Part shown: piece by piece, positions 1-59,634 of the stretch
How the letters are laid out: each line of letters opens with the position of its first letter
Position numbering within the stretch: the stretch's first letter is position 1
Origin: a virus
Lineage: Duplodnaviria > Caudoviricetes
Length of the DNA: 59,634 nt
Virus record (IMG/VR): IMGVR_UViG_3300005326_000008
Location: 1 to 59,634 of that record
Direction: 5' to 3' (one strand)
Notes under the pieces: model-generated
What the model saw: only the letters and a program-made list of their open reading frames with translations
Database searches by the model: none
Told to the model about the DNA's origin: nothing
Position numbers and translations under genes: made by a program

Positions 1-123
1 AAAAGAGGGAGATGAAATATTATTAGAGGAAATTTATAAAGTACCTTACCCAATAGTTCTAGATATTGGAGCTGGCGATGGAAAGTGGGGTTCACTAATC
101 GACAAAGAGAGAATAAAATCTAT
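1..123. repeat. Terminal direct repeat, copy 1 (circular assembly overlap)
   Basis: 1-123 is identical to 59512-59634, and an ORF reads through the junction. Confidence 0.95.
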
Positions 124-541
124 ATGTGCGTTAGAGGTATGGGGACCGCATGCAGCCAAATTAATGGATTCTTATGCCTATGATTCTGTAATCCAAGATG
201 ATATGCTTAATACTGACAGAATAGCCTATAATTCCTTTAATGTGATTATATTTGGAGACGTGTTAGAACATGTAGAAAAAGATAAAGGAATAGGACTAAT
301 TAAGTTCCTGAAGGCCAATACCAAAGCAATTATACTTTTAACAATACCAATATCTTTATGTATCCAAGATGGTTGGGTATATGGTAATCCTTATGAAACA
401 CATAAAGCACAATGGACCTATGAAGAACTAATATCTCTTGGGTTTGAATGCTTACACAGAGGATTTAATCCAAATGGGCTGGTAGAGATTGGAACTTATA
501 AAATGAGGTGTAATAATGGTAAAGAGACAATTGACATTTAA
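2..541 (+). CDS. Class I SAM-dependent methyltransferase, 3' part
   Basis: Open frame from 2 to 541 with LDIGAGDG and FGDVLEH motifs. The ORF track start at 164 is an internal Met. Confidence 0.85.
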   Translation, partial: KEGDEILLEEIYKVPYPIVLDIGAGDGKWGSLIDKERIKSICALEVWGPHAAKLMDSYAYDSVIQDDMLNTDRIAYNSFNVIIFGDVLEHVEKDKGIGLIKFLKANTKAIILLTIPISLCIQDGWVYGNPYETHKAQWTYEELISLGFECLHRGFNPNGLVEIGTYKMRCNNGKETIDI

Positions 542-746
542 TTTCTTTGGACAAGAACTGGAGAAGATGTTAGGCGCATTAGTTACTGTCAAGACTTGCG
601 ATGACCAGACAGTGACTGGAGAATTAAGAGGGTATGAGAAGAATCATTTGCATGTAGCTATAATGACTGATACTCACAAAATCATACTTAGGAATATCAA
701 ATCTATTGCTAGAGTTAGGAAGTTAGATAACCCTAAAGGAGACTAA
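516..746 (+). CDS. Sm/LSm-like RNA-binding protein
   Basis: LEKMLGALVTVKTCDDQTVTGELRGYEKNHLHVAI matches the Sm1 pattern, and IILRNIKSI is Sm2-like. Confidence 0.7.
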   Translation: MVKRQLTFNFFGQELEKMLGALVTVKTCDDQTVTGELRGYEKNHLHVAIMTDTHKIILRNIKSIARVRKLDNPKGD

Positions 747-752
747 AAAACG

Positions 753-963
753 TATACATAATTAATTGTATGTATAAAAATAAAAGAAAACAACTCAAAA
801 AACCTCAAGTTGATGAAGTTGTTTTAGTTTATAAATGTATGTATTAGTTTAAGTTTTAGTTAATCTAGAGAAGGATAAAAAAAGATGGTTAAAGAGACTA
901 AAGTCAAACTTGAAGAAGTTCAAACAAGATTTTTAATTTTGTATATACAATTAATTATATACA
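753..963. repeat. Pair of 24-bp palindromic sites (8-8-8) in inverted orientation
   Basis: TATACATA-ATTAATTG-TATGTATA at 753-776 and TGTATATA-CAATTAAT-TATATACA at 940-963. The two cores are reverse complements. Confidence 0.75.
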
Positions 964-978
964 AAATTGGAGGCTAAA

Positions 979-1320
979 ATGAAAGGTAGAAAACGTAAGA
1001 ATTATCGAGCTGAGAGGATTAGCATTTATTGCACAGACATGGACGCATATAATATCTTGAAGAAGATGAATGTCAACCTTAGTGAATTATTTACTGATGC
1101 TATCAGAGAAAGGGCATACTCTCCAAAGGGTAACCAATTAGTGGATAAAGCACTACAGAGGGACATTCTAATTACCCAAATGCGCACTCTTCAAAGAGAA
1201 CGTGATGCAAAGATAGAAGAAGTTAATATCCACTATGCTTTAAAGCTAAAAGCCTTGGCAGAGAAGATTAACAAATTAACAACTTTGATAGCTGAAGAAG
1301 AGGTGGAGGAATCCAGATAG
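979..1320 (+). CDS. Ribbon-helix-helix-like DNA-binding protein with coiled coil
   Basis: GGAGG before ATG 979. RISIY...NVNLSELFTDAIRE is RHH/CcdA-like. Confidence 0.5.
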   Translation: MKGRKRKNYRAERISIYCTDMDAYNILKKMNVNLSELFTDAIRERAYSPKGNQLVDKALQRDILITQMRTLQRERDAKIEEVNIHYALKLKALAEKINKLTTLIAEEEVEESR

Positions 1321-1355
1321 AAACTTATTTAAGTTGGTATGTAATCTATGTAACA

Positions 1356-1613
1356 ATGGTAACCAATAAACAAGGGAAGAATAAAACATTCTTTTGTAGG
1401 AATGTTGACAAGTGGGATGAATGTGTACTCAAGAAAATAAATCTTAGCGAAAAGATAAGTGACTATGTGGAGTATCTTGCATCTACTGAACATAATGACA
1501 CATTTAACGAAATAGTTAAATTTGAAGAGGATATTGAACGCCTTAAGCGGAAATTAGACTTCTTCCAAGATAAACTAAAGGAGATTAAAAATGCTAAAAG
1601 TAGAACTGAATAG
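1356..1613 (+). CDS. RHH-like protein with coiled coil
   Basis: KTFFC...INLSEKISDYVE. Has its own BRE-TATA (GAAACTTATTTAAG, ~1320-1333). Confidence 0.45.
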   Translation: MVTNKQGKNKTFFCRNVDKWDECVLKKINLSEKISDYVEYLASTEHNDTFNEIVKFEEDIERLKRKLDFFQDKLKEIKNAKSRTE

Positions 1614-1845
1614 GATAGGACCCGATGATTTCCAATGGACATTATATACTGATGATAAATCTTTTGAAACTTGTTCCCTGTGTGGAGAGCCTATAAATAG
1701 GATAGGATATTATTGCGAAGTGTCAAGCAGAGTATATTGCTCAACATGTAACAACGAGCGCGGACCTCCATGCGAAAATCTTTCCAAACTACAAAATAAG
1801 GAACATATTCACAGGAAAGTTATAATTCTCATCAAAAGCGAGTAG
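1591..1845 (+). CDS. Zinc-finger protein
   Basis: CSLC, YYC, CSTC, C/H cluster; GGAG RBS. Confidence 0.6.
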   Translation: MLKVELNRIGPDDFQWTLYTDDKSFETCSLCGEPINRIGYYCEVSSRVYCSTCNNERGPPCENLSKLQNKEHIHRKVIILIKSE

Positions 1846-1900
1846 TTACAAATTAAGAAACCTTTATATATTACATAAGCGTATATATAATATAAATAAG

Positions 1901-1945
1901 ATGGGCTAGGTCTAGCTAGTTAAGGCCGCCGGACCGATACCCACA
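1901..1945 (+). ncRNA. Candidate small RNA or GC-rich hairpin at the convergence of the two transcription arms
   Basis: BRE-TATA (GAAACCTTTATATA, 1857-1870). Stems TGGG/CCCA and GGTCTAGC/GCCGGACC. Confidence 0.35.
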
Positions 1946-1959
1946 AATTAAATTCTATT

Positions 1960-2169
1960 TTATAATGGATACCATTCTGAATGAGCATCCCTTAGGTATT
2001 TATCCAATGCGGTTGCACAACCACCAATTAATACCCACAACGCTGTGTTAACAGGGCTGGTATTGATTAATACGGATATTAATGCTGGTATCTGTGGTAC
2101 AACAGCTCTCAAAAATCTTTTTCCATAATGGAAGAAGCTTTCTTTAAAAGTATATGTTTTCTTTGCCAT
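1960..2169 (-). CDS. Small membrane protein, holin-like
   Basis: 69 aa with two hydrophobic segments and a basic N-terminus; GGAGG RBS; last gene of the late arm. Confidence 0.55.
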   Translation of the reverse strand: MAKKTYTFKESFFHYGKRFLRAVVPQIPALISVLINTSPVNTALWVLIGGCATALDKYLRDAHSEWYPL

Positions 2170-2222
2170 TTTTGTTCCTCCTTTCAGTTAATACTAATTA
2201 TTAAAAAATAAAAAAAATAGGG

Positions 2223-3767
2223 TTAATAAACCCCAATTGTTGCCTCAACTTGTTCGTCAACTAACTTGATTAATACATCATCGTTGTCTGCATTTGATTC
2301 TGGTGAGACAATTACGCAACCTAATGAAGTTAATACATCCTCATCAAATGTTCCGATTTCTCTGCCACTATACAAAATGTCAGTTGATTCTGCATCATCT
2401 TCGTTACCCAAACTTTCGCTTTCAGCTAATGAATTAATAGTAATCCATTCACCTAGTTCGTCAGTTATGTAGACTTCTCCATTTGGACCGAACTCGACTA
2501 CGTAATCTGCTTCATTCAAATCAATAACTACTTCGCTATCAGTTGCAACAACAAAGTCACTACCATCTGCGTAATAGATATTTGAACCGTCTGAATACAA
2601 GACACTAAAGTCATCTCCGTCAATTTCCAAGACATCTTCACTGGCTTTTAACTCAGTTACTTTGACATCTACTTCATCAACTTCAATTGTATCAAATCCA
2701 ATTTCTAGTTCAACTACACTTGGTTCACTTACTTTATCAAGGCATACAGACAAGTATTCTTCTGGGAATACGATACAATCTCCAATGCTCAATGCAGCCA
2801 TATCACTGTCTAATCTATTGAACTTTTCATCCAATACAACAGAGATACTTACCAATTGACCATCTTCAACTTTAATATCCCATACCCAATTAGCTGATTC
2901 TCCATAGTCATCGCCAGACTCAACAGTTTCCTGTGAACCAATGCCTACGACCAAAACAGCTGCACTTTCTGCTTTAGTGTCTCTATAGAAAATATTGTCT
3001 ACATAGACTTTCACACCATTAACAGTTTCAGTGTCACCTTCTTCAACAACTTCGGCTTCTCCATCAACAGCAACAATGACTGAATCCATACCAACGTCTA
3101 CTAACTCAACGCCATCGATTACTTCGCCAACATGAACATATTGTGTTGGTTTTGTAAAGTAAGTCATTGAATTCTCATCTACATCTGTAATAGACAAGAC
3201 TTGGCCTAAGAAACTTATTTCTAATGGATTGTTTTCACTGATGTCGTCAACTAAAACTTCATCTTCAAAATTATAGTTGTAACTAACAGATTCTCTTACT
3301 TCGCTAACTAAATAAACATTTGAACCAAACTCTGATTCATAATCTTCACTTCCGCTGTAAGCAATCTTATTGTCTGAAGTTAATTCTACACTTTCAGATA
3401 CATCAATACTGTCTTCTCCAAATTCTATTTCTGTGTCAATTAATTTCTCAACTTCGTTCTCATCAAGGCTCAATTCGACGTTATCACCTAGATTGTATTC
3501 TTCTGAATACAAAGCACTTGGTGCAACTACGATTACCTCTTCTTCTTCAACTGGCAAAGTCGCAATATAATCATCTATCGCACCTTGGTTGTCAGTTGTA
3601 ATATCTACTGATTCTTGACCGCTCAAGTAAGCTGCGTCTTCCATTGCTTTAACTTCTTCTGCTGTGTACTCAGTTGTGTTTTCTGTAGTACATGCACTTA
3701 AGAATACAGCAATGCCTAACATAGCAACAATACCTAAAACGACCAATACTTTCTTGCTTAAACCCAT
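2223..3767 (-). CDS. S-layer-like protein with lipoprotein signal
   Basis: Lipobox FLSA-C. Very acidic, beta-rich body with segments I recognise from DPANN S-layer proteins (NPLEISFLGQVLSIT, ETVNGVKVYVDNIFY, SPESNADNDDVLIKLVDEQVEA). Confidence 0.75.
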   Translation of the reverse strand: MGLSKKVLVVLGIVAMLGIAVFLSACTTENTTEYTAEEVKAMEDAAYLSGQESVDITTDNQGAIDDYIATLPVEEEEVIVVAPSALYSEEYNLGDNVELSLDENEVEKLIDTEIEFGEDSIDVSESVELTSDNKIAYSGSEDYESEFGSNVYLVSEVRESVSYNYNFEDEVLVDDISENNPLEISFLGQVLSITDVDENSMTYFTKPTQYVHVGEVIDGVELVDVGMDSVIVAVDGEAEVVEEGDTETVNGVKVYVDNIFYRDTKAESAAVLVVGIGSQETVESGDDYGESANWVWDIKVEDGQLVSISVVLDEKFNRLDSDMAALSIGDCIVFPEEYLSVCLDKVSEPSVVELEIGFDTIEVDEVDVKVTELKASEDVLEIDGDDFSVLYSDGSNIYYADGSDFVVATDSEVVIDLNEADYVVEFGPNGEVYITDELGEWITINSLAESESLGNEDDAESTDILYSGREIGTFDEDVLTSLGCVIVSPESNADNDDVLIKLVDEQVEATIGVY

Positions 3768-3797
3768 GTTTTTCTACCTCCATGAAATTTTATAGCT

Positions 3798-3959
3798 CTA
3801 ATCTCTAATATCTTCTCCTTTAATAACCTTTTTATTCATATTATTTAAAGGATTAGGGATATATAACTCGTTCACTTTCTCTGTTACTACTTTCCGAAGA
3901 AGAAGCTCATCTTCGGTGCGGATAGTTACTGAAAAGTGTGGAGCACGAAGAGAGTTCAT
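3798..3959 (-). CDS. Small hypothetical protein (53 aa)
   Basis: ORF fills the gap between the peptidase and S-layer genes. Confidence 0.35.
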   Translation of the reverse strand: MNSLRAPHFSVTIRTEDELLLRKVVTEKVNELYIPNPLNNMNKKVIKGEDIRD

Positions 3960-3960
3960 A

Positions 3961-4578
3961 TCAGTAAGCGATTAACACTACAACGCCTTTTATTTCCTCT
4001 AAGGCAACCCATGTCGCGTCTGCGCCCTTACAATTGTCTCCTTGACATTGGTACTCTGGGAGTCCGATTTTATTAGTCCTAACTCTCACAACCCTATGGC
4101 AGATACTATTTATGGAACCTTTCTTTTGGTAGACTATAATATCTCCAACCTTGGGGAGTTTATCTTTAGGCCAATGTTCTTGTGGCAAAATAATAATATG
4201 CGAGTCTTTATCTAATGTTGGTAACATAGAGTTTGTATCAGCTATAAAATGTTTAATTGGCTGTTTTACGTAGACCACAACGCTTGAATTCGATATCTTA
4301 ATCTCATCCTTTAATAACCAATCCTGTGGGGAGAAATCGTCTTTCTTACTACGGAATATAGCCGAACCTCCAGCTCTAATACCTTCAAAAGTATCTTCGC
4401 TATTGACTTCCAATTGATTAGTCTTACTTATCTTAACTAACTCTTGAGAAATTGCATCTCGTTGTTTGAATGATTCGTCTAACTGGGCCTCCAATGTTTT
4501 AATCTGGTCTTGGAGTTTTTTAATCTCCAGACTAGATTCTAACTTAAACCCTTTTATTGCCTCTTTTATTCTTATCAT
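3961..4578 (-). CDS. S24/S26 family peptidase (archaeal signal peptidase I-like) with N-terminal coiled coil
   Basis: TNSMLPTL (Ser), GDIIVY, ICHRVV (His), QGDN motifs; no transmembrane anchor. Confidence 0.8.
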   Translation of the reverse strand: MIRIKEAIKGFKLESSLEIKKLQDQIKTLEAQLDESFKQRDAISQELVKISKTNQLEVNSEDTFEGIRAGGSAIFRSKKDDFSPQDWLLKDEIKISNSSVVVYVKQPIKHFIADTNSMLPTLDKDSHIIILPQEHWPKDKLPKVGDIIVYQKKGSINSICHRVVRVRTNKIGLPEYQCQGDNCKGADATWVALEEIKGVVVLIAY

Positions 4579-4585
4579 TTTACTC

Positions 4586-5479
4586 CTAAGTTGTAATTAA
4601 ACCTGTTTCAGTTTTATATCCTTCAATCCACCAAATTCTCATTTTCACAGCTGATACCGCAATTGTAGCAGTATGGTTCTGGTATGAACAACCAAATGTG
4701 TATGAGGATTGACCAGCCATTAATGGTCCTGCACATGCACCGACATCATAAGCTGGCCCATCGTTTAAACTAGTTTCGCATATCGCGCTGTTTGCATCAT
4801 CACCTTGAACTGGCCAGATTGTTGACCAAATGTAATCTCTACTAGCAGTAGTTTCTAATGTCGCTGAAAATACAATATCATACGCTTGGTTAGAAGCATC
4901 TACATCACTCTGACTGTTATTTATGTAAAAAGAGAAATCACCGTGACCAGCGCCAGTAATAGAATATGTAAAACTAATCTGCATAGCTGTAATTATATTA
5001 TCCGCAGTTCTTGGTGTAAATGTATAAGTCCTTCCAGAAGCTGGTGACGAATCAGTGTAATCAATATATTTAACACAAGACTGTGTCACATACGATGTAG
5101 GAAATATATGAAAGTTTGTAGTAGAAGTTGCTACTCCTATTGGTACGCTAGATATGGTAGTACTTGTCCCTCCAGCGGATGTAGAGGTGTAATAAATCTC
5201 CTTAGCTGTTAATCCCGTCGTTCTATAATTTCCTCCACATTGTAAGTATACTGTGGTTCCAGAGTTTGCAGTGTTAAGTGCTATTCCTGTAAATTTGTTA
5301 TCTGCGGAAGCATCTTTATCAGACTGGTAAGCTTCACCATCAGATTCTGAAACATAACAAGCCTGACCTGCTGTTAAGTTTTCTCCAGCTTCAGCGTTGA
5401 TTATATTTATAGCTGCATTTGCGTCTCCATCATAAAATATATCTCCATCTGTTTTTGGTTGTACGTATTCAACTGCCAT
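4586..5479 (-). CDS. Tail fibre / receptor-binding protein
   Basis: AGENLTAGQACYVS beta-clip-like N-terminus; Ser/Thr-rich; at the end of the tail module. Confidence 0.55.
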   Translation of the reverse strand: MAVEYVQPKTDGDIFYDGDANAAINIINAEAGENLTAGQACYVSESDGEAYQSDKDASADNKFTGIALNTANSGTTVYLQCGGNYRTTGLTAKEIYYTSTSAGGTSTTISSVPIGVATSTTNFHIFPTSYVTQSCVKYIDYTDSSPASGRTYTFTPRTADNIITAMQISFTYSITGAGHGDFSFYINNSQSDVDASNQAYDIVFSATLETTASRDYIWSTIWPVQGDDANSAICETSLNDGPAYDVGACAGPLMAGQSSYTFGCSYQNHTATIAVSAVKMRIWWIEGYKTETGLITT

Positions 5480-5653
5480 TTATTTCACCTCATTTGCTTT
5501 ATATTCTAGGTACTCAATTATATGAGACCCACCGATTATTAATTTGTTTTTTAGATACCATCTAACTATGTCTTCTGAATCAATACTAGGAAACAATTTT
5601 AGAATTGCTTGCGATTGATTACTAAATTGTATGTTTAGTTCTGCATTTTCCAT
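5480..5653 (-). CDS. Small hypothetical protein (57 aa)
   Basis: Abuts both neighbours; GAGGTG RBS. Confidence 0.55.
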   Translation of the reverse strand: MENAELNIQFSNQSQAILKLFPSIDSEDIVRWYLKNKLIIGGSHIIEYLEYKANEVK

Positions 5654-7162
5654 TTATACCACCTCAATATAATCATTCTGTTGGATTTTAAAGTTGCTAG
5701 TTTTATATGTGGGGCTAATTCTACTTGCACAGAATAGTGTAGCAGTCCCACGATTTGCTAAGTGCCAATAGTCCATGACTATACTTCCTGCGGCAATTAT
5801 AGTCCCAGTACTATCAGTATGAAGTCCTATATAAAGATAATCCAAAGTTGTTACATTTGGAGAACCTATACTTGCCGAAGTTGCCAAGTTATGTTCTATA
5901 ACATTCCAATAATTTGTAAGTTCAACTTGAGAAAAGGATTTCACATAATAATTTGAACTATCATTCCCAATTCTAATCTCTACAGCCGTTCCTGTAGAAG
6001 CTAATTGGGTTATGTCAACAAATCTTAATCCCATTCCTAAATCACAACCTGTACCATCATAGGTACTACCCAATGTTTGATAATAATATGCAATTGTACT
6101 AGCCGTTCCGCTCTTACCTATACTCAACCCACTATCCCCTTCTCTGAACTGCGAAGTATTTATTACTTGTACAGCTGCATCAGTACTCTCTGTGAATGTC
6201 TGAGTACTACAATTATCTAATAAAGTAATACTTCCTCCGATAATACCTGTACTTAACCCTGTCTGCTGTAAATATACTGAAAGCGTTGTTCCTAGATTGT
6301 TAGTAGGTTCAGAGGTATCTAATACACTAATTACTACAGTCCTAAAACCAGAATCTGTATAGGAAGAAACGGCGTTTCTATCTTGAGGCAATACCACAGC
6401 ATAGTCTCTATCTGCAGGTATGGTTCCATTTCCAAAACCCCATTCTGAATAAATTGGTCTTGATGATGTATCTCCACCTATCCACGAACGAGTTAAATTT
6501 AATCCATCATTGGTAATTAGAGAGTTACCAACACTTTCATCACTAATCGTAAAAGTTTCACTAATCCTAGTAAATAACAAATCACTACATACTGTTCCTG
6601 TGAACACCCTCCTAGAAAAAATAGTCCCCCCTGTTGATGCGCTAAACCAACCTACTTCACCAATTGTGGTACCCCCCACGGTACTTATTCCCGGAACTAA
6701 TTCTCCAATCAGAGTTACATTATAACTAGTTCCTGTGTTAGAAGATAGAGTTACTCTAGAACCAACTTCACTTTCTAAAGCTGTGTCTGAAATATTAAAT
6801 GCTGTTGTTCCAGAACCTATTCCTACGTAAGTCGGAGAAGTTACTCCATTAGAAATCCAATCTCTCACCCAATATCTTCCGGAACTAGGTAATACTTGTT
6901 GGGTGGTATCTTCATAATAGGTTGAATAAGAACCTGTCAAATCTCCAAATTTGTCTGTACCAATAATACCATTAGTAGAAGAACCAAAAATAAAAGTAAG
7001 TCCTAACGATTTATTTTCTACCAATAGATTACTACTAACAACTTTTAATTTATAAGAGGTAACTACAAATTGTGTTGGCTGAGAACCCGGTTTAATCAAG
7101 TTATGTTGCATATTCTGTTGATTGCTCAAACTCCTACCTAATATCTCACCAAGTTCACTCAT
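5654..7162 (-). CDS. Tail tip / baseplate protein with putative carbohydrate-binding domain
   Basis: YVGIGSGTTAF..DTALESEV..R and TIGEVGWF tail-protein motifs; position in the tail module. Confidence 0.65.
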   Translation of the reverse strand: MSELGEILGRSLSNQQNMQHNLIKPGSQPTQFVVTSYKLKVVSSNLLVENKSLGLTFIFGSSTNGIIGTDKFGDLTGSYSTYYEDTTQQVLPSSGRYWVRDWISNGVTSPTYVGIGSGTTAFNISDTALESEVGSRVTLSSNTGTSYNVTLIGELVPGISTVGGTTIGEVGWFSASTGGTIFSRRVFTGTVCSDLLFTRISETFTISDESVGNSLITNDGLNLTRSWIGGDTSSRPIYSEWGFGNGTIPADRDYAVVLPQDRNAVSSYTDSGFRTVVISVLDTSEPTNNLGTTLSVYLQQTGLSTGIIGGSITLLDNCSTQTFTESTDAAVQVINTSQFREGDSGLSIGKSGTASTIAYYYQTLGSTYDGTGCDLGMGLRFVDITQLASTGTAVEIRIGNDSSNYYVKSFSQVELTNYWNVIEHNLATSASIGSPNVTTLDYLYIGLHTDSTGTIIAAGSIVMDYWHLANRGTATLFCASRISPTYKTSNFKIQQNDYIEVV

Positions 7163-7163
7163 T

Positions 7164-9509
7164 TTATTCTATAGTCTCCTCATCTTCTTTTAATGTCAAT
7201 ATTGTCTTATCAATAGTATATTTGATTTCTATGATTCTGAGTTTCTTCTCAAACAAACCAAAGTCCGGGAAAGTAAGAGTAATTATATCTCCAAGGGCAT
7301 AGACATTAGTAAATTGTAATTCTACCTCTGCTTCTATTCGTGGATTAGAATATAGTTTGATTATCTTGATAGCTTCATCATATCCTGTCCATTGAGCTTC
7401 CAAGTCTATTGCTGCTGAGTATTCGTCCTCATCAGCACCACAAGTTTTCTTGGAGCCTGTTTTAGTACCATCATCATTCCTAGCCTCGAACTGGAAAGTC
7501 CAAGTAGCAGAACCACTACCCCAAGTACCACCCGAAAGGGAAGGATAGTTAGAAGTCCTAACCCCCTCAGAGTCTACAGGGAACGCAGTAGTATTCTTTT
7601 GAAATTCGTTCTCAATCAAAGTTGGAGCCACATTCGAAGTCGAAGTTGTATACAACCATCTACCTCCAATAGAAGAGGCACTTGTAAAATCAGCAGCAAG
7701 ATATTCTAATCCTATCTCGTTACAGTTTGCTCCAACGTTATAAATAACAAAGTTAACTACATCATCTACTTTCTTTGCCGCAGAAGTCAAAAGGGGTATG
7801 ACTGAACCGTCAGAAGTTCCTTGAGTAATATTTGTAGCAGAGTATACTGTTGCACCATTTGCATGCGTAGCGGCAGTAGTACCATTCGCCCCACGCGTAC
7901 AACCAGTAAAAGTTGTGGCTGTCTTACCAGTGAACGAAATCTCTTCTGAGTCTATCTTGATTATCCCTCGTTTATTATTCCAACTTGCTGTAGAAGCCAC
8001 AGTTACAGTCGTGTCTGTAGAGTTTAACCCAATAGTAGTTGTAGTTGAGTAAGATATAACAATAGAATCTATAATCATATCCCCTGAAGACATAGTTGAT
8101 GCAGCAGATTCTATATCAAAATAAATTCTGAGATAATCTAACGCAGCAATGTTCGGACTACCCACCGCGGTCAAATCACTTATCACAAATGAAAATAAAT
8201 TCCATCCAACACTCAATAAATCTCTACCCATATCACTATTGTCACATCTATAATAATTACTAGAATCAGAACCCAGCCTTATAAAAGATGAACTGAATCC
8301 TGCGGAAGTTTCTATCTTGTTTAAAGTTGCAGTATCTTTTATGTATACATAAATATGAAAGGTCCCGCCTGTACCATTAATGGGTGAAGCAAGAGTTTTA
8401 TTATAAGTAAAAGAAGACACTCCCCCAGATAGAAAACCAATATTCAATGCTGTTGCATCAGTAGTTCCGCCATATTCTTGGTAAGTAGTAGTATTTGTAG
8501 TTTCTGCTATTGCAGCTGCGTCACCAGTCCAATCAGCAGTACTACAAGCATCATACGTCGTGTATGTTGTTGTTGTTTCGGTAGACGAACCTGACAAAGT
8601 GGTGCTTGGTGCTGATGCTATCTTAGGTCTACAATAGAACTCGTAATTATCAGTATCAGGGTTATATTCTACCCAAAAAATGTATTGGCCATCTTCAGTA
8701 TATTCATCGGAACAAACTTCTTCAATCTGTTCTAAAGTGTTCTTGTACCCAGCAAAATATTCTTTGTTTGGAAACGCCGAACCATCACGTTTAGTAATTG
8801 GATTACCTAAAGTATCCCATTCATTCTCTTCGGCTCCATACAAGCTTCTGTTAATATTATAATCATTTAATTGTGCTAACAAAGTTTGGATAATAGAATA
8901 GAACGGCTGAGCAACAGTGGTCTTATCAAATGTAAGCCCGCACATAATTATTTCAATCAACCCTTTCCCTCTAACATTTAAGAAAGCACCGGAGTCACTA
9001 GAATCTGAACTTGGTTCTGTAACTACACCAGAAATTAATAAATCTGCATTGGTTGCACTAGTCGCATCTTTCCAAACATAAACATCACAAATATCATCGG
9101 CAGTTATAATCGCGTGCCTAACTTCGATATTTCTATTTCCAGTGGCTGGAGCACTCACAAAAGTTAATGTGCTACCGCTTACAGAATAATCCGTAGTATA
9201 TGTTTGCTCTACATCATCAACAAATACTTGAAACAATGTTGAATCACCAGTAAAATCACTAACCACATCCGAGGGTAAAGAAAATGCTAAAGTGAATGCT
9301 AATGTACTATTATCTCCGCTAAAAGTCTGAGCATTATAGATATTATGCGGATTCTGAATTGTAAACTCGAACTGGTCTACGCTCTTACCTATCCCTTTAG
9401 TAACTTGGATAGAGTTGCCTCTTAGATATTTAAGCTCGATACCAGTTGTTGACCAAGTACTATCTTTTAGCTTTTTGTACAATAATACTTTACATTTATT
9501 GTAGTGCAT
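7164..9509 (-). CDS. Tail hub / central tail protein
   Basis: Follows TMP and Dit. Hub-like C-terminus (YALGDIITLTFPDFGL..KLRIIEIKY) and internal inserted domains (FTGCTRGANGTTAATH). Confidence 0.65.
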   Translation of the reverse strand: MHYNKCKVLLYKKLKDSTWSTTGIELKYLRGNSIQVTKGIGKSVDQFEFTIQNPHNIYNAQTFSGDNSTLAFTLAFSLPSDVVSDFTGDSTLFQVFVDDVEQTYTTDYSVSGSTLTFVSAPATGNRNIEVRHAIITADDICDVYVWKDATSATNADLLISGVVTEPSSDSSDSGAFLNVRGKGLIEIIMCGLTFDKTTVAQPFYSIIQTLLAQLNDYNINRSLYGAEENEWDTLGNPITKRDGSAFPNKEYFAGYKNTLEQIEEVCSDEYTEDGQYIFWVEYNPDTDNYEFYCRPKIASAPSTTLSGSSTETTTTYTTYDACSTADWTGDAAAIAETTNTTTYQEYGGTTDATALNIGFLSGGVSSFTYNKTLASPINGTGGTFHIYVYIKDTATLNKIETSAGFSSSFIRLGSDSSNYYRCDNSDMGRDLLSVGWNLFSFVISDLTAVGSPNIAALDYLRIYFDIESAASTMSSGDMIIDSIVISYSTTTTIGLNSTDTTVTVASTASWNNKRGIIKIDSEEISFTGKTATTFTGCTRGANGTTAATHANGATVYSATNITQGTSDGSVIPLLTSAAKKVDDVVNFVIYNVGANCNEIGLEYLAADFTSASSIGGRWLYTTSTSNVAPTLIENEFQKNTTAFPVDSEGVRTSNYPSLSGGTWGSGSATWTFQFEARNDDGTKTGSKKTCGADEDEYSAAIDLEAQWTGYDEAIKIIKLYSNPRIEAEVELQFTNVYALGDIITLTFPDFGLFEKKLRIIEIKYTIDKTILTLKEDEETIE

Positions 9510-9510
9510 G

Positions 9511-9969
9511 TTACCTCGTTTCGATAAAGTTGATTGAATATCTCCAGATATGGTTCCTATCAGAACTACTATCCAAAGAAATGTTGAACGAATCTATGAA
9601 TACAGATATTGTACTACCTAATGTCTGTGTACCTGAAGTTGAGTAACCACCTGAAGGTCTACCACCCAAAGCATAGGAGTTAGTACCACAAGTCAACGCA
9701 AATGTAATCGGTGTTGTAGTTTGCAAAGTTGCGAAATTAATCAATAATTGTTGAGTTAACTCGTTTGTACCTACATTGTTTACATCAATAACCCCTGTTA
9801 CATTTATTGTTGGGTTCTCGAATCCTTTGGACTGACAAGGTACAATATCATAAGAACTCTCTGCAGGACTTACATCTGATAAACTTTTCCATCCGTAAGA
9901 TATGTCTACTCCATATAAGTTTACCGCAGTTCCTGAGTTTACAAGTGTGTGTGTTATTGTTGCTCCCAT
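9511..9969 (-). CDS. Distal tail (Dit-like) protein
   Basis: Directly after TMP; ends WRYSINFIET. Confidence 0.55.
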   Translation of the reverse strand: MGATITHTLVNSGTAVNLYGVDISYGWKSLSDVSPAESSYDIVPCQSKGFENPTINVTGVIDVNNVGTNELTQQLLINFATLQTTTPITFALTCGTNSYALGGRPSGGYSTSGTQTLGSTISVFIDSFNISLDSSSDRNHIWRYSINFIETR

Positions 9970-9971
9970 TT

Positions 9972-11645
9972 TTATCTCCCCAAGTTAGCATTACTAGTGT
10001 ACCTTTTAATCTCATGCAATAATTTCCTGTACACGGTCTCGTCTACGCTACCATTGATTGTAATATTAATTCCGCCATTACTAGAATTGCCGCCTTGATA
10101 TGGAGTCTGAACTTTCTCTCCTCTGTGCATTAAATACATACCAGTCTCTGGAATATCTCCACCGAATTGTTTTCCGTTAGAACTCGTTCCTGAAGAAGAT
10201 TTAGACACTGACCCAGATAGTCCGCTATAACTTCCCGCGCCACTAACTTTACTCATTGCTTCATATAGCCTATTATATGCTGCAGTCATTCCATCTACAG
10301 CAGTAGTAGTATCATAAGCTTTCGTTATATTCGCATCCATAGTTGGAATAAGTGTGTCAGTCATAGTTGTAGAAGTCTGAACAATTCCGGCATTTAATCC
10401 ATTTTCTCCAGAAATACTGTTAATCACACTCTGAACTGAAAAATCAAATCCATCTAAATATTCCGTTTGAACACCAGTTACTAACGCATTTTCCGCAGCA
10501 ATTGTAGAACCATCGGCCATACAAGCATTTAATTCTTCTTGGGAAATAGTTGCATTTTGTGATGTTGTACTCATTAATCCCATTGCAGAATCTACTGATG
10601 AAAATACTAATGCTTGACTTTCAAGGTTAGATTGGTTTGCAGAGTCAATTATACTTTGAACTCCGCCAGCAGCTTTTCCAAAACTTCCACCACCGGGAAT
10701 CTTAGAAGCCATATTTAGTAAAGATACAATAGCTCCACCAATCAAATTTACAGCTAATAAGTTAATATTGTTGAAGGTGGACCAAGCCAATTTAACGAAA
10801 CCTCCTAATATAAGTGGTAAATCTAAAGTAAATATCCCTGTTAGAAAATCCTTAAATGCTAACCATTGTTGTTCTAATTGTGGGATGATTGCATTTGTTG
10901 AATCTTTAAGCCCTAAAATATTATTATCATACATCCATTTTAATAAGGCTATTGCAACGATTACAACTGCTATCCAAAATAGTACTGTTCCTAACCCTGC
11001 AACAAATGCGCCTAAACCTGCAGCACCACCAGCCCCAGCAGCAGCAATTCCAAGATAATCAAATGCCCAAACTAACCCTGATAATCCTAATACAAAAGAA
11101 CCCAATAGGAATAACAGAGCACCAATCAAAGCTCCGAATCCAATTAAAGCAGTAAATAATTTTGGATGTTTCTGAATCCAAAGAGACACGGCATTTATTA
11201 TTGAAATAATTATAGGCAATAATGGAAGTAAAGCAGTATTAATAGCCCTACCAATTTCGAATCTTAAATAGGTCATATATGCAGTCAACTGGTTTAATGC
11301 TGTTCCAGCATAACCGCTAGACTCAATAATTTTATTAAACGCGTCTACAGAAGTGGTAGCAAGTCTTGTAAATATTCTTTGTATTTGCATTCCGAAGAAC
11401 ATAGCAGATAACGCACCCATCTCGAATTCTTGAGCAAACTTCCCAAACTTCTTTGTAGTAGAAGTTATTCTTTCATTAACAGTCTTTAGAGAACCATCAA
11501 CTTGTGCAACATTCTTTGTCATAGTTGCTGTAGTCTTTTGCATACCCTTCCCAACATCTTCTATAACTTTTTTAGTACGCAATAATCCTGCCGAAGATTT
11601 ATCTCGATAAACTGTTTCTATTTCAATTCGGTTTCTTGATGCCAT
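9972..11645 (-). CDS. Tail tape measure protein
   Basis: Helical Ala/Gly-rich with hydrophobic stretches; C-terminal QFGG.IPETG.YLMHRGEKV motif. Confidence 0.85.
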   Translation of the reverse strand: MASRNRIEIETVYRDKSSAGLLRTKKVIEDVGKGMQKTTATMTKNVAQVDGSLKTVNERITSTTKKFGKFAQEFEMGALSAMFFGMQIQRIFTRLATTSVDAFNKIIESSGYAGTALNQLTAYMTYLRFEIGRAINTALLPLLPIIISIINAVSLWIQKHPKLFTALIGFGALIGALLFLLGSFVLGLSGLVWAFDYLGIAAAGAGGAAGLGAFVAGLGTVLFWIAVVIVAIALLKWMYDNNILGLKDSTNAIIPQLEQQWLAFKDFLTGIFTLDLPLILGGFVKLAWSTFNNINLLAVNLIGGAIVSLLNMASKIPGGGSFGKAAGGVQSIIDSANQSNLESQALVFSSVDSAMGLMSTTSQNATISQEELNACMADGSTIAAENALVTGVQTEYLDGFDFSVQSVINSISGENGLNAGIVQTSTTMTDTLIPTMDANITKAYDTTTAVDGMTAAYNRLYEAMSKVSGAGSYSGLSGSVSKSSSGTSSNGKQFGGDIPETGMYLMHRGEKVQTPYQGGNSSNGGINITINGSVDETVYRKLLHEIKRYTSNANLGR

Positions 11646-11854
11646 TATCTTCTCCTAGACTTACGCTTAATTTCTTCGCTGTCTTTGTGACAAAATTCTA
11701 ATAAATCTCTAACCAGCTCGGGAGATAGTTTCTTGAACTCTTCTAATGGAATCCAAGACTCATAAGCTCGCATAAGAGTATGATAAGCCCTAGCAAAATC
11801 TTTTTCATCGCTAGGATTATACTCCTTATCGAACAAGTTTATGAGTTTGGTCAT
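11645..11854 (-). CDS. Tail assembly chaperone 2
   Basis: Immediately before TMP; WIPLEEFKKL motif. Confidence 0.6.
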   Translation of the reverse strand: MTKLINLFDKEYNPSDEKDFARAYHTLMRAYESWIPLEEFKKLSPELVRDLLEFCHKDSEEIKRKSRRR

Positions 11855-12204
11855 TTAATTATTCCTTTCTCCTTAAGTTTTTCAACATCTGGTCTCGGTG
11901 ACAATTCTTCTAATACTCTAGCCATTCCGGAAATGTTTGAAGTTACAAAGTTGTCAATAGTCTGGTCATCTAAATCAGGATATGATTCTTTGATGATACT
12001 CCTAAATAATTCGAACATTGCACCCACAACTTCTGGTGATTCTTGTCCACATTCTTTAGTAATCTTTCCTATCTTTGTAGCCATTTGGATTTGTTCCATA
12101 TTCAATGGTTTGAATAGAAATGTGTCTTCTGTACCAGTCTCCGAATCTATAAATGCGAATTCTACTGGTTTCCTAATATGTCTTTCAAATAATGATTTGC
12201 TCAT
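11851..12204 (-). CDS. Tail assembly chaperone 1
   Basis: Position between tail tube and TMP; size; FKPL motif. Confidence 0.6.
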   Translation of the reverse strand: MSKSLFERHIRKPVEFAFIDSETGTEDTFLFKPLNMEQIQMATKIGKITKECGQESPEVVGAMFELFRSIIKESYPDLDDQTIDNFVTSNISGMARVLEELSPRPDVEKLKEKGIIK

Positions 12205-12210
12205 CTTTTC

Positions 12211-12513
12211 TTACCTCTTCTCTAGTTTCTTCCCGTTAAGGAGTGTGATAGATTTCTGTTCTGACTGGGCAGGTTTACCTTCCAATCTTGTTAGTCTTTC
12301 TTCAAAGTCCATAATACGTTCAGCGAGTAATTCGTCTACTGAAGATTTCTGGATTTCGTCTATAAGATATTTCAAACACATACCATAATCATCTTCAAAA
12401 TGTTCTTTGGCTAATTCTTTGAATATCTTTTTGGTACCTGAAGGGACTCTGGAAATCCAGAGCCCAGTACCTAAGACTTTCTCCTTTTCTTCAGTAGGGA
12501 TTACATCACTCAT
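12211..12513 (-). CDS. Hypothetical protein, possibly RHH DNA-binding
   Basis: LWISRVP..TKKIFKELA pattern plus coiled coil; GGTGA RBS. Confidence 0.5.
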   Translation of the reverse strand: MSDVIPTEEKEKVLGTGLWISRVPSGTKKIFKELAKEHFEDDYGMCLKYLIDEIQKSSVDELLAERIMDFEERLTRLEGKPAQSEQKSITLLNGKKLEKR

Positions 12514-12517
12514 TTAC

Positions 12518-13102
12518 TCACCATTTGGCCGAGCTTGTGTAAGCAGCCAATGCAGCCAATGTTCCAGTGTTATCAATGGATTCATATTTCATGTTTCCAT
12601 TGGCACTCTTATCAAAAGCTGTTACTTTATACTTGACAGTAAATTTCAAAATACTATCAGTAAAGCTTGGTTTAACACTAGTCAAATACCCATCTGCAGC
12701 TACGAACCTAAACGCGTTACCAGTGTTTACTGCGTCACTTGCAGCAGTAACTGCGGAACTGTCTGTCCATAGTATTGCCAACCTGTAATTGTTTCTAGTC
12801 CTATCGTTTGTAATACTAATTGGCTGTGAAGTGTCTTCAGTACAGAACATACCAAAGAATCCATAACCTATTGTACCACTTGAAGTACCAGCTTGTACAG
12901 GGTAACATTCTAATGTTATTTCAGTATCACCTTGAGGCACATATTTTGCAACACGTCCTCCGTTTACTAATGCGATACCTTCTATGTCTTTGTCTGCCAA
13001 GTCAATATCAATTGTCTCAGTTAATGCTTGAAACTGAATATTGCTTCCGCTTTGTGCAGCGAAATCGACTTTACAAACTTCTTTCCATGAATCAGGTGCC
13101 AT
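12518..13102 (-). CDS. Major tail tube protein
   Basis: 194 aa, beta-rich, in canonical position; no sheath gene nearby. Confidence 0.7.
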   Translation of the reverse strand: MAPDSWKEVCKVDFAAQSGSNIQFQALTETIDIDLADKDIEGIALVNGGRVAKYVPQGDTEITLECYPVQAGTSSGTIGYGFFGMFCTEDTSQPISITNDRTRNNYRLAILWTDSSAVTAASDAVNTGNAFRFVAADGYLTSVKPSFTDSILKFTVKYKVTAFDKSANGNMKYESIDNTGTLAALAAYTSSAKW

Positions 13103-13128
13103 TTTTGTTTTTTACCTTCCTTTTGTTT

Positions 13129-13653
13129 TTATTTTATTCTACCTTTTCCTGCTCTTCGAATATGCTTGGATACAATTGCACCGGCTTTACGGTTCATTGT
13201 ATTGTACGCTTTTCTTAGGTACATTGTCCTAGGAATATGAACTGTGATTGCTCCTAATTCTTTCATTTTATCTCGGCTAATACCCATTCTCTGGTAAGCC
13301 CAAGACCTAAACTTATCTCTCGGAGTATCAACCCAGCTAGGGTAACCTTGAGAAAAGAATGCGACTTTGTGAGGTCTGACACCATACTCCCAGAATACGG
13401 CTTCATCTTCAGCAATAACTTTACAAGTGTAACTCCCGCCAATCTTTCTCGGACTGTCCCTATAAATTAGTTTCCTAAGTTGTGGAGTTAGTTTAGTATA
13501 ATGCGACAGACTCATACGCGCGTGCTTGATAACACCATCAGCAATCTCAACAGTAGCTTCTTTACCGGCCTTAGGCATAGTCTTACTCAAATCATCAAAG
13601 TAACCATATACATCTTTAAGTCCTTTAATCCTAATAGATAATGTTGCTGCCAT
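13129..13653 (-). CDS. HK97 gp10-like tail completion protein
   Basis: IRIKGLKDV start, AVFWEYGVRPH, PRTMYLRKAY. Confidence 0.75.
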   Translation of the reverse strand: MAATLSIRIKGLKDVYGYFDDLSKTMPKAGKEATVEIADGVIKHARMSLSHYTKLTPQLRKLIYRDSPRKIGGSYTCKVIAEDEAVFWEYGVRPHKVAFFSQGYPSWVDTPRDKFRSWAYQRMGISRDKMKELGAITVHIPRTMYLRKAYNTMNRKAGAIVSKHIRRAGKGRIK

Positions 13654-14105
13654 TAGAAACCACCAGTCCTAGATAGTATAACTTCAAATTGGAATGTTGC
13701 TTTCTTGATATGTAATTTAATCTTTCCTCTTTCAAAAGTATCATCATCAGTGTCAGCCAAGTCTAAATTTCTAATCCCTGCTTCAGCTAGAGTGAATTTG
13801 TAACCTTCAACCGCGTCCAACATATCATCGAAATATTGGTCACAGGTTGCCCAACTAGTAGCATAAACTTCAACATCAATTGTGCCAGTATAAGTAGTCT
13901 TGGTCATTGTCAATTGTTCAGTACTAATCTTAACCGGAGAAATAACCATTAAAGGATAATCACTAGCAGTATCTATTTCAAAATCAGGCATAGAAGAGTA
14001 AATCCATTTACCAGAGGTGTGTGGATTAGCAACGCCAGCGTTAATCAAATTATAGAAGTTCTCCCAAATCTTTGCAGTAACTGTACTTTTGCTGATGGTC
14101 ACCAT
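13653..14105 (-). CDS. Tail terminator-like protein
   Basis: WIYSSMP..DYPLMVI and IDVEVYA patterns; position. Confidence 0.65.
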   Translation of the reverse strand: MVTISKSTVTAKIWENFYNLINAGVANPHTSGKWIYSSMPDFEIDTASDYPLMVISPVKISTEQLTMTKTTYTGTIDVEVYATSWATCDQYFDDMLDAVEGYKFTLAEAGIRNLDLADTDDDTFERGKIKLHIKKATFQFEVILSRTGGF

Positions 14106-14205
14106 CTTGTTTCCTCCGAATCATTCGGATTATTACTCATCGCACAACCCTCGTGGGATTATGCGGGCTCATTATTATTTAGCGGAATCATTCCACCAGC
14201 AAGAT
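14104..14205 (-). promoter_or_regulatory. Structured 5' leader of the tail operon
   Basis: Three hairpins plus a closing stem. G-U pairs favour the minus strand, and the last hairpin covers the GGAGG RBS. Confidence 0.6.
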
Positions 14206-14209
14206 AATA

Positions 14210-14240
14210 GTATCCTTTACACTTAAATACCTATCTAAGA
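14210..14240 (-). promoter_or_regulatory. Late promoter, copy 1
   Basis: TCTTAGATAGGTATTTAAGTGTAAAGGATAC, 29/31 identical to 21839-21869; contains TATA TATTTAAG. Confidence 0.8.
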
Positions 14241-14594
14241 CTTCCTAGCTCTGACTTCAACAACATAAATCGAGTTATTACACTCGTGCTGGATAATAGA
14301 GTCTACAGTATAAGTACTAGAATTCTTGATAATGAAATCATTCCTATCACAAATAGTACCAGTAGAATTATCAAAATATAGAACTAAATCTCCAGCTTGG
14401 AAATGGCCTTCTTTTACCAAATCATCATCATGTGTCAAATAATTCAAAACAGCACTCCCAGTAGTAACAGTTGTAGAAGTAGTAGCATCACCATAGATAT
14501 TATAACTGCCTTTGGAAACATTTAAAATCGAAACTGCACTAGCAAACTCGTTAACTATATTCTTGTATAATATTCCATCACAGACAATTGGCAT
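14235..14594 (-). CDS. Head closure (SPP1 gp16-like) protein
   Basis: YNIYGD motif, EGHFQAGDLVLYF; position. Confidence 0.65.
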   Translation of the reverse strand: MPIVCDGILYKNIVNEFASAVSILNVSKGSYNIYGDATTSTTVTTGSAVLNYLTHDDDLVKEGHFQAGDLVLYFDNSTGTICDRNDFIIKNSSTYTVDSIIQHECNNSIYVVEVRARKS

Positions 14595-15251
14595 TTAAAT
14601 CGCCTCATACTTTTTGTGGAGTTTGTTGTTTTCAACATTGATTTCATTGATTACTTCTAGGTATTTGTTCCAATAATAGTCTGGAGCTTTCATATCCCTA
14701 GTAATATCGGTACTACCCAACTTGACTCTTGGAGCTTTACCTATGTTTAATCTTGCCTGTGCCATTGATGCAGTTAAGAAAATTACAGCTGAATAATATC
14801 TTCTATCAGGAGTATCCATATCTATTCCTGTGTAATAATAATCTATATACGCTTCAGAATCAGACGCTGGTGCGGTAGAAGTTACAATTTTTCCTTGAGT
14901 ACTATTTACTGAAGAAATCGGAATCGTAGATTCGTTACCTTGGTTATCAACCTCATAAAATGTTATATCATACGTACCAACTAACCCTGAAGGACTACTT
15001 GGTATATCACCAATCCAATTCCCTTCCCAGTTCTTAACATAGAATGTAGTATTACTTCCATCAACATCATTCTCTCTTGTTGAATCTATATACTCTACTT
15101 TTTCTCTGACCACCCTAACATTTATTTGGCTATTAACAAAAGACAAAGCATAAGTCCCAAGAGCGTAAACGTTTGCGTCTGAAATATCTGTAGTTTCCAA
15201 GCCTGTTATGACTCTAAATCCAGATAAAAAGTTAGTATCTACCCATGACAT
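14595..15251 (-). CDS. Head-tail adaptor protein
   Basis: SAVIFLTA..VKLGSTDIT gp15-like pattern; position. Confidence 0.6.
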   Translation of the reverse strand: MSWVDTNFLSGFRVITGLETTDISDANVYALGTYALSFVNSQINVRVVREKVEYIDSTRENDVDGSNTTFYVKNWEGNWIGDIPSSPSGLVGTYDITFYEVDNQGNESTIPISSVNSTQGKIVTSTAPASDSEAYIDYYYTGIDMDTPDRRYYSAVIFLTASMAQARLNIGKAPRVKLGSTDITRDMKAPDYYWNKYLEVINEINVENNKLHKKYEAI

Positions 15252-15470
15252 CTAAATCAATCCTCCTATGTTTAATCCCATCAATGCTCCAAGTAATACT
15301 AAAGCTCCACCAACCATCCAACGCCATTTCTTCAAATCATCAACTTCGGCAAGTAACCCTTTATGGCCGTTACCTTCTATTTCTTTGCGGATATATTTCA
15401 AATCTGTCTTCATCTCGATTATATCTTCACGAAGACCTTGAATATCATCCTTACATTTCTTTTCGTTCAT
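15252..15470 (-). CDS. Small coiled-coil membrane protein (XhlA/holin-like architecture)
   Basis: Coiled coil, then KKWRW and a C-terminal transmembrane helix. Confidence 0.55.
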   Translation of the reverse strand: MNEKKCKDDIQGLREDIIEMKTDLKYIRKEIEGNGHKGLLAEVDDLKKWRWMVGGALVLLGALMGLNIGGLI

Positions 15471-16021
15471 TTTGAAGTAGGAGCCTCGCTACCGTATGTG
15501 TCTAACTCATAATGGATATCAAACTCTAACATCCCTGCATCATCAGCATAATTGTCAGTAGATAAGTCTGCTCTTCTAGATAGTCTACCCATCATAATTG
15601 AAGACAATCCAGTTATAGCAGTACCTGAAACCGCTGGAAATGAAGTATAAAAACTTTTATATTGAGAGTTAGTTGTAAAACTTACTGAACCAGAGATAGT
15701 CAATGTTGGCGTACCAGCAGTTCCATTCGTGTCAAACCAAGAGTATTCTAATTGCCAAACTACTGTACCTACATTAGTAGTAGTCGGACACCAGTGGACA
15801 TGAGGAATAACATTGGAACCTATGACATACCCATGGGGAAACTGGGCTACAAATGTAACATCTTCTTCAGTAGAACCATCGAATAATAAACATTTCATAT
15901 TCCCAACTAATGCTCCATAATCTGGATGACTAGTAACAGGGTTAATTCGAACCGCTTCAGCTGGGAATCTCAAATCATCCCATCTAGATAAGTCTCCAGA
16001 AACCCTTGTTATGAAAGACAT
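15467..16021 (-). CDS. Virion structural protein
   Basis: WDDLRFP and QFPHGY..G..PHVHW beta-sandwich pattern; within the structural operon. Confidence 0.55.
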   Translation of the reverse strand: MSFITRVSGDLSRWDDLRFPAEAVRINPVTSHPDYGALVGNMKCLLFDGSTEEDVTFVAQFPHGYVIGSNVIPHVHWCPTTTNVGTVVWQLEYSWFDTNGTAGTPTLTISGSVSFTTNSQYKSFYTSFPAVSGTAITGLSSIMMGRLSRRADLSTDNYADDAGMLEFDIHYELDTYGSEAPTSK

Positions 16022-16031
16022 CTCCTACCTC

Positions 16032-17657
16032 CTAATATGTGAACCAGTTTGCGCCATCACAATACAAACTTACAGAGTTGTAGTTTGCGTTGATTGTATA
16101 TGTCCCGGCACCGTTAATGTTACCTACTGCTGGTTGGATAGTAATGTTGTTGGATGCAGCACCGCCAGATTCATCTTTGATACAAAATACTTTACCAGCG
16201 ATGTTCGCAGTCGCAGCCAATGTAATAGTCCTTGGAGAAGATGTGTCGAATACACCAACAATATAATCTCCTAGTTGTGCCGAACCGCTAGTGTTTAAAC
16301 CCCGTCTAGCTACAACTTGACCACCAGATAAATAAATTTGGCCAGTACCATTAGGAGATATGTAAATTGATTTGTTACTTGCAGTAGTTATTGAACCACC
16401 CAAGTTGAATGATAGTTGGTTATAACCTAAACTACTGTATTCTATATTTGAAGAATCTGGGTCGGTTGAACTATGTATAAAAATAGTTGGGTGGGATGCT
16501 GCCGAATGGTCATGGTCTCTAAAAATGTTTGTACCTGTTGTAAAGATAATACTCTTTGAAGTGTTACCCAATCCCCAAATAACTGTGTTACTAGTAGCTT
16601 GGACTGTAGACCATCTAATATTAGAGTTTGAACTAGTTCCGAATACAGCTCCTACATCGTTATTAATTCTCATACCATTGTAATGGATAGAGATAGAATC
16701 AAAGTGTGTCGTGTCATTAAACTCGCAAGGTCCTGAAACAAAAAAGCTGCCCGGTACGCCACTAATTCTATTTGCTGTCCCAGTTCCAACTTTTAATAAT
16801 CCTGTTCCTGTGTTCATAATCGCATCTGTACCATCATGTGTAGTGCTTACCCACTGATTGGTTGTGGAACCTGCGGAATGTACAAATAATGTCGGTGTAG
16901 TTGAAGCACTATGACCATAATCAAATGTACCAAAGTTAGCATCTGAGAAGATAATATTCTTAGAGTTTCTTGGTAATTGAGCTAAAACTGTTGGAGATGT
17001 CTGGTTAGTACTATAATCTAACATCATCCTACTACCAGTATTCATACCTATATACAAATATTTATCTGGCGCTATTACAGTATCACTATTAAACACGATT
17101 TGTGAACCTGTTGCCGCCTGCATATTTAAACTTCCAGCCTTTGATTGAACACCACCATCACCTGAAAAACTTAAACTGTTATAGCTTAATGCCGCGTAAT
17201 CCGAAGTTGCTGTCCCATTTGTTGCAGTGAAACTCTGAGTAACCGTTGCGTCTACCATAGAAGCAGTACCTAATGAAGTTAATGCTCCATCAAAATAAGA
17301 CATTCCATCAACTTCTAATTTACCTGAAACGAATAAATCATCATTAGCATTAAGAGTATGTGATGTAGAACCAGCGTCTCCTATTTGAGTAATACCTAAG
17401 CCATTAGGAACTATAGTTAAATTACCATTACTTGTTGAAGTTATTGAACCTCCAGCAGTAAATATGGCATTCCCTCCTATAGTGATATCGTCTGTGGAAA
17501 TGTCACCAGTAACACCTAAATCTCCAGTAACAGTTTCGTCTACTGATATTGAAGCGCTACCGCTTACAGTTAGGTCCCCACCCACAGTTAAATCTGATGA
17601 GATTGTTAAGTCTTCTATTGCGAGAGTTCCGCTATCCATTGGTTCAATTCTAGTCAT
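16032..17657 (-). CDS. Fibre-like virion protein
   Basis: DLTVGGDLTVSG beta-helix repeats, an internal duplication (DHSA..HPT.F.HS) and a C-terminal CDGANWF domain. Confidence 0.65.
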   Translation of the reverse strand: MTRIEPMDSGTLAIEDLTISSDLTVGGDLTVSGSASISVDETVTGDLGVTGDISTDDITIGGNAIFTAGGSITSTSNGNLTIVPNGLGITQIGDAGSTSHTLNANDDLFVSGKLEVDGMSYFDGALTSLGTASMVDATVTQSFTATNGTATSDYAALSYNSLSFSGDGGVQSKAGSLNMQAATGSQIVFNSDTVIAPDKYLYIGMNTGSRMMLDYSTNQTSPTVLAQLPRNSKNIIFSDANFGTFDYGHSASTTPTLFVHSAGSTTNQWVSTTHDGTDAIMNTGTGLLKVGTGTANRISGVPGSFFVSGPCEFNDTTHFDSISIHYNGMRINNDVGAVFGTSSNSNIRWSTVQATSNTVIWGLGNTSKSIIFTTGTNIFRDHDHSAASHPTIFIHSSTDPDSSNIEYSSLGYNQLSFNLGGSITTASNKSIYISPNGTGQIYLSGGQVVARRGLNTSGSAQLGDYIVGVFDTSSPRTITLAATANIAGKVFCIKDESGGAASNNITIQPAVGNINGAGTYTINANYNSVSLYCDGANWFTY

Positions 17658-18019
17658 TTTTCCTCCAAACTACTTGGTACAAACTTTTCTGGTCTGACCA
17701 AGGATTCTTTTATTTTTTTATCTTCTGAAATATTACAATGTTCAATATGACTGTTAACTAACTTTGTTTTCCCCGGAACAAGTCTCAAAGGTAATTCTGA
17801 TAATTTCTTGGAGCAAGTAGAAATGTACGAATCTTCAGCACTGTTAAAGTCTGTATAAAAACCACGCTCTTTAATTTTACCCTTAGTGTCTTTGTAAACA
17901 ACGAGATATTTGGCAGGTAAGTAATCGCTGTCTTTAGCATCAACTAAGTTAGAACTACGAAATGGTGTGAATTCCATCTCTACTTTTCCATTACTATTTT
18001 CTCGTTCTCGGAATAACAT
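17654..18019 (-). CDS. Hypothetical protein
   Basis: Tightly packed ORF in the late operon. Confidence 0.55.
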   Translation of the reverse strand: MLFRERENSNGKVEMEFTPFRSSNLVDAKDSDYLPAKYLVVYKDTKGKIKERGFYTDFNSAEDSYISTCSKKLSELPLRLVPGKTKLVNSHIEHCNISEDKKIKESLVRPEKFVPSSLEEK

Positions 18020-18021
18020 CT

Positions 18022-18438
18022 TTAGCTCATTATTGGGACATACTTTATCCTCAATGTAAAGTTTGAATTATTCACTGCGTCTGTATTGATAACTTTGATA
18101 TTTAACTTACTTTCACCATCTTCATTCTTGTAAGCAATGTATCTAATAGGTTGGTCAGATAAAGTCCCAGAGTTGTCAATATTCCTATAAATCCTATAAT
18201 TGTCTGAAAAATCATTCTTCTCATAAAGTTCTACATCAAAGTCTGTAGAGTTTGTTGCAAAACACATTATATGAGATAATTGTGCTTTCTTAACAAAAGT
18301 ATAACTAAATGTACCAGTAGCACCGGCACTAATAGTACCTGTCGTTTGTGTAAATGTGTCTGTTGGAAAAGCATAATCTGCTTCGGCTTGGTCGAGCCTA
18401 ATTGTTTGACCATCATCCCTTAATACATATCCTGCCAT
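18022..18438 (-). CDS. Putative virion structural protein
   Basis: Beta-rich; GGAG RBS. Confidence 0.55.
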   Translation of the reverse strand: MAGYVLRDDGQTIRLDQAEADYAFPTDTFTQTTGTISAGATGTFSYTFVKKAQLSHIMCFATNSTDFDVELYEKNDFSDNYRIYRNIDNSGTLSDQPIRYIAYKNEDGESKLNIKVINTDAVNNSNFTLRIKYVPIMS

Positions 18439-18502
18439 TTTTTGTCTCCTATGATTTTGTGATTATGATGTTAAGCAATAAAAAAATAAAAAAGGGTGAT
18501 GC

Positions 18503-18643
18503 TTATTTCACCTCTATTGGTTTCTTGGTCGAACTCCAACCAGTTGCCTTAAATGGTAATCCTACACCATACTCTTTCATCTGAGCAAGTGTCTCATTGG
18601 ATAACTTCCCATTCTTCATTTTGAATCCTTTTATGGTTGGCAT
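18503..18643 (-). CDS. Small basic protein (46 aa)
   Basis: GGAG RBS; MPTIKGFKMKNGK...; followed by a hairpin and T-run. Confidence 0.5.
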   Translation of the reverse strand: MPTIKGFKMKNGKLSNETLAQMKEYGVGLPFKATGWSSTKKPIEVK

Positions 18644-18653
18644 CTAGTTACTC

Positions 18654-19598
18654 CTAAGCGTATGGGTTCTTGACCAATATCCAAGCTACTGAGTTCGCAT
18701 CTGATGCGTTAGAGCTTGTAATGGTAATCGTTCCTGTGCTACATACTCCTGCTAATACTCCCGCGTTAGAAGTACCAGTGTTGTTAGTTAGGAATACTAT
18801 ATCACCAGTAGCGGCACTTGCGTTAGCTACTGTTGCTGCACCAGAGGACAAAGCAACTGTTCCTGCAACCAAACTGTTATCAGTAATGTATAACGTATTA
18901 TTAATAATAGTTGGTCCACTTAAAGATGCTGTACCTGAACTTCCAGTAGAGATTCCACCATTACCAATAATTAAACCAGTAGCAGTTAATCCGCTTACAG
19001 CAGCAACAGGCCCATTCAATGTCATTGTACCGTTTGCGCCCAAGGTTACATTATTGTTAAATGTCGCAGCAGCGCTATGTGTCATTGCACCTGAAATAGT
19101 AGATGGGCAAGAGATAGTTGCTGTGTTTGTACCAGAAGCTGTCAAAGCACCAGTAATTGTAGTAACGCCTGTAATTGAAGCAGTTCCATCAATGGTTAAT
19201 GGTCCTGATATTGTAACAGTTCCATTCGCTCCTATAGATACATTATTACTTGCAGTCAATGCACCAGTAATAGTTGTAACTCCGGTAATTGAAGTTGCAC
19301 CAGATATTGTATTTGCACCACTTAATGTGTTTGGTCCAGCCAAAGTGACAGTTCCTGTAGTTCCTACAGTAATACCTGCGCCTGTTTGGCAAGCTATTGT
19401 TGAATATGCTCTTAATGTGTCTGTGGTTGCAGCACATAAATCTACATTAGCATTTGCGTCTAATTTACCTGTTACGGTAAGTGTATCAGCACTAGCGTCA
19501 CCAAATGTGAAGTTTCCATCAACATCTAGGTTTCTTGAGATGCTAACGTCTCTTGCAGTAACATCTCCGCTATGCCATCCGAATCTTGTGTTTGTCAT
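18654..19598 (-). CDS. Head fibre / decoration protein
   Basis: Directly after MCP; Gly/Thr/Ala beta-helix repeats (SITGVTTITGALTAS twice). Confidence 0.65.
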   Translation of the reverse strand: MTNTRFGWHSGDVTARDVSISRNLDVDGNFTFGDASADTLTVTGKLDANANVDLCAATTDTLRAYSTIACQTGAGITVGTTGTVTLAGPNTLSGANTISGATSITGVTTITGALTASNNVSIGANGTVTISGPLTIDGTASITGVTTITGALTASGTNTATISCPSTISGAMTHSAAATFNNNVTLGANGTMTLNGPVAAVSGLTATGLIIGNGGISTGSSGTASLSGPTIINNTLYITDNSLVAGTVALSSGAATVANASAATGDIVFLTNNTGTSNAGVLAGVCSTGTITITSSNASDANSVAWILVKNPYA

Positions 19599-19647
19599 TT
19601 TTGTGTTCCTCTCGAGTTTTACCCCCGCGTATTACCGCCAGAGTATA

Positions 19648-19680
19648 ATTAAAATAAAAAAATAAGGGAAATTCCCTTAA
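19648..19680 (-). terminator. Hairpin plus T-run after the major capsid gene
   Basis: TAAGGGAATTTCCCTTA followed by TTTTTTTATTTT on the minus strand. Confidence 0.6.
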
Positions 19681-20711
19681 GCGTCTGTTACCCAGATTTT
19701 TACGATTGCATCTGTGTAGAATACACTTGTAGCGTAGTTCATTGCTAAGATGATTCTAGTTTGTAAGTTACTTGGGTAATCGAATATCTTCAATGTAGGA
19801 GGTAATCCCCAAGCTAATGCACTAGCTTTCTTAGCTTTTAACAATAAACAAGTGTGTCCGATAACTGATGCTCCACCACCATCAGTGAATCTTGGTGTGT
19901 TGCTTGTTACAACAATTTTTGTACCTAAATATCTACCAATCTCACCATTCAAAACAATATCATTGTTTCCGTATTCAGAAGCGTTGACAAACTGAGAATC
20001 TTTCAAGAAAGCGTTCTCGTTTTCAGGCGCGATGAATAATACGAATGGTTCTTCAGGTGTGTTTAACCATGGGTTCTTGTAATCAGAACTGTCTCCTTCA
20101 GTAGAACCGCTCCAGTATTTTACTGTGGTACTCATCAATCTTGTTTTTGCGTTAGCAACCAAGTCTGTAGTCAATATGTCACCACTAGCTAATGTTGCCT
20201 TTGAGTAAGCATCTCCACCGAAGATTTCTTGAGCTCCTCTAGCACTTGATGTTGCGGTTGTTGCAGCAGCTAATGCAGCAGAAATTGCTTTATCAACTAC
20301 GTCTGCAGCCCAGTAAGTCAACTCTTCTTTAGCAGCTCTTACTAAATCTACAGCGTTTGTTTGCATAGCATAGTCTGACAATCTAATTGAATAAGCGTGC
20401 TGTGATGGGCTTAATTCAAGTCCGTCCAAGTTATCCATTGTGGTTGCGGATACTTCTGTGTTCTCTGCTGTTTGGTCAGCAAATGTACCTGCGTTTGCTA
20501 AGTAAACTTTTCTGTAAGGAACTACTACATCTTTGTTTCCTTTTGGAACTTCTGTAGTATAAGATACTTGTACAAAGTATTGCATTTTCTTTGCACCATC
20601 TATAATGTCCCTTAACCATACGACTGGTTCTAATGCGTATACGGTACCGATGGAACTACCTCTTGTAGATGAGGAACCGGTATCAGCTAATTCTATAATT
20701 GTTTCTTTCAT
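19677..20711 (-). CDS. Major capsid protein (HK97 fold)
   Basis: 344 aa after the protease; PVVW, LNGEIGRYLGTKIVVT motifs. Confidence 0.9.
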   Translation of the reverse strand: MKETIIELADTGSSSTRGSSIGTVYALEPVVWLRDIIDGAKKMQYFVQVSYTTEVPKGNKDVVVPYRKVYLANAGTFADQTAENTEVSATTMDNLDGLELSPSQHAYSIRLSDYAMQTNAVDLVRAAKEELTYWAADVVDKAISAALAAATTATSSARGAQEIFGGDAYSKATLASGDILTTDLVANAKTRLMSTTVKYWSGSTEGDSSDYKNPWLNTPEEPFVLFIAPENENAFLKDSQFVNASEYGNNDIVLNGEIGRYLGTKIVVTSNTPRFTDGGGASVIGHTCLLLKAKKASALAWGLPPTLKIFDYPSNLQTRIILAMNYATSVFYTDAIVKIWVTDA

Positions 20712-21823
20712 TTTTCATACCCCTTTTCTTTCCTTAGGAAAGATAACATTCCGTAGTCGGAATTCTTATGATTTTGAGCTGGAACTTCTTGGTTCTCAAC
20801 TTGTGTCTGTGGAACTGCATTCTCTGGCACTTCCAATTTTTGTTGAAGTTCTAAAACTTTAGCTTCGGTAGATTTTAGCTTTTCAGAAAGTTCGGAATTC
20901 TCTTGCATCATTTTCTTTTTATCCATATCTTCTTCTGGAGTTTTGCATTTATTTTCCATTTCTGTTGGCTTTTCCTTTTCTTCTTCTTTAGGTTCTTCTT
21001 CCTTAGCCTTATTCTCAATGCTAGTTTCTTTTGGTCTAACATGACCTAAGATTTCTGAAAGCATTTGTCTAGTCTCAGATTCTGTCTTCAACAACCCTAT
21101 TATTTCAGATAACATCTGTTTAATTTCATTGTCTTCAGCCATTTTCTTTTGTACCTCTCTGTACGAGTTTACTATCTCAGCAAATCCTGCCTCAGGATTA
21201 GTAGACTTAAAGTCTTTGATATATTCCTTGAAATCTCCGCTAAATAAATCTCTCATCTCTTCTTCAGTCATCTCTTGTCTTGGAGAACTGTCATTGTTCT
21301 CTACAGTCTCTTTGGAAATATCTGCCTGAACAGATTCGTTTGCTTGAGTAGAAGCGATATCTAAATTAATATTATCAGTCTTAACTTCTTGATTGTTAAT
21401 GTAAGCAGTCTTAACTGCTGGATTGATTACAATGCTCATATTTCTGAATAAGAATTCTTGCATAACATTATCATCTGTAGCTTTACCTTCAACCTTTGGA
21501 GAAATACCAAATTTTGCACCATAATGTAATTTCATTGCAGTAGGTTTGTCAACTACAACTAAATCTCCACGGACTTCACCATCAGGAGAAATAACTGGGT
21601 TAATTACTTCACCAACCCATTCTAATGAATCTCTATCTTTGTGGTCTAAGAATAAACTACGAATTTCTTTATCATTCCAATCGGTACGCTCATACGCGCC
21701 CGCGATTGCATCTTTAGTATATAAATAATTGTTCCAGATTCCGGGAGACATTAGAACTTTATTCTTTACTATGTAAGGTACCTTAACTTCTTTTTCCAAA
21801 TCCAAAGATTCAATGTCCGGCAT
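20708..21823 (-). CDS. Prohead protease / scaffold fusion
   Basis: PGIWN, LFLDH, WVGEV, GISP, SIVINPAV protease motifs, then a charged coiled-coil tail. Confidence 0.85.
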   Translation of the reverse strand: MPDIESLDLEKEVKVPYIVKNKVLMSPGIWNNYLYTKDAIAGAYERTDWNDKEIRSLFLDHKDRDSLEWVGEVINPVISPDGEVRGDLVVVDKPTAMKLHYGAKFGISPKVEGKATDDNVMQEFLFRNMSIVINPAVKTAYINNQEVKTDNINLDIASTQANESVQADISKETVENNDSSPRQEMTEEEMRDLFSGDFKEYIKDFKSTNPEAGFAEIVNSYREVQKKMAEDNEIKQMLSEIIGLLKTESETRQMLSEILGHVRPKETSIENKAKEEEPKEEEKEKPTEMENKCKTPEEDMDKKKMMQENSELSEKLKSTEAKVLELQQKLEVPENAVPQTQVENQEVPAQNHKNSDYGMLSFLRKEKGYEK

Positions 21824-21838
21824 ACCATGGTCTAGAAT

Positions 21839-21869
21839 GTATCCTTTACACTTAAATAGTTATCTAAGA
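21839..21869 (-). promoter_or_regulatory. Late promoter, copy 2 (capsid operon)
   Basis: TCTTAGATAACTATTTAAGTGTAAAGGATAC, near-identical to 14210-14240. Confidence 0.8.
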
Positions 21870-22018
21870 TTGTATTTAATCTGATAAAGATAAACTGTCT
21901 TCTTGTTACATCCAACTTCTTCAGCAATCTCGCCACGGTTACAACCTTGTAAAGTTAATTCAACAATTTTGTTTATCTGAGTTGTAGACAAGTTCCTAGA
22001 TAATGATGGTACTTTCAT
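21860..22018 (-). CDS. Small helix-turn-helix protein (52 aa)
   Basis: QGCNRGEIAEEVGCNKKTVY HTH; GAGGTG RBS; missing from the ORF track. Confidence 0.7.
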   Translation of the reverse strand: MKVPSLSRNLSTTQINKIVELTLQGCNRGEIAEEVGCNKKTVYLYQIKYNLR

Positions 22019-22574
22019 TGAACACACCTCTTACCTCAAAATATAAATCCATTGTAGAACCATCAAGGTATTTGGAATTGAAACTTTTCACAACAGCACC
22101 ACTGGAGTAAGGAAGCATAGAACAAGTATTAATCGCGTTTACTATATCTTCTTGGTTACTTACAACAATCGCATACAAATTCTTTACATCTACTGGTAAG
22201 TACTTAAGTCTGTTGATAATAGATTTCCGTTCTGCCCAAGATAACTTGCGAACATCTTTATTAAAATATAATACATCCAAAATGTATATCTTTGGAGTAT
22301 GGTGAGTTAGTATCAATTGTGAGAGCATTATTTTTAGAATAGTCGAAGGAGTAGTTTCAATGGGATAATAAGGTTCCATTTTCAATACTGCATCAAAAAT
22401 AAAATCTTTGTCTTTAAATTTTAAAAATTGGTTAGCAGTGTCTGGCATAGACATGGTTATATCTATTCCAGTAATAGTCTTAATCTTAACATCGTTACCT
22501 TTCTTGTGGATTACTACCCTAACTCCTTCAACTAATGGCTCGACACCATAGTTAACATTGAATGACTTCATCAA
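21996..22574 (-). CDS. ATP-dependent DNA ligase adenylation-domain homologue, predicted inactive
   Basis: VEPLVEGVRVVIHKKG (motif I, no Lys), FIFDAV, ILDVLYFN, ERKSII, SGAVVK...SKY; no OB domain. Confidence 0.75.
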   Translation of the reverse strand: MMKSFNVNYGVEPLVEGVRVVIHKKGNDVKIKTITGIDITMSMPDTANQFLKFKDKDFIFDAVLKMEPYYPIETTPSTILKIMLSQLILTHHTPKIYILDVLYFNKDVRKLSWAERKSIINRLKYLPVDVKNLYAIVVSNQEDIVNAINTCSMLPYSSGAVVKSFNSKYLDGSTMDLYFEVRGVFNESTIII

Positions 22575-23643
22575 TTAGCTTCCTCCATTCGGTCAACCAA
22601 GACTTTTTATCGTAATTAGCCTGAGCAAATGACCTTGGACTGAACTTCTCAAGGTTTTCTAGCACATATTTTATCCCATTCTCGAACCCTTGGACAGACT
22701 CTTCTACAACTAATCCAGCTTCAAATTCAGGTTTTTTATCCCAAAATAAGCCTGATTTTGTGGAAATAACCGGGACATTACAAGCCATAGACTCGATTGC
22801 TGTCAGGTTAAAACTTTCTATATGCGACGTGCAAATAGTTACATCTGCCATGTTATACATTAACTGCATGCAATCGTACTTGATATTATCAAACACGCTA
22901 ACATTCGGTGATACAATCTTGTTTTTCTTGACATTATGCTTGAACACTAATACAAAATGCCACTCTGGGTGAGCTAATATCAAATCTCTTACCAGTTCGT
23001 AACCTTTAACCGGATGGAATGCACCGGACCATAAGATAACCGGTTTGTCTAAAGGAACTTTCAATTCTTCACGGATTTTATTCTTTTCCATAGGTATGAA
23101 TAATTCTGTGTCACAAGCATGAGGCAAATATCTTATCTTGTCCTCGCCTTCAGGGTATATCTCTAAAACATAGTGTCTCATATATTCTGTTGGCACTACG
23201 ATTAAATGACTTTTCCTAAATTGTTCTACTTGTAATAATGGATATGTAAATCCGAACTCAGTATAATTATTCTGGTCATATACACCTAGCTCAGTAAATC
23301 TATCAGCTAATGGTAGATATGGGTTTTGTGCTATTGTTATTAACTTGATTGCCTTCGGGAAATAAAAAGGAAAACAACAATCATTAGCAATAATCAGTTT
23401 AGGTAATGAACCGACTAACTCTGCCATCTTCAAATAATGTGCCATGATACCAGTCTTAGAGATTACTTGTAAATTTGTATAAGCCCCAAATGGTTGTTGG
23501 TTCAATTTCATTGCACAATAGTTTGGAGTGAAAGTTTCAATCTGGTCTGAAGGAAACAATCCAGATAGTAGTAAATTAATCCGCTCACAACCGCCAATTA
23601 TCTCGCCAGCATCATAAAAGTTTGCTAGTAAATAGTCTTTCAT
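22552..23643 (-). CDS. Glycosyltransferase family 4 (GT-B)
   Basis: GGCE, HPVKG, ESFNLTAIESMACNVPVI (EX7E). Confidence 0.9.
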   Translation of the reverse strand: MKDYLLANFYDAGEIIGGCERINLLLSGLFPSDQIETFTPNYCAMKLNQQPFGAYTNLQVISKTGIMAHYLKMAELVGSLPKLIIANDCCFPFYFPKAIKLITIAQNPYLPLADRFTELGVYDQNNYTEFGFTYPLLQVEQFRKSHLIVVPTEYMRHYVLEIYPEGEDKIRYLPHACDTELFIPMEKNKIREELKVPLDKPVILWSGAFHPVKGYELVRDLILAHPEWHFVLVFKHNVKKNKIVSPNVSVFDNIKYDCMQLMYNMADVTICTSHIESFNLTAIESMACNVPVISTKSGLFWDKKPEFEAGLVVEESVQGFENGIKYVLENLEKFSPRSFAQANYDKKSWLTEWRKLIDEVIQC

Positions 23644-23651
23644 TTATTCAC

Positions 23652-24950
23652 CTATAATCCTAATGACTGCGTATGGTAGTCCATTACTTGTTTGCTTGCG
23701 TCTTGCTCTCCTGAAACTTTATCAACTAACTTTACCCATTGGTTCATAACATCTTCTTTCAGATAATTCTTTGTATGGTTGATTGCATTCTCAGAATATT
23801 GTTTGAACTCTGGTTTGTTTCTCTGGTCAAACATGATTAACATATCTTCAGTTAGTTCGCCCATGTTAATTAGAAACAAATCTGATAATGCTGGCATAGT
23901 CTCAATATACGCTGGAGTTACTGTCATCCCCGCCTTAGGAGTCTCTACCAACTCTTGGCCAGTAGTTGCTCTGAAAGTTAATTGAGGTATTCCACAAGCC
24001 ATGGATTCTAAAATAGGTAATCCAAAAGATTCGCCACTAGAAGTCTGGACATTTACATCAGACATCCAATACATCTTTTTCATATACTCTGGCCCAAATG
24101 CTTGGTTAGAGTTATATTTCATCCCTCGACCATCCATCTCGTTAGTTGGCTCAGGTTTACCTAATTTGTCTAGCTTAAAGTTTACAAAGATTATATGGTT
24201 ATCCAACCTATACATTTGTCTCATTAAGATTAGGTTCATACCTTCAGGTTCTATTGGGTCGGTAACTAGTACTATCCTAGCCTTTTCTTCAAACTCCTTA
24301 TTCAAATCACAAGCTCGTCTGAAGGATTTAAACATTGCTGGATAATTCTTTTGGTTACCTTTATTTCTCATAACGGAAATAAACACAAAATTATCTTTAT
24401 TCAACCCAAATCTTTCTCTAAACTCGTGCCTATTATCCGATTCTGTTGGAGGATAATATTCTTCAGGTGAGATAAAGTGAGGGATATATTCTACTGTGGG
24501 ATAACCAGTCTTAATCAATAAATCAGTCCCCCATTGGCTTGGGACTACCAAAACCTTAGCTCTAGAAATCTTATTTACCATAAACGGAGATATCGGACTA
24601 GCATTTACTGTTACATGCGCTATCCAAGTTAAGTCTTTGAACTTTTCAACTACCCTAGGAATATGAGCTACACAATCCATCCACAAATCCATTCCAGTTA
24701 GTAAGATGTCTATGTTACAAATTCTCAAATAATCTTCTAGTACATCACTAGTCCAAGGGTCGTACCTTAGTCCCAGTCTCTGGATACCATCATTATCAAT
24801 ATGGCTAATACCTATATCTTGCATGCCAAAGTAATAGACATTGTATCCGGATTTCTTCAGAGCTCGTGCTACCTCTGAGAATATGACTGCGTACCCAAAC
24901 CTAGTATTTATAGAGTTACTAAGTATCAAAATGTTCTTTTTTCGTTCCAT
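23652..24950 (-). CDS. Glycosyltransferase family 4 (GT-B)
   Basis: RNKGNQKN and GESFGLPILESMACGIPQ (EX7E). Confidence 0.9.
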   Translation of the reverse strand: MERKKNILILSNSINTRFGYAVIFSEVARALKKSGYNVYYFGMQDIGISHIDNDGIQRLGLRYDPWTSDVLEDYLRICNIDILLTGMDLWMDCVAHIPRVVEKFKDLTWIAHVTVNASPISPFMVNKISRAKVLVVPSQWGTDLLIKTGYPTVEYIPHFISPEEYYPPTESDNRHEFRERFGLNKDNFVFISVMRNKGNQKNYPAMFKSFRRACDLNKEFEEKARIVLVTDPIEPEGMNLILMRQMYRLDNHIIFVNFKLDKLGKPEPTNEMDGRGMKYNSNQAFGPEYMKKMYWMSDVNVQTSSGESFGLPILESMACGIPQLTFRATTGQELVETPKAGMTVTPAYIETMPALSDLFLINMGELTEDMLIMFDQRNKPEFKQYSENAINHTKNYLKEDVMNQWVKLVDKVSGEQDASKQVMDYHTQSLGL

Positions 24951-24968
24951 TCTCTTCGTCCTCTTCTA

Positions 24969-25517
24969 TCAAAAAATGGTCTCAACTAATTCCCGAACAT
25001 TCTTAAACCTCTTTGCAGGGGTCATAAGTTTTACAGTTTTCATTGGTTCTATTTTTGATTTTGAGTTGTCTTGAAGTGTTTGGATATTGTCGTAATAAAA
25101 ACCATCAGAGTAAGCTCTTTCATCTATCTTAATCTTTCTGGGTTCTGAATAAATATCGACTAAATCGAAATCGTAGATAAAAAAATATTCTTTGTTACCA
25201 TAAAATAATTCTAACTCTAATGGGTCTAAGGATAATTCTTCGATATGGTTTAATAGTACTTCCGTGTACGATACCTTTTGCGCATGACCTAACTTTAAAA
25301 TACCATAACAGAAATCATTGTCAATCAGGTAATACAGCTGGCCGGATTTAGTAAAATATTCTCGCGTGAAAAGCATCAACCTCTTTTTCCCACAGGCTAT
25401 CTTACTAGCATGAACATCTTTGAGAGCAGACTTAGTATTAATCAACCTCTCTGTAATCTGGCTAGACCCAGACTTACTGTTTTCCTGTTTCAGGTACTCT
25501 GGTCCTATCGATTTCAT
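24969..25517 (-). CDS. ASCH/PUA-like domain protein with a ligase-like C-terminal peptide
   Basis: LKDVHASKIACGKKRLML and CYGILKLG are ASCH-like. Confidence 0.5.
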   Translation of the reverse strand: MKSIGPEYLKQENSKSGSSQITERLINTKSALKDVHASKIACGKKRLMLFTREYFTKSGQLYYLIDNDFCYGILKLGHAQKVSYTEVLLNHIEELSLDPLELELFYGNKEYFFIYDFDLVDIYSEPRKIKIDERAYSDGFYYDNIQTLQDNSKSKIEPMKTVKLMTPAKRFKNVRELVETIF

Positions 25518-26803
25518 ATTTTCTCGTACTTGTAAATTTTCTCTAATACTCTTGGCATGTCTAAGACTACACCAGCCTTCTGATAATCTTTCAGTCTTCT
25601 GGCGAAATCGTCTTCGACTGTTAATCCAATATCATCCCAGACTATTGTTGGCACCTCAACCTTGAGTTTTCCTTGTGCGTCAACGAATGCGGGATTGGAC
25701 TTTAACAATGGTTTGAATAATTTCCTGCGTATTTCTTCAGTCACAGTCTTGATTATATCTTTTAATGTCAGAACATACAAATAAGATTGAACTTCTAAAG
25801 TAGACCTGTCAGTATTTGTACCTAACCCTGTTGCAAATGGCATAGGGATACCCATACCAGTAACCTGTTGTTCGGTAAAATAGTTCAAATCTTCTCTAAT
25901 ATCTTCGATTCCCTTAGGTTCTAATAACTGAATCTCGTTAAAATACTCGGTTACAACGCTGCTTTTATAGTCCATAGCTTCTAAAATCTTCAATAATTTG
26001 TTAGCAGCAGCAGGAGTTGGAGGGTGTTTTTCGTCACCAACTTTACCAACTTTGACTGGAAAACCGACTCTATAGACTGAATTGGCCATAGCTTCTTCCA
26101 TATTTAGCTTTCGTAATGAAGATTTATATGTAGGTTCAACTAATCCAATAGGATAAAACTTGTCTCCAGCAGAATATAATTTGATTAGGCCTATCTTGTA
26201 AGTAGGAAAGAACAATTGATTTGGTGATAGACTTACTCCCTTAGGTGTTGGATATTTTTTTAAGTAAGTAGGAATGTATGCAGAGTATTCTAAACATTGG
26301 ACGAATCCAACAGGATTACCATAAACATCTAATACAACCTTGCCTTCAGAATCTTTAGCATAATCCATAGTATCTGTATCTATCTTCTGCCAGTCCATGA
26401 TTATATTACCACGAGTGTTCCAAATAATCTCGTTCCAATCCCAACCATAAAGTATAGTGTTATGGAAAGTCATCCCGAGGAACTCTTCCCAACCGATGTC
26501 TGAACCAGACTTGCCGAGATTAGAAATAAATCTTTTAACATACTCAACAGCAGATGCATCAGTTCCTTCAATTCTATTATCTCTGTTCATGATAGTCTGA
26601 CGCATTTTGTTCACACCATTAAATGCAATCCTATCATGCAAATAACATGCGGTCAATTCTTTTTGTGAAGCTCTTGGCATCTTTGGTGTTTGATTTTGTG
26701 AAGTAATAGTCACACCTTTCTCTTCTTGCGAAACAGAAATGTCTTCTTGTTTAGTTAATTCTTGAATCTGGTTGAAACCTAATAAATCTGAAAAGGTCTT
26801 CAT
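25514..26803 (-). CDS. Portal protein
   Basis: 429 aa after TerL; ILYGWDWNEIIW, YPIGLVE, GMGIP motifs. Confidence 0.85.
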   Translation of the reverse strand: MKTFSDLLGFNQIQELTKQEDISVSQEEKGVTITSQNQTPKMPRASQKELTACYLHDRIAFNGVNKMRQTIMNRDNRIEGTDASAVEYVKRFISNLGKSGSDIGWEEFLGMTFHNTILYGWDWNEIIWNTRGNIIMDWQKIDTDTMDYAKDSEGKVVLDVYGNPVGFVQCLEYSAYIPTYLKKYPTPKGVSLSPNQLFFPTYKIGLIKLYSAGDKFYPIGLVEPTYKSSLRKLNMEEAMANSVYRVGFPVKVGKVGDEKHPPTPAAANKLLKILEAMDYKSSVVTEYFNEIQLLEPKGIEDIREDLNYFTEQQVTGMGIPMPFATGLGTNTDRSTLEVQSYLYVLTLKDIIKTVTEEIRRKLFKPLLKSNPAFVDAQGKLKVEVPTIVWDDIGLTVEDDFARRLKDYQKAGVVLDMPRVLEKIYKYEKI

Positions 26804-27102
26804 GCTTTATTACTCCTGAAAGATTTAATCCATGTGGGTAATTCAAATCTAACCAAGTATGCAAATAATCCTAATGAGAGTACGCGCAACAAAGTAATGT
26901 GTATCCCAAAGAATCCTCTGAGGATAATGTTCATAATTAATCCTGCTCCGAAAATAAATAGTAAATTTACAGCAAGCTCTTTAACAATGGGTTTGCTTAA
27001 AAATGTTTTTAGTTTTGTGTTGAACTCTACGAGTTTTGTCTTGATTGTTGTTAAGAATTTATTTATCTTGTGCTTGGTCTTTGGATTCATACTTATCACC
27101 AC
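26800..27102 (-). CDS. Two-TM membrane protein
   Basis: Two hydrophobic helices; upstream TATA (AAAAGATTTAAATA). Confidence 0.6.
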   Translation of the reverse strand: MVISMNPKTKHKINKFLTTIKTKLVEFNTKLKTFLSKPIVKELAVNLLFIFGAGLIMNIILRGFFGIHITLLRVLSLGLFAYLVRFELPTWIKSFRSNKA

Positions 27103-27145
27103 TTTCAGTGTTACTTAGGTACAACAACTATTTAAATCTTTTTAT

Positions 27146-28567
27146 TCAGATTGGCCAACCATCACTGTCACCATCAGCATAGTCTACATAATCTTTTGCG
27201 GCATTTACTGCAATAGCTAAAGCAATAACCGCATCATCATGGTCAGCACTACAATCAAATGAATACATACCACTAGGAGTTTTTGTCTCCTTGAATGAGA
27301 ACATCTCGCTAATCAATCTCTCTATTATGTTCCAAGTCTTTTCATCTGCCCTATTATAAGGTATACTTATCTTTCGTTGGTTGATATAAGTCACTAGAGA
27401 CATTAACATAGACCTACGATTTGCAGCTTGGAATGTCTGACCTACCACTGGAAGGCCTGCAGAGATTAATCGTTCCATAATAGCCGCACCAATACCACTC
27501 TCATCTACACTAATTACTTCCAAATTAGGATAACTCTTAGCCATAGATACTAGCCTTCTGACCTTTTCTTCGATTGGAACGCCTCTATCCCTATAACCAT
27601 CTAAGATATAAATATGAGTTCCAACCTTTTTTATCACCCAATAAACGTCATAGTCTGCTCTATCTCCAGTACTAATAGCAAAATCCGCGCCAATTACTAC
27701 GATTCCATCATCAGATTTGACCTTTCCAAGAGAAGAGTTGGGGTCTACACATGACATTACATCCTCTGGAGCAAAGATTCCATTCTCTATCATAGCCTTT
27801 GGATTACACATATACTCTCTTTCGAACCTAGCTTTACCCAGTTCTCTACGTAATTTTTCTACTTTATCCTTGGCAAAAGCCTCTGGCCAAGTAGGGTTGC
27901 CTTGTTCATCAAGCACTGCATACGTTTTACCTATGTATTCTTCGTTCTTTTGTAGTTCCTGCATTAAATCTGATGGGTCCTCTGGAGTAGATATTGCCAC
28001 GACAGTACCATTCTTTCTAGCTACCCTTGTTACAACAAACCTGTACCAGATATCTTTATCTTCATAAGAAGCAACCTCATCACCCAATAAATAGTTTACA
28101 TGGATACCTTTGATAGAATCATTGTAAGGTCTGACATAAAACTTTCTACCGCCACTAAGTTCGATATGAGCATCATTAACACTTCTACTAAACCATCTCC
28201 TACCAGCACGTTTATTCTCTGGAACCATTTGCATTAATAGTTCGTTATCTTCAATCACACTTGCAATAGTCTCAAGATGAATCAATGCCTGAGCCATAGT
28301 CTTGGATACGATTACTACCTGAAACTTAGGATTATGGTACAATAACCAAAGAGGATAAATTACACCCAGCGTGTAAGATTTCCCTGAGCCTGTAAAACTC
28401 TGGATAGCAAGCCTCTTATTCTTTCTAACCAAATCAAACCATTCTTTGTGGTAAGGTTTAACTTCAGCACCGACTACTTTCTCAGCCCAGAATGTAATGC
28501 TAGAAGCACAAGCTATAGAAAACTCAATATCACTCATATTCCCTTTCATTTCTTTTATTGTTCTCAT
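27146..28567 (-). CDS. terL: Terminase large subunit
   Basis: Walker A FTGSGKS, Walker B LLGDE, ISTP, nuclease IGADFA, VDESGIG, HDDAVIALAIA. Confidence 0.95.
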   Translation of the reverse strand: MRTIKEMKGNMSDIEFSIACASSITFWAEKVVGAEVKPYHKEWFDLVRKNKRLAIQSFTGSGKSYTLGVIYPLWLLYHNPKFQVVIVSKTMAQALIHLETIASVIEDNELLMQMVPENKRAGRRWFSRSVNDAHIELSGGRKFYVRPYNDSIKGIHVNYLLGDEVASYEDKDIWYRFVVTRVARKNGTVVAISTPEDPSDLMQELQKNEEYIGKTYAVLDEQGNPTWPEAFAKDKVEKLRRELGKARFEREYMCNPKAMIENGIFAPEDVMSCVDPNSSLGKVKSDDGIVVIGADFAISTGDRADYDVYWVIKKVGTHIYILDGYRDRGVPIEEKVRRLVSMAKSYPNLEVISVDESGIGAAIMERLISAGLPVVGQTFQAANRRSMLMSLVTYINQRKISIPYNRADEKTWNIIERLISEMFSFKETKTPSGMYSFDCSADHDDAVIALAIAVNAAKDYVDYADGDSDGWPI

Positions 28568-28752
28568 CGTCCTGTGATTAGTTTCTTTGCACGTTCATAT
28601 AACCCTACGTCTACTAGTTTTTTCTTGTTAACTTTGTCAATAAAATTAGAACCACATTTCTGGCAATGGAGATATTCGAAACCCATAGTTACTTGTACAC
28701 ATTCGTACATCTCACATTCTCCACAATCCGGGCAGACATGTAATCCAATCAT
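28564..28752 (-). CDS. Zinc-ribbon protein
   Basis: CPDC...CQKC. Confidence 0.65.
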   Translation of the reverse strand: MIGLHVCPDCGECEMYECVQVTMGFEYLHCQKCGSNFIDKVNKKKLVDVGLYERAKKLITGR

Positions 28753-29477
28753 TTGTTTAATGCTGCGAATATTTCTTCGCGAATGTTTTGGTTGTTCCTG
28801 AACAGAGCATGTATCTTCTCGTTAGTTGTCTGGTGAGGATGACGTCTGTATCTAGAAGTAATCTTGTCAGCTTTGATGAACTTAACTTTGTTCACTAACG
28901 CGGTCTTTAGTATGTGATGAAGGTCTTCTCCAAGTTTATACTTCTCGCTGAAATTGTTAGCGCGCCAAGTGTCGATATCGGAAAATATTGTACCATACAT
29001 TACAAACATATCATTCCTGTTCGCGTAGTTAAGTACAGCTATCCTGAAGTCGGAATCATCTTCGAATACCGGTGCAGTAAATACACCCAATATGTTTCCA
29101 TTTGGGTCGATATTATAATAGTCTGCGTACACGAAACAACCAACCTTGTAAGCTCGAAGCCAAATGTCTACAGCATCAGGTTCTAATAAATCATCATCAC
29201 TACAAAAAGCAAGGAATAGTCCGGAGGCATTGTCTACCAAAGTCTTCCGACCAAACCCGATACCCTTTCTCTCTGGTTCGATTATTAATCTAACCCTTGG
29301 ATTAAATTGGTATTTGAAGTTTAGTGAAGCTAGTTCGTCTTCAGAAACTCCGTCACAGAAAACTAACACTTCAGTATTCTTATAAGTCTGATTCAGGCAA
29401 CTGTCTATTGATTGAAATAAATAATCGTTTACTCTACAAGTAGGTATGCCTATCGTGACTAGTGCTTGCTCTTCCAT
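28749..29477 (-). CDS. Glycosyltransferase family 2 (GT-A)
   Basis: VTIGIPT, SCLNQTY, FCDG, SDDD, GED, YRRH. Confidence 0.9.
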   Translation of the reverse strand: MEEQALVTIGIPTCRVNDYLFQSIDSCLNQTYKNTEVLVFCDGVSEDELASLNFKYQFNPRVRLIIEPERKGIGFGRKTLVDNASGLFLAFCSDDDLLEPDAVDIWLRAYKVGCFVYADYYNIDPNGNILGVFTAPVFEDDSDFRIAVLNYANRNDMFVMYGTIFSDIDTWRANNFSEKYKLGEDLHHILKTALVNKVKFIKADKITSRYRRHPHQTTNEKIHALFRNNQNIREEIFAALNK

Positions 29478-29484
29478 GTTACAC

Positions 29485-30468
29485 CTATAAGAACTCTTTA
29501 TGTTTAAGTTCTGATACCAACGATTCTAATAACTTGTTGTAGTTAGTGTAATAACATTTGACACATTTGTTCCCAGCAGCCATAGGGTTCCTAGAGCTAA
29601 GCAAATCATAATTACGCCAGTGGCCTAAGCTTAGTTCCTGAGGTAAATCTCTGCTCGGTGTCTCAAACGCGTACTGGACTCCGCAGCATGCGTACATTAC
29701 TCCATCTGGGCCTATTAATGGTTTCAAAAATGCAATCCTACAATCCATACCTCTCTCGTAATCTTTACGTTCTTGGTAGATTACACGACTATCACTGACA
29801 CCGTTATCTTTCAAATATGCCTTGATAGGTTTGAAATCAATATTTTGTGGTTCGAACAAATCCGCTACAAGTCGTACATGAGTGAAATTAAACTCGTTAG
29901 CAAACTTAACTACCCTAGCAATCTCTTCCAAGTTAGGTTTCTTGGTCACAACATGACTGAACGCCCAGTCTACATCAGGCATACTCTCCACTGCAGTAGC
30001 AAGTCTATCAACATAAGGTTCTTGGAATGACCTGTGGTCACCATTAGAAATCCTGAACCAAGTTAATTTATTTCCAACTTTAGGATTTAATTTCTGGATT
30101 GCCAGTCCGTTAGATACCAGACCTACTTGGATTCCCCTAGAAGTATATGCTTCAATCAATTCGTTGATATGCGGATAAATCAAAGGTTCACCACCACCAG
30201 TAATAGTAACTGCTTTGGTCCCAAGAGTTGCAAAGTAATCAATCATCTCCACAGCTTCTTCTATGTCCATCTCTAATGTCTTGTCTCGTTCACTACAACT
30301 ACAGAATGGACAATTCATATTACAATGGTTTGTTGGAATATGCTGGATATGTATTGGAGGAATGATTCCTTTTTTTGTTAGTTTGATTACGTCTTCGTCT
30401 AAGACAACTTTGATTGGAAAGTTATCTGCAGCCGTGAAAGAATTTCGTCTATCTACATCTTTTGTCAT
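29485..30468 (-). CDS. Radical SAM protein with SPASM/twitch-like Cys cluster
   Basis: CNMNCPFC, TGGGEP, SNG; C-terminal C..YACC..CVKC. Confidence 0.9.
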   Translation of the reverse strand: MTKDVDRRNSFTAADNFPIKVVLDEDVIKLTKKGIIPPIHIQHIPTNHCNMNCPFCSCSERDKTLEMDIEEAVEMIDYFATLGTKAVTITGGGEPLIYPHINELIEAYTSRGIQVGLVSNGLAIQKLNPKVGNKLTWFRISNGDHRSFQEPYVDRLATAVESMPDVDWAFSHVVTKKPNLEEIARVVKFANEFNFTHVRLVADLFEPQNIDFKPIKAYLKDNGVSDSRVIYQERKDYERGMDCRIAFLKPLIGPDGVMYACCGVQYAFETPSRDLPQELSLGHWRNYDLLSSRNPMAAGNKCVKCYYTNYNKLLESLVSELKHKEFL

Positions 30469-30529
30469 CTTTTCAACCTCTTCAAAATAATTATACTTAG
30501 TATATTCATTATCTTATATAAACCTTTCT

Positions 30530-30650
30530 AAAAAATTATTTTAGTGCCTTACCCTCTGGTCTGAGAGTAAGGACTTAATGTCGCGCAACGATTATTTATA
30601 TTTGTTAAATATTCTGTCTGTCAAACAGGATACCTGCTCCGCTAAGTGTA
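30530..30650 (-). ncRNA. Candidate sRNA B
   Basis: Own TATA (30673-30680), 10-bp terminal hairpin CCTTACTCTC/GAGGGTAAGG and a T-run; no convincing ORF. Confidence 0.45.
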
Positions 30651-30687
30651 ATCTTAATATAGCCCTAACTATTATTTAAATGTTTCT

Positions 30688-30795
30688 AAAAAAATGTCGC
30701 AGGAAAAGAGGATAGTCTAAAACCTGCGGTGCTTGCCGGGCCAGTAAGACTGGAAGGTGATTAACCCTAATGAACGTTTAGAATTATTTGCCCAT
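30688..30795 (-). ncRNA. Candidate sRNA A
   Basis: Own TATA (30820-30827), hairpins CCAGT/ACTGG and CGCAGG/CCTGCG, T7 run. Confidence 0.45.
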
Positions 30796-30828
30796 TTTAA
30801 AAATAAAAAGAATTACTAATATTTAAAC

Positions 30829-31095
30829 CTATCCCATGTAGTTGTCAGCTCTTGGTTTCTCTTTCTTTGGCGGCTCACCTTTAAACATAGTCTCGACTTT
30901 GTTAATCAAATCCATTTTAATCATCTCTTGGTGAGTCTGCCAAATATTATCTGCTTGGTATAATAGATGATGTAACTGCTGTCTGTCCCTATACAAGAAA
31001 TGAATATCATTATTGTACAAGAACGCTACAGCTGTTATACCTATCTTATCTAACTGCACATGTAACTTAGCCCAATCATCTTGTTTCTTTGGCAT
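30829..31095 (-). CDS. Hypothetical protein
   Basis: Likely start MPKKQDD after a GGAG RBS. Confidence 0.55.
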   Translation of the reverse strand: MPKKQDDWAKLHVQLDKIGITAVAFLYNNDIHFLYRDRQQLHHLLYQADNIWQTHQEMIKMDLINKVETMFKGEPPKKEKPRADNYMG

Positions 31096-31472
31096 TAGAC
31101 AACTCCAGTTATTATTGTAGACCCAGCGTAACATTCTGAGTTATATAATATAAAGTCATTATGATAACTTATTGTTACTGGAACTTTGTTCCTTGCTGCA
31201 ATCTCTAATCTCGTTTTTAGTTCTGGGTCGTTCACACAATAAATATCTTCTTGTGAGCTCTCAAGGTCTGTCTTGAAATAAACCAATGTGTCCGAATAAA
31301 TCATCCCTTCATTTCTTTCAACGGCTGTTACATAGCCTGTATGTTGTCCGTCAGTTACTCCAAAGCTGTGCATAAATAAACCCATCCCAAAGACACCAAC
31401 AAAGACACATAGTATGCCTATAAATATTAAGCCGACTATATCTTCTATTTCCATTTTTTCCTCCTTTCCCAA
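31095..31472 (-). CDS. Single-pass membrane protein
   Basis: N-terminal TM helix, then DGQHTGYVTAVE. Confidence 0.65.
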   Translation of the reverse strand: MGKEEKMEIEDIVGLIFIGILCVFVGVFGMGLFMHSFGVTDGQHTGYVTAVERNEGMIYSDTLVYFKTDLESSQEDIYCVNDPELKTRLEIAARNKVPVTISYHNDFILYNSECYAGSTIITGVV

Positions 31473-31592
31473 TCTATTCCTGCTATGACTCCCAAAAAGA
31501 ATACTAGGAGTATACCAATGAACTTAATTATATCCTCTATCATATATCTTACCTTCATTACCGTTTTCAACCAATTGGTTGATTTTCTTAAA

Positions 31593-31745
31593 CTACTTGG
31601 TTAACAAATCATCAAGCATGCGTCTGGTCCTAACCAGTTCCTCAGAGTCTCTCAATAAGATATTGATAGCTACCTCTGGTACTGGGTTAACTCTGTTCAG
31701 TCTCTCTAATGTACTCTTTTTGATGGTTATTCGTTGTGTATCCAT
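31593..31745 (-). CDS. Small RHH-like protein (50 aa)
   Basis: GGAGG RBS; MDTQRITIKKSTLERL. Confidence 0.5.
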   Translation of the reverse strand: MDTQRITIKKSTLERLNRVNPVPEVAINILLRDSEELVRTRRMLDDLLTK

Positions 31746-32226
31746 ATTTCCTCCATATCATTTGTATTCTGTAGCATATACTTAATTGCTAATTCGTTTG
31801 AATTTAATGGTTATAACCTTTAATTCCTGTGTTTAACTTTCATATTTACCTGTGTTCTGTAGTATATATTTTTTTGCTAATTCTGTGTTATACTGCATTT
31901 ATACCTTCTAATTCTCAATTCTACGAGATTTGTTAGCCTCGGCCTGTAACTTGTCCCTCATGTTCATAACATAATCTAACAGCTCTCTGTCTTGATAGTT
32001 CTCTACCTTACAGATTATCTTGTTAAGGATTCTAATAGTCCTGTCTGCCATAGGGATATCTTCTCTTTTCATTTTACTTAGTCTATATTCACTGTATAGG
32101 GTTCTTCAGGATATAACTCTGGTTCGTGGAATATGAATACTCTATCCTTGCCAAACTTGTGAATTAGCTCATTAGCATAATTCTCAGCATCTTCAACTGT
32201 TTTGAATACTGCAAATGTTGCACAGC

Positions 32227-32592
32227 TCATTTCCTCACCCCCTCGCCTTTCTTTAATATATCTAATAACTCTGGATTAGCGTCTTTCTCATCAATTATCT
32301 CAAACTCCTTTTTTAGTAAATTAATCTCTGTTTCCAACTGTTTAATCTTTTGATATGCCAAAGTTAATTCTTTTAGATTTGCTGAATATTGTTGATACAT
32401 CTTGTTATGGCTTATTTCCAACTGCTTAATCCTGTCCTGCTGTGCCTGTAATAATTTTTTAATTAACTCAAAATTTATACTTAAATGTTTTTTTGAAAGT
32501 AACTCACATTTGTTTGTTTTTAAGAAATCAATAATACTATTTATATTATCAATTTCGTCTTCAACTTCCCTGTCAAGTTCGTCACTTTTCAT
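32227..32592 (-). CDS. Coiled-coil hypothetical protein
   Basis: GAGGT RBS; heptad pattern. Confidence 0.6.
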   Translation of the reverse strand: MKSDELDREVEDEIDNINSIIDFLKTNKCELLSKKHLSINFELIKKLLQAQQDRIKQLEISHNKMYQQYSANLKELTLAYQKIKQLETEINLLKKEFEIIDEKDANPELLDILKKGEGVRK

Positions 32593-33296
32593 TTTAGATA
32601 CCTCTTGATTTCTTTATATTTGTATAAGCCATATTTATTTCAGACATTTTGTTACCAAATTCTTTTTTAGCTTCTTCGGATAATGCCATATCTGGATGGT
32701 ATGTCTTTGCTAATGTCTTAAATCTTTTCTCTACTTCATCATTACTTGCAAGACTATTTATTCCTAAAATCATATAATCTTTCTCTGAAACTGAATCTTG
32801 CATAGGTTTTGCTTCTTGAAATTCCGAATAGTTAGGTAATTCCAAATAAGCAATCATAGATTTTTCAAAGTCTTCTATTCCCATCAAATGAGACCTAACT
32901 TTATATTCCATTACTCTTGCAATGGCAAACATATTTAATCTGCAATTTCGTTGTCTTTTTGAAATAAATTGATAATCTTTTCCATTAAATTTAAACTTTA
33001 CAGATGCTACATTTGTTGGTGCATCATATCTTAAATCAATTAACATTCCAGAGATTTTTATTTTGCCTAACCATTCTCTAATTTCACTCATTGCATTAGT
33101 GATTGGTTTACTTGTGTTTAATTGCCCTATTTGTCCCATTTATTCCTCCTTTAAATCCTTCTAACCAAGCTTTTCTTGGTGTCATTTTGTCTATTAATTT
33201 TGAATAATTTGAATCAATATATCCTTTTGGGGTTTTTTTCAATAGTTTCAACTCTACTAAATTATTTAACACATCTTCAACTTCCCTGTCAAGTTC
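32558..33296. repeat. 23-bp direct repeat flanking the J-domain gene
   Basis: TCTTCAACTTCCCTGTCAAGTTC at 32558-32580 and 33274-33296. Confidence 0.85.
32594..33139 (-). CDS. J-domain (DnaJ-like) protein
   Basis: YMILGI..ASNDEVEKRFKTLAKTYHPD..EINMAY. Confidence 0.85.
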   Translation of the reverse strand: MGQIGQLNTSKPITNAMSEIREWLGKIKISGMLIDLRYDAPTNVASVKFKFNGKDYQFISKRQRNCRLNMFAIARVMEYKVRSHLMGIEDFEKSMIAYLELPNYSEFQEAKPMQDSVSEKDYMILGINSLASNDEVEKRFKTLAKTYHPDMALSEEAKKEFGNKMSEINMAYTNIKKSRGI

Positions 33297-33449
33297 TTCT
33301 GGTGTCATCTTACCTTCCCCTTTGCACATACAATTTCTGCAATAATAATCTTTCAACCAAGTTTTGGCTAATACCTTGTGTGGTATGAAAACAACCTGTT
33401 CTTCATAACAATTCATACATCTTGCAACATATTTGTATTTGGTTTTCAT
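33108..33449 (-). CDS. Zn-ribbon hypothetical protein (possibly a fusion of two small genes)
   Basis: CMNC/CRNC, then an internal MTPEELDREVED start. Confidence 0.5.
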   Translation of the reverse strand: MKTKYKYVARCMNCYEEQVVFIPHKVLAKTWLKDYYCRNCMCKGEGKMTPEELDREVEDVLNNLVELKLLKKTPKGYIDSNYSKLIDKMTPRKAWLEGFKGGINGTNRAIKHK

Positions 33450-33784
33450 TTTACTTTCTTCACCCCTACAAAACGCCCAAAGTTAAGGTAGTTGACGCCA
33501 ACGACATCGTAGTAGAAGTTGCCAAACGCCAAGGGGCGACCAAACTTCCATTTATCTGTTACATAATCCATCAGTTCTTTCTTCGTTAAATCTTTCACAA
33601 CGAACTTATTGTTCTTGATATACCCAAAGGTTCTACTATCAAAGTATTTATTTTTGTCAATCTTCCCTTCTTTCTTGAACTTCAAAACTTCGTTCAAAGT
33701 CAAGATAGTATATCCTTCGTCTAACGCTTTCTTGATACAATTCTTCATAGTATCATTTTTAAATATTTTGATTTCTGTTTTCAT
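33446..33784 (-). CDS. Putative DGR target-like protein with C-terminal variable region
   Basis: Ends GRPLAFGNFYYDVVGVNYLNFGRFVGV, encoded by NNC/NNT codons in a locally GC-rich patch. Confidence 0.6.
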   Translation of the reverse strand: MKTEIKIFKNDTMKNCIKKALDEGYTILTLNEVLKFKKEGKIDKNKYFDSRTFGYIKNNKFVVKDLTKKELMDYVTDKWKFGRPLAFGNFYYDVVGVNYLNFGRFVGVKKVK

Positions 33785-33933
33785 TTCCTCTCTCCTGAGC
33801 TTTGCTCTATGTAATCTCTGACTTTTTGAACTTCATTATTTCTCAATACTTCTTTGTAAAACTTACTTGTAGAAATTACTAATTCAATAGTTCTTAAATA
33901 CTTCAATGCTTCTTCTTTGCTGATGCTCATTTG

Positions 33934-34128
33934 TTAAACCTCTGGTTCTAATACCATTATTTTTATTAATTCTTCTGACAAAGACTTCTTTAACTCACGT
34001 AACTTCTTTCTAGCTTTATCAAAGTCATCTCCTATTGCTTCCTCTTCTTCTTTAGAGAATACTATTGTGCAATGTGCGACTAACGGCTCGTTTATTTTCT
34101 GCGTTACCGAATCTATATAGCATTTCAT
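33934..34128 (-). CDS. Hypothetical protein
   Basis: GGAGG RBS. Confidence 0.55.
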   Translation of the reverse strand: MKCYIDSVTQKINEPLVAHCTIVFSKEEEEAIGDDFDKARKKLRELKKSLSEELIKIMVLEPEV

Positions 34129-34264
34129 TTTCTAAACCTCCATTTAATCTCATCATAAATGTCAATTATTTCTCTGATGATTAATCCTATAACTAAGATT
34201 AACAGAGAACATAATAAACATATAACTAGAATAGCTATTGTAATGGTAAATATATTTACTTCTA

Positions 34265-34594
34265 TCATTCTAACTCACTCTCCTCTATTCCAAAGAAATG
34301 TTTAATGAAGTCGATAGTCATACCCTTTCCATATTCTCTTACTTCTTCAGGTATTGCTTCCGGCAATTTCATATCTTCATACTCTTTAATCCATTTGATT
34401 GCTTCTTGTCGTAAATCTTCTTTAAAGAATGATGTTTGATTTAAACAAACAGCATTATTTGGAATATTAAACCGTGTCCGACTATCTTCATATAAATCTT
34501 TCAATGTTTTTAGTTCAGTCTTTTTATTTATGTTATCCTGCTCATCAGGATAATATATATCTCCAATCGCTTTTGGAAATGGATGTTCTTTCAT
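34265..34594 (-). CDS. Hypothetical phage protein
   Basis: GAGGTG RBS; LKTLKDL..LRQEAIKWIK. Confidence 0.6.
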   Translation of the reverse strand: MKEHPFPKAIGDIYYPDEQDNINKKTELKTLKDLYEDSRTRFNIPNNAVCLNQTSFFKEDLRQEAIKWIKEYEDMKLPEAIPEEVREYGKGMTIDFIKHFFGIEESELE

Positions 34595-35037
34595 TTTAAC
34601 ACCTCTGCATTCAGACGCTTGACTTTAAACATTCCGCCACAAGTCTCACAGTAGTAATTGTAGTAAGTAGCTATACCGTTCAATGAAGGTAACTTGGTAC
34701 CTTCCAACATAATCTCGCCACACTCTGGACATTTCAGTTGTTTCATTTTTGTTCCTTTCGTTTGAAATAAATGTTAACCTGACCTTGCGTCAAATAGGTA
34801 AGTGTTATGTCATCCATTTCCCAACCATCTAATTCAAATGCCTTCAACGCATTGATTAGTTTGTAAACACTTTCGAAATCTGATTGTTTCATTTTCCATC
34901 AATTGCCATCACTGATAATCGGTATTTGACCAACTCTACTATTCCTACCGCTTGGACAGAATCATCAGTAGATTCCAGTACTATCATAGCTATCTTGTTG
35001 GCTAGTATGTTCGCATCCTCTGAAGTTTCTATCCTTT

Positions 35038-35277
35038 TCATTTTGGACCTGCCAGCCTAACCATTAGTTGGCCATATAATACCAAAGCTATTATTTGTTC
35101 GTTACCCTTGTATTTCTTGGTAATGTAATCTATACTCTTACTATGCGTATCAAAAGCTACGATACAGTTCAACAACTCTTTTCTCATCTCGTTAAACTTA
35201 TCATCAGGGATACCATAATAACTGCTCAGGGTACCAGTGTACTTTTCGTCTGACTGTTTTGTTTGTTTTGCTTTCAT
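35038..35277 (-). CDS. Hypothetical protein, first gene of the leftward arm
   Basis: GAGGAG RBS before ATG 35277. The longer ORF-track start lies within the structured leader. Confidence 0.55.
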   Translation of the reverse strand: MKAKQTKQSDEKYTGTLSSYYGIPDDKFNEMRKELLNCIVAFDTHSKSIDYITKKYKGNEQIIALVLYGQLMVRLAGPK

Positions 35278-35284
35278 TCTTGCT

Positions 35285-35405
35285 CCTCGTTTTTTTATTT
35301 GGAGATTTACAAGGTGTTTCGGTTTTGTTGGGTTGACCTCTAGCCGCCAGCCCATCCGATATCTTCGCTGTGTTGAAGACTGCAGACACCTCCACTCCGA
35401 GGGTT
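35285..35405 (-). promoter_or_regulatory. GC-rich structured 5' leader
   Basis: TATA at 35421-35428; nested stems CCTCG/CGAGG, TGGAG/CTCCA, GGTGT/ACACC, TCTTC/GAAGA, TCGG/CCGA. Confidence 0.55.
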
Positions 35406-35498
35406 GTAAAACATTACTAGTTTAAATACCTTTGCCTTTTTCTGGTTAGGATTGGTTATTCTGGGATACAAAAATTAATTAATCAGACAGTACTCAGA

Positions 35499-35864
35499 AT
35501 GAGGATGAGATACTATTCCAAGGTCACAAAGAAACAAGCGTTCAGAGTGTGGAATAATTGGAAGAGGCATCATCGGAATGAATATATCTTTCTTAAGACA
35601 GAATGTTCCGAATGCAAAAGCAGGGATAACTTGGATATACACCATAAAGATTATAACAAACTTAACAATGCTAAAGAGAACTTGGTTTGTCTTTGTTCAA
35701 AATGTCACAATAATATCCATATTCAAGCACAAGTTAGGTATGTCCCAGAACCAAAGATTATAGAACCGGAAGAAGAACCAGATACTTATTTTAATAGATG
35801 GGTTAAAAGGAGAAGGGAAAGGTTAGCAGCCGAAGCTACCAATGATAGCCGCACCGGCGACTGA
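35499..35864 (+). CDS. HNH endonuclease
   Basis: CSEC..LDIHHKD..N..ENLVCLCSKCHNNIH. Confidence 0.9.
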   Translation: MRMRYYSKVTKKQAFRVWNNWKRHHRNEYIFLKTECSECKSRDNLDIHHKDYNKLNNAKENLVCLCSKCHNNIHIQAQVRYVPEPKIIEPEEEPDTYFNRWVKRRRERLAAEATNDSRTGD

Positions 35865-36532
35865 GGTGCTCCGCGTCGCGCGCGGTATACAATAAGAAAG
35901 GTTATAGAACAAAGAGAGACTATAAGCAAACAGGCGTTATACTTATAGATAGAAACAAAAAGGCAAACGCGTTTAAGACCTCTCGGCCACATTCAGCTAT
36001 TTACATAAAATGAATAACAAAATGAATAAAGGGTTCCTCAAAGCGTGCGCCGGCCACAGGTACGTGACTTACCCTCTCCCTCCTTTTTTCCTCGTTAAAA
36101 AAGAATGCTTTTTTATCAACTAATTGGTTGATTTTTGTTCAACTGATTGGTTGTATTTGTTTATTTTTTATTATGTTCTACACTATATACAAATATGCTA
36201 ATTCCTGCTTATAATGGTGTTATAAGCTCTAAAAACGTATATACAACACAACAAACCCAGCTTATTGTATCCTTACTAATTTTATGCTTATAATCTGTAA
36301 AAAGTTACAACCAAATGGTTTAAAAAATATAAACTATATAGTAGAAAATAGCAAGGAAAAGATATATAAATAAGAATACCAATAAGATTATACATAAGAT
36401 AACTAACAAAAAGAAAGAGGTTAAGGATATGAACACACAACAAAAAAACAAGGATAGAAACTTAATAAGTCTTTCCATTATAAGAGACTTAACAAGTGAG
36501 GTATTACAGGCATTACCTACGGAGTGTAGAAG

Positions 36533-36685
36533 ATGAGACATTACAAGATAGCAATAGAGACACCGCACGGGATAGGGATAATTATTAATCCTATAACGAA
36601 GAAAGACTTAACATTTACAACACAAGAGGATATATTACTCTATATGGAGAATTCACTTATAGAATACGAGGTAATAAGGGTTTAA
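36533..36685 (+). CDS. Small hypothetical protein (50 aa)
   Basis: GGAG RBS; MRHYKIAIETPHG. Confidence 0.4.
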   Translation: MRHYKIAIETPHGIGIIINPITKKDLTFTTQEDILLYMENSLIEYEVIRV

Positions 36686-36871
36686 GATAAACCCTGCTCT
36701 TCAATCGCCAGAGAGGGCTTATACTCACAAAACGGGTTAAACACCCGTTTATTTATGAGATGATAGGTAAGGGTTAAAGTAGAGGTATAACACCGAAACG
36801 TATAATCAAGATATACAACGAAATAACCAAACCCGACAAGTCCCGAAGTACGTGTAGGGATTTCATATTAC
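36671..36871 (+). ncRNA. Candidate ~200-nt multi-stem RNA
   Basis: Closing stem GTAATA/TATTAC encloses at least five hairpins. Confidence 0.5.
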
Positions 36872-36886
36872 AATAAGATAAACAAC

Positions 36887-36908
36887 GAAAACCTTTAAGC
36901 TTAAAGGT
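36887..36908 (+). promoter_or_regulatory. BRE-TATA within a perfect 18-bp palindrome (early promoter/operator)
   Basis: GAAA followed by ACCTTTAAGCTTAAAGGT (36891-36908). Confidence 0.55.
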
Positions 36909-36937
36909 ATAAAAAAACAAACAGAAAAAGAATAAAG

Positions 36938-36970
36938 GGTTTAATTGAATTCCTTAAAAATTCAATAGGA
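36938..36970 (+). promoter_or_regulatory. RBS-adjacent hairpin motif, copy 1
   Basis: GGTTTA-ATTGAATT-CCTTAAA-AATTCAAT-AGGA. Confidence 0.75.
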
Positions 36971-36980
36971 AAAACAAAAA

Positions 36981-37475
36981 ATGAAAACCTATGAATTTAT
37001 AGAATTGGGTTTTATGCCAAACCCTGAAATAGATTTTGTAAAATCTCAAAAAATAGTAGTTAAAGAGATTAAAAATAAACAAATTGCTGAAAGTTTAAAA
37101 AACACTTTAAATATTTTAGGGTTAAAGTTTAAAAAATTAAGTATTTACAACCCCAACACATATAATTATTCTACTGACAGCATAGATTTAACTATCTATA
37201 ATAGTATAAATAAACAAAAACTTAAAAAAGCTATTTTAAAGTATTCAGAAGAGATAAATAAAGAACTTCAAAAAAACAAAAGTTATGATGGTTATATAGC
37301 TTTAAGCCCTAAAAATATAAATGAAGAATTGGAAAACTTAAACACTAAAAAAGGATATAGTGTTAATTGTTTAGTTTTATTTGCTTTAATAAATTGTTTA
37401 AATCCAAATATTATACAGCAAATAAAAGATATAATAACCGATAGTATTAGAGAATATGAAAGCGAGGAACTTTAA
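36981..37475 (+). CDS. Early hypothetical protein
   Basis: P..YNYSTDSI and SYDGY motifs; RBS motif upstream. Confidence 0.7.
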   Translation: MKTYEFIELGFMPNPEIDFVKSQKIVVKEIKNKQIAESLKNTLNILGLKFKKLSIYNPNTYNYSTDSIDLTIYNSINKQKLKKAILKYSEEINKELQKNKSYDGYIALSPKNINEELENLNTKKGYSVNCLVLFALINCLNPNIIQQIKDIITDSIREYESEEL

Positions 37476-37636
37476 AAAATGAAAACATTCCAAATAAGTT
37501 TTATTTTTAGTGAGGTAGTCAGAGAAATAGAGGCAAACACAGAAGAAGAGGTTATAATTAAAGCCGAACAACTTCTCCATAATGAAGAAGACAGCTTAAA
37601 AAAAGAAACGGGTGTTTATAATATTGAGGTGTTAAA

Positions 37637-37843
37637 ATGATAACAAACACAGAAATAAACCTTAAAGGCGAGAACTACATTTTTACTATTGATTACTCTT
37701 TAAGAGAGTTAAGGATAGTAAATATAAAAAATCAAGAAATAAAGTTTATACCTTTAAGTAATGATGATTTAGATGGATTAGAATATTTAAAGGCGAATGA
37801 TGAAGACACCTTTAAAGAATGTCTTCAAGATTATGATTATTAA
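37637..37843 (+). CDS. Early hypothetical protein
   Basis: GAGGTG RBS. Confidence 0.6.
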   Translation: MITNTEINLKGENYIFTIDYSLRELRIVNIKNQEIKFIPLSNDDLDGLEYLKANDEDTFKECLQDYDY

Positions 37844-37844
37844 T

Positions 37845-37878
37845 GGTTAATTGGGTTTTCCTTTAAAACCCAATAGGA
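37845..37878 (+). promoter_or_regulatory. RBS-adjacent hairpin motif, copy 2
   Basis: GGTTA-ATTGGGTTTT-CCTTT-AAAACCCAAT-AGGA. Confidence 0.75.
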
Positions 37879-37888
37879 ACAAAACAAA

Positions 37889-38416
37889 ATGGAAACAAAC
37901 ACAAAAGAAAGGATTAAAAGGTTTTGTGATAGTGCTTTAATCACAAAAGAAAGAGAAGACAAAACCAAATTTAAAGTATTTAATGAAGACACAGAGTTTA
38001 AACCTTATTGGGAGAGAATAGAAAATATCCTTTATAGTAGAGGTTTTGAGATTGAAGATTTTTATTATAGAGTTCTTGATGATGCTTTAAGTAATATCGG
38101 TTATTATCTTCAAAGTAACGAAGGGGATTTAGAAAATTTTGAAGTTTTGGAATACGCAGAGGCAGATATTTACAACGGCGATTTATTGGCGTGGTTGTCG
38201 GAAGATTTAGGAAATTCTGATTATGTAGAAGATGTTTTAAACGAAATTGGCGATTTCAATAAATCTAAATTAAGCTTTTTTGAACTTCTCCAACACGCAC
38301 AGACAAGGCACAAAGAAGAAATTTATTATATAGCGTTGGAAGTAGTAAAAGACTTAATAGAAACTTTTGAAACAGAAGAAGAAGACAGAAACACAGAGGA
38401 AGAGGTTACAAAATGA
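37889..38416 (+). CDS. Highly acidic early protein, possible Ocr-like DNA mimic
   Basis: Strong Asp/Glu excess, helical; ADIYNGDLLAWL segment; early location. Confidence 0.45.
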   Translation: METNTKERIKRFCDSALITKEREDKTKFKVFNEDTEFKPYWERIENILYSRGFEIEDFYYRVLDDALSNIGYYLQSNEGDLENFEVLEYAEADIYNGDLLAWLSEDLGNSDYVEDVLNEIGDFNKSKLSFFELLQHAQTRHKEEIYYIALEVVKDLIETFETEEEDRNTEEEVTK

Positions 38417-38530
38417 AAACTAAAAAAAGAACTCTGTGTTTAAGTTGTAAAACTAAATACGACAAAGAAAGATTTTTGTTTGATTATTGCCCTATTTGTA
38501 AAGGAAAAAATCTCAAAGAGGTTGTTTAAA

Positions 38531-38725
38531 ATGCAGACTAAAAAGGATTTTAAAAATATAGGAACTATCCTAAAAGACACAAGAGCCAACGAAGACATAA
38601 TTAAAGCGTTTATCTCTTATTTTAAACGGGAGAATGGAAACTTTAACGGAAAGAGATTTTTAAAGTTGGTTGGAAGAGAGGATTTAATCTCTTCTTCTGA
38701 AAAGGTTAATGAGGAATACCTTTAA
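38531..38725 (+). CDS. Early hypothetical protein
   Basis: GAGGT RBS; MQTKKDF..ENGNFNGKRF. Confidence 0.55.
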   Translation: MQTKKDFKNIGTILKDTRANEDIIKAFISYFKRENGNFNGKRFLKLVGREDLISSSEKVNEEYL

Positions 38726-38737
38726 AACCTCATAGGA
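38704..38737 (+). promoter_or_regulatory. RBS-adjacent hairpin motif, copy 3
   Basis: GGTTA-ATGAGG-AATACCTTTAAAA-CCTCAT-AGGA. Confidence 0.75.
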
Positions 38738-38747
38738 TAAGAACAAA

Positions 38748-39548
38748 ATGCAAGAAAAAACAATAGTTAGGGAAGAAAAGGTTTATACCTTTAATCAAGA
38801 AGAAAAGGAAGAGATTTTAAGGCGAATTGTAACTAAAAGGCAGAGTGATTTAAGCTATTATTGGGATTATAACGATAGATTAAGCGAAGAACAAGTTTTA
38901 AAGTATATTAAAGGCGAATTAGAAGATATTGATATTATTGAAACAGACTACGAAATGAAAATTATTGAAGATATTCTTCAAGAAGAATTAACAGCAGAAG
39001 AAAAGACAGATAACGAACTACAATATTATTTGTGTGATGAAATGAGAATTCTTTTTGATATGAATTTTCAAGGATTATTAAATAATAGTAGAATAAGATT
39101 GAGGATAGAACTTAAATCAAATGAAGATATGATAACTATTTCTCAATATAAGTATTCTGAATGTTATAAAGAACTTAAAAAGTTGCTGAAAGGGAATATC
39201 AAACTGAAAGAATTGAAAAACGAATTATTAAATATGATGGGTAGTGAATACGGAGAATTTGTATTCTTCTGGGAAGTTAGAGGGAGTGAGATAGAAACTT
39301 TAAGAAACGAATATGAGAAAGGATATATCACTATTCCTAAAAATTGCGGTTGTGGAATATTTAATTTTTGGGTTGGTGCGGGAAGTCTCATAGATTTGAG
39401 AACAAGAGCAGAGATTAAACTTAACCTAAAAGATTGGAGTAACAGCGATAAAAAGTATTTCTCTGTTGCTGTGAAAGGAGATAAATTAAGCAAATATGGA
39501 ATTCAAGAAACCTACAACTTAACTTATGAATGTTGGAGAGTGAATTAA
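38748..39548 (+). CDS. Early hypothetical protein
   Basis: 266 aa; YWDYND and CGIFNFWVGAGS motifs. Confidence 0.7.
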   Translation: MQEKTIVREEKVYTFNQEEKEEILRRIVTKRQSDLSYYWDYNDRLSEEQVLKYIKGELEDIDIIETDYEMKIIEDILQEELTAEEKTDNELQYYLCDEMRILFDMNFQGLLNNSRIRLRIELKSNEDMITISQYKYSECYKELKKLLKGNIKLKELKNELLNMMGSEYGEFVFFWEVRGSEIETLRNEYEKGYITIPKNCGCGIFNFWVGAGSLIDLRTRAEIKLNLKDWSNSDKKYFSVAVKGDKLSKYGIQETYNLTYECWRVN

Positions 39549-39891
39549 GATGAATAAAGAATATTGGGTTTTAAGGCATAGTTGGAACAGAAAGACAGGT
39601 AGAAGAGATAAAACCGAGATTGTCTTTAAAGCGATTGACACTTCAATTAAAGAAGTTATGAAACAAGTTGAGAAACTGAAAACCGATAAGTGCGATTATA
39701 CTATCTGTAAAGCAGAGAGGTGGGTAAGTTGAAAGAAATAATCAAAATGGGAGTATATTCCAAAGAAACTAATGAGTTGGTTGATTTTGGAGAGTATAAT
39801 TCAGTTAAAGACGCAAGAAAAGATTTCATTAATTGGGATAAACCAAGAGGAAGATATGCAGTTTTAGATAACGGGACAAGGTGGGACTAAA

Positions 39892-40197
39892 ATGAGCAGT
39901 TGCACGATTGGAGTTGTGAAAGATAACAGGTTTTACCTTGTTATTGAACATTACTCATATTTAAAGGCGATTTTTAATGATGAGCAGAGTTACATCAAAG
40001 AAAGTAACCCGCAAAATGTTAGAGGTTGTCTCAATAGTTACCCTTATGAGAGTAACACCAGTGACACAGGGTTTATTCCAGCAGTAATAATCAATTTTGA
40101 TGATAAGGTTGTAATAGACACCGATTATAATTGGTTTATTGGAATGGAAGAACTGACACCGAAAGGGTGGAAATACCAACACAAAGGAGTAAGGTAA
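39892..40197 (+). CDS. Early hypothetical protein
   Basis: Packed ORF with RBS. Confidence 0.55.
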   Translation: MSSCTIGVVKDNRFYLVIEHYSYLKAIFNDEQSYIKESNPQNVRGCLNSYPYESNTSDTGFIPAVIINFDDKVVIDTDYNWFIGMEELTPKGWKYQHKGVR

Positions 40198-40413
40198 ATG
40201 AAACTACAAACTAAAAAGCATTTAATCAAAGCACTTGACAAAGTTGTAGAACTTAAACTTGCACAGGTAACAGAAATCAAACTTGTTATCTTTCTGTTGA
40301 AGAATGATAGTAGTTTAAGCATTAAGGAAATGAGAGAAATTACAAGAAAACTTATCATCAAACTTGGTTATGAAGAACTAATTTTAAGGGGAGATAACGG
40401 AACTTGGGAATGA
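40198..40413 (+). CDS. Early hypothetical protein
   Basis: Abuts the previous gene; GGAG/AGGT RBS. Confidence 0.5.
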   Translation: MKLQTKKHLIKALDKVVELKLAQVTEIKLVIFLLKNDSSLSIKEMREITRKLIIKLGYEELILRGDNGTWE

Positions 40414-40796
40414 ACACAGAAGACAAACACAGGGAGTTCTTTAACGAACGAAAACGAATGTTAAAGGCGTATAACTCGCTCATCTTGGAGAGGGTTAAAA
40501 CTAACAAAAAGATAAGAATGATACAAGAGGATTTAGAAAACCTTGACAAAGTATTATTCTTGGGAGACTAAACAAATGCAAACATTAAAGGCACAAGATT
40601 TAACCCGACTTTTTGCAAATAAGACAGGTTGTAATTGTCAAGAGTTAGGTTGCCCGTGTAATACTTGTTTTCATAGTATTGAACACGTGGATTTTAGACA
40701 TATCTGTTGGTTAATCGTGTTAGGATTGAGAGGCGATTATGATAGAAAAGAAATTATACCAGCAATTGAAGAAGAATTACGTTGTAGGAGACTATA

Positions 40797-41348
40797 ATGG
40801 GACTTGATATGTATTTATATGGAAAAAGGTATTTATGGAAATACCCAGAAGAACACCCAGATAACAAGATATCTAACGATATCCAACAGATGTTTCCAGA
40901 GATTAAAGGCACAGATAAGAGAGTGCAGTATGTAGAGATTGCAGTCGGAGATTGGAGAAAAGCGAATGCTATTCACAAATGGTTTGTGGATAATGTGCAA
41001 GAGGGTAACGATAATTGTCGGGACTACGGAGTAAGCCGAGAAGATTTGCAAAAGCTTTTAGAACTCTGTAAAAAAGTTGTGAAGATTGCAAAAACCAAAG
41101 AGGGTAAGGTTGCAAATGGATACACTATCGGTAAGAAAGGAGAGAAAGTCTATCAATATGAGAAAGGATTGACTATAACCAATAAAAAAGCTGTTGCTAA
41201 ATTGTTACCGACACAGGAAGGTTTCTTCTTCGGGAATACAGACTACGATAGGTATTACCTTGAAAATGTGAAGAACACCATATCTATCATAGAAGAATGC
41301 TTGAAGTTACCAGATGAATGGGATTTTGAGTATGGGAGTAGTTGGTAA
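40797..41348 (+). CDS. Conserved phage early protein
   Basis: MGLDMYL..WRKANAIHKWFV..LPTQEGFFFG..Y.SSW. Confidence 0.75.
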   Translation: MGLDMYLYGKRYLWKYPEEHPDNKISNDIQQMFPEIKGTDKRVQYVEIAVGDWRKANAIHKWFVDNVQEGNDNCRDYGVSREDLQKLLELCKKVVKIAKTKEGKVANGYTIGKKGEKVYQYEKGLTITNKKAVAKLLPTQEGFFFGNTDYDRYYLENVKNTISIIEECLKLPDEWDFEYGSSW

Positions 41349-41349
41349 A

Positions 41350-41724
41350 ATGGGGTATTACAGCAGTATGAGTGGAGACTTGAAGATTAAAAAAGATAAA
41401 ATCCAAGAGTTCAAAGACGCAGTATTAAAACTCCAACAGGATACCAAACAGGAGACACCCAAACAAGATTTCGTTTGGTTTTTCTTCGGTGAAGAGAACG
41501 ATAGCGAATGGAATGTTGATGAGAATGGTTGGCTTGAATGGGAAGACTACTATCAAAAATGGTATGAGAGTGATGATTTTGCAAAGTTCATCAAAGAATA
41601 TGTTGAAGAATGTGAAGTTCATTTCGTTGGAGAAGACGGAGAACGTTGGGGTTACACTTTTGACGGCAAAGGTAAATGTTGGTTGAAAGAATACAAAGAA
41701 GAAAGAGGAGAGGAGATAAAATGA
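41350..41724 (+). CDS. Acidic early hypothetical protein
   Basis: MGYYS...KWY...GEDGERW. Confidence 0.65.
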   Translation: MGYYSSMSGDLKIKKDKIQEFKDAVLKLQQDTKQETPKQDFVWFFFGEENDSEWNVDENGWLEWEDYYQKWYESDDFAKFIKEYVEECEVHFVGEDGERWGYTFDGKGKCWLKEYKEERGEEIK

Positions 41725-42014
41725 GTGTCTATTGCTTCGCAGAATGCCTTGTAGAATGTGAGAGTAAAGAAGATTTAGATAAGATTAAGACTAATATCTT
41801 TACTGAAACATTCATCAAAGAAACAGACATAACCGAGTTGTATAGCTCGGATAACGAAATCCATTTCAAAGTTACAGGTAACCACTACATAGACTTTTCT
41901 TTTTTTGATGATTTGAAAAAGTTTGTGAAAGAGAATAATATCAAAATAACGATTAATTGTGGTGAATATGTTGAAAGCGACGGATACTATTGGGATAATG
42001 AGGTGGAAGAATGA
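41721..42014 (+). CDS. Acidic early hypothetical protein
   Basis: GGAG RBS; ATGA overlap with the previous gene. Confidence 0.6.
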   Translation: MSVYCFAECLVECESKEDLDKIKTNIFTETFIKETDITELYSSDNEIHFKVTGNHYIDFSFFDDLKKFVKENNIKITINCGEYVESDGYYWDNEVEE

Positions 42015-42223
42015 GAACACCAGACATAAATTGGAAAGAAGAGGCAGAAGTGATTAACTCTTATTCAGATTTCCAAATACAAGAAACAAAAGAGGGAGTA
42101 TTAGATTATTTGGAGTTTATCATATCTGTTAATGGAACTGAATATCTTTTCACCAACGAAAAAGAACTGCTGAAAAAGACGGGGTTAGATAAGGAATGGG
42201 AGATAGAAGATGATATCTGTTAA
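42011..42223 (+). CDS. Acidic early hypothetical protein
   Basis: GAGGTG RBS; ATGA overlap. Confidence 0.55.
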   Translation: MRTPDINWKEEAEVINSYSDFQIQETKEGVLDYLEFIISVNGTEYLFTNEKELLKKTGLDKEWEIEDDIC

Positions 42224-42494
42224 TAAATTTAAAAAGTTAATAAACGACGCAACAAATAGCGAACTCTATGAATATCTCTCAATATTAACCAGAGAGATAG
42301 AGTTAAGCAACACCGCAATAAAAGAGGGTATGGAAGAACAAAAATGATAAACCTAAAACGAGAACAGATTGAAATACAAATTTATCACAACACAAGGATA
42401 GACGAAGATAGTATGAGAGAAGAGTTTGAGAATGATTTAAAGTATATACTTTCTCATCAAAAGAAGATTATAAAAGAATTTACAGGAGAATAGT

Positions 42495-42737
42495 ATGAAA
42501 GATTTCAATATTGATTGGAGTGCATTAATCGTAGAAATAGTAAAAAAGAAAGATTTAGATTGTGATGAGTTTAGAGACTGCTGGGAAGATGTGTTTGATT
42601 GGACAGAGTTAGATTTGTTCATCATCAAGAATTACAGAGACTTACTTATCAAATATGGAGAAGTTGAGGCAGAGAGAATAAATTTCAAGGGAGATTTAGA
42701 AAAAGATTTACAAATATATGAAGAGAACTTAAAATGA
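42495..42737 (+). CDS. Acidic early hypothetical protein
   Basis: GGAG RBS. Confidence 0.55.
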   Translation: MKDFNIDWSALIVEIVKKKDLDCDEFRDCWEDVFDWTELDLFIIKNYRDLLIKYGEVEAERINFKGDLEKDLQIYEENLK

Positions 42738-42931
42738 AACGATTGAATGTATATAAGATTATTACTAATGAAATTGAGTATTGGAATAGAGAATACTTAA
42801 TCGAGGCAGTAGATATTAAAGACGCAAAACGGAAGTTCAAGGCAGGAAAGATAACATCTGTTGCTGAACTCCAAAACAGACGAAAATTAACCTTCAAAGA
42901 AATAACTGATGAAGGTAGTTTAGGAGACTAA
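42734..42931 (+). CDS. Early hypothetical protein
   Basis: ATGA overlap; Y.IEA..KDAK pattern. Confidence 0.55.
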   Translation: MKRLNVYKIITNEIEYWNREYLIEAVDIKDAKRKFKAGKITSVAELQNRRKLTFKEITDEGSLGD

Positions 42932-43079
42932 AAAAATGGAAAAGAAAAGAAAAGGAACAATAGGATACAGATTAATTGCTTGGGGTATGATGATTTTAAG
43001 CTTTGGGTTGCTTATACCTGTTGGAGTAGTCGTATTAGAACTTGCAGATTTGATTGAACAACATAATTAGGAGGATAAA

Positions 43080-43307
43080 ATGGGAGACTATGTAGAAGAA
43101 GTGTTCGAGAACATAACAGAGTGTCCTTTCTGTAAAGGAAAGAAACTCAAATGTGCCGTAACAAGAAATGCTGAAATCTTCCACGCAGATTATAGTGATG
43201 AAGAAAGTCCTATCTTTTGGGGTGGAGGAGAAGATGAATATTCAAGTGAAGACTATCATTATTCCTGTGAAGAATGTGGAAAAGAGTTTTCACCAGAGGA
43301 GTATTAA
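43080..43307 (+). CDS. Acidic zinc-ribbon protein
   Basis: CPFC...CEEC; GGAGG RBS. Confidence 0.65.
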   Translation: MGDYVEEVFENITECPFCKGKKLKCAVTRNAEIFHADYSDEESPIFWGGGEDEYSSEDYHYSCEECGKEFSPEEY

Positions 43308-43308
43308 A

Positions 43309-43878
43309 ATGGCTAATTGGTGTAGCGGACAAGTAGAAGTCTCTGGGAGACCAGAAGATATAGAAAATTTTTGTAAGCATTTTTTGTTTTATAATGAGGG
43401 AGATGACAAAGAAGAGAATGAATACAAAGCGTTACAAGATAAATATTTTGCTCGGAGTTTTATGCATTGTAGGTGGGAAGATTTCAAAGAAATGTATGAA
43501 ATAGGCAAAGTAGATTGTGTCAGTTTTGGTGTAGAGTTTGCTTGGAGTGGGCATTCTTGTTTAGTAGGAGGATACCCACAAAACAACCCGACCGAGTTAA
43601 TAACTCTGTCAGAAGCTTGTAAGTTGCATAACGTTAAAGTTGAGATAGAAACCGAAGAAATAGGGTGTTGTTTTGAAGAAAAGATAACTTGCGATAAGCA
43701 AGGTAATATAAATGAAAAATGCTTTGATATGCCTACTTACAAATGTAAGAATTGTGGCTCTACTCAACATTTTCCAAGCAGTTATTCCCTAAAAGAACTT
43801 AATGAAGAGGAAGAATGTTGGGAATGTGAGAAAGAAACTGAATGGGAGTTAGTCAAAGAAGCTGTAAAAGAGGAATAA
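43309..43878 (+). CDS. DUF1281/YubB-like ferredoxin-fold protein with Zn ribbon
   Basis: MANWCSGQVEVSG, F.FAWS, EEIG; C-terminal CKNC/CWEC. Confidence 0.55.
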   Translation: MANWCSGQVEVSGRPEDIENFCKHFLFYNEGDDKEENEYKALQDKYFARSFMHCRWEDFKEMYEIGKVDCVSFGVEFAWSGHSCLVGGYPQNNPTELITLSEACKLHNVKVEIETEEIGCCFEEKITCDKQGNINEKCFDMPTYKCKNCGSTQHFPSSYSLKELNEEEECWECEKETEWELVKEAVKEE

Positions 43879-44123
43879 TGGAATTCAAGAATACTGAAAG
43901 ATGTGGTTGCTGTAAAGAAATAATCGTTGGGAAAGTCAAGACCAAAGGTAGTATGACTTACTGCGAAGATTGTTATAACTGCATATCACAGGAAAGTATT
44001 TAAGAAAGTATCATATTTACTTGGATAAAAACAAGTAAAAACTTGCATTTGGAGTGGTAGGGGTAGTTCAAAACCTCCCTGTGTTTTAACCTCTATCACT
44101 CCTCCTAATAAATTGGATAGAAG

Positions 44124-44933
44124 ATGAGAATAACAAAATATCAAGAGTTGGACAAGTTTGTGAAAATGTTTGCAGAGAAGAAAGCAAACTTAATCATAAT
44201 CAAAAGTAAAGCTGGATTAGGTAAGACTTCGAGTGTATTAAGAACTCTCAAAGGTGAAGATTTCTATTTTATTAACTCTCACGTTACACCATTACAATTC
44301 TATAAAGATATCTATACTAATATTGGAAGACCTATATTGATTGATGATGTAGATAACTTACTCACTTCAAAGATTTCAGTATCATTACTTAAACAAATCT
44401 GTGGGACAGAAGAAACAAAGACTATACAATATCATTCTACTTCACCTGCAAGTGCAGATGTGCCTATGAGTTTTACTACTAATTCGAATGTATTAATCTT
44501 ATGTAACGAGTTTGATGTGAAGAACGAAAACATTAGAGCATTAATCGATAGAGGGTTTTATGTGAGTTTTGAACCGAGTATTGAAGAAGTTCTAACCAAA
44601 ATGACTGAAATAACTAACAAATATCCTCACTTACAATTAGATGATAGAGTTAAAGTATTAAACTTTATCAAACGTAATGCAAAGTATGGAAAAGATATAT
44701 CACTTAGAACTTTAATCAAAGCATTTCAGATATTCGAATTTGACCAAGCTAATTGGAAACGGATTACATTAGAGTTAATGAACATAGACCAAAGAATGAT
44801 TGAGATTGTTGGATTAGTTGAACAATATGATAATGATAAGGTTAGGATACAACATTTCTCTGGAAGTAAAGCTACATACTATCGACTTAAAAAGGGGTTG
44901 AAGAATGGCGAACAACAAAAACGTAGTAGTTAA
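44124..44933 (+). CDS. AAA+ ATPase with C-terminal HTH-like tail
   Basis: Walker A AGLGKT, Walker B ILIDD, sensor LCN, Arg finger ALIDR; SKATYYR. Confidence 0.85.
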   Translation: MRITKYQELDKFVKMFAEKKANLIIIKSKAGLGKTSSVLRTLKGEDFYFINSHVTPLQFYKDIYTNIGRPILIDDVDNLLTSKISVSLLKQICGTEETKTIQYHSTSPASADVPMSFTTNSNVLILCNEFDVKNENIRALIDRGFYVSFEPSIEEVLTKMTEITNKYPHLQLDDRVKVLNFIKRNAKYGKDISLRTLIKAFQIFEFDQANWKRITLELMNIDQRMIEIVGLVEQYDNDKVRIQHFSGSKATYYRLKKGLKNGEQQKRSS

Positions 44934-45113
44934 GGAGTGTATTAATTGTAAGACCAAGACACACCATTTATATAATAATTTTTATTGTTACCACTGCTAT
45001 AACAAAGAGATTAAGAAAATAAGAAATAGTAAGTATTTGAAGAATAAAAAGTTTCAAAGTCTCAGGGATATAGAAGTGTGGAAAGGTATGTTCAAAAAAA
45101 AGGAGGTGAGCAG

Positions 45114-45332
45114 ATGGGGATTAAAGTCGGATTAATTTTCTTGTCGTTAGGGTTATTGTTAGTAAATGTTCCATTAGGCATTTTCATAACATATATGATT
45201 TTGACGACAATAAATGCACCTGTTTGGTTATTAGTTTTATTCTGGGTAAATGCAGGACTAAGTATTTTAATTAGTATCTTGGGATTTGTTACCAGAATAA
45301 TTGAAGACGTATTCGAAGAACTACAAAAATAA
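45114..45332 (+). CDS. Two-TM membrane protein
   Basis: GGAGGTGA RBS; hydrophobic. Confidence 0.65.
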   Translation: MGIKVGLIFLSLGLLLVNVPLGIFITYMILTTINAPVWLLVLFWVNAGLSILISILGFVTRIIEDVFEELQK

Positions 45333-45346
45333 AAGAGGATAAAAAA

Positions 45347-45577
45347 ATGCGAAGAGAACCTAATGAACTGAGGTATCATCTAAATAGGATTACTTGTTTA
45401 AAGGCGAAAGAACTTTACCGAAAGGGATACAACCTTCAAATGATAGCTAGCAAATTACATATTGAAGGGCACAAGGTATTGAAACAGGGATTGGAAACTT
45501 GTTTATCTTGTGGAAAACCAACTATTAAAGGGGCGATATATTGTTATGATTGCTCACTTTGGAGGCTGTTAGAATGA
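45347..45577 (+). CDS. HTH plus Zn-finger protein
   Basis: GYNLQMIASKL; CLSC/CYDC. Confidence 0.6.
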   Translation: MRREPNELRYHLNRITCLKAKELYRKGYNLQMIASKLHIEGHKVLKQGLETCLSCGKPTIKGAIYCYDCSLWRLLE

Positions 45578-45789
45578 TAGTAAAATATAAGTGTTGGAAA
45601 TGCAAACAAGGTTTTACCCGGAATATGAATTGGGTTAAACATTTATTTCAATCAAATTTGGAGTTTGAGTTTGAATTATGTGATAAATGTCAAACATATT
45701 TTGAGGCCATAGAGAGAGAATTAAAGGAAAAAGAGCTAAAAGAATTCATCAAAAGAAGAGACAAATATTTGAAATCGAAAGGTATTTAA
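45574..45789 (+). CDS. Zn-finger protein
   Basis: CWKC/CDKC; GGAGG RBS. Confidence 0.55.
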   Translation: MIVKYKCWKCKQGFTRNMNWVKHLFQSNLEFEFELCDKCQTYFEAIERELKEKELKEFIKRRDKYLKSKGI

Positions 45790-45818
45790 GGGAGAATGTA
45801 TTTACATAGGTTTACAAG

Positions 45819-46154
45819 ATGAAACAACCAAAAAAAGTGCACAAGTTTAATGGCAAGAATTTTGTGTTAAGTATTCAGACAGATTTTAATGTAACAGATT
45901 TGTATATGGAAAGCGTTGTCAAGAAGTTTAAAATTTTAGATAAGTTGGATACAGCAATAGAGTCACACAAGGGAATAGTAACTTGGACGGCTGGAGAAAT
46001 TGAAGAACTTAAATGGAGATACTGCAAAGGAGAGAGTGTAATGAGTATAGCCAATAGATTAGAAAAACCTGTTGCGAATATTGAATACAGAATTAAAAAA
46101 ATAGGATTAAGAAAGCCACAAGGAGGGCTATTTAAAAATGTTAAAAAGGCATAG
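45819..46154 (+). CDS. HTH protein
   Basis: WTAGEIEELK..GESVMSIANRLEK; upstream TATA AAAGGTATTTAAG. Confidence 0.65.
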   Translation: MKQPKKVHKFNGKNFVLSIQTDFNVTDLYMESVVKKFKILDKLDTAIESHKGIVTWTAGEIEELKWRYCKGESVMSIANRLEKPVANIEYRIKKIGLRKPQGGLFKNVKKA

Positions 46155-46497
46155 TCTCTATAAAAAGAGTGAGAGGATTAATTTCGATGAACCCAGAGGA
46201 TTAGGTTTAACATTCTCAAACCAAGTATTGAAACATATTAAAGGGATTGAGAATAGTATGCTATGCTCTGAAGCACAGAATCAAATACTATTAAATTTGA
46301 ATGTGCCAAAGGATGCCAGAGAAAGACGCAAGAGTCCAACAAGTTGGATTAAACATTTGAAAGCTGTATACAATATACCACAGCATTATAGTCCTGCGAG
46401 AGTATTAAAATACTTAGCAACACAAGGACATATTAACTTGCCTCAAGGAGATAAAAACCTAGAGGAAGAAGGAGAAACAAAAAATGGAACAAACTAG
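46138..46497 (+). CDS. Hypothetical protein, paralogue of 47035..47331
   Basis: Shared W...K...NI.....P..VLK.L pattern. Confidence 0.6.
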   Translation: MLKRHSLYKKSERINFDEPRGLGLTFSNQVLKHIKGIENSMLCSEAQNQILLNLNVPKDARERRKSPTSWIKHLKAVYNIPQHYSPARVLKYLATQGHINLPQGDKNLEEEGETKNGTN

Positions 46498-47023
46498 AAC
46501 TGGAACTATTAAGGCGTGTTCGCCAAAGACTGGAGGTATTTTATTAGAAGAGTCTCCTATGAATTGGTTGAACCCACAAGACGACAAAAAAGATGCCTTT
46601 TTGAAGATGATACAAGAAGGAAAGATTGGCAAAGGAATGGAAGTAGAGCTTACAAGCAGTATGCAAGGAGTTAATTTCTTTAGCTTTTGCAAACCATTAA
46701 GCGCGCCTCAAACACCACAAGGCCAACCACAAAGAGGGTTTAATAATTACTCTGGTAATAGGAATTTCCCTTACAGGAAAGCACCATTCTATCAGAAACC
46801 TGTTGAAGCAGAACCTAGACCATTAGACAAATTCATACCACAAGAGTTTGAAGCAACCAATTTGAAAGAGTTATGTATTGCGCTTAGAACTTTTTGTAAG
46901 AATGAATATGTTAAATCCTGCCCAATATATCCACCAGTTGAACCAAAGGGAATGTGGACAGCCGTAGCTTGGTATAAATTAGTACCAAAAGAAGAACAAC
47001 CTGAAGAATTCGAAAAGATGTGA
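46484..47023 (+). CDS. Putative OB-fold ssDNA-binding protein
   Basis: GTIKACS..GGILLE..WLN..KGMEVEL, followed by a Q/P-rich linker. Confidence 0.45.
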   Translation: MEQTRTGTIKACSPKTGGILLEESPMNWLNPQDDKKDAFLKMIQEGKIGKGMEVELTSSMQGVNFFSFCKPLSAPQTPQGQPQRGFNNYSGNRNFPYRKAPFYQKPVEAEPRPLDKFIPQEFEATNLKELCIALRTFCKNEYVKSCPIYPPVEPKGMWTAVAWYKLVPKEEQPEEFEKM

Positions 47024-47034
47024 TAGGAGAAAAA

Positions 47035-47331
47035 ATGAAGACTACAGAATTAATCAAAAATGAAGAGAAGATTGGAGATACCAAACATAGATATCTGCCA
47101 GTTAGTTTTAATAAGGAAGAATTGCTAGAAAAGTATCCTGAATTAGCAACCTTGACAGGCAAAGAAACCAAAAACTTTCTTAGAGGAAAGTTAGGTTTTG
47201 AACCTCTAGGTCAATCTAGTAGAGGAAGACATACTGGTTGGTTTGCATCATTCAAGAAACAAATGAATATTGACCCAAAGGCACACCCTAGAGACGTACT
47301 TAAACAACTAATCGAAGAAAAAAGAATTTGA
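47035..47331 (+). CDS. Hypothetical protein, paralogue of 46138..46497
   Basis: GGAG RBS; shared pattern with 46138..46497. Confidence 0.6.
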   Translation: MKTTELIKNEEKIGDTKHRYLPVSFNKEELLEKYPELATLTGKETKNFLRGKLGFEPLGQSSRGRHTGWFASFKKQMNIDPKAHPRDVLKQLIEEKRI

Positions 47332-47366
47332 AGGGATTAATTTTCCCTTTAAATTTAAGAGGAAAT

Positions 47367-47627
47367 ATGAAAAAGAAAACCTTTAACAATGAATGTTTGA
47401 ATTTAATCAACGAAGCCAAGCTTAAGAAGAATGATGGGCCTACAAAGATTGCTTTAGAAATTTTAGAAGCGTCTATCAAAAGAGAATGGAATGAAAAAGA
47501 TTTTGATAGTGCCATCAACAAGTTACATGAGGCTATCTTATTTAAAGAGGCATTAAACGTAGCAGCGAAAATGTTCAAGGAGATGAAAGAAGATGGAAGA
47601 GACCACGGAAGTAAAACAAGAAAGTAG
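47367..47627 (+). CDS. Hypothetical protein
   Basis: GAGG RBS before ATG 47367. Confidence 0.55.
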   Translation: MKKKTFNNECLNLINEAKLKKNDGPTKIALEILEASIKREWNEKDFDSAINKLHEAILFKEALNVAAKMFKEMKEDGRDHGSKTRK

Positions 47628-47796
47628 TTTTTGTTTTAGATGGGGAGGACCAGATACCCAAATCAAGATATATGGTAAAGACGCGAATGATATACTTGAC
47701 AAACTCAAAGAATTTAGTGGTAAGTCTGAGAAGTTCGCAGAGAATGTTAAAATGTTTAGAGAACTAATGGCTCGTAAACTTGGAGACTCAAGATGA
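47593..47796 (+). CDS. Hypothetical protein
   Basis: GGAG RBS. Confidence 0.55.
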   Translation: MEETTEVKQESSFCFRWGGPDTQIKIYGKDANDILDKLKEFSGKSEKFAENVKMFRELMARKLGDSR

Positions 47797-48017
47797 ATAA
47801 AAAACTTAAAAAAAGGTTGATGATTTTATTTAGAGCCTTGGCTTCACCAGTTATTTTTACTGTAGTTAGCTTGATAATCTTAATCTTAGTTTTGATATTT
47901 GCTCCGATGTTTTATATCAGAGCAGTATACGAAACTGCAATTGCAGAGTTCAATTGGGTAGTTGGAAAAAAGATTAAGAACCAGCCAAAGGTATCTATCA
48001 AAGAGGTTAAATTATGA
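47793..48017 (+). CDS. Membrane protein
   Basis: Long hydrophobic helix. Confidence 0.6.
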   Translation: MNKKLKKRLMILFRALASPVIFTVVSLIILILVLIFAPMFYIRAVYETAIAEFNWVVGKKIKNQPKVSIKEVKL

Positions 48018-48715
48018 TAATCGGATTATCTTATAATGGAGAAAATGAGATTATTGGAAGTGTTTGTGTTAGTTTAATCGCTTGTGAAGATGATGAGAGG
48101 TTCAGAGAAATTGTAATAACCTCTGGAATTATATCTACAGAGCTTATGCCTTTCAGCCAGATTAAACAATTGACCGAAGAAATGCACAAGAAAGGATTAC
48201 ATTATATGGTAGAGTATATCAAACCTCACCAATTAAAATACGAAGATAACAAATTACAGATAATACAAGCTATGATTAATCTGTTAAACACTATCCCAAA
48301 ATTCTGGGAACACAAGATACACATACAAAACCCTTGTTTTAATAGGAACGAGTTCGAAGTAGAGTTCTTGAAATTGCTACCAAAGAATTTACCAGATTTG
48401 GACCGAAAGATTCTTTCATGGGAAATTGATACTGAAGGAGATAAGTATGTTGAACCCTGTATGGCTGCGAGTATTATAGCCAAATATTTCTCAGAAAAAG
48501 AAAGAGTGGAAAACGAACTTATCTATGGAGTTGCTAAAACCGACAAAGATTATATATATACTCAGAAATATCTATTGGACAACTTAGCTAAACCAACACC
48601 ATGTATGAGAATTCATCATCCATATTTAGAGATATTAAAAACTAAAAAAGAACAGGATGCGGTCAATTTAAGATTGAAGAACGCATTCAAGGAGAACAAA
48701 TATGCACCCAGATAA
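48014..48715 (+). CDS. RNase HII-fold protein, predicted inactive
   Basis: MIIGLSYNG..IIGSVCV replaces GIDEAGRG..GP; EGDKY..CMAASIIAK is retained. Confidence 0.7.
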   Translation: MIIGLSYNGENEIIGSVCVSLIACEDDERFREIVITSGIISTELMPFSQIKQLTEEMHKKGLHYMVEYIKPHQLKYEDNKLQIIQAMINLLNTIPKFWEHKIHIQNPCFNRNEFEVEFLKLLPKNLPDLDRKILSWEIDTEGDKYVEPCMAASIIAKYFSEKERVENELIYGVAKTDKDYIYTQKYLLDNLAKPTPCMRIHHPYLEILKTKKEQDAVNLRLKNAFKENKYAPR

Positions 48716-48965
48716 AACAAGCCCTTTTTTGTATTTGACTACACCAGAAAAACTAAATACAATAATTGGAATCATGAAACGTAATGGCGGAAAGATTAGG
48801 ACTATAAACCTTGTAGAACAGTTTTCAGTAAGTAGGCAAGCATTAAGGCCGTATATGTTGACATTACTAAATTTAGGAATAGTCGGTGCTAGATTAGAAG
48901 GCAGATTTTATACCTACTTCTTGACTGGCAAGAACGAGTATCTAATAGCACAACAGCAAAAATGA
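48702..48965 (+). CDS. Winged-HTH transcription regulator
   Basis: LVEQFSVSRQALRPYMLTLLNLGIV..EGRFYTYFL (ArsR-like). Confidence 0.75.
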   Translation: MHPDKTSPFLYLTTPEKLNTIIGIMKRNGGKIRTINLVEQFSVSRQALRPYMLTLLNLGIVGARLEGRFYTYFLTGKNEYLIAQQQK

Positions 48966-49573
48966 ACATAATCGAACAAAGTTTGTTAGACCCGGATAGG
49001 TTAGCATTCATAGAAGACTTAGTACTCCTCGGAGTAAACTGGTCTGAGATAAGCCGAAGAATAGAACAAAAGTATAATATCAAAGCTACTACCAAACAAA
49101 TACAGAATGCTTATGATAAAAGAATAATTAGAAGGGAGATGGGATTAATGCAGGATAATCGATTAAAAGACCAGTATAATTTGGAGATACGAAGGTTGAT
49201 TGAGAAACTCCAAAAACAAACTGAAGAATTAGATTTGCTCTGGGAAGAAGCTAAGAAGCAAGGAGTAAAGAATGCGGGTGTTATGTTAGGTATTGCGAAT
49301 GAGACTAGAAGAAGAGTCGAGATGATTGAAAAGATTCTAGGAAACCTTAATGCACCTAAAGAACAAACTAATAATTTTGTTCAAGTTAATTTATCAAACA
49401 TGAAAGAGTTCCAGAAGTATCTAGTCCAATTAGAGAAAGCTGGGTTTATTAGAAAGAAACGTAAATACCCTTGGGAAGATGGAGGGGATAATATGGCTGT
49501 AGAAGTTGAGTACGAAGCCACAAATGAAGAGGATAAAGAAGAAGAGGTAGAAATAGAGAATGATAGAGATTAG
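48962..49573 (+). CDS. Possible terminase small subunit (HTH, helical, acidic tail)
   Basis: GVNWSEISRRI HTH, helical oligomer region, TNNFVQVN. Confidence 0.45.
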   Translation: MNIIEQSLLDPDRLAFIEDLVLLGVNWSEISRRIEQKYNIKATTKQIQNAYDKRIIRREMGLMQDNRLKDQYNLEIRRLIEKLQKQTEELDLLWEEAKKQGVKNAGVMLGIANETRRRVEMIEKILGNLNAPKEQTNNFVQVNLSNMKEFQKYLVQLEKAGFIRKKRKYPWEDGGDNMAVEVEYEATNEEDKEEEVEIENDRD

Positions 49574-49916
49574 ATTAAAAGGGAAAATTGTCGGTAAGCT
49601 GATAGGCGATACTTACTACACACATCGGGACCCTGATAGACATTTTTATCACAAAGGCAGAGGTTATCCGATTAGTACAAGTGTACTGAATAAAATTAAA
49701 GAAATGGGCTGTAAGTATGTTTTTATTATTGAAGACTCGCCAGAAAGAAAGAAATACAAAGTTAGGCTAAAAAGATTCGAAGAAGTTAACTCATTCCAAG
49801 AGATAGGGTTTGATAGTCAGAAATGTCTCCCACTCAAGGAATTTATAGAAATGGACGAAATAGGGATAATCAAACATGTCCCTCAAAAACAAGCAAGACT
49901 AAACGAAATATCATGA
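49560..49916 (+). CDS. Hypothetical protein
   Basis: GAGGT RBS; HF..KG.GYPIS motif. Confidence 0.6.
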   Translation: MIEIRLKGKIVGKLIGDTYYTHRDPDRHFYHKGRGYPISTSVLNKIKEMGCKYVFIIEDSPERKKYKVRLKRFEEVNSFQEIGFDSQKCLPLKEFIEMDEIGIIKHVPQKQARLNEIS

Positions 49917-50326
49917 GATTAGAAATCTTACTGCTATTGACTGGTTGTGCTAAAGAACCATCTTTAGAACAATCTTGTTATACTGCAGGAATGGATTTCG
50001 TAAGTTATACCCAACGTGGAACACCGATTTGGCATGAGAGGTATACTTATTGCAATGGTAAAAGCACACGAACTAAGGAGGAAAGGGTAATGAAAATTCA
50101 AGATTTGGATATAGAATACACAAGAACTACAGAACAATTTACTTATGATGAAGCTATGGATACGAATGGGGAATGGATTACTGGTCCTAACCGAGGATTG
50201 GCTGAAACATGGGATATTAATACCTTAAGAAGAATTAACTATAACAGTAAGGAATGGGAATATTTTATTGTAGAGTCTATAGCTGGTAATGATTATTTAA
50301 TATTGAGAGCGAGGAAACAAAAATGA
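49913..50326 (+). CDS. Putative lipoprotein
   Basis: ATGA overlap; MRLEILLLLTGC lipobox. Confidence 0.45.
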   Translation: MRLEILLLLTGCAKEPSLEQSCYTAGMDFVSYTQRGTPIWHERYTYCNGKSTRTKEERVMKIQDLDIEYTRTTEQFTYDEAMDTNGEWITGPNRGLAETWDINTLRRINYNSKEWEYFIVESIAGNDYLILRARKQK

Positions 50327-50562
50327 ATCCTAAAGATACACAAATATTTAGAGGTTTGAAAGCGTTACTTAGAGAGAAAGGGTGTGAAGAGTTAGGATTA
50401 GTGCATGCTTGGGAAGACATAACTCCTAATGTAATGTATACTACAAACCCACCACAATACCCAGACCAAGTACGAGTTTGTAATAATTGTGGTCGTAAGG
50501 AAAAGCTCAAGGTAATCCAACGAGAAGAAAGGCAATGGATTAAAGAATCACAATCAAACTAA
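50323..50562 (+). CDS. Zn-binding hypothetical protein
   Basis: C..HAW..TNPPQY..CNNC. Confidence 0.55.
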   Translation: MNPKDTQIFRGLKALLREKGCEELGLVHAWEDITPNVMYTTNPPQYPDQVRVCNNCGRKEKLKVIQREERQWIKESQSN

Positions 50563-50564
50563 GT

Positions 50565-50752
50565 GAATGCGAATAGCAACGGACAAGGCTTTGGCACAAC
50601 GCAATAAGCACAGATTCCGGCAATTCAAAGATTCAAAAGACGGAAATAATGAATCAAGACTTAGAATTGACTTATAAGTCTGAAACGCTGTTGCAACAAG
50701 TGATGGGTAGCGAGTGGTTGACCATACCTCTGCGGTGCACGCAAGATTCATT
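50565..50752 (+). ncRNA. Candidate structured RNA or leader
   Basis: GC-rich; stems TGCG/CGCA, TTCCG/CGGAA, AATGAATC/GATTCATT, AGACTTA/TAAGTCT. Confidence 0.4.
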
Positions 50753-50771
50753 TGGTTTAATGGAGGAAACA

Positions 50772-50930
50772 ATGGCAAGACAATTATTTGTAACAGACAT
50801 AAAAAGTCAGAAGGGATTCATCTATTTTTGTAAAACTAACGAAGATGGATTCTTGACTGTAAACGAAGCGCCAATGTGGCCCGGAAGAAAGAAGAAGAAG
50901 GAGAATATAGAAAATGGAAACCAAGCCTAA
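50772..50930 (+). CDS. CC1-like small basic chromatin/DNA-binding protein
   Basis: GGAGG RBS; IKSQKGFIYF..DG..V..APM..GRKKKK resembles one CC1 repeat. Confidence 0.55.
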   Translation: MARQLFVTDIKSQKGFIYFCKTNEDGFLTVNEAPMWPGRKKKKENIENGNQA

Positions 50931-51156
50931 AAATGTATGGAAAACAATAGGGATAGTGTTCATAGCATTATTCGTTATTGAGACATTATTGATTTCTTGG
51001 GTAGTTATTGAAGGGAATCAATCTATAGAAAAAGAAACAGAATGTGCAGTAAACATTTGTAGTGAAGCAGATAGTTATTACTTTGATTACTATGAAGAAG
51101 TATGCTACTGTTACCAAGAGAATGAACTCTATTATATGGAGTATATGAATGAATGA
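50914..51156 (+). CDS. Single-pass membrane protein with Cys-rich ectodomain
   Basis: TM helix; C..C..CYC. Confidence 0.6.
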   Translation: METKPKNVWKTIGIVFIALFVIETLLISWVVIEGNQSIEKETECAVNICSEADSYYFDYYEEVCYCYQENELYYMEYMNE

Positions 51157-51505
51157 ATGCAATCCGATTAGAGTTGGGATTAAACACTTACGAGTACCAA
51201 GTATAGAAGATATTGTGGAATGTAGTGTAGAACTAGATTTGGTTAGAACTTATAAGAAAGGTAGGTTCGGTGAATATGACCCGCAACATAGTAAAGTAAG
51301 ATTTAATCCCAAACTGATTGCAAGCAAAGATGAGTTCGTTTTAACCATACTTCACGAGTATGTCCACCATTTGGATATATTTGATGAACTAGACGAACTT
51401 CAGACCGAGTTATTAGCAGAATATTTGCAAAGTAACAAAGCAATAAGAACTTACTTAGAACGATACTTTAATAAAGAAGTTAAGACTTATTGGAGTAAAA
51501 GATGA
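51149..51505 (+). CDS. Zincin-like metallopeptidase (ImmA/IrrE-like)
   Basis: GEY...TILHEYVH...E. Confidence 0.7.
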   Translation: MNECNPIRVGIKHLRVPSIEDIVECSVELDLVRTYKKGRFGEYDPQHSKVRFNPKLIASKDEFVLTILHEYVHHLDIFDELDELQTELLAEYLQSNKAIRTYLERYFNKEVKTYWSKR

Positions 51506-51711
51506 AATTAAAAGCGGTGAGAAAGTATCCATTACCAGATAATTTAACTCTGGAACAAGTGTATAATTTCTCAGTAGTCAATGATGTAGACATTGAAATT
51601 CATAAAGGAAAAGCATACTATAAACTGTATGAAATAGAATACGATTTGGAAACCTATCAGGAGGAAAAAGATGGAACAAAAAGTAAATCAGGACATAAAA
51701 AAATTAGATGA
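51502..51711 (+). CDS. Hypothetical protein
   Basis: ATGA overlap; GGAG RBS. Confidence 0.5.
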   Translation: MKLKAVRKYPLPDNLTLEQVYNFSVVNDVDIEIHKGKAYYKLYEIEYDLETYQEEKDGTKSKSGHKKIR

Positions 51712-52039
51712 CGGAACTTTCGCAGTAGTAACAACAACTGAAGAGAAAGGATTAACAATTGAACAATTAAAAGAAATGTTTGGGAGATATTCTCAAGAAC
51801 AATTCCAGACACATAATATGGTTGGAGTTTGGAGACACAGGCTATTAGACGCTGAAACAGACCACGAATCTTTTATCAAAAAGAGTATTGATGGGTTGAA
51901 AGAACAAGTGCGAATCTATGAAGAACGTGAAATCCTATTGAATGATATCCTTTCCAAGTTGAAAGAACAAATAGAATCTAATGTTGAACAAGATATCCAA
52001 GGGACTACGAGCGGAGAGGGAAGCACAGAAAATCCTTGA
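51671..52039 (+). CDS. Coiled-coil hypothetical protein
   Basis: GGAGG RBS. Confidence 0.55.
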   Translation: MEQKVNQDIKKLDDGTFAVVTTTEEKGLTIEQLKEMFGRYSQEQFQTHNMVGVWRHRLLDAETDHESFIKKSIDGLKEQVRIYEEREILLNDILSKLKEQIESNVEQDIQGTTSGEGSTENP

Positions 52040-52328
52040 AGCTAAAGGTTACCAAACATTTAAACCGCGCCGGAGCAAATTCGGAGAGAAGGATATATTC
52101 GGTAAGTTTGATGTAATTTACATTACCTTTGGCGGAGTAAAACTAATTCAAGTCAAACACAGGTTCGAGAATGATACTGAACAAGGTCTTATTGACTTTG
52201 CAAAACAGTATAAAGTTCGTACTGAGTTTTGGATTAGACAAAAGGGTAAACGAGAGTTCGTGAGGAAGAACTATGATTTTAGTGGTACAATGCCCATTCT
52301 GTGGACAGAAACGGAAGTATGCACCTAA
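51981..52328 (+). CDS. hjc: Archaeal-type Holliday junction resolvase
   Basis: KG.RAERE..ILEAKGY, FDVI, LIQVK. Confidence 0.8.
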   Translation: MLNKISKGLRAEREAQKILEAKGYQTFKPRRSKFGEKDIFGKFDVIYITFGGVKLIQVKHRFENDTEQGLIDFAKQYKVRTEFWIRQKGKREFVRKNYDFSGTMPILWTETEVCT

Positions 52329-52428
52329 GGGACTGCCTTATGGTAAATCTGTGCAATGTTTTAGGTGTGGGAAACATTTTGTTGTGCATAGCGCACACAG
52401 GAGCCAAATATGCGAAAGCACCAACTAA
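52273..52428 (+). CDS. Zinc-ribbon protein (51 aa)
   Basis: GAGG RBS; CPFC...CFRC; missing from the ORF track. Confidence 0.6.
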   Translation: MILVVQCPFCGQKRKYAPKGLPYGKSVQCFRCGKHFVVHSAHRSQICESTN

Positions 52429-52646
52429 ATTGGATTATAACTAGAGATGCTAGGGTATTACTAAAGGTAAGTAAGAATCCATTATATCGAAATAGATTTT
52501 TAGAAGACACTTGGGAGTATGAATCTATTAGAGAACTCATAGCATTAGGACTTATTGAGAGAGGCACGAAAGGAGTACTCTTGACAGAAAAAGGAGCAAA
52601 GATTAAAGAAATCATACAAGATGTGGAAAGAATATGTATAAGATAA
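52410..52646 (+). CDS. Winged-HTH protein
   Basis: ELIALGLIER...LTEKG. Confidence 0.65.
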   Translation: MRKHQLNWIITRDARVLLKVSKNPLYRNRFLEDTWEYESIRELIALGLIERGTKGVLLTEKGAKIKEIIQDVERICIR

Positions 52647-52996
52647 ACCCAACTGCAAGGATTTGTTTGAACTTAATTAGAACTTCTAATCGCTCTGGTA
52701 GTCATTTAAATTGTGTTAGGTTCTTTAGAAATAACACTATTAAACATGAAATGGCTAAAGCCAAACTTTGTTTATTATTACTAAAATCTGGACACGAGTT
52801 TTTTACTGAAGCAATATTTGAGAATGGGAAGAGAGCGGATGTAGTTTGTATAGACTTAGGTATCTGTTATGAAATTAGACAGAGCGAGACTATAGAAGAG
52901 TTAGCAGAGAAAGAAGAAACTTATCCTGAAGAATTAATCATGTACTCCTACGCAGCAGATGAAGTATTGAATGAAAACTTTCATTTAGACACATAG
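52634..52996 (+). CDS. PD-(D/E)XK-like nuclease
   Basis: HE.AK, FFTEA, RADVV, YEIRQSE. Confidence 0.6.
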   Translation: MYKINPTARICLNLIRTSNRSGSHLNCVRFFRNNTIKHEMAKAKLCLLLLKSGHEFFTEAIFENGKRADVVCIDLGICYEIRQSETIEELAEKEETYPEELIMYSYAADEVLNENFHLDT

Positions 52997-53030
52997 ATTT
53001 AAATATTAGTAATACTTAGGTAAAAAAGAG

Positions 53031-53399
53031 GTGACCAAGACGAAACGGATAACACCGACAACCACTGGTTGGGAACCCGCTGTACTTGATGAGATTAGTG
53101 ATTTTGTTACAATTGAAGAACAAGAAGCAGTTTATTTCAAAAGGAAGTTAAGTCTTGATGGAACTGTTCATTTACAATTCTTAGGTTATGAAATTAGAAA
53201 TCAAAAAAGGAAACGCGCTGCTAAGATAGCATCATGTAGTTATATTTTACAGCTTAGAAGAGATGGAGACTTCTCTGCATTTTTAGAATATAATCATTCT
53301 CGTTTTTTTTATAATGGGAACTTAGAAGAAGTGATTGGTAACGAGATGGATTACCAAGATATTCTCTTATTCCATCAAGTATCACCGGAGGAACAATGA
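53031..53399 (+). CDS. Hypothetical protein
   Basis: Upstream TATA AGATTTAAATA. Confidence 0.5.
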   Translation: MTKTKRITPTTTGWEPAVLDEISDFVTIEEQEAVYFKRKLSLDGTVHLQFLGYEIRNQKRKRAAKIASCSYILQLRRDGDFSAFLEYNHSRFFYNGNLEEVIGNEMDYQDILLFHQVSPEEQ

Positions 53400-53671
53400 C
53401 ACAAAGATTAGAAATTTTGGTATTACAAGTTTCAGTCCCGAAGATAAGGGAAGGAAATGTTGAAGTGTTTAGAGTTTATGATGCTGAGGTTTATACCCTA
53501 TGCCCTCATGAATTTAAAAAGATAGAAGATGCTGCTAGGCTATGTTATTTACAATACCCACAACATACGCCTTTATTACATACTGATTCAGATTCATTTA
53601 CTAAATTTCATGAAGAATATAGGAGGCTGAAACAAGATGAAACCGCAACAACTGAACACACTGATATCTAG
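53396..53671 (+). CDS. Hypothetical protein
   Basis: GGAGG RBS. Confidence 0.55.
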   Translation: MTQRLEILVLQVSVPKIREGNVEVFRVYDAEVYTLCPHEFKKIEDAARLCYLQYPQHTPLLHTDSDSFTKFHEEYRRLKQDETATTEHTDI

Positions 53672-54638
53672 ATTAAAAAATCATAAATTAACATTAACAG
53701 AATTGTGTGACACATTTAAAGAAACACCAGAGAGTTTGGTGCCAATATTAGAGGGATTAAAACAATCGGGGATACCTGTTACCCTTAATACTGAACATTC
53801 TGGAGAATTAGTCTATCATATTAATGTCCAACCTCAAGCAGGGAACGTTTATGTGATAAGTCAAAAAGATTCGAAAGAAAGGAATATGAAGTTTGGACTG
53901 GCTAGCGACTTACATTTTTCAAGTCTATTTCATTTGCCTAAGACATTCCACACTGCTATGAAGATATTGGAAGATAGAGGTATTACTAGAGTTTATATTG
54001 CTGGTGACATTGTAGATGGTTATGGTATCTATCCCGGGCATCTTGAGAATCTAATAGAGGCTACAGTTGAAAGACAAACAGACGTAGCTGCCACAGAATT
54101 CTCTAAACATCCGGGCTTAGAATTTTGGGGGATAGCTGGCAACCATGATTATAGTCATACTAAGATGAATGGAGTTAGGCCATTAGCACTTATAGAAAAC
54201 AAGTGTGACAATTTCAAAAACCTTGGAGAGATAAGAGCAGATGTTATCTATCACGGAATTAGAATAAGATTATTGCATGGTGCTGGAGGTAGAAGTTATT
54301 CCTTGAGTTACCCTACGCAATGCTATCTTAGAGATTATTTCAAAGGATTAGATAGGTCAGAAATGGCTAATGTACCACATATTATGGGTGTAGGGCATTA
54401 TCATACCCAATACTTTAGCAAAGACCATGGTGTCTACATATTACAACCCGGAAGTTTCCAGAGTGGAGAAAACGAATATTGTGCGAGGAGAGGATTGACT
54501 GGGCCCAATGGTTGTTTCCTTGTAGATTGTGATTATAAGAATGGTCAGGTAACTTCATTTAGAACAGAGTACATAGAACCAGCTATAGGTTTTAAAGAAA
54601 AAGGTATGATTGCACAAGGTAAGAGGATTGATTCATGA
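53637..54638 (+). CDS. Calcineurin-like metallophosphoesterase with N-terminal wHTH
   Basis: SDLH, AGDIVDG, GNHD, LHG, GHYH. Confidence 0.9.
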   Translation: MKPQQLNTLISRLKNHKLTLTELCDTFKETPESLVPILEGLKQSGIPVTLNTEHSGELVYHINVQPQAGNVYVISQKDSKERNMKFGLASDLHFSSLFHLPKTFHTAMKILEDRGITRVYIAGDIVDGYGIYPGHLENLIEATVERQTDVAATEFSKHPGLEFWGIAGNHDYSHTKMNGVRPLALIENKCDNFKNLGEIRADVIYHGIRIRLLHGAGGRSYSLSYPTQCYLRDYFKGLDRSEMANVPHIMGVGHYHTQYFSKDHGVYILQPGSFQSGENEYCARRGLTGPNGCFLVDCDYKNGQVTSFRTEYIEPAIGFKEKGMIAQGKRIDS

Positions 54639-55492
54639 TACCCAAAACAGCATTCTTTTACTGGGGAAATGAAGATATGTCTTTCCTTAGGTATCAAACT
54701 CTCAAGAGTTTCATAAAATACAACCCTACTTGGAAAGTGGTAGTTTATCTTAGACGGGACAGACCAGCCTTCAATAATAACTTTAAAGAAGAGATGGATT
54801 ACTCATATACTATTTCTAATGACCATTTTAAAGATTTAGAACAATTACCTTTCGAAAAGAGGTTATTAGAGGAATCTAACTTACCTCAGAAGTTCTATGA
54901 TAAACTATCTACACTCACTGAAGCACAGACTAAAGATATTCTATCCTACTGGTTGCTTGCAACTGAAGGAGGATTTGTATTCGATACAGACATAATGTTC
55001 TGTGCGCCTATGCCAGAGATATCAGAAGACAAGACTCTGGCGTTAGTATGTTTTAATGGCAATCCAAAAAAAGATTATATCCCTGTTACAATTATGGGAG
55101 GCCTAAATAGATTATTTTACTTTGGGTTATTTGAAAAAGCAATTAATAAAGAACCTAACACTTATGAAGCCTATGGGACGGATTTGATTAATGAATGTTT
55201 CCAATGGGAAGGATTAACTACATTTGAAGCTATATCTCGTTTTTTCCCTACAGAGTTAATCCAATTGAATAGTAAGATTGTCTTTCCTTATGCTGAGACA
55301 GAAGTTCCATGGTTGATGTACCACACAATTACATTTGAAGGTATTGCTGACTTACCACCTGAATGTGTAGGTATACCTTGGTATGCTGGTCACAAATTGT
55401 GTCAGGATTGGAACCAGAAACTTACTAAACTGAATTTTAAGAACTATGATAGTACTATCTGCAGATTAATCAGAGAGGTAGAGCATGAATAA
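54635..55492 (+). CDS. DXD glycosyltransferase (GT32-like)
   Basis: MIPKTAFFYW, KDILSY.LL..EGGFVFDTD. Confidence 0.8.
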   Translation: MIPKTAFFYWGNEDMSFLRYQTLKSFIKYNPTWKVVVYLRRDRPAFNNNFKEEMDYSYTISNDHFKDLEQLPFEKRLLEESNLPQKFYDKLSTLTEAQTKDILSYWLLATEGGFVFDTDIMFCAPMPEISEDKTLALVCFNGNPKKDYIPVTIMGGLNRLFYFGLFEKAINKEPNTYEAYGTDLINECFQWEGLTTFEAISRFFPTELIQLNSKIVFPYAETEVPWLMYHTITFEGIADLPPECVGIPWYAGHKLCQDWNQKLTKLNFKNYDSTICRLIREVEHE

Positions 55493-56114
55493 AATATTAA
55501 AAGATTTCTGGGATATAGCCCACAAACATAAAGTTAAAGCCTACTTAACAGACATCGGTCCAACTGAACTTATAGCAGCCTTGAGACTAAACTCTATATT
55601 AGAAAATAAAAAACTAAAGATTTTAGACTTCGGATGTGGAACGGGAAATATATCAAAATTCTTTAATGAGCAAGGACACGAAGTCAGTGTGTTAGATATT
55701 AGCGAGATTGCTTTGGAGAATGCCAGACCTTATTGTAAGTATACATTCAATACAGAACAATTAACTGAAATACCTACAGGTTATTATGATTTAATCCTAA
55801 GCACGAATGTAGTACAACATATACCTACGGAGACATTAATACCTGAACTTGAAGCGTTGATAAGTTCATTAAAGTTAGAGGGATACTTTGTATTTGAATT
55901 TGTATCTAAAGAAGGTATCAAGGATAATGGATTAAACTGCCCGGAATCTACTGCTACATCTGGGACTATCTGCCGTTCACCACAATTCTTTAAAGAATTC
56001 TTTGAATCTAGAAAATGTGATTTTGAATTGGTTATGATTCATGAAAACTTGAATCTAGGTTGTATTGATGCTTGCTATTGTGCAAAGGTTACGAAGAGAG
56101 GAGAATATGAATAA
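55485..56114 (+). CDS. Class I SAM methyltransferase
   Basis: ILDFGCGTG, LDIS, VVQHIP. Confidence 0.9.
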   Translation: MNKILKDFWDIAHKHKVKAYLTDIGPTELIAALRLNSILENKKLKILDFGCGTGNISKFFNEQGHEVSVLDISEIALENARPYCKYTFNTEQLTEIPTGYYDLILSTNVVQHIPTETLIPELEALISSLKLEGYFVFEFVSKEGIKDNGLNCPESTATSGTICRSPQFFKEFFESRKCDFELVMIHENLNLGCIDACYCAKVTKRGEYE

Positions 56115-56871
56115 ACTACCAAGAGTATCTATAGTTCAATGCGTATCAACTGCATTGGATATGATGAAATTTAGTACAGACGCAATCTATAATAATTCTG
56201 GGTATGATAACTTTGATTATGTTATTGTTACTTGGTTACCTAGTGAAGATGTTTGGGAATATCTTCAGGAACTAAACTCTATAAAAGATAATGTGCATAT
56301 TGTAGTCTATAAGACTAATGATTCTATTGGTTATGTTCCGAATCTAAGAGCTATGATGAACACAGGGTTTAGTAAAGGATTTGAACTTAATGAATACTGT
56401 GGTTTAGTAAACACTGATATGTATTTTGGAAAAGATTGGTTAATTAATTTAGTTAAGTATGCTTCTGAAGATACGATAGTAAATAGCACACATGTAACAC
56501 CAATAAATGGACCTCATGTAATTACTGCTAATTGTGGGATACCTGAGTATGGGAAGTTTAATCTCGGATTATTCGATTCGCTGTATAACGCTAACTTTAA
56601 AGATGAGTTGGAAAGCGAAGAAACTAGAGGCGGATGGATGGGAACGAATACAATGCCATACCTGATACATAGAAAATATTGGGTTGAATGCGGCCCTTGG
56701 GAATTAAACCTTGTCAGTGGTCAGACTCCAGACAGAAGGTTCTTTCAAAGAATTCACGAAGCTGGGGCTATATTCACTTTATCTCATAGTTCTATAGTTT
56801 ACCACCATGAAGCAGTAGAACGAAGAGGTGCAAGGCCTAGAGGGGCTGAACATTTAAGTAATGAACCTTAG
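56107..56871 (+). CDS. Glycosyltransferase family 2-like
   Basis: PRVSIV, LVNTDMYF..DWL..L, PD, VYHH. Confidence 0.8.
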   Translation: MNKLPRVSIVQCVSTALDMMKFSTDAIYNNSGYDNFDYVIVTWLPSEDVWEYLQELNSIKDNVHIVVYKTNDSIGYVPNLRAMMNTGFSKGFELNEYCGLVNTDMYFGKDWLINLVKYASEDTIVNSTHVTPINGPHVITANCGIPEYGKFNLGLFDSLYNANFKDELESEETRGGWMGTNTMPYLIHRKYWVECGPWELNLVSGQTPDRRFFQRIHEAGAIFTLSHSSIVYHHEAVERRGARPRGAEHLSNEP

Positions 56872-56882
56872 GAGATGAAAAC

Positions 56883-57119
56883 ATGTTAGAATGGCTAAAA
56901 ATGAAACTTGATGATTATGTACAACTTTATTGGGTTGTCAAAGATTGTATCAATGAAAAGGGAGTTAGGTATTCAATTGAATATGATAATAAAAGATATT
57001 GTTGTAATTCCCTAGTATGTTCTGAAGACCCTAAAGGAGATTGTCCATTTGCTGAGTACAAAACGGAAAATAGGCCATTATGCCACAGGCAAGAATATAT
57101 CGGAGTTAAGAAACAATGA
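56883..57119 (+). CDS. Cys-rich hypothetical protein
   Basis: GGAG RBS; six Cys. Confidence 0.55.
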   Translation: MLEWLKMKLDDYVQLYWVVKDCINEKGVRYSIEYDNKRYCCNSLVCSEDPKGDCPFAEYKTENRPLCHRQEYIGVKKQ

Positions 57120-57210
57120 ATCTTGAAGAAGTAGTAACTTATGGTCTGATAGTTTTTTTAATTTTATTATTAGGGTTTAGTATTGGATTGACATTGGGGT
57201 GTTTGTATTT

Positions 57211-57819
57211 ATGACAAATAAAGAACTTGCTACATACTGGTACAACTGGGGATTAGAACATCATGAACCTTGTTGTGGGTATGGAAGCACAATTGAAGGA
57301 GCTAGTGATGCTAAAAAGTTTATAGAAAATATGTTAGAAAAGTATCAATTATGGAAGATTCTAGATTGTGGATGTGGGTATTATGGTAACTGGACTAAAG
57401 ACCTGAAAATGTTGCCTAACCAAGTGTACATAGGATTAGACATAAATGAAGAAGTCATTAACAGGAATAACCAAGAGTTTCCCGGAATGGAGTTCCATTG
57501 TAGAGACTTTGTGAATGAAAAACTCCCTAGGTTCAAAGCTATAATCTGCAGGGATGTATTATTCCATTTACCTAACGAATTTGTAATAAAAGCGTTATCC
57601 AACTTCAAAGAAAGTGGTACTACTTATCTAATCGCAACAACATTCCCTCAGGTAACAAAGAACATTGATTTACCTACCGACTATATTGGTAGCGTGGAGA
57701 AAGAATATGGTTACAGAGATATTAACCTAGAGATTGAACCTTTCAATTTGGGAGAACCTTTAGAATTTGTTGATGAGACCAAATGGACCCGGAGAGTAGC
57801 AATATGGAAAATAAATTAA
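57211..57819 (+). CDS. Class I SAM methyltransferase
   Basis: CGYGS, ILDCGCG, GLDI, CRDVLFHL, RDINLE.EPF. Confidence 0.85.
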   Translation: MTNKELATYWYNWGLEHHEPCCGYGSTIEGASDAKKFIENMLEKYQLWKILDCGCGYYGNWTKDLKMLPNQVYIGLDINEEVINRNNQEFPGMEFHCRDFVNEKLPRFKAIICRDVLFHLPNEFVIKALSNFKESGTTYLIATTFPQVTKNIDLPTDYIGSVEKEYGYRDINLEIEPFNLGEPLEFVDETKWTRRVAIWKIN

Positions 57820-58340
57820 ATCTTGGCAGCGGAGAAAGATACATTAAAGGATTTGTTAATATTGATTATTGTAAAAACACAAACCCTGATTTAATATTAG
57901 ATATCGGTAAAGAGAAATTACCATTTGAAGCAAATAGTGTTGACTTAATTGTTACTAACCACCTCCTAGAACATTTAACCAAAAAACAAGGAATATTCTG
58001 TCTGAAAGAATGTTTTAGAGTACTTAAGAAAGGTGGAGAATTTTATATTGGAATTCCTGATTTGGCAGAGATAGCCAGAATATATACTGGAGTGAAAGAC
58101 ATAGAATTAGACTTTGAAAAGTCTGATGCTTGGTTGATTGATGCTATATTTGAAACTCAAAGAGATAAAACTTTAATACATAAGTATGGTTACACTTCAA
58201 AAACTATAAGAAAACTTTTAACAGAGATTGGATTCAAAGAGAAAGAACAATTACTACCCTTAGGTGAATGGGTAAAGTTTAATGATGTTCCGACTATCTT
58301 AAATCGTTGGGGGACTTATACAGGAGTCTGGACAAAGTGA
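57804..58340 (+). CDS. Methyltransferase (type 11-like)
   Basis: KLNLGSG, VNID, HLLEHL, RVLKKGG..IPD. Confidence 0.85.
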   Translation: MENKLNLGSGERYIKGFVNIDYCKNTNPDLILDIGKEKLPFEANSVDLIVTNHLLEHLTKKQGIFCLKECFRVLKKGGEFYIGIPDLAEIARIYTGVKDIELDFEKSDAWLIDAIFETQRDKTLIHKYGYTSKTIRKLLTEIGFKEKEQLLPLGEWVKFNDVPTILNRWGTYTGVWTK

Positions 58341-58975
58341 ATAAGAAAATATTTATCACAGGATTACCTCGGTCTGGAACAACTATGTTATTATTTATGT
58401 GTACTTATTTTAATGATGTGCATGTCTATACTTCCAGAGAAGTACACCCATTCCAATTTTTCAATCAATCTATAAAAAACTTTCCAAGGACTATGGCCAA
58501 AGAACCTTATGGGTTATATCATACTACTGGCAGAGAATATACTTTTAAACAAATGATAGAAAGGAATTACAAGATTATAGTCTGCCTTAGAGACCCAAGG
58601 GATGTTCTAGTATCTAAACATAAAAATGATATGAGCAGATATTGGGTTGAACCTGTTTGGATTGAAAGGTGTCTAAATGATTTGTTGCCATTAAAGGAAC
58701 ATCCGAATATTATCATAATAAAATATGAGGATTTGGTATTAAACCCTAAAGTAGAAATGGAAAGGTTATCACAATTTTTAGGGTTAACATTAAGAGAAGG
58801 GTATCTAAATTTTCATACTCACCCAGATACTAAGAAATGGAATTCATTAGGGCAGATTAGAGCAGTAGAGCCTAGTCGGGTAAAGAACTGGCAAAACCCA
58901 GAACATGCGGAAAGGTTGAAGAAAGATTTAAATAGTAGGATAATATCACTTATGAAAGAATTCGGTTATGTTTAA
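58337..58975 (+). CDS. Sulfotransferase family protein
   Basis: ITGLPRSGTT (5'-PSB), RDPRDVLVS (3'-PB), KYEDLV. Confidence 0.85.
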   Translation: MNKKIFITGLPRSGTTMLLFMCTYFNDVHVYTSREVHPFQFFNQSIKNFPRTMAKEPYGLYHTTGREYTFKQMIERNYKIIVCLRDPRDVLVSKHKNDMSRYWVEPVWIERCLNDLLPLKEHPNIIIIKYEDLVLNPKVEMERLSQFLGLTLREGYLNFHTHPDTKKWNSLGQIRAVEPSRVKNWQNPEHAERLKKDLNSRIISLMKEFGYV

Positions 58976-58986
58976 AGGAGGGTAAG

Positions 58987-59274
58987 ATGGCAGAAGAGGT
59001 ATACGATTATATTTGTTCAATCGGAGAAATCGTCGACAAACTTTCTATTGAGAATATTAAATGTTTTAAAGCTAATGAGAAAGCTATTGCCGAACGTAAG
59101 AAAGAACATCCTGATGTAAGTATCTTGGCAGAATGCGAGTTTAATGCGCGGAAGGCTGGAGAACAAAGAGTCAGGCTTAAAGACGAACTCAACAAACGAA
59201 TTGCTGAGGCTATCAAAAGAGGACATATCAATACAGCACCAGAAGTTAGGACTTATGATATGAAAGGTCTATGA
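58987..59274 (+). CDS. DUF4254-like helical protein
   Basis: SIGEIVDKLSIENIK..QRVRLKDELN. Confidence 0.6.
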   Translation: MAEEVYDYICSIGEIVDKLSIENIKCFKANEKAIAERKKEHPDVSILAECEFNARKAGEQRVRLKDELNKRIAEAIKRGHINTAPEVRTYDMKGL

Positions 59275-59492
59275 GCTTAGAAATGAAAATCTCAAAATTA
59301 ATTTGCCCGGAGTGCGATAGTGATAATATTTCTGTAACGTTAGAAAAGGAAACTAATCCGGAGATTACTCAAACAATAGACTCTTGGGCTGCTGAGCCTT
59401 ACTGGGGTACGTCTGAAAGAGATGGGTATGTCAAAACAAAGTATACCGCAACATGTTTGAATTGTGGGTATAAAAAAACTAAGGTGATATAA
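59271..59492 (+). CDS. Zinc-ribbon protein
   Basis: CPEC...CLNC. Confidence 0.65.
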   Translation: MSLEMKISKLICPECDSDNISVTLEKETNPEITQTIDSWAAEPYWGTSERDGYVKTKYTATCLNCGYKKTKVI

Positions 59493-59634
59493 TGCCACCA
59501 AGCCAGAATCCAAAAGAGGGAGATGAAATATTATTAGAGGAAATTTATAAAGTACCTTACCCAATAGTTCTAGATATTGGAGCTGGCGATGGAAAGTGGG
59601 GTTCACTAATCGACAAAGAGAGAATAAAATCTAT
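59492..59634 (+). CDS. Class I SAM-dependent methyltransferase, 5' part (continues across the origin to 541)
   Basis: GGTGA RBS, then ATG at 59492. Translates MPPSQNPKEGDEILLEEIYKVPYPIVLDIGAGDGKWG, with SAM motif I VLDIGAGDG; in frame with 164..541. Confidence 0.85.
   Translation, partial: MPPSQNPKEGDEILLEEIYKVPYPIVLDIGAGDGKWGSLIDKERIKS
59512..59634. repeat. Terminal direct repeat, copy 2
   Basis: Identical to 1-123. Confidence 0.95.

Follow-up and report, generated by a model that had tools for sequence, protein, structure and literature searches.

The DNA analyzed here (the window, 59,634 nt) is an entire viral record with a 123-bp terminal repeat and represents a complete tailed-virus genome. 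Its late genes form a minus-strand block that opens with the terminase gene, followed by the portal gene, and passes through head and tail genes. This block is closed by the genes at 1960-4578, where it meets plus-strand genes that end at position 1845 (Table 1). An earlier note had interpreted this interval as a candidate archaeal lysis or surface cassette composed of an anchorless signal peptidase, an S-layer protein and a holin-like protein, and this strand arrangement bears out the note's placement of the genes at the close of the late operon. A fourth open reading frame in the interval, encoding 53 aa, is absent from that note. The peptidase gene follows the fibre-like genes of the tail module after a gap of only 7 nt, an oligo-T run lies immediately past the stop codon of the 514-aa gene, and a GGAGG ribosome-binding motif precedes the start of the 69-aa gene. 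A sigma-70 promoter scan returned sites no more numerous than those in shuffled sequences, searches of the window for tRNAs and Rfam families returned none, and the hairpin 3' of the 69-aa gene was no better than those of shuffles (z -1.34).

Table 1. Late-block landmarks and the features at its distal end in the viral genome.
Feature	Position (nt)	Strand	Remarks
Terminase	27146-28567	minus	Start of late block; portal next
Capsid protein	19677-20711	minus	Late block
Tape measure	9972-11645	minus	Late block
Baseplate-/fibre-like genes (781, 502, 57 and 297 aa)	4586-9509	minus	Tail module, upstream of the cassette
S26-like peptidase, 205 aa	3961-4578	minus	Open reading frame, profile and model
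Soluble 53-aa protein of no known family	3798-3959	minus	Starts 1 nt past the peptidase stop
514-aa very acidic lipobox protein, fold probably S-layer-like	2223-3767	minus	Open reading frame, structure matches
Spacer between the 514-aa and 69-aa genes	2175-2222	minus	Oligo-T run, GGAGG motif
69-aa holin-like protein	1960-2169	minus	Last gene of late block

The virus probably infects DPANN archaea, an assignment drawn only from the names of relatives and the taxa of sequence clusters. Its terminase has only distant matches (at most ~27% identity) among assorted phages and one Altiarchaeum virus, which carry no taxonomic signal. When the complete genome was searched with eight common families of peptidoglycan hydrolases, none of them found a match, and the Transglut_core profile likewise gave none.

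The 205-aa protein is, by its sequence, an S26B-type Ser/His peptidase with all catalytic boxes intact and putative enzymatic activity. It consists of an N-terminal helix (residues 2-53), a disordered linker (~57-72) and a catalytic domain (~80-205) carrying S117, H161 and D181/D187. The boxes that define S26B (Ser/His rather than Ser/Lys) are all present, namely the 'SM-P' serine box, the 'HR' histidine box, box C ('GD') and box E ('GDN...D'), and H161 and the GDN box align with those of SEC11A. Across 120 relatives, S117, G145, D146, H161 and G180 are invariant, and at least 90% retain M118, P120, R162, D181, N182 and D187; the statement that the Ser/His motifs are retained is therefore upheld. 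With regard to family profiles, the protein matches TIGR02228, the NCBIfam model for archaeal signal peptidase I, at 37.9 bits (E 1.5e-9), below the cut-off of 51.85 that its cellular relative P0013 exceeds (60.5 bits). Pfam Peptidase_S26 (PF10502) is matched only at E 0.12 and 12.7 bits, below its cut-off of 22.9.

Structure prediction, which the earlier note had proposed as a check, gave an AlphaFold2 model (pLDDT 89.1) with the S26 beta-barrel fold, in which residues 2-53 form one charged helix. The best match among solved structures is human SEC11C (7p2q_A, E 1e-3, TM 0.51 by target), followed by SipA (4n31), human SEC11A (7p2p_A) and then bacterial SPase I, LexA and lambda CI. The occurrence of LexA, the lambda repressor and SipA among these matches would suit a protein with no envelope role (a LexA/CI-like regulatory protease, a SipA-like silent helper or a passenger gene), as would the fact that the family has neither a PHROGs entry nor any member of known function. 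Such an explanation is nevertheless very improbable, given that the Ser/His and GDN boxes are those of S26B and not the Ser/Lys arrangement of LexA, that the protein has no DNA-binding domain, that the catalytic residues lost in SipA-type helpers are invariant here, and that conservation in several viral clades argues for function. A complex prediction for the peptidase and its 53-aa neighbour, run without controls, scored 0.00, a value that bears neither for nor against an interaction. The identification of the peptidase gene as a prohead protease was considered and dropped because the head genes lie 15 kb away.

A further claim concerned the lack of a membrane anchor, and it holds: the highest 19-residue hydropathy value in the peptidase is 1.27, located at a C-terminal strand, and the charged helix of residues 2-53 stands in the place of the anchor. 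The family comprises 276 relatives in all, the closest being P0002 (50% identity). Among the best 150 of the 276, which were scored for a hydrophobic segment, 126 have a clear one, 6 are borderline and 18 have none. The cellular members are membrane-anchored, and the three that bore names among ten relatives looked up are all Woesearchaeota proteins. Anchorless forms are confined to a few clades and occur on virus-like contigs. On a tree of 128 rows, the anchorless state requires 8 changes, compared with a mean of 22.2 after shuffling (none of 500 shuffles was as low); one clade that is anchorless throughout has 97% support, and the group formed by the window protein, P0002, P0004 and P0003 (from locus L002) has 92%. 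The anchorless relatives at L004-L007, L011, L012 and L038 are 132-149 aa long and contain little beyond the catalytic domain. A word-based homologue search with the peptidase returned only the protein itself, and tblastn with it had no hit among 50,697 phage records. IMG/VR was also scanned with five single proteins (peptidase, 781-aa protein, 514-aa protein, terminase and capsid protein), none of which recovered a relative. Alignments A2 and A1 retrieved a single contig from IMG/VR, which appears as both L001 and L060.

In metagenomic loci with S26 genes of the anchorless type, the next gene encodes a small membrane protein in seven of nine cases, against a background of 38 in 200 open reading frames (binomial P ~2e-4, although the nine loci fall into only about three clades and are hence not independent). 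One of the nine, L009, is cut off at its 5' end, so that its anchor status is assumed. Linkage in relatives, the comparison that the earlier note had called for, is thus found in most loci but not in all, as L011 and L012 have no membrane protein downstream of S26. The neighbours include an XhlA-like 'hemolysin' (phrog_937, E 6.6e-4), to which a protein of another locus is homologous (E 1e-11), a family of two-segment membrane proteins common to L002 and L006 (E 3e-7), and a protein weakly similar to holins (phrog_297, E 0.0067). At L006, the order is S26, XhlA-like gene, two-segment gene.

Gene order bears on a second interpretation, in which the peptidase is a tail-borne entry enzyme, fixed to the baseplate or fibres by its helix as an oligomeric coiled coil and cutting the S-layer or other surface proteins locally so that the tail can reach the membrane. 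Such an enzyme would do for a protein wall what virion-associated lysins and depolymerases do for other envelopes. Both the short gap separating the peptidase from the baseplate-/fibre-like genes and the prediction of residues 2-53 as a single long helix agree with it as well as they do with lysis, as do L005, L006 and L038, where the anchorless gene directly follows fibre-like genes. Long N-terminal helices (52 residues here) are unusual in endolysins and usual in fibre and tail proteins. Since lysis genes commonly follow tail genes, position alone cannot separate a last tail gene from a first lysis gene. According to a 2024 review, no S-layer-degrading enzyme of an archaeal virus was known, and this gap concerns entry no less than exit. 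Yet most anchorless relatives, at their reduced length, have no part for virion attachment, the regular partner is a small membrane protein that has no place in a tail, and at L007 the preceding gene encodes a head-maturation protease (phrog_94, E 7e-28) and not a tail protein. A role in the tail is accordingly regarded as unlikely.

Three further loci show how the neighbourhood varies. At L002, the 53-aa gene is absent downstream of S26, and BLAST detected no similarity between the small membrane and secreted proteins of this locus and the 69-aa and 514-aa proteins of the window; as far as sequence comparison reaches, the two sets appear to be analogous, not demonstrably homologous. L059 lies on a contig assigned to a 'Bacillota' genome bin. 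It retains a homologue of the 514-aa protein together with a two-segment protein of 77 aa, and its S26 slot is occupied by a coiled-coil protein with an intein. The C-terminal part of this protein weakly matches Transglut_core (E 0.0062, 17.2 bits; 15.5 bits in a second search), so that S26 is probably replaced there by a transglutaminase-like protease, an assignment that is tentative because the match covers only the half of the domain past the intein. The same C-terminal part had no meaningful match among PDB sequences, and a search of the genome holding L059 for a relative of the anchorless peptidase found none. L001 belongs to a high-GC bacterial phage with a small S26-like gene; about 1 kb away lie spanin-like genes and the gene of a true holin (Phage_holin_10, E 2.6e-14). 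Its host has peptidoglycan, and S26 there cannot simply replace an endolysin.

The 514-aa protein is very acidic (pI 4.05) and beta-rich, with a lipobox-type signal peptide whose Cys26 is kept in all three close sequences (its own and those of two homologues). Its closest relative, P0153, is 50% identical and the L059 homologue 40%. The description of this protein as an S-layer protein stands in part. Searches of Pfam and NCBIfam gave no S-layer match and nothing at E <= 1, but a remote homologue (P0156, 25% identity) has a sub-threshold match to S_layer_C (PF05124; 19.1 bits against a cut-off of 23.9), and residues 81-514 of the Atlas model align (TM 0.66/0.50) to a cluster with S_layer_C in 93% of its members. 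A new model (pLDDT 68) matched the Methanosarcina S-layer domain DUF1608 with a probability of 1.00 but a TM of only 0.22/0.35. Judging from these models, the fold probably resembles the outer domains of archaeal S-layer proteins (PF05124-type). Other searches ended without relatives: profile searching with alignment A3 added none, tblastn of the protein had no hit in the 50,697 phage records, the alignment found none in IMG/VR, and neither the viral structure library (nothing credible for the model) nor a PDB sequence search with alignment A3 (no meaningful match) was informative.

The proximity of the 514-aa gene to a protease gene raises the prospect of surface remodelling, in which the peptidase would process exported viral or host proteins, such as the 514-aa protein, for superinfection exclusion or contact with the partner of a DPANN host. 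Such a peptidase would recall dedicated S26B enzymes, for example SipW, which is paired with TasA. The 514-aa family lies beside a protease gene in the window, at L059 and probably on a 43,422-bp contig, for P0002 and P0153 each come from a contig of this length, most simply the same one. In addition, cellular relatives of the peptidase at L010 and L024 adjoin a protein with a twin-arginine-type signal, which suggests dedicated substrates, and the genome encodes at least five glycosyltransferase-like and three methyltransferase proteins, indicating that surface chemistry matters to the virus. Maturation of exported proteins, the second option of the earlier note, is however topologically awkward for a peptidase that has neither signal nor anchor, since a breach of the membrane would be needed before the enzyme could meet such substrates. 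In place of a typical type-I site, a lipobox is present in the 514-aa protein, and the protease of another class at L059 and the non-homologous secreted protein at L002 speak against a conserved enzyme-substrate pair. Surface remodelling is on these grounds rather improbable.

The 69-aa protein is basic (pI 9.5), with hydrophobic segments at residues 19-37 and 40-56 and charged ends. It is a candidate holin by its architecture and its language-model neighbours, and to this extent the term holin-like is justified, although no profile supports it (no match at E <= 1 in Pfam, PHROG or NCBIfam). The nearest language-model clusters are 'Holin family protein' at 0.92 (all 30 matches in one set, all of them viral), but chance alone yields scores of at least 0.9 in 4 to 10 of 100 cases; a cluster bearing Phage_r1t_holin lies at 0.88. 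Its gene lies 1.8 kb, or two genes, beyond that of the peptidase in the direction of transcription and past the oligo-T run, and the gene directly after that of the peptidase encodes the soluble 53-aa protein.

Taken together, the best-supported reading of 1960-4578 is a lysis cassette suited to hosts that have no peptidoglycan, a view held at slightly less than even confidence. It draws its support from the linkage of S26 to small membrane proteins in seven of the nine loci, the protease exchange at L059 and the lack of a match to any of the eight hydrolase families. The original idea of a lysis or surface cassette is thereby strengthened, but it is weakened by the separation of the 69-aa gene from the peptidase gene and by the intervening oligo-T run. 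In such a cassette, the peptidase would descend from an anchored, Woesearchaeota-like DPANN enzyme with Ser/His activity, from which the anchor was lost. Having lost it, the peptidase would accumulate in the cytoplasm during late infection. A small membrane protein, most likely the 69-aa two-segment one, would then open the membrane, upon which the peptidase would reach the outer face and open the cell by cutting one or a few envelope proteins, for example those of the S-layer or its anchors. The cutting of S-layer stalks after release through a holin, as envisaged in the earlier note, is a hypothetical form of this step. The 514-aa S-layer-like lipoprotein would be exported earlier as part of the same surface-directed module, where it may be cut by the peptidase, weaken the lattice as a subunit or act in exclusion. 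The narrow specificity of known S26 enzymes speaks against the lysis reading.

A broader hypothesis, judged less likely than not, is that lysis of S-layer-only archaea (here DPANN) by their tailed viruses involves a holin and a soluble protease, recruited from the host's own signal-peptidase family, that clips S-layer proteins or the anchors of the layer. Different viruses would fill the modular enzyme slot with S26 or with a transglutaminase-like Cys protease, and the system would also include an S-layer-like lipoprotein made by the virus. How head-tailed archaeal viruses leave S-layer cells that have no murein is an open question. The same 2024 review calls the players in this exit 'completely uncharacterized', a 2022 preprint on HRTV-DL1 states that specific S-layer proteases 'have not been found yet', and the archaeal entries of a 2025 survey of viral lytic proteins are Pei and pyramid proteins only, the terms 'signal peptidase' and 'S26' being absent from its main text. 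Together with the few anchorless S26 genes that adjoin genes for membrane proteins, the locus offers a concrete and cheaply testable candidate. If the broader hypothesis is true, no viral enzyme that degrades S-layers would have been identified before this peptidase, which would fill the place of the missing 'endolysin' in archaeal tailed viruses, and anchor loss alone would be a route by which a host secretion enzyme becomes a viral weapon.

One of the closest known systems is the holin-endolysin cassette of tailed phages, in which PBSX-type examples have the arrangement XhlA-XhlB-XlyA. Shared features are a signal-less enzyme that is encoded last among the late genes, with small membrane proteins as neighbours, an enzyme domain that is exchanged between relatives, and XhlA-like and two-segment partners in related loci. 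The window differs in that the enzyme is a protease of signal-peptidase fold and not a peptidoglycan hydrolase, its presumed target is protein, the holin-like gene lies two genes away and the cluster contains an S-layer-like lipoprotein.

Pei enzymes have a transglutaminase-like fold. They are lysins of archaeal tailed viruses that cleave peptide bonds, as the peptidase may be, and the weak transglutaminase-core match of the L059 protease adds to the likeness. According to the 2025 survey, PeiP and PeiW are pseudomurein endoisopeptidases of methanogen viruses. Unlike the peptidase, they belong to another fold and to the Cys class, and they cut pseudomurein cross-links, which S-layer-only hosts do not have; the window itself has no Transglut_core match.

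Virion-associated lysins and depolymerases share with the peptidase a gene position directly after fibre genes and a coiled-coil N-terminus. In contrast to them, its relatives have no attachment domain and are paired with membrane proteins. The Streptococcus pilus chaperone SipA/LepA (PDB 4n31), the second-best structural match, is similar as an S26 fold employed outside general secretion. SipA is not known to carry the catalytic residues, unlike the peptidase family, where they are invariant.

The fold, the Ser/His boxes and the GDN box are common to the peptidase and to the S26B enzymes (SEC11, SipW, TIGR02228). Dedicated pairings of S26B enzymes include SipW with TasA and the Tafi type; TafD is named in a preprint. 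Compared with S26B, the peptidase has no anchor and carries the N-terminal helix instead, scores below the family cut-offs and possesses an extra conserved segment, 'SP-DW', together with three strands ahead of the serine box.

The window constitutes the entire record of this viral genome, with a direct terminal repeat of 123 bp and a CheckV completeness of 100. Between about 35.3 kb and position 1960 the minus strand carries a late block of the tailed-virus type, which runs from terminase through portal, capsid and tape measure to the fibres and stops convergently with plus-strand genes ending at 1845. Because the block ends here facing plus-strand genes, the cassette genes are its last four, which bears out their placement at the end of the late operon in the earlier note.

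Positions of the cassette, the late block and other features in the window
Feature	Position	Strand	Basis or remark
69-aa holin-like protein	1960-2169	minus	two hydrophobic segments, language-model neighbours
514-aa S-layer-like lipoprotein	2223-3767	minus	lipobox signal, remote homologues, models
205-aa S26-like peptidase	3961-4578	minus	NCBIfam profile, alignment, model
Baseplate-/fibre-like proteins (781, 502, 57, 297 aa)	4586-9509	minus	late block
Tape measure	9972-11645	minus	late block
314-aa protein	18654-19598	minus	C-terminal K1-lyase_C
Major capsid protein	19677-20711	minus	late block
Two GT4 glycosyltransferases	22552-24950	minus	late block
Mu-type portal	25514-26803	minus	late block
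100-aa membrane protein	26800-27102	minus	hydropathy 2.34
Large terminase	27146-28567	minus	phrog_38, E 2e-49
GC-rich stretch	1890-1950		between convergent blocks
Sugar-handling cluster	53637-57819		
Open frame across genome ends	2-541		methyltransferase-like, judged by eye

Elsewhere in the late block, just one further small membrane protein of appreciable size is encoded: the 100-aa protein, whose gene lies in the terminase-portal interval and which carries a strong membrane segment. The K1-lyase_C domain (PF24146, E 6e-7, above cut-off), known from tailspike-type enzymes, occupies an unusual site beside the capsid gene, and a 331-aa ORF lies antisense to the gene that carries it. The GC-rich stretch, of about 40 nt inside an AT-rich spacer, can form a hairpin whose stability does not stand out from that of shuffled sequences (z -1.34), and neither an Rfam family nor a tRNA was recognised in it. 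Sugar-handling genes are abundant: besides the GT4 pair in the portal-capsid interval, the cluster holds a metallophosphoesterase, two more glycosyltransferase-like genes and two SAM methyltransferases, the frame across the genome ends resembling another methyltransferase. These genes suggest modification of virion or host-surface glycans.

The peptidase is matched by the Pfam S26 model at E 0.12 only and by the NCBIfam archaeal signal peptidase I model at E 1.5e-9 (37.9 bits, below the cut-off of 51.85), with the SipW and bacterial SPase I models ranked next. An exhaustive HMMER search yielded 276 relatives at E <= 1e-3. Across the best 120 of these, S117, G145, D146, H161 and G180 are invariant and M118, P120, R162, D181, N182 and D187 are at least 90% conserved; they constitute the serine box, box C, His-Arg box and GDN box of the Ser/His (SEC11/SipW) branch, and in direct comparison the His and GDN boxes of human SEC11A align with the peptidase. 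The family is further marked, upstream of the serine box, by a conserved Ser-Pro-x-Asp-Trp motif and three short strands. In the AlphaFold2 model built on the 120-relative alignment (pLDDT 89.1), a single helix (residues 2-53) is joined through a disordered linker to a beta domain at about 80-205 with pLDDT >94. Among solved structures the model is closest to SEC11C, the SipA pilus chaperone and SEC11A, followed by signal peptidases of bacteria, LexA and lambda repressor. No membrane segment is found in the 205 residues (highest 19-residue hydropathy 1.27). The original description, retained Ser/His motifs with a coiled coil replacing the anchor, is correct. Since the catalytic boxes are invariant, a regulatory or silent role is highly improbable.

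Among the best 150 of the 276 relatives, 126 possess an unambiguous hydrophobic segment and 18 lack one, with 6 borderline cases; three of ten looked up are named, all as Woesearchaeota proteins. The nearest relatives, P0002 (50% identity), P0003 (40%) and P0004 (37%), share the anchorless helical N-terminus. In a quick IQ-TREE tree of 128 rows (34 of 162 candidate rows being omitted for lack of the serine-box pattern), many forks are unresolved owing to the few columns used. Anchorless forms group together strongly, needing 8 changes versus a shuffled mean of 22.2 (0 of 500 shuffles that low), and some of the scattered anchorless rows are short, perhaps truncated gene calls. SH-aLRT support is 97% for a clade made up entirely of anchorless forms, a second group of nine comprises the window, P0002-P0004, loci L002, L006, L012 and L038 and the long-branched L001, and starred branches force at least two changes. 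Anchored cellular members of the family occupy a conserved neighbourhood on two contigs (L010 9521-11973; L024 3613-6253), in which an 82-85-aa multi-segment membrane protein is encoded upstream of the S26 gene and a 341-347-aa protein with a twin-arginine-type signal, possibly a dedicated S26 substrate, directly downstream.

The 69-aa protein is basic, with hydrophobic segments at residues 19-37 and 40-56 and charged ends; a GGAGG motif precedes its start, and an oligo-T run separates its gene from the 514-aa gene. Its earlier designation as holin-like is favoured by the two-segment architecture and language-model neighbours, but the Pfam, PHROG and NCBIfam libraries gave no match. Three viral clusters named 'Holin family protein' come closest, at 0.92 (195-199 of 256 features shared; all 30 hits in one set), scores >=0.9 arising by chance 4-10 times in 100. 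Another cluster, 41% of whose members carry Phage_r1t_holin, scored 0.88. The balance tips slightly towards a holin.

A metagenome scan provided 57 loci, 13 of them with the family's 'DTNSM'-type serine box; the others encode conventional membrane-anchored archaeal signal peptidases. Anchorless forms account for eight of the 13 (L002, L004, L005, L006, L007, L011, L012, L038), and L009, cut at its 5' end yet of the same sequence group, was counted as a ninth. A small membrane protein is the next same-strand gene in 7 of the 9 loci, against a generous background of 38 small hydrophobic ORFs among 200 ORFs in five longer sources (binomial P ~2e-4), the independent observations being nearer three because the loci fall into about three clades. 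The partners are a 64-aa two-segment protein followed by a signal-anchored acidic protein (L002); a 61-aa two-segment protein (phrog_297 holin, E 0.0067) followed by another membrane protein (L004); proteins of 78 aa (L005) and 86 aa (L038), each combining a coiled coil with a C-terminal membrane segment, the L038 protein matching phrog_937 'hemolysin' over its full length (E 6.6e-4); a homologue of the L038 protein (E 1e-11) followed by one of the L002 two-segment protein (E 3e-7) (L006); an 86-aa multi-segment protein (L007); and a 92-aa membrane protein (L009). No membrane-protein gene follows the S26 gene in L011 and L012. The S26 gene lies behind a head-maturation protease in L007 and directly behind tail/fibre-like genes in L005, L006 and L038; such a site behind fibre genes, shared by the window's peptidase gene, would, like the long N-terminal helix of its product, suit a tail-borne entry enzyme, a less likely but still viable reading. 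The sole IMG/VR match, L001, is a high-GC bacterial phage with a 153-aa S26-like gene after a fibre gene; a Phage_holin_10 gene (E 2.6e-14) and spanin-like genes lie about 1 kb away. Its order (9333-11539) is small S26-like peptidase, DNA methyltransferase, holin and overlapping spanin-like genes, with no recognisable endolysin between them.

The 514-aa protein is very acidic (pI 4.05, Asp+Glu 24%) and begins with a hydrophobic signal ending in a lipobox-type L-S-A-C, the Cys of which is retained in both close homologues, P0153 (50%) and P0154 (40%). P0153 and P0002 each come from a single 43,422-bp contig, which we infer to be the same one. Two distant homologues (~25% identity) are cell-surface-type proteins, one with a C-terminal membrane segment and the other with S_layer_C at 19.1 bits (below the cut-off of 23.9). 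The ESM Atlas model of the protein aligns over residues 81-514 at TM 0.66/0.50 to a cluster with S_layer_C in 93% of members (mostly Aenigmatarchaeota) and at 0.59/0.68 to a mostly viral cluster of 161 members; feature neighbours are Nanobdellota clusters scoring <0.8, no more than a lead. A newly predicted, mediocre model (pLDDT 68) has a single solved match of high probability, to the S-layer DUF1608 domain of Methanosarcina, and the TM there is low (0.22/0.35). The Atlas cluster and remote homologue indirectly suggest an S-layer-like fold, and no Pfam or NCBIfam S-layer model matches the protein. The earlier label of S-layer protein is upheld in part: it overstates these results, and 'S-layer-like surface lipoprotein' is a fair label. 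Surface remodelling or processing by the peptidase together with this protein would be topologically awkward and is a minor possibility.

Six-frame searches of the complete genome at E <= 1 gave no match to Amidase_2, Amidase_3, Phage_lysozyme, GH25, CHAP, M23, NLPC_P60 or SLT, which a divergent lysin could escape, and likewise none to Transglut_core; the controls matched known genomes. The absence of a muralytic match, the named Woesearchaeota relatives and the prevalence of DPANN among cluster taxa fit, but do not prove, an archaeal S-layer-only host, and similar genes also occur in bacterial settings, as on L001 and on L059, a contig of 7.2 kb from a genome bin labelled 'Bacillota'.

Literature on DPANN/archaeal-virus lysis, signal peptidases, S-layer egress and phage S26-holin pairs yielded no account of a comparable system. 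According to a 2024 review, no S-layer-degrading enzyme of archaeal viruses was known and the factors by which tailed archaeal viruses leave their hosts are uncharacterised; a 2022 preprint describes S-layer proteases as not yet found. The main text of a 2025 survey names Pei, pyramid proteins and some structure-predicted candidates, and contains neither 'signal peptidase' nor 'S26'; two DPANN-virus papers contain neither 'signal peptidase' nor 'holin'. The cassette is of real interest because it renders this open question testable.

L059, the source of P0154, encodes in order a reading frame, open over 562 aa or more (2-1690), a 77-aa two-segment membrane protein and a 532-aa homologue of the 514-aa protein, and no S26 gene is found on it or elsewhere in the genome holding it. 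The frame opens with a coiled coil and is interrupted by an intein (Intein_splicing E 1.7e-6; LAGLIDADG_3 E 4.3e-6, above cut-off), beyond which it weakly resembles the latter half of the Transglut_core domain (E 0.0062; 17.2 bits, below the cut-off of 23). The intein lies at a Gly-Asp-Cys motif, the site of that family's catalytic cysteine; a LAGLIDADG intein would accordingly sit at the probable catalytic cysteine of a putative transglutaminase-like protease on a virus-like contig. If this assignment holds, the protease slot would have been refilled by another class, with the small membrane protein and S-layer-like lipoprotein kept.

To our knowledge, the S26-type fold always acts on the outer membrane face. 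An S26-fold protease without signal or anchor would be placed topologically like a canonical endolysin, useless before membrane opening. Owing to this endolysin-like topology, the regular small-membrane-protein partners, the apparent L059 swap and the absence of another lysin among the families searched, lysis is the best supported reading, though a tentative one. The anatomy set out in the earlier note is confirmed and its interpretation partly supported: the system may be a holin-lysin cassette combining a signal-peptidase-fold protease with an S-layer-like lipoprotein. Lysin genes undergo enzyme swapping of the kind proposed for L059, and the methanogen-virus lysins PeiP and PeiW are themselves transglutaminase-like cysteine peptidases.

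What the first reader, a model, noticed from the sequence alone, without database searches (positions are those of the whole stretch)
2223..3767. Captured host-type S-layer domain re-anchored by a lipobox
Seen: signal peptide ending LSA-C, an acidic linker, then a DPANN-like S-layer body that stops right after DEQVEATIGVY, with no C-terminal anchor region. Inferred: the virus puts its own S-layer subunit on the cell surface. This could give superinfection exclusion, destabilise the lattice for egress, or change attachment of the symbiont to its own host.
Basis: partly seen in the sequence, partly recalled or inferred. Interest (0 to 1): 0.75.

Follow-up and report, generated by a model that had tools for sequence, protein, structure and literature searches.

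The report
Virus-encoded lipid-anchored S-layer core protein
A complete tailed virus, probably of DPANN archaea, encodes a membrane-tethered copy of the core of its host type's surface-layer protein without that protein's own anchor domain, and many related viruses carry similar genes, so it may alter or weaken the host's surface coat.

Summary
Window 2223-3767 (-) encodes a 514-aa protein with a signal peptide ending in the lipobox L-S-A-C (Cys26). A very acidic ~58-aa linker follows, then a confidently modelled all-beta body (85-514) that ends at ...ATIGVY.

The body is homologous to the central part of archaeal PF05124-type S-layer proteins (hhalign probability 100%, E 2.9e-88, 438 columns). 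Its best structural match is the Methanosarcina S-layer DUF1608 domain.

Both the N- and C-terminal pieces of the S-layer protein's composite domain are missing. That domain matches PDB 9FSA, the "dimeric anchor" of the Methanococcus voltae S-layer.

This virus did not capture the gene recently. The protein sits in a fully supported all-lipobox clade, inside a large family of N-anchored short forms (86 of 164 sequences analysed).

Fourteen other IMG/VR viral contigs carry anchored forms. None carries the PF05124 form.

Atlas taxa point to DPANN archaea and tailed viruses. No direct host link was obtained.

Function is inferred. The protein most likely joins or caps the host S-layer lattice, for egress or for receptor masking. 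A protease-like gene repeatedly lies just upstream.

No published description was found in five literature searches.

The parts
2223..3767 (-). Whole gene: 514-aa precursor of a lipid-anchored S-layer-core protein (stop codon at 2223-2225)
   Evidence: ORF list and translation. 670 homologous clusters. AF2 model with pLDDT 88.3.
3693..3767 (-). Signal peptide, residues 1-25 (basic MGLSKK, then a hydrophobic core)
   Evidence: Read. Hydrophobicity 2.8 over the best 19-residue window. Modelled as helix 8-23.
3690..3701 (-). Lipobox L23-S24-A25-C26. Cys26 is the predicted lipidated first residue of the mature protein.
   Evidence: Read. Motif as quoted in PMC12462473. A Cys-ending lipobox is kept in 6 of 6 closest relatives and in the 10-row clade.
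3516..3689 (-). Acidic linker or tether, residues 27-84, with the protein's only N-X-S/T sequon (N30)
   Evidence: 25.9% D+E. Low-confidence helices 36-51 and 61-70. In other family members this region is longer and coiled-coil-like.
2226..3515 (-). All-beta body, residues 85-514, homologous to the central core of PF05124-type S-layer proteins and DUF1608-like in fold
   Evidence: hhalign probability 100%, E 2.9e-88, query 80-514 = P0104 90-622. Foldseek probability 1.00 to 3u2g/3u2h. VIA Z 8.6, rmsd 5.5, 207 residues to 3u2h_A.
3776..3781 (-). GGAGGT ribosome-binding site, 8 nt upstream of the ATG
   Evidence: Read.
3788..3794 (-). TATAAAA element starting 27 nt upstream of the ATG. It may be an archaeal TATA box; this is untested.
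   Evidence: Read. Inference only.
2208..2235 (-). Terminator-like hairpin (7 pairs) overlapping the stop codon, followed by a run of 8 T
3961..4578 (-). Upstream neighbour (205 aa): coiled-coil N-terminus plus a C-terminal part resembling S26/SEC11 signal peptidase. Tentative partner in a cassette.
   Evidence: Pfam Peptidase_S26 at E 0.12, below cut-off. Sub-threshold SEC11A/C hits at E 0.68-0.93. In L002, L003 and L031 the same slot holds a transglutaminase-like protease.
1960..2169 (-). Downstream neighbour (69 aa), a small hydrophobic protein. Tentative holin-like partner.
   Evidence: Small hydrophobic ORFs also flank the gene in L002 and L003, but they show no detectable similarity.

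Best explanation
The gene encodes a virus-made, membrane-tethered mimic of the host's S-layer subunit.

Shown:
- The precursor has a Sec-type signal peptide ending in a lipobox.
- The mature protein would start at Cys26, followed by a ~58-residue very acidic tether.
- It then carries one complete copy of the all-beta core that forms the middle of PF05124-type archaeal S-layer proteins. This is the architecture reported for the DPANN archaeon Ca. Micrarchaeum harzensis and for Methanococcus.
- It lacks the composite N+C domain. In the M. voltae S-layer protein that domain forms the 2-fold 'dimeric anchor' (PDB 9FSA).
- It belongs to a large, old family of such anchored cores. The family is carried mainly by tailed viruses, with lipobox, signal-anchor or C-terminal-TM anchors used interchangeably.

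Inferred:
- The host's lipoprotein machinery (AliA/AliB type) lipidates Cys26, so the core hangs from the outer face of the membrane beneath or within the S-layer.
- Because it keeps the lattice-core domain but cannot make the 2-fold anchor contacts, it co-assembles with or caps the host lattice and so remodels or weakens it.
- Given its place as the last large gene of the tail/late operon, next to a protease-like gene and a small hydrophobic ORF, I favour a role in breaching the S-layer at egress (about 40%). Receptor masking or superinfection exclusion comes next (about 30%).

My odds: identity and architecture about 0.9; archaeal host about 0.85; DPANN host about 0.65.
For: Virus: the window has an HK97-type capsid, a Mu-type portal and a large terminase. 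It is an IMG/VR record rated 100% complete with direct terminal repeats, and the 123-nt repeat was seen directly.

Homology:
- phmmer found 670 clusters at E<=1e-3.
- 7 of 8 long forms tested are Pfam PF05124 at 26-61 bits against a 23.9-bit cut-off.
- hhalign of short forms against long forms gave probability 100%, E 2.9e-88, 438 columns. The match covers the whole viral body and only profile columns 83-575 of 715 in the long forms.

Missing domain:
- The long-form profile hits 9FSA at E 4.1e-15 through profile positions 38-78 and 580-675, both outside the shared part.
- Foldseek gives probability 1.00 and 30% identity over 86 columns for the same entry.
- PMC11410804 describes 9FSA as the domain responsible for dimerisation of the anchor on the 2-fold axis. 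It says these S-layer proteins share the domain arrangement of the M. acetivorans protein (passages).

Fold: DUF1608 of MA0829 is the only probability-1.00 Foldseek hit and the only VIA hit with Z>=8 (8.6, against 6.4 for the next).

DPANN:
- Atlas structure rows include a 699-aa PF05124 cluster (93% of members carry PF05124) that is 96% Archaea, commonest Aenigmatarchaeota.
- The ~500-560-aa clusters are about 90% Archaea, commonest Nanobdellota.
- The Micrarchaeum S-layer protein has N- and C-terminal S-layer domains plus a single central Methanosarcina-like domain.
- Lipoproteins and AliA are reported as prevalent in DPANN.
- The capsid's only hit in 50,697 phage records is an Altiarchaeum virus.
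- The two runs that hold all sampled words are labelled groundwater metagenome, and either may be the sample the window was assembled from.

Viral family:
- All 14 other IMG/VR contigs found carry anchored forms, 0 with PF05124.
- A scan of IMG/VR with the long-form alignment found none.
- Atlas short-form clusters are 96% Viruses (82 with a known phylum) and 60% Viruses (15 known).

Cassette:
- A transglutaminase-like protease gene lies directly upstream in L002, L003 and L031, within 1.1 kb in L036 and 8 kb away in L029. That is 5 of 16 loci examined.
- The gene ends with a terminator-like site.
Against: - No experiment or expression data exist. No RNA run is on record for this stretch.
- The function rests on architecture and gene order only.
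- Gene position is not constant. In L016 and L018 the gene follows a replication module (PolB, NrdD), which fits a movable accessory gene better than a fixed lysis cassette.
- 11 of 16 loci showed no transglutaminase-like neighbour.
- The window's own upstream ORF is only weakly peptidase-like (E 0.12 and 0.68).
- The small hydrophobic ORFs are not detectably related to each other.
- Pfam calls PF05124 the 'outer domain'. The PDB title and PMC11410804 call it an anchoring domain. So which face of the lattice the missing domain occupies is unsettled.
- Host assignment is indirect. No CRISPR or tRNA link was found (0 tRNAs). One relative lies in a MAG labelled Bacillota.
- The viral body is much more acidic than three long forms checked (25.6% against 14-17% D+E). 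It may not fit a host lattice.
- Some short forms may be cellular.
Confidence: 0.5

Rival explanations
1. Superinfection exclusion or receptor masking. S-layer proteins are the usual receptors of tailed archaeal viruses. A membrane-tethered S-layer core made by the resident virus would alter or occupy the lattice, together with the virus's many glycosyl-, methyl- and sulfo-transferases. Later virions would then fail to adsorb or inject, and progeny would not be lost on cell debris.
For: - S-layer proteins are the main receptors identified for euryarchaeal viruses (PMC10791045, passages).
- The gene lies next to the tail-fibre genes.
- It is close to surface-glycan modification clusters in the window and in L003. 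L017 is flanked by GT4, GT2 and UDP-glucose dehydrogenase genes.
- From my own recall, not from any call: phage exclusion lipoproteins such as T5 Llp are encoded beside receptor-binding genes.
- The variable position of the gene fits a moron-like accessory gene.
Against: - No integrase or lysogeny module was seen among the ORFs scanned, so long-term residence is not evident.
- There is no similarity to any known exclusion protein in PHROGs or BFVD.
- The recurrent protease neighbour fits lysis better.
Confidence: 0.3
2. An ordinary cellular component that viruses merely carry. N-anchored (lipobox or TM) cores with a coiled-coil stalk would be the normal membrane-anchoring 'stalk' subunits of DPANN S-layers, analogous to SlaB of Sulfolobales. 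The viral copies would be passengers or host-range-matched replacements.
For: - The Micrarchaeum paper speculates that a second, membrane-anchored stalk subunit exists.
- Atlas clusters of 480, 499 and 561 aa are 75-90% labelled Archaea/Nanobdellota.
- L017's signal-anchor form lies among glycosyltransferase and UDP-glucose dehydrogenase genes with no viral hallmark.
- Short forms are as old and diverse as long forms on the tree.
Against: - Taxon labels rest on 8-10 members per cluster, and MAG bins can hold viral contigs. L002, in a 'Bacillota' MAG, has the same protease plus family-gene pair as the viral locus L003. None of 40 relatives of that MAG has the body.
- The largest short-form cluster is 96% Viruses.
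- 14 of 14 IMG/VR loci carry anchored forms.
- These viruses also carry glycosyltransferases, so L017 may itself be viral.
Confidence: 0.15
3. A bacterial (Bacillota) phage lipoprotein with only a distant resemblance to archaeal S-layer proteins.
For: - The NCBI label of P0003/L002 is 'Bacillota bacterium'.
- The lipobox and the GGAGGT site look equally bacterial.
- The terminase also hits Bacteroides and other phages weakly.
Against: - 0 of 40 relatives of that MAG carry the body, and the MAG has no PF05124.
- L002 is a 7.2-kb contig with the same gene pair as viral L003.
- The homologous long forms are 96% Archaea.
- The capsid's only hit is an archaeal virus.
Confidence: 0.05

Closest known systems
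PF05124-type archaeal S-layer proteins (M. voltae SLP with anchor-domain structure 9FSA; Ca. Micrarchaeum harzensis SLP; the 'long forms' P0050, P0085, P0104 and others)
   Same: The whole central all-beta core is shared: hhalign probability 100%, E 2.9e-88, 438 columns. Both are acidic and secreted.
   Different: - The viral protein lacks both halves of the composite N+C anchor/dimerisation domain.
- It has a lipobox instead of an ordinary signal peptide.
- It has an acidic tether.
- It is more acidic: 25.6% against 14-17% D+E.
- It is encoded by a virus.
Methanosarcina acetivorans S-layer protein MA0829, DUF1608 domain (PDB 3U2G/3U2H)
   Same: Best structural match of the body: Foldseek probability 1.00; VIA Z 8.6 over 207 residues spanning model residues 83-514. 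The literature links the central domain of DPANN and Methanococcus S-layer proteins to this domain.
   Different: - No sequence-level match to PF07752 or TIGR01567 at E<=1.
- TM-scores are low (0.23 by query, 0.36-0.39 by target) and rmsd is 5.5-8.7.
- MA0829 has a tandem pair of these domains; the viral protein has one.
Phage superinfection-exclusion lipoproteins (T5 Llp, Cor, TP-J34 Ltp). Recalled; Cor was seen only in a search listing.
   Same: These are phage-encoded, lipobox-anchored surface proteins, often encoded beside receptor-binding genes. A receptor-masking function would be analogous.
   Different: No sequence or fold similarity was detected. Those proteins are small and block a receptor or injection. 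This one is a 489-aa copy of the probable receptor lattice's own core.
Spanins and other third-step lysis factors of tailed phages. Recalled; the review PMC6116005 was seen only as a listing.
   Same: A late-operon, lipid-anchored envelope protein that could deal with the outermost layer after the membrane is breached.
   Different: Not homologous. The host has no outer membrane. The proposed action is lattice poisoning, not membrane fusion.
SlaB-type membrane-anchored stalk subunits of Sulfolobales S-layers
   Same: Membrane anchor, then an elongated stalk, then beta domains that engage the lattice-forming subunit (mentioned; SlaA/SlaB).
   Different: SlaB is C-terminally anchored, unrelated in sequence and cellular. 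Here the anchored protein is a paralogue of the lattice subunit itself.

Membership tests
PF05124-type archaeal S-layer protein (S_layer_C; M. voltae / M. jannaschii type) | Composite N+C domain (PF05124; 9FSA 'dimeric anchor') | tested here: not met
   P0001 has no PF05124 hit at E<=1. The shared region excludes long-form profile columns 1-82 and 576-715, and these are the parts that match 9FSA.
PF05124-type archaeal S-layer protein (S_layer_C; M. voltae / M. jannaschii type) | Central all-beta core domain homologous to that of family members | tested here: met
   phmmer E 2e-32 to 1e-22 against long forms. hhalign probability 100%. Atlas TM 0.66 over 428 residues to a cluster in which 93% of members carry PF05124.
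PF05124-type archaeal S-layer protein (S_layer_C; M. voltae / M. jannaschii type) | Self-assembly into a two-dimensional lattice | not testable with these tools
   Needs microscopy or a symmetric-assembly prediction.
DUF1608 / PF07752 / TIGR01567 (Methanosarcina S-layer duplication domain) | Sequence match to the family model | tested here: not met
   No hit at E<=1 in Pfam or NCBIfam.
DUF1608 / PF07752 / TIGR01567 (Methanosarcina S-layer duplication domain) | Same fold as 3U2G/3U2H | tested here: inconclusive
   It is the top hit of both aligners: probability 1.00 and Z 8.6 with 207 aligned residues. However, TM is 0.23-0.39 and rmsd 5.5-8.7, and Z is near the level the tool calls common.
Prokaryotic lipobox lipoprotein | Basic n-region, hydrophobic h-region and [LVI][ASTVI][GAS]C with the Cys at roughly residue 15-35 | tested here: met
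   K5, K6; hydrophobic 7-22; L23-S24-A25-C26. Motif as in PMC12462473. SignalP was not available.
Prokaryotic lipobox lipoprotein | Conservation of the lipobox cysteine among relatives | tested here: met
   6 of 6 closest relatives. The 10-row clade is all lipobox. 54 of 164 family sequences are lipobox forms. 32 relatives use an uncleaved signal anchor instead.
Prokaryotic lipobox lipoprotein | Lipidation and signal-peptide cleavage by host enzymes | not testable with these tools
   AliA is reported present in DPANN 'with some gaps'. The host is unknown.
Known phage exclusion lipoproteins or spanins | Sequence or fold similarity to a described family | tested here: inconclusive
   PHROGs gave only E 0.02-0.05 hits to families of unknown function. 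BFVD gave no match with probability above 0.38. A missing match does not exclude a functional analogy.

The most novel reading that the evidence does not exclude
These anchored cores are 'poison subunits' of the S-layer. They would be the missing envelope-breaching factor of tailed archaeal viruses.

The lipid- or TM-tethered core joins the host hexagonal lattice through its conserved core contacts. It lacks the 2-fold dimeric anchor domain, so it terminates or loosens the lattice. Together with the adjacent protease-like enzyme and a small membrane protein, it forms a lysis cassette at the end of the late operon.

If so, a whole, widespread family (hundreds of clusters, mostly in viruses of DPANN archaea) would be the first identified S-layer-disrupting system of archaeal viruses.
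Probability: 0.25. Interest if true: 0.85.

Novelty: new variant of a known kind. Interest (0 to 1): 0.68.

Why it matters
Two problems are open according to the review PMC10791045 (passages). No S-layer-degrading activity has been identified in archaeal viruses. The egress machinery of head-tailed archaeal viruses is described there as 'completely uncharacterized'.

S-layer proteins are also the main known receptors of these viruses. A large, mostly virus-borne family that copies the S-layer's lattice core, drops its dimeric anchor domain and ties the core to the membrane is a concrete candidate for both processes.

It also bears on how DPANN symbionts, whose surface mediates contact with their own hosts, are reshaped during infection. 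The domain logic can be tested in tractable archaea with PF05124-type S-layers (Methanococcus, Thermococcus) without culturing the DPANN host.

I found no description of such proteins in the searches. These cover open-access full text and bioRxiv only.

Tried and rejected
- Direct family scans of the protein (Pfam, NCBIfam, PHROGs) gave nothing above threshold.
- The word-indexed protein search found only 4 relatives, even with the 50-row profile. Source names gave no taxonomy.
- The protein had no hit in the annotated phage collection.
- The short-form profile gave only coiled-coil noise against PDB sequences.
- Single-protein locus scans found nothing. Four alignments were too diverse for the pattern scan. 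The A5 scan of IMG/VR found none.
- Complex prediction on two copies of the body (85-514) gave no verdict, score 0.00. This is not evidence either way.
- No RNA holder was listed for window 1900-6000, so there is no evidence on expression. I did not lay reads.
- The VIA wide library was unavailable for the second model.
- A scan of the 67 remaining window ORFs gave only a DNA-ligase domain and an SprT-like domain. No host-domain marker emerged.
- Small hydrophobic ORFs beside the gene in the window, L002 and L003 are not detectably homologous. I therefore do not claim a conserved holin.
- I considered a virion or tail-protein role and rejected it as unlikely, because of the conserved lipobox or signal anchor and the lack of any fold match to tail proteins.
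Full report
**What is there**

Window 2223-3767 (minus strand) is an intact 514-codon ORF. Its N-terminus has a basic n-region (MGLSKK), a 16-residue hydrophobic core and the lipobox L-S-A-C with Cys26. This fits the motif quoted in PMC12462473 (abstract).

Residues 27-84 are strongly acidic (25.9% D+E) and only weakly structured. Residues 85-514 fold as a confident all-beta body (AF2 with a 50-row alignment, mean pLDDT 88.3, most 10-residue blocks above 90). The protein ends ...DEQVEATIGVY.

A GGAGGT site lies 8 nt before the ATG and a TATAAAA element 27 nt before it. A hairpin followed by eight T overlaps the stop codon.

**The replicon**

The window is a whole viral genome. It is an IMG/VR record rated 100% complete with direct terminal repeats, and I saw the 123-nt repeat directly. 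It encodes an HK97-type capsid protein, a Mu-type portal and a large terminase, and tail or baseplate-like proteins just upstream of the gene.

It carries an unusual load of glycosyltransferases, methyltransferases, a sulfotransferase and a radical-SAM enzyme. Of the 67 remaining ORFs, only a DNA-ligase domain and an SprT-like domain were recognised.

**Homology**

Pfam, NCBIfam and PHROGs do not recognise the protein. An exhaustive phmmer search of 1.84 billion representatives found 670 clusters at E<=1e-3, 471 at 1e-10 and 52 at 1e-30.

I analysed 164 sequences: the query, the retrieved proteins of at least 300 aa, and four locus-encoded members. They fall into these groups:
- 54 short forms with a lipobox
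- 32 short forms with an uncleaved N-terminal signal anchor
- 5 N-truncated short forms
- 40 long forms that continue 112-175 residues past the point where the query ends
- 6 forms with a C-terminal transmembrane helix and a basic tail
- 27 that aligned only in part

Seven of eight long forms tested are Pfam PF05124 (S_layer_C) at 26-61 bits against a 23.9-bit cut-off. The domain is split between their two ends.

Profile-profile comparison of 50 short forms with 35 long forms gave probability 100%, E 2.9e-88 and 438 aligned columns. Query residues 80-514 correspond to P0104 residues 90-622 of 742. The viral body is therefore the complete middle of an S-layer protein.

**What is missing**

A model of the long form P0104 (pLDDT 85.2) shows the same beta core. 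It is flanked by an alpha/beta domain built from N-terminal and C-terminal elements.

That model matches PDB 9FSA with Foldseek probability 1.00 and 30% identity over 86 columns. The entry is titled 'Cell wall anchoring domain of the surface layer protein of Methanococcus voltae (aa 24-75; 484-576)'. The long-form sequence profile hits 9FSA at E 4.1e-15 in two stretches, profile 38-78 and 580-675. Both lie outside the part shared with the viral protein.

The source paper (PMC11410804, passages read) describes this as the domain responsible for dimerisation of the anchor on the lattice's 2-fold axis. It says the Methanococcus, Pyrococcus and Thermococcus S-layer proteins share the domain arrangement of the M. 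acetivorans protein.

Consistently, the viral body's best structural match is the DUF1608 domain of M. acetivorans MA0829:
- It is the only Foldseek hit with probability 1.00.
- It is the only VIA hit at Z>=8 (Z 8.6, rmsd 5.5, 207 residues, against Z 6.4 for the next).

The similarity is modest (TM 0.23-0.39), and no sequence model of that family matches.

The S-layer protein of the DPANN archaeon Ca. Micrarchaeum harzensis is described with exactly this layout: N- and C-terminal S-layer domains plus one central Methanosarcina-like domain (bioRxiv 10.1101/2021.04.28.441871, passages).

One caution applies. Pfam labels PF05124 the 'outer domain'.

**Who carries the anchored forms**

Pattern scans of IMG/VR found anchored forms on 14 further viral contigs. 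By architecture:
- 7 have a clear lipobox.
- 4 are identical copies with a lipobox-like CVGC.
- 2 have a signal anchor.
- 1 has a C-terminal transmembrane helix.
- None has the PF05124 extension.

A scan with the long-form alignment found nothing in IMG/VR. These scans depend on short patterns and are not a census.

Contexts of the metagenome contigs:
- L018 has the gene beside PolB and NrdD.
- L020 has the C-terminal-TM form right after an HK97-type capsid gene.
- L017 has a signal-anchor form among glycosyltransferase and UDP-glucose dehydrogenase genes, which is ambiguous.

One relative lies on a 7.2-kb contig of a MAG labelled Bacillota. None of 40 relatives of that MAG has the body. The MAG has no PF05124. 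The contig carries the same protease plus family-gene pair as viral locus L003. I read it as a mis-binned or mobile viral fragment.

The ESM Atlas gives leads rather than proof. Nearest structural clusters to the query:
- a 438-aa cluster, 60% Viruses
- a 699-aa cluster in which 93% of members carry PF05124, 96% Archaea, commonest Aenigmatarchaeota, TM 0.66 over 428 residues
- 499- and 561-aa clusters, about 90% Archaea, commonest Nanobdellota

For the signal-anchor form P0015, the nearest cluster (score 0.92, 176 members) is 96% Viruses.

Other host hints:
- The capsid's only hit among 50,697 phage records is an Altiarchaeum virus.
- The two runs that hold the stretch in full are labelled groundwater metagenome, and either may be the sample the window was assembled from.
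- Predicted lipoproteins and the lipidation enzyme AliA are reported as prevalent in DPANN (PMC12462473, passages).

**Evolution**

A FastTree of the body (136 rows, 433 columns, midpoint root for drawing only) puts the query in a 10-row, all-lipobox clade with support 100. Of the 39 long forms, 38 cluster together.

Lipobox and signal-anchor states interchange often. Starred branches alone force at least 15 and 13 changes respectively.

The closest relatives share almost nothing else with the window beyond this gene and weak tail-fibre and glycosyltransferase matches. The gene therefore moves among different viruses and is old. This virus did not capture it from its host.

The direction of evolution, short from long or long from short, cannot be read without a root.

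**Mechanism**

What is shown is the architecture: a lipid-anchor signal, an acidic tether, a complete lattice-core domain, and no dimeric anchor domain.

I infer that the host's lipoprotein machinery attaches Cys26 to the membrane, and that the core engages the host S-layer. Because the protein keeps the core but cannot make the 2-fold contacts, it would cap or loosen the lattice.

Gene order gives some support for a late, envelope-directed cassette:
- The gene is the last large gene of the tail operon and ends in a terminator-like site.
- A transglutaminase-like protease gene lies immediately upstream in L002, L003 and L031, within 1.1 kb in L036 and 8 kb away in L029, which is 5 of 16 loci.
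- In the window that slot holds a different ORF with only sub-threshold signal-peptidase (S26/SEC11) similarity.
- Small hydrophobic ORFs flank the gene in the three closest loci, but they are not detectably related.

Against a fixed lysis cassette, in L016 and L018 the gene follows the replication module.

Receptor masking or superinfection exclusion is a serious rival. S-layer proteins are the main known receptors of such viruses, and the gene sits near surface-glycan modification clusters in the window and L003. A third possibility is that N-anchored cores are normal cellular stalk subunits of DPANN S-layers.

**Novelty**

Five literature searches found no description of virus-encoded S-layer-core proteins. 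I read passages in PMC12647753, PMC13437554, PMC11329633, PMC8324899 and PMC10791045.

The review PMC10791045 states that no S-layer-degrading enzymes are known in archaeal viruses and that the egress players of head-tailed archaeal viruses are uncharacterised.

I file the protein as a new variant of a known kind. It is an S-layer protein relative with a different anchoring logic, and it is virus-borne and widespread.

**Verdict**

- Observation: confirmed.
- Interpretation: partly supported. The architecture is right, while 'captured by this virus' and the uniqueness of the lipobox form are not supported.
- Host: probably DPANN, but this is indirect.
- Function: inferred only.

Noticed in passing
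window 3961-4578 (-): A 205-aa ORF directly upstream has a coiled-coil N-terminus. Its C-terminal part shows SMLPTL...GDIIVY...HRV...GDN motifs resembling ER/archaeal-type signal peptidase I. All hits are sub-threshold (Pfam S26 E 0.12; SEC11A/C E 0.68-0.93).
   Followed up: partly
L002 2-1690, L003 8689-9438, L031 8749-9555, L036 12580-13254, L029 732-1394: Transglutaminase-like cysteine-protease genes (Pfam Transglut_core, E 1.5e-10 in L003) recur beside the S-layer-core gene in related viral loci. They are possible lytic enzymes.
   Followed up: partly
window 22552-24950, 28749-30468, 53637-58975 and 2-541: The virus carries at least five glycosyltransferase-like genes, four or more methyltransferases, a sulfotransferase, a radical-SAM enzyme and a metallophosphoesterase. 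Two GT4 genes sit between the capsid and portal genes. L003 has a similar cluster beside its copy of the gene.
   Followed up: partly
window 1960-2169 (-); L002 1692-1925; L003 9707-9916: Small (69-77 aa) hydrophobic ORFs flank the gene in the three closest loci. They have no detectable similarity to each other and could be holin-like.
   Followed up: partly
L020 6430-8346; L024 10001-11962: A third architecture of the same core is also virus-borne: an N-terminal CarboxypepD_reg-like domain, the core, then a C-terminal transmembrane helix and a conserved basic tail. In L020 it lies in a structural module after an SU10-type capsid gene.
   Followed up: partly
L016 3648-6938: The family-B DNA polymerase of a related viral contig is interrupted by an intein with a LAGLIDADG domain.
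   Followed up: no
window 32594-33139 (-): A 181-aa ORF has a C-terminal DnaJ (J) domain (E 3e-10). This is unusual for a tailed virus.
   Followed up: no
window 18654-19598 (-): A 314-aa ORF ends in a K1-lyase_C domain (E 6e-7), the C-terminal module of capsule-specific tailspikes.
   Followed up: no
window 32542-32606 and 33258-33322: A 65-nt direct repeat (74% identical) lies 716 nt apart at the starts of neighbouring small minus-strand genes. They may be paralogous gene starts.
   Followed up: no
window 1-123 and 59512-59634: An exact 123-nt direct terminal repeat. The methyltransferase ORF that is open at the left end (2-541) begins inside it.
   Followed up: partly

Follow-up and report, generated by a model that had tools for sequence, protein, structure and literature searches.

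A short hairpin repeated directly before three unrelated genes is most plausibly an RNA control signal that they have in common, one of an already known type. The window, the whole 59,634-nt stretch of DNA analyzed (59.6 kb), is the complete genome of an uncultivated tailed virus from groundwater. The element has a fixed length of 34 nt (GG...AGGA), and its three copies all lie on the + strand in gene orientation. The first copy, c1 (36937..36970), is part of the 5' leader of the gene that comes first on the + strand and consists of GGGTTTA, an 8-bp stem (ATTGAATT/AATTCAAT, 36944-36966) closing the loop CCTTAAA, and AGGA (nhmmer E 2.9e-8; 59.2 bits with the covariance model). The second, c2 (37845..37878; 70.3 bits), begins 1 nt past the stop codon (37841-37843) of the preceding ORF and has GGTTA, a 10-bp stem (ATTGGGTTTT/AAAACCCAAT, 37850-37874), the loop CCTTT, and AGGA. 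In the third, c3 (38704..38737), GGTTA is followed by a 6-bp stem (ATGAGG/CCTCAT, 38709-38733) with a 13-nt loop containing CCTTTAAAA, and then by AGGA. An upstream ORF (38531-38725) crosses the left arm of c3 and ends inside its loop (TAA, 38723-38725).

The position of the element relative to the start codon is invariant. AGGA ends 10 nt before the ATG in each copy (ATG at 36981, 37889, and 38748), CCTT starts exactly 29 nt before it, and a TTTAAAA box occupies -27 to -21. Coordinates and pair table agree with a sequence-only reading that had described three copies, each ending 10 nt upstream of an ATG. The constant flanks reported in that reading are borne out in part: the placement of AGGA and CCTT is fixed, whereas the 5' flank GGTTA occurs in two of the three copies and is GGGTTTA in c1. 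There are no indels among the copies, each measuring exactly 34 + 10 nt, and an ungapped 50-nt alignment has 29 invariant columns and a mean column identity of 85%. The Shine-Dalgarno (SD)-like AGGA, its 10-nt A-rich spacer, and the ATG span 36967..36983, 37875-37891, and 38734-38750 on the + strand, with 5 of the 10 spacer positions varying among copies. Other genes of this genome carry GGAGG/GAGGT-type sites 5–9 nt from the ATG.

The stems differ between copies and stay paired, as had been proposed. All three are perfect (8, 10, and 6 bp). Counted from the base, positions 3-6 of the stem are the variable ones, and the four changes are double-sided (4/4), none of them breaking a pair. Left arms pair at 6/6 positions with their own right arm and at 2-4/6 with the arms of the other copies. 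Because stem sequence differs per copy, the three hairpins would fold locally, with no cross-pairing within one RNA, and such mutually orthogonal stems, if real, suggest that folding in place, inside a single long transcript, has been selected for. A perfect stem of at least 6 bp at one fixed end position has a probability of ~0.005 (random 34-mers; genome-wide, 291 of 59,594 positions). The pattern GGTTAATN{12,24}ATAGGA has two matches versus 0.06 expected, and 0/100 shuffles reached two; the word CCTTTAAAA by itself is not over-represented (2 found, 2.1 expected). MAFFT was unable to place the 2-nt register shift of c1, and pairs were counted by script instead; the covariance model was built on the ungapped alignment and inherits the c1 register flaw. 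With three copies in one genome and no relatives carrying the element, the covariation rests on four pairs. Contigs from the two DNA runs that contain the virus are identical to the window and therefore add no population covariation; a look-up of RNA runs listed none containing it. The stems contain no G-U pairs, so that neither the transcribed strand nor RNA versus DNA can be distinguished from them, and a wider G-U versus A-C strand test gave 2 versus 0, too few to inform.

Folding predictions are compatible with a weak hairpin beside an accessible SD. Hairpin energies at 37°C are -4.1, -10.4, and -5.8 kcal/mol for c1, c2, and c3, and z-scores for 61-nt folds (-0.4 to -1.7) are not significant. 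In c3, an alternative fold (GGUU/AACC plus GAGG/CCUU) reaches -7.0 versus -5.8 kcal/mol, and the proposed hairpin is not the minimum-energy structure. Pairing of the loop CCT with the AGG of the ribosome-binding site, which had been raised earlier, is not favored: the masking helix has energies of -3.2, -3.1, and -0.7 kcal/mol, and the hairpin is energetically better in all copies. From the zero-length linker, we also agree that such a pseudoknot is sterically doubtful. The predicted probability of an unpaired SD is 0.26-0.96, with c2 at the high end and intermediate values for c1 and c3. Since the hairpin outcompetes the SD-masking pairing, the SD would be presented beside the stem. In fourU/ROSE-like thermometers, the stable state has a paired SD, and the folding energies give no such state here, which sets aside an SD-masking switch or thermometer. 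A T run after the element hairpins is absent in 3/3 copies, and none was classed as terminator-like. No terminator-like site was found between the three gene groups, which fits co-transcription.

Persistent pairing, gene orientation, and the fixed ATG distance fit a nucleic-acid structure linked to translation initiation, and we favor a cis-acting RNA motif over the other readings. The earlier proposal of a cis-regulatory RNA motif is thus upheld for its structural part, through arms that stay paired across four double-sided changes, the orientation, and the distance to the ATG; an enhancer, a switch, or a processing site would each be a candidate function. We infer action at the RNA level, binding by a factor, and the sign of its effect. 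The element would be carried within a polycistronic + strand mRNA, where it would fold as a short stem-loop whose 3' foot adjoins a single-stranded SD (AGGA, 10 nt before AUG). The stem would be under pairing constraint only, its sequence differing per copy. What is kept is a loop core, (U)CCUU(U)AAA(A), together with a base, GGUUA-AU...AU-AGGA. Both would be recognized by a single factor acting in trans, either an RNA-binding protein or a nuclease, of phage or host origin. This putative factor would co-regulate ribosome access, decay, or both for three unrelated cistrons, and the outcome would be a small post-transcriptional regulon in the style of a translational operator. A transcribed stem-loop abutting a free SD, with a loop through which one factor would adjust the translation or decay of all three cistrons together, is a tentative reading, and the one to which we give most weight. 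No candidate RNA-binding protein was found among the scanned proteins. The early ORFs include a 38-aa protein with a CxxC...CxxC pattern (38413-38529) and a wHTH protein (48962-49573).

The three genes headed by the element (36981..37475, 37889..38416, and 38748..39548, all on the + strand) encode proteins of 164, 175, and 266 aa, the first two without an assigned family and the third an ORFan. Their products are mutually dissimilar, as are the adjoining coding sequences. They are not paralogues, so conservation of the element was not inherited from gene duplication. IMG/VR yielded no relative of the 266-aa protein, nor did a set of 5.8 billion proteins (only itself was recovered from 1016 candidates), and the Atlas gave no usable match. 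An AlphaFold2 model of the 175-aa protein was unusable (mean pLDDT 40.6). Each of the three same-direction copies heads a group of ~3 genes; their designation as early, made in the sequence-only reading, derives from position only.

We searched for the element in known RNA families, in the rest of the genome, and in public databases. Rfam 15 returned no matches for the whole window at the gathering threshold and none for 35900-39000 at E<=10. A match to a described motif would have spoken against a new element, and Rfam holds none. No known family in Rfam 15 therefore matches the element, and literature was surveyed for comparators, which cannot establish the motif as unpublished. Profile (nhmmer) and covariance searches found no further significant copy in the genome, and other operons are without the element. 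A weak copy had been proposed at ~47335-47363. This site, a possible degenerate fourth copy (47331..47375, + strand; GGGATTAAT...CCCTTTAAA...AGAGGA before the gene at 47367-47627), was the best match yet was not significant (nhmmer E 1.4; covariance model E 0.39). Its helix differs (AAGGGA/UCCCUU, extended, -15.1 kcal/mol), as does its spacing, with 4 nt from AGGA to ATG versus 10 in c1-c3, and we do not count it as a copy.

Scans of other sequences produced no second case. In viral contigs, the strict pattern had one match, without a hairpin, and a loose pattern had at least 116 single matches; among the matches listed, none was repeated within a contig and 11 had arms of at least 5 bp (best, 6 bp). 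The pattern scan gave no matches in genome contigs and one in metagenome contigs, without a hairpin. A close relative by terminase large subunit (TerL) is absent from IMG/VR. The TerL relatives compared have 31–42% identity, and three full records were examined. Element pattern counts in them were overall no higher than in the reversed control, no element-like hairpin was found before their ATGs, and the covariance model, run over 397,692 bases, gave a best E of 0.24 with no pairs.

The closest functional parallels are found in T4-type phages. The T4 gene 43 operator combines an upstream hairpin with a conserved loop and sequence overlapping the ribosome-binding site, as described in the source consulted (PMC3014915). 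By that description, the T4/RB69 operator resembles the element in having a conserved-loop hairpin contiguous with the ribosome-binding site and a stem of free length (PMC3014915), and the element has the structural arrangement of gp43-type operators. The T4/RB69 operator is described as acting on phage mRNA made early (PMC3014915); "early" here is from position only. Unlike the element, with its three copies before three unrelated genes, the T4 operator appears there as one copy at one gene, bound by that gene's own product, and its loop differs, with no sequence similarity to the element (PMC3014915). RegA is described as repressing ~30 mRNAs at their initiation regions and RegB as cutting early initiation regions at GGA(G) where A-rich sequence comes next (PMC3014915). 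Both offer the likeness of one factor serving many early initiation regions, although one factor is a proposal in our case (PMC3014915). The RegB core described there is an unpaired GGA plus A-rich sequence (GG*AGRAYARAA), to be compared with the AGGA of the elements, predicted unpaired, and its A-rich 10-mer (PMC3014915). The candidate RegB/S1 sites GGAAAAAC, GGAACAAA, and GGAUAAGA have GGA and A-richness. The GGAG/U and RAYARAA parts of the consensus as given in that source (PMC3014915) are lacking in the elements, where the fourth base is A or U. As described, RegA sites are without structure and neither RegA nor RegB targets need a hairpin, unlike the element (PMC3014915). No regA or regB homologue was found among the scanned proteins.

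If real, the element would be a compact case of a single post-transcriptional signal that an uncultivated phage applies repeatedly to unrelated genes, and its 34 nt would offer a defined handle for finding the factor that times ORFan early-gene expression. Its reach is that of three copies in one genome, and hairpins at phage initiation regions are a well-known mechanism class.

The region around the copies, which is the first 4.5 kb of the + arm, is unusually structured. From 36.0 to 40.5 kb, there are 20 stems of at least 7 bp (6.5 +/- 2.6 expected) and 11 of at least 8 bp (1.9 +/- 1.4 expected), counts reached by 0/200 shuffles, and the remaining + arm is at expectation. The excess consists of perfect Watson-Crick palindromes; one-mismatch stems number only 7 in this hairpin island, a count that has no shuffle comparison. 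A similar hairpin had been noted at 37801-37827, and it is real: on the + strand, at the 3' end of the ORF 37637-37843, an 8-bp stem (TGAAGACA/TGTCTTCA) encloses the loop CCTTTAAAGAA, with CCTTTAAAG in the loop. A second companion (38673..38694, + strand; 7-bp stem GAAGAGA/TCTCTTC) has arms resembling those of the first, with one double-sided change (C-G to G-C). A perfect palindrome, ACCTTTAAGCTTAAAGGT (36891..36908; z -4.15), contains two CCTTTAA half-sites.

This tandem layout, with companion hairpins 17 nt upstream of c2 and 9 nt upstream of c3 and the palindrome 28 nt upstream of c1, speaks for an alternative, in itself unlikely, in which the hairpin is a passive 5' stabilizer or insulator for each gene group, with no factor reading the loop. 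A host endonuclease would cut the AU-rich single strand between companion hairpin and element, at about AA(A/U)GGUUA, leaving an upstream RNA that ends in a 3' hairpin and a downstream RNA that starts with a 5' hairpin beside the SD. Stem-loops at 5' termini stabilize bacterial mRNAs, and T7 early mRNAs are cleaved at repeated intercistronic structures. The island as a whole agrees with such a role, and free stem sequence is expected where pairing alone matters. A generic stabilizer, however, would work without loop conservation and without being placed exactly 29 nt from the ATG, and the stems are short, AT-rich, and of -4 to -10 kcal/mol.

A rather more doubtful alternative treats the CCTTTAAAA core as a TATA-like or -10-like promoter box, the inverted repeat being relevant only in read-through transcripts or as a regulator site. 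Archaeal TBP/TFB would read the box and place the start at the ATG, leaving the transcript leaderless or nearly so; alternatively, a bacterial RNA polymerase modified by the phage would initiate at AUAGGA. The box at its fixed -27 to -21 in 3/3 copies and the three same-direction copies heading ~3 genes each are in favor, as is a precedent for promoter DNA overlapping the sequence of an RNA structure: the T4-type gene e, as described in the source, has a late promoter within DNA encoding the 5' strand of such a structure (PMC3014915). The double-sided changes in the flanking arms are unpredicted by a promoter, and the copies are only three, with other operons lacking any. Sigma-70-like promoter sites in 35500-40000 are at expectation (17 versus 18.8 +/- 4.4), and none overlaps a copy; the conserved last T of the sigma-70 -10 element is absent, and there is no -35 at 16-18 nt. 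RNA polymerase and sigma factor were undetected in the proteins, the large ORFs showed no polymerase domain, and the two-barrel RNA polymerase motif [DN]xDGD is absent from all six frames. Cruciform extrusion in DNA would presumably be poor with loops of 5-13 nt.

For the archaeal variant, the host matters. Archaeal leaderless genes have BRE/TATA promoters with an A/T box ~26 nt before the transcription start, and the TATA box center is usually at -26/-27. Like these, the element provides each gene group with a single A/T box of TTTAAA type, ~25 nt upstream of the start codon; unlike them, it has CC and variable bases directly upstream instead of a purine-rich BRE, its box center is ~3 nt nearer the ATG, and its arms covary. 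Weak TerL matches lead to phages of many hosts and include an Altiarchaeum virus, and the two TerL relatives in species genomes conflict, one being on a Methanosarcinales-binned (archaeal) contig and one on a bacterial MAG contig. An Atlas look-up for a host returned viral clusters only, and no tRNA genes were found in the window. Terminators behind the capsid gene and where the arm ends, built of hairpins plus T7-8, are bacterial in look and count against an archaeal promoter. The hairpin promoter with a TATA-like loop suggested by the sequence-only reading thus keeps one point, a core 21-27 nt before the ATG that fits a leaderless archaeal start if the host is archaeal, and is otherwise less supported, with no sigma-70-like overlap and no phage polymerase.

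A promoter of the N4 type is a poor match. N4 virion-RNA-polymerase promoters have 5-7 bp stems and 3-nt loops and require a giant virion polymerase. Three conserved hairpin elements before early genes are a likeness to N4, but the element loops are of 5, 7, and 13 nt, and the largest ORF of the genome is 781 aa, matches tail/baseplate proteins, and has no polymerase domain. Loop sizes and an undetected virion RNA polymerase speak against this type.

Improbable, too, is a DNA-level element, either a cassette boundary for recombining ORFan genes similar to the PeSLs (promoter-early stem-loops) of T4-type phages or a set of CCTTTAA binding sites for a DNA-binding protein marking the region as a control region, origin, or similar. 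PeSLs are described as stem-loop repeats beside ORFans that mediate shuffling (PMC2839356), and ORFans are flanked by copies of the element. Copies c2 and c3 are 71% identical across 84 nt, extending into otherwise unrelated genes, and the palindrome ACCTTTAAGCTTAAAGGT and the confinement of the stem excess to perfect Watson-Crick palindromes point the same way. Both strands of the region are enriched in CCTTTAA, a hint that the word is read at the DNA level and a point against an RNA reading: 6/16 of its + strand and 8/17 of its - strand sites lie in 36.9-40.9 kb, and, with CTTTAA (16/50) and TTAAAG (18/59) counted in 36-40 kb, these words concentrate at ~36-40.9 kb. Also above expectation are TTTATACCTTTAA (3 occurrences, 0.57 expected) and TTAAAGGCGA at <=1 mismatch (11 occurrences, 3.9 expected; 0/100 shuffles reach 11). 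A protein site, however, would hold the arms constant rather than let them co-vary, and recombination has no need for an exact ATG distance. No recombinase was found among the scanned proteins, and neither rearranged forms nor population variants occur in the two assemblies with the virus.

PeSL membership was considered separately. As described, a PeSL combines a sigma-70 consensus promoter with a terminator stem-loop, often polyG/polyC (PMC2839356). From the descriptions consulted, PeSLs of T4-type phages resemble the element as repeated stem-loop motifs between ORFans in one genome region with weak stem conservation (PMC2839356, PMC4122927), and differ in that the element has no promoter consensus or terminator, AT-rich stems, and a fixed distance abutting the SD (PMC2839356). 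Flanking ORFans are present; the defining sigma-70 promoter and terminator stem-loop are both absent.

An elaboration of the RNA signal, slightly less credible still, starts from the loop UCCUUU, which we take to be a copy of the bacterial 16S rRNA 3' tail (an anti-SD mimic). The loop is framed by SD-like boxes, AAAGG upstream and AGGA downstream. In such a three-state device, the stem would set whether the mimic is displayed, paired upstream, or masking the SD. The mimic may contact at least six UUAAAGGCGA boxes in early coding regions and, with the hairpin island, would form an RNA architecture specific to the phage, larger than three separate operators, that organizes, protects, or times an entire block of takeover genes.

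Very improbable is a functionless duplication relic, a leader segment copied twice and decaying with pairing left over from an ancestral palindrome: it agrees with three copies in only one genome and with weak stems, but neutral decay breaks pairs and here 4/4 varied positions are compensated, there are no indels (all copies 34 + 10 nt), and the adjoining coding sequences are dissimilar.

Two smaller features of the element were noted. A mini-ORF of 7-8 codons runs in frame through each copy and ends at the TAG of ATAGGA; its starts (TTG, ATT, and ATG) are not conserved and its SD spacing is unusable, and we reject it, reading it as no more than a consequence of the element's fixed length. AGGA with an A-rich spacer is found elsewhere in the phage too, before genes that lack the element (ATAGGAGACAAAAA-ATG at 18438 is one case), so that part of the 3' conservation reflects a generic style of initiation region.

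A 34-nt element, running from GG through AGGA, is present in three plus-strand copies at 36937–36970 (c1), 37845–37878 (c2), and 38704–38737 (c3), as the sequence-only reading had proposed. Ten nucleotides separate each copy from an ATG (36981, 37889, and 38748), and the CCTT of the copy begins 29 nt 5′ of that ATG. The stems are perfect, with 8 bp in c1 (36944–36966), 10 bp in c2 (37850–37874), and 6 bp in c3 (38709–38733); the chance of a perfect stem of at least 6 bp ending at one given position is ~0.005 in composition-matched random sequence, and the same genome-wide. All three copies share the two basal pairs, A-T and then T-A. Pairs 3–6 from the base all vary (in order, T-A/T-A/G-C, G-C/G-C/A-T, A-T/G-C/G-C, and A-T/G-C/G-C across c1/c2/c3), and each change is double-sided, which bears out the claim that the stems differ yet stay paired. 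Left arms pair at 6/6 positions with their own right arm and at only 2–4 of 6 with the arms of other copies. The flanks, said to be constant, are so in part: AGGA closes every copy, and c1 has GGGTTTA as its 5′ flank. The flank pattern GGTTAAT...ATAGGA was found twice against 0.06 expected, and the word CCTTTAAAA alone is not over-represented. The left arm of c1 lies 2 nt nearer the loop, a shift that MAFFT cannot represent. The repeated, structure-preserving element is real and statistically sound.

The genes that follow (36981–37475, 37889–38416, and 38748–39548) encode proteins of 164, 175, and 266 aa with no mutual similarity, so conservation is a property of the element and not of duplicated genes. 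None of the three proteins matched a Pfam or PHROG family, and the longest had no relative at all in the databases searched. Within the second gene group, a 38-aa ORF (38413–38529) has two CxxC pairs and encodes a zinc-ribbon-like peptide, possibly a nucleic-acid binder.

Because of the gene orientation, the exact distance to the ATG, and the compensated stems, we regard the element as a structure acting with translation initiation, and hence as RNA. We tentatively favor a shared post-transcriptional operator for the three cistrons. The foot of the stem-loop would present a free Shine-Dalgarno (SD) sequence, with loop and base conserved and the helix sequence free and copy-specific, which is, by analogy, the anatomy of a protein-recognized operator. 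Copy-specific stems would be explained if all three lay on one transcript and had to avoid cross-pairing; neither promoter-like nor terminator-like sites were found between the gene groups. The ORF upstream of c3 extends across the left arm, and its stop codon falls within the loop; translating this ORF would open the hairpin and bring a ribosome to the SD sequence. Comparators for this operator reading come from T4, as described in a review (PMC3014915): the gene 43 operator, where a hairpin whose loop is conserved lies upstream, together with sequence overlapping the ribosome-binding site; RegA, a single repressor for ~30 initiation regions; and RegB/S1, which cuts GGA(G) followed by an A-rich sequence in early initiation regions. 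The class of mechanism is well trodden, and all structural evidence here is intragenomic, a sample of four compensated pairs in three copies from one orphan genome.

The three hairpins have low stability (−4.1, −10.4, and −5.8 kcal/mol at 37°C for c1, c2, and c3), and 61-nt folds around them did not stand out from shuffled sequence (z −0.4 to −1.7). For c3, an alternative fold (GGUU/AACC plus GAGG/CCUU) is better than the proposed hairpin by 1.2 kcal/mol. Pairing of the loop CCU with the SD AGG, suggested earlier, is weaker than the hairpin in every copy (−3.2, −3.1, and −0.7 kcal/mol), and a pseudoknot with a zero-length linker is doubtful on steric grounds. AGGA directly adjoins the hairpin end, outside the stem, and is plausibly a short SD sequence. 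Other genes of the phage have GGAGG or GAGGT 5–9 nt from the ATG, and AGGA plus 10 nt would match the usual SD spacing when set against the full anti-SD complement.

The copies lie in an island of hairpins. Perfect stems of at least 7 bp with loops of 3–14 nt number 66 genome-wide, 20 of them within 36083–40466 and 18 in the 36–39 kb bin; at 8 bp or more, 11 of the 22 in the genome fall within 36083–40466. Dinucleotide-preserving shuffles of 36001–40500 (n = 200) gave 6.5 ± 2.6 stems of at least 7 bp and 1.9 ± 1.4 of at least 8 bp, and none reached the observed 20 or 11. In the remaining plus-strand arm, counts are about as expected (13 versus 17.1 and 3 versus 4.2, respectively). Many island hairpins are within coding sequence, and no comparable single hairpin peak was found in three related genomes. 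Among the perfect hairpins is the one already recognized at 37801–37827, just before c2; a companion at 38673–38694 (plus strand) stands just before c3, and the arms of the two are alike, one double-sided change apart. Passive stabilizers or processing boundaries, a rather unlikely reading of the element, would account for the tandem hairpins and the island and would leave the conserved loop and exact spacing unexplained.

The virus record is complete, with exact direct terminal repeats of 123 nt in its 59,634 bases, and is held by two DNA runs labeled groundwater metagenome, with no RNA run listed. Minus-strand genes extend from ~35992 down to 2223 and include the large terminase (TerL), portal, capsid, and tape measure, several glycosyltransferases, and a radical-SAM enzyme. 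Plus-strand genes extend from 36981 to the genome end and on through 1–1845; they are mostly ORFans, apart from a wHTH protein, methyltransferases, a sulfotransferase, and a phosphoesterase. Both arms diverge from a ~1-kb non-coding stretch (36000–36980) with the lowest GC of the genome (0.28), and "early" for the first plus-strand genes would be a label from position only. A promoter at the element is unlikely, since covarying arms are not expected of one and neither a polymerase nor a sigma factor was detected in the phage. A bacterial sigma-70 promoter would have a box without the needed last T and without any −35. For a leaderless promoter of archaeal type, the TTTAAAA box at −27 to −21 would be suitable, although there is no BRE and the geometry is slightly short. 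Only two TerL relatives were present in the species-genome collection, both on short contigs, one binned as Methanosarcinales (an archaeon; 35% identity) and one as Chlamydiae (a bacterium; 40% identity, partial); the two assignments conflict as to host, and both contigs are probably viral sequence placed in the wrong bin. Also against an archaeal promoter, three short GC-containing minus-strand hairpins with runs of 6–8 T look like bacterial-type intrinsic terminators, at 19679–19663 exactly at the capsid gene end, at 2235–2218 at the end of the last minus-strand gene, and at 18512–18495 at the end of gene 18643–18503.

CCTTTAA is concentrated in the element region on both strands; so are CTTTAA (16 of 50 at 36–40 kb) and TTAAAG (18 of 59). 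A perfect palindrome formed by two CCTTTAA half-sites precedes c1 (36891–36908). The 10-mer TTAAAGGCGA (often ATTTAAAGGCGAAT), which shares a CCTTTAA-type core, has 11 matches at ≤1 mismatch against 3.9 expected (0/100 shuffles reach 11). Five are exact; eight sites are on the plus strand in 37558–40470, in different reading frames, and another is at 45398 (plus). The hairpin loops are complementary to the TTTAAAGG portion of this 10-mer. The word TTTATACCTTTAA, with the same core, occurs exactly three times (37745–37757 and 38782–38794, plus; 36901–36913, minus) against 0.57 expected, and with its preceding AAAGG looks like the element without stem arms; 38777–38808 is the best non-copy match of the covariance model (E 0.27). 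The element belongs to a wider peculiarity of this region, in which the island and the CCTTTAA-based words are the more unusual features. The enrichment on two strands and an excess of perfect palindromes would fit a DNA-level element, quite unlikely here, either as one of many CCTTTAA protein sites, whose arms should not vary in step, or as a shuffling boundary like the promoter-early stem-loop cassettes (PeSLs) of T4-type phages. PeSLs are defined by a sigma-70 promoter and a terminator stem (PMC2839356), and c1–c3 have neither. A neutral relic is very improbable, fitting poorly with 4/4 compensated changes and no indel.

The Rfam search that the sequence-only reading had called for gave no match at gathering thresholds over the whole window and none even at E ≤ 10 over 35900–39000. 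Exact-pattern scans found no hairpin-bearing match among the matches listed for viral contigs, nor in one genome per prokaryotic species or in metagenome contigs. Terminase relatives have 33–43% identity; fourteen IMG/VR loci at 31–42% identity were taken, and three whole related genomes were read. The core pattern in five related records was overall no commoner than its reversed control, hairpins ending 8–20 nt before ATGs formed no family in the three whole genomes, and a covariance model over 26 loci (397,692 bases) found no copy (best E 0.24, without pairing). Both assemblies holding the virus are identical over 36000–40000. A supposed weak copy at ~47.3 kb is not significant (sequence profile E 1.4, its best non-significant match; covariance model E 0.39); it has a different, strong helix (AAGGGA/UCCCUU) and an AGGA-to-ATG distance of 4 nt. 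The element belongs to none of the described families tested, but its type, a stem-loop at a phage initiation region, is a familiar one.

Other operator-like or structured sites were observed. Two adjacent CAACnnATTGGTTG copies in the divergent non-coding region (36117–36153), a perfect 16-bp palindrome TCAACCAATTGGTTGA in a minus-strand intergenic gap (31567–31582), and the similar GTTGGTTGATTTT near 39777 probably serve a single dimeric regulator as sites. In the 1-kb leader that precedes c1 are two TGCTTATAAT boxes (36207–36227 and 36283–36293), one inside an 8-bp hairpin, and a hairpin resembling a terminator (AAACGGGT/ACCCGTTT, then ATTTAT; 36730–36750) ~190 nt before c1, possibly promoters and an attenuator for the plus-strand arm. 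A 13-bp perfect hairpin or palindrome (935–968) abuts the GGAGG of gene 979–1320, whose product has a weak CcdA-like match (E 0.0025), and resembles either an operator for autoregulation or a further hairpin adjoining an SD sequence. Before gene 44124–44933, a strongly structured intergenic RNA is predicted at 44016–44103, with an 8-bp hairpin and a ~14-bp helix (GGAGUGGUAGGGGU.../...ACCUCUAUCACUCC); the 131-nt fold of this region has −34 kcal/mol (z −2.9), and 0/200 shuffles fold as well.
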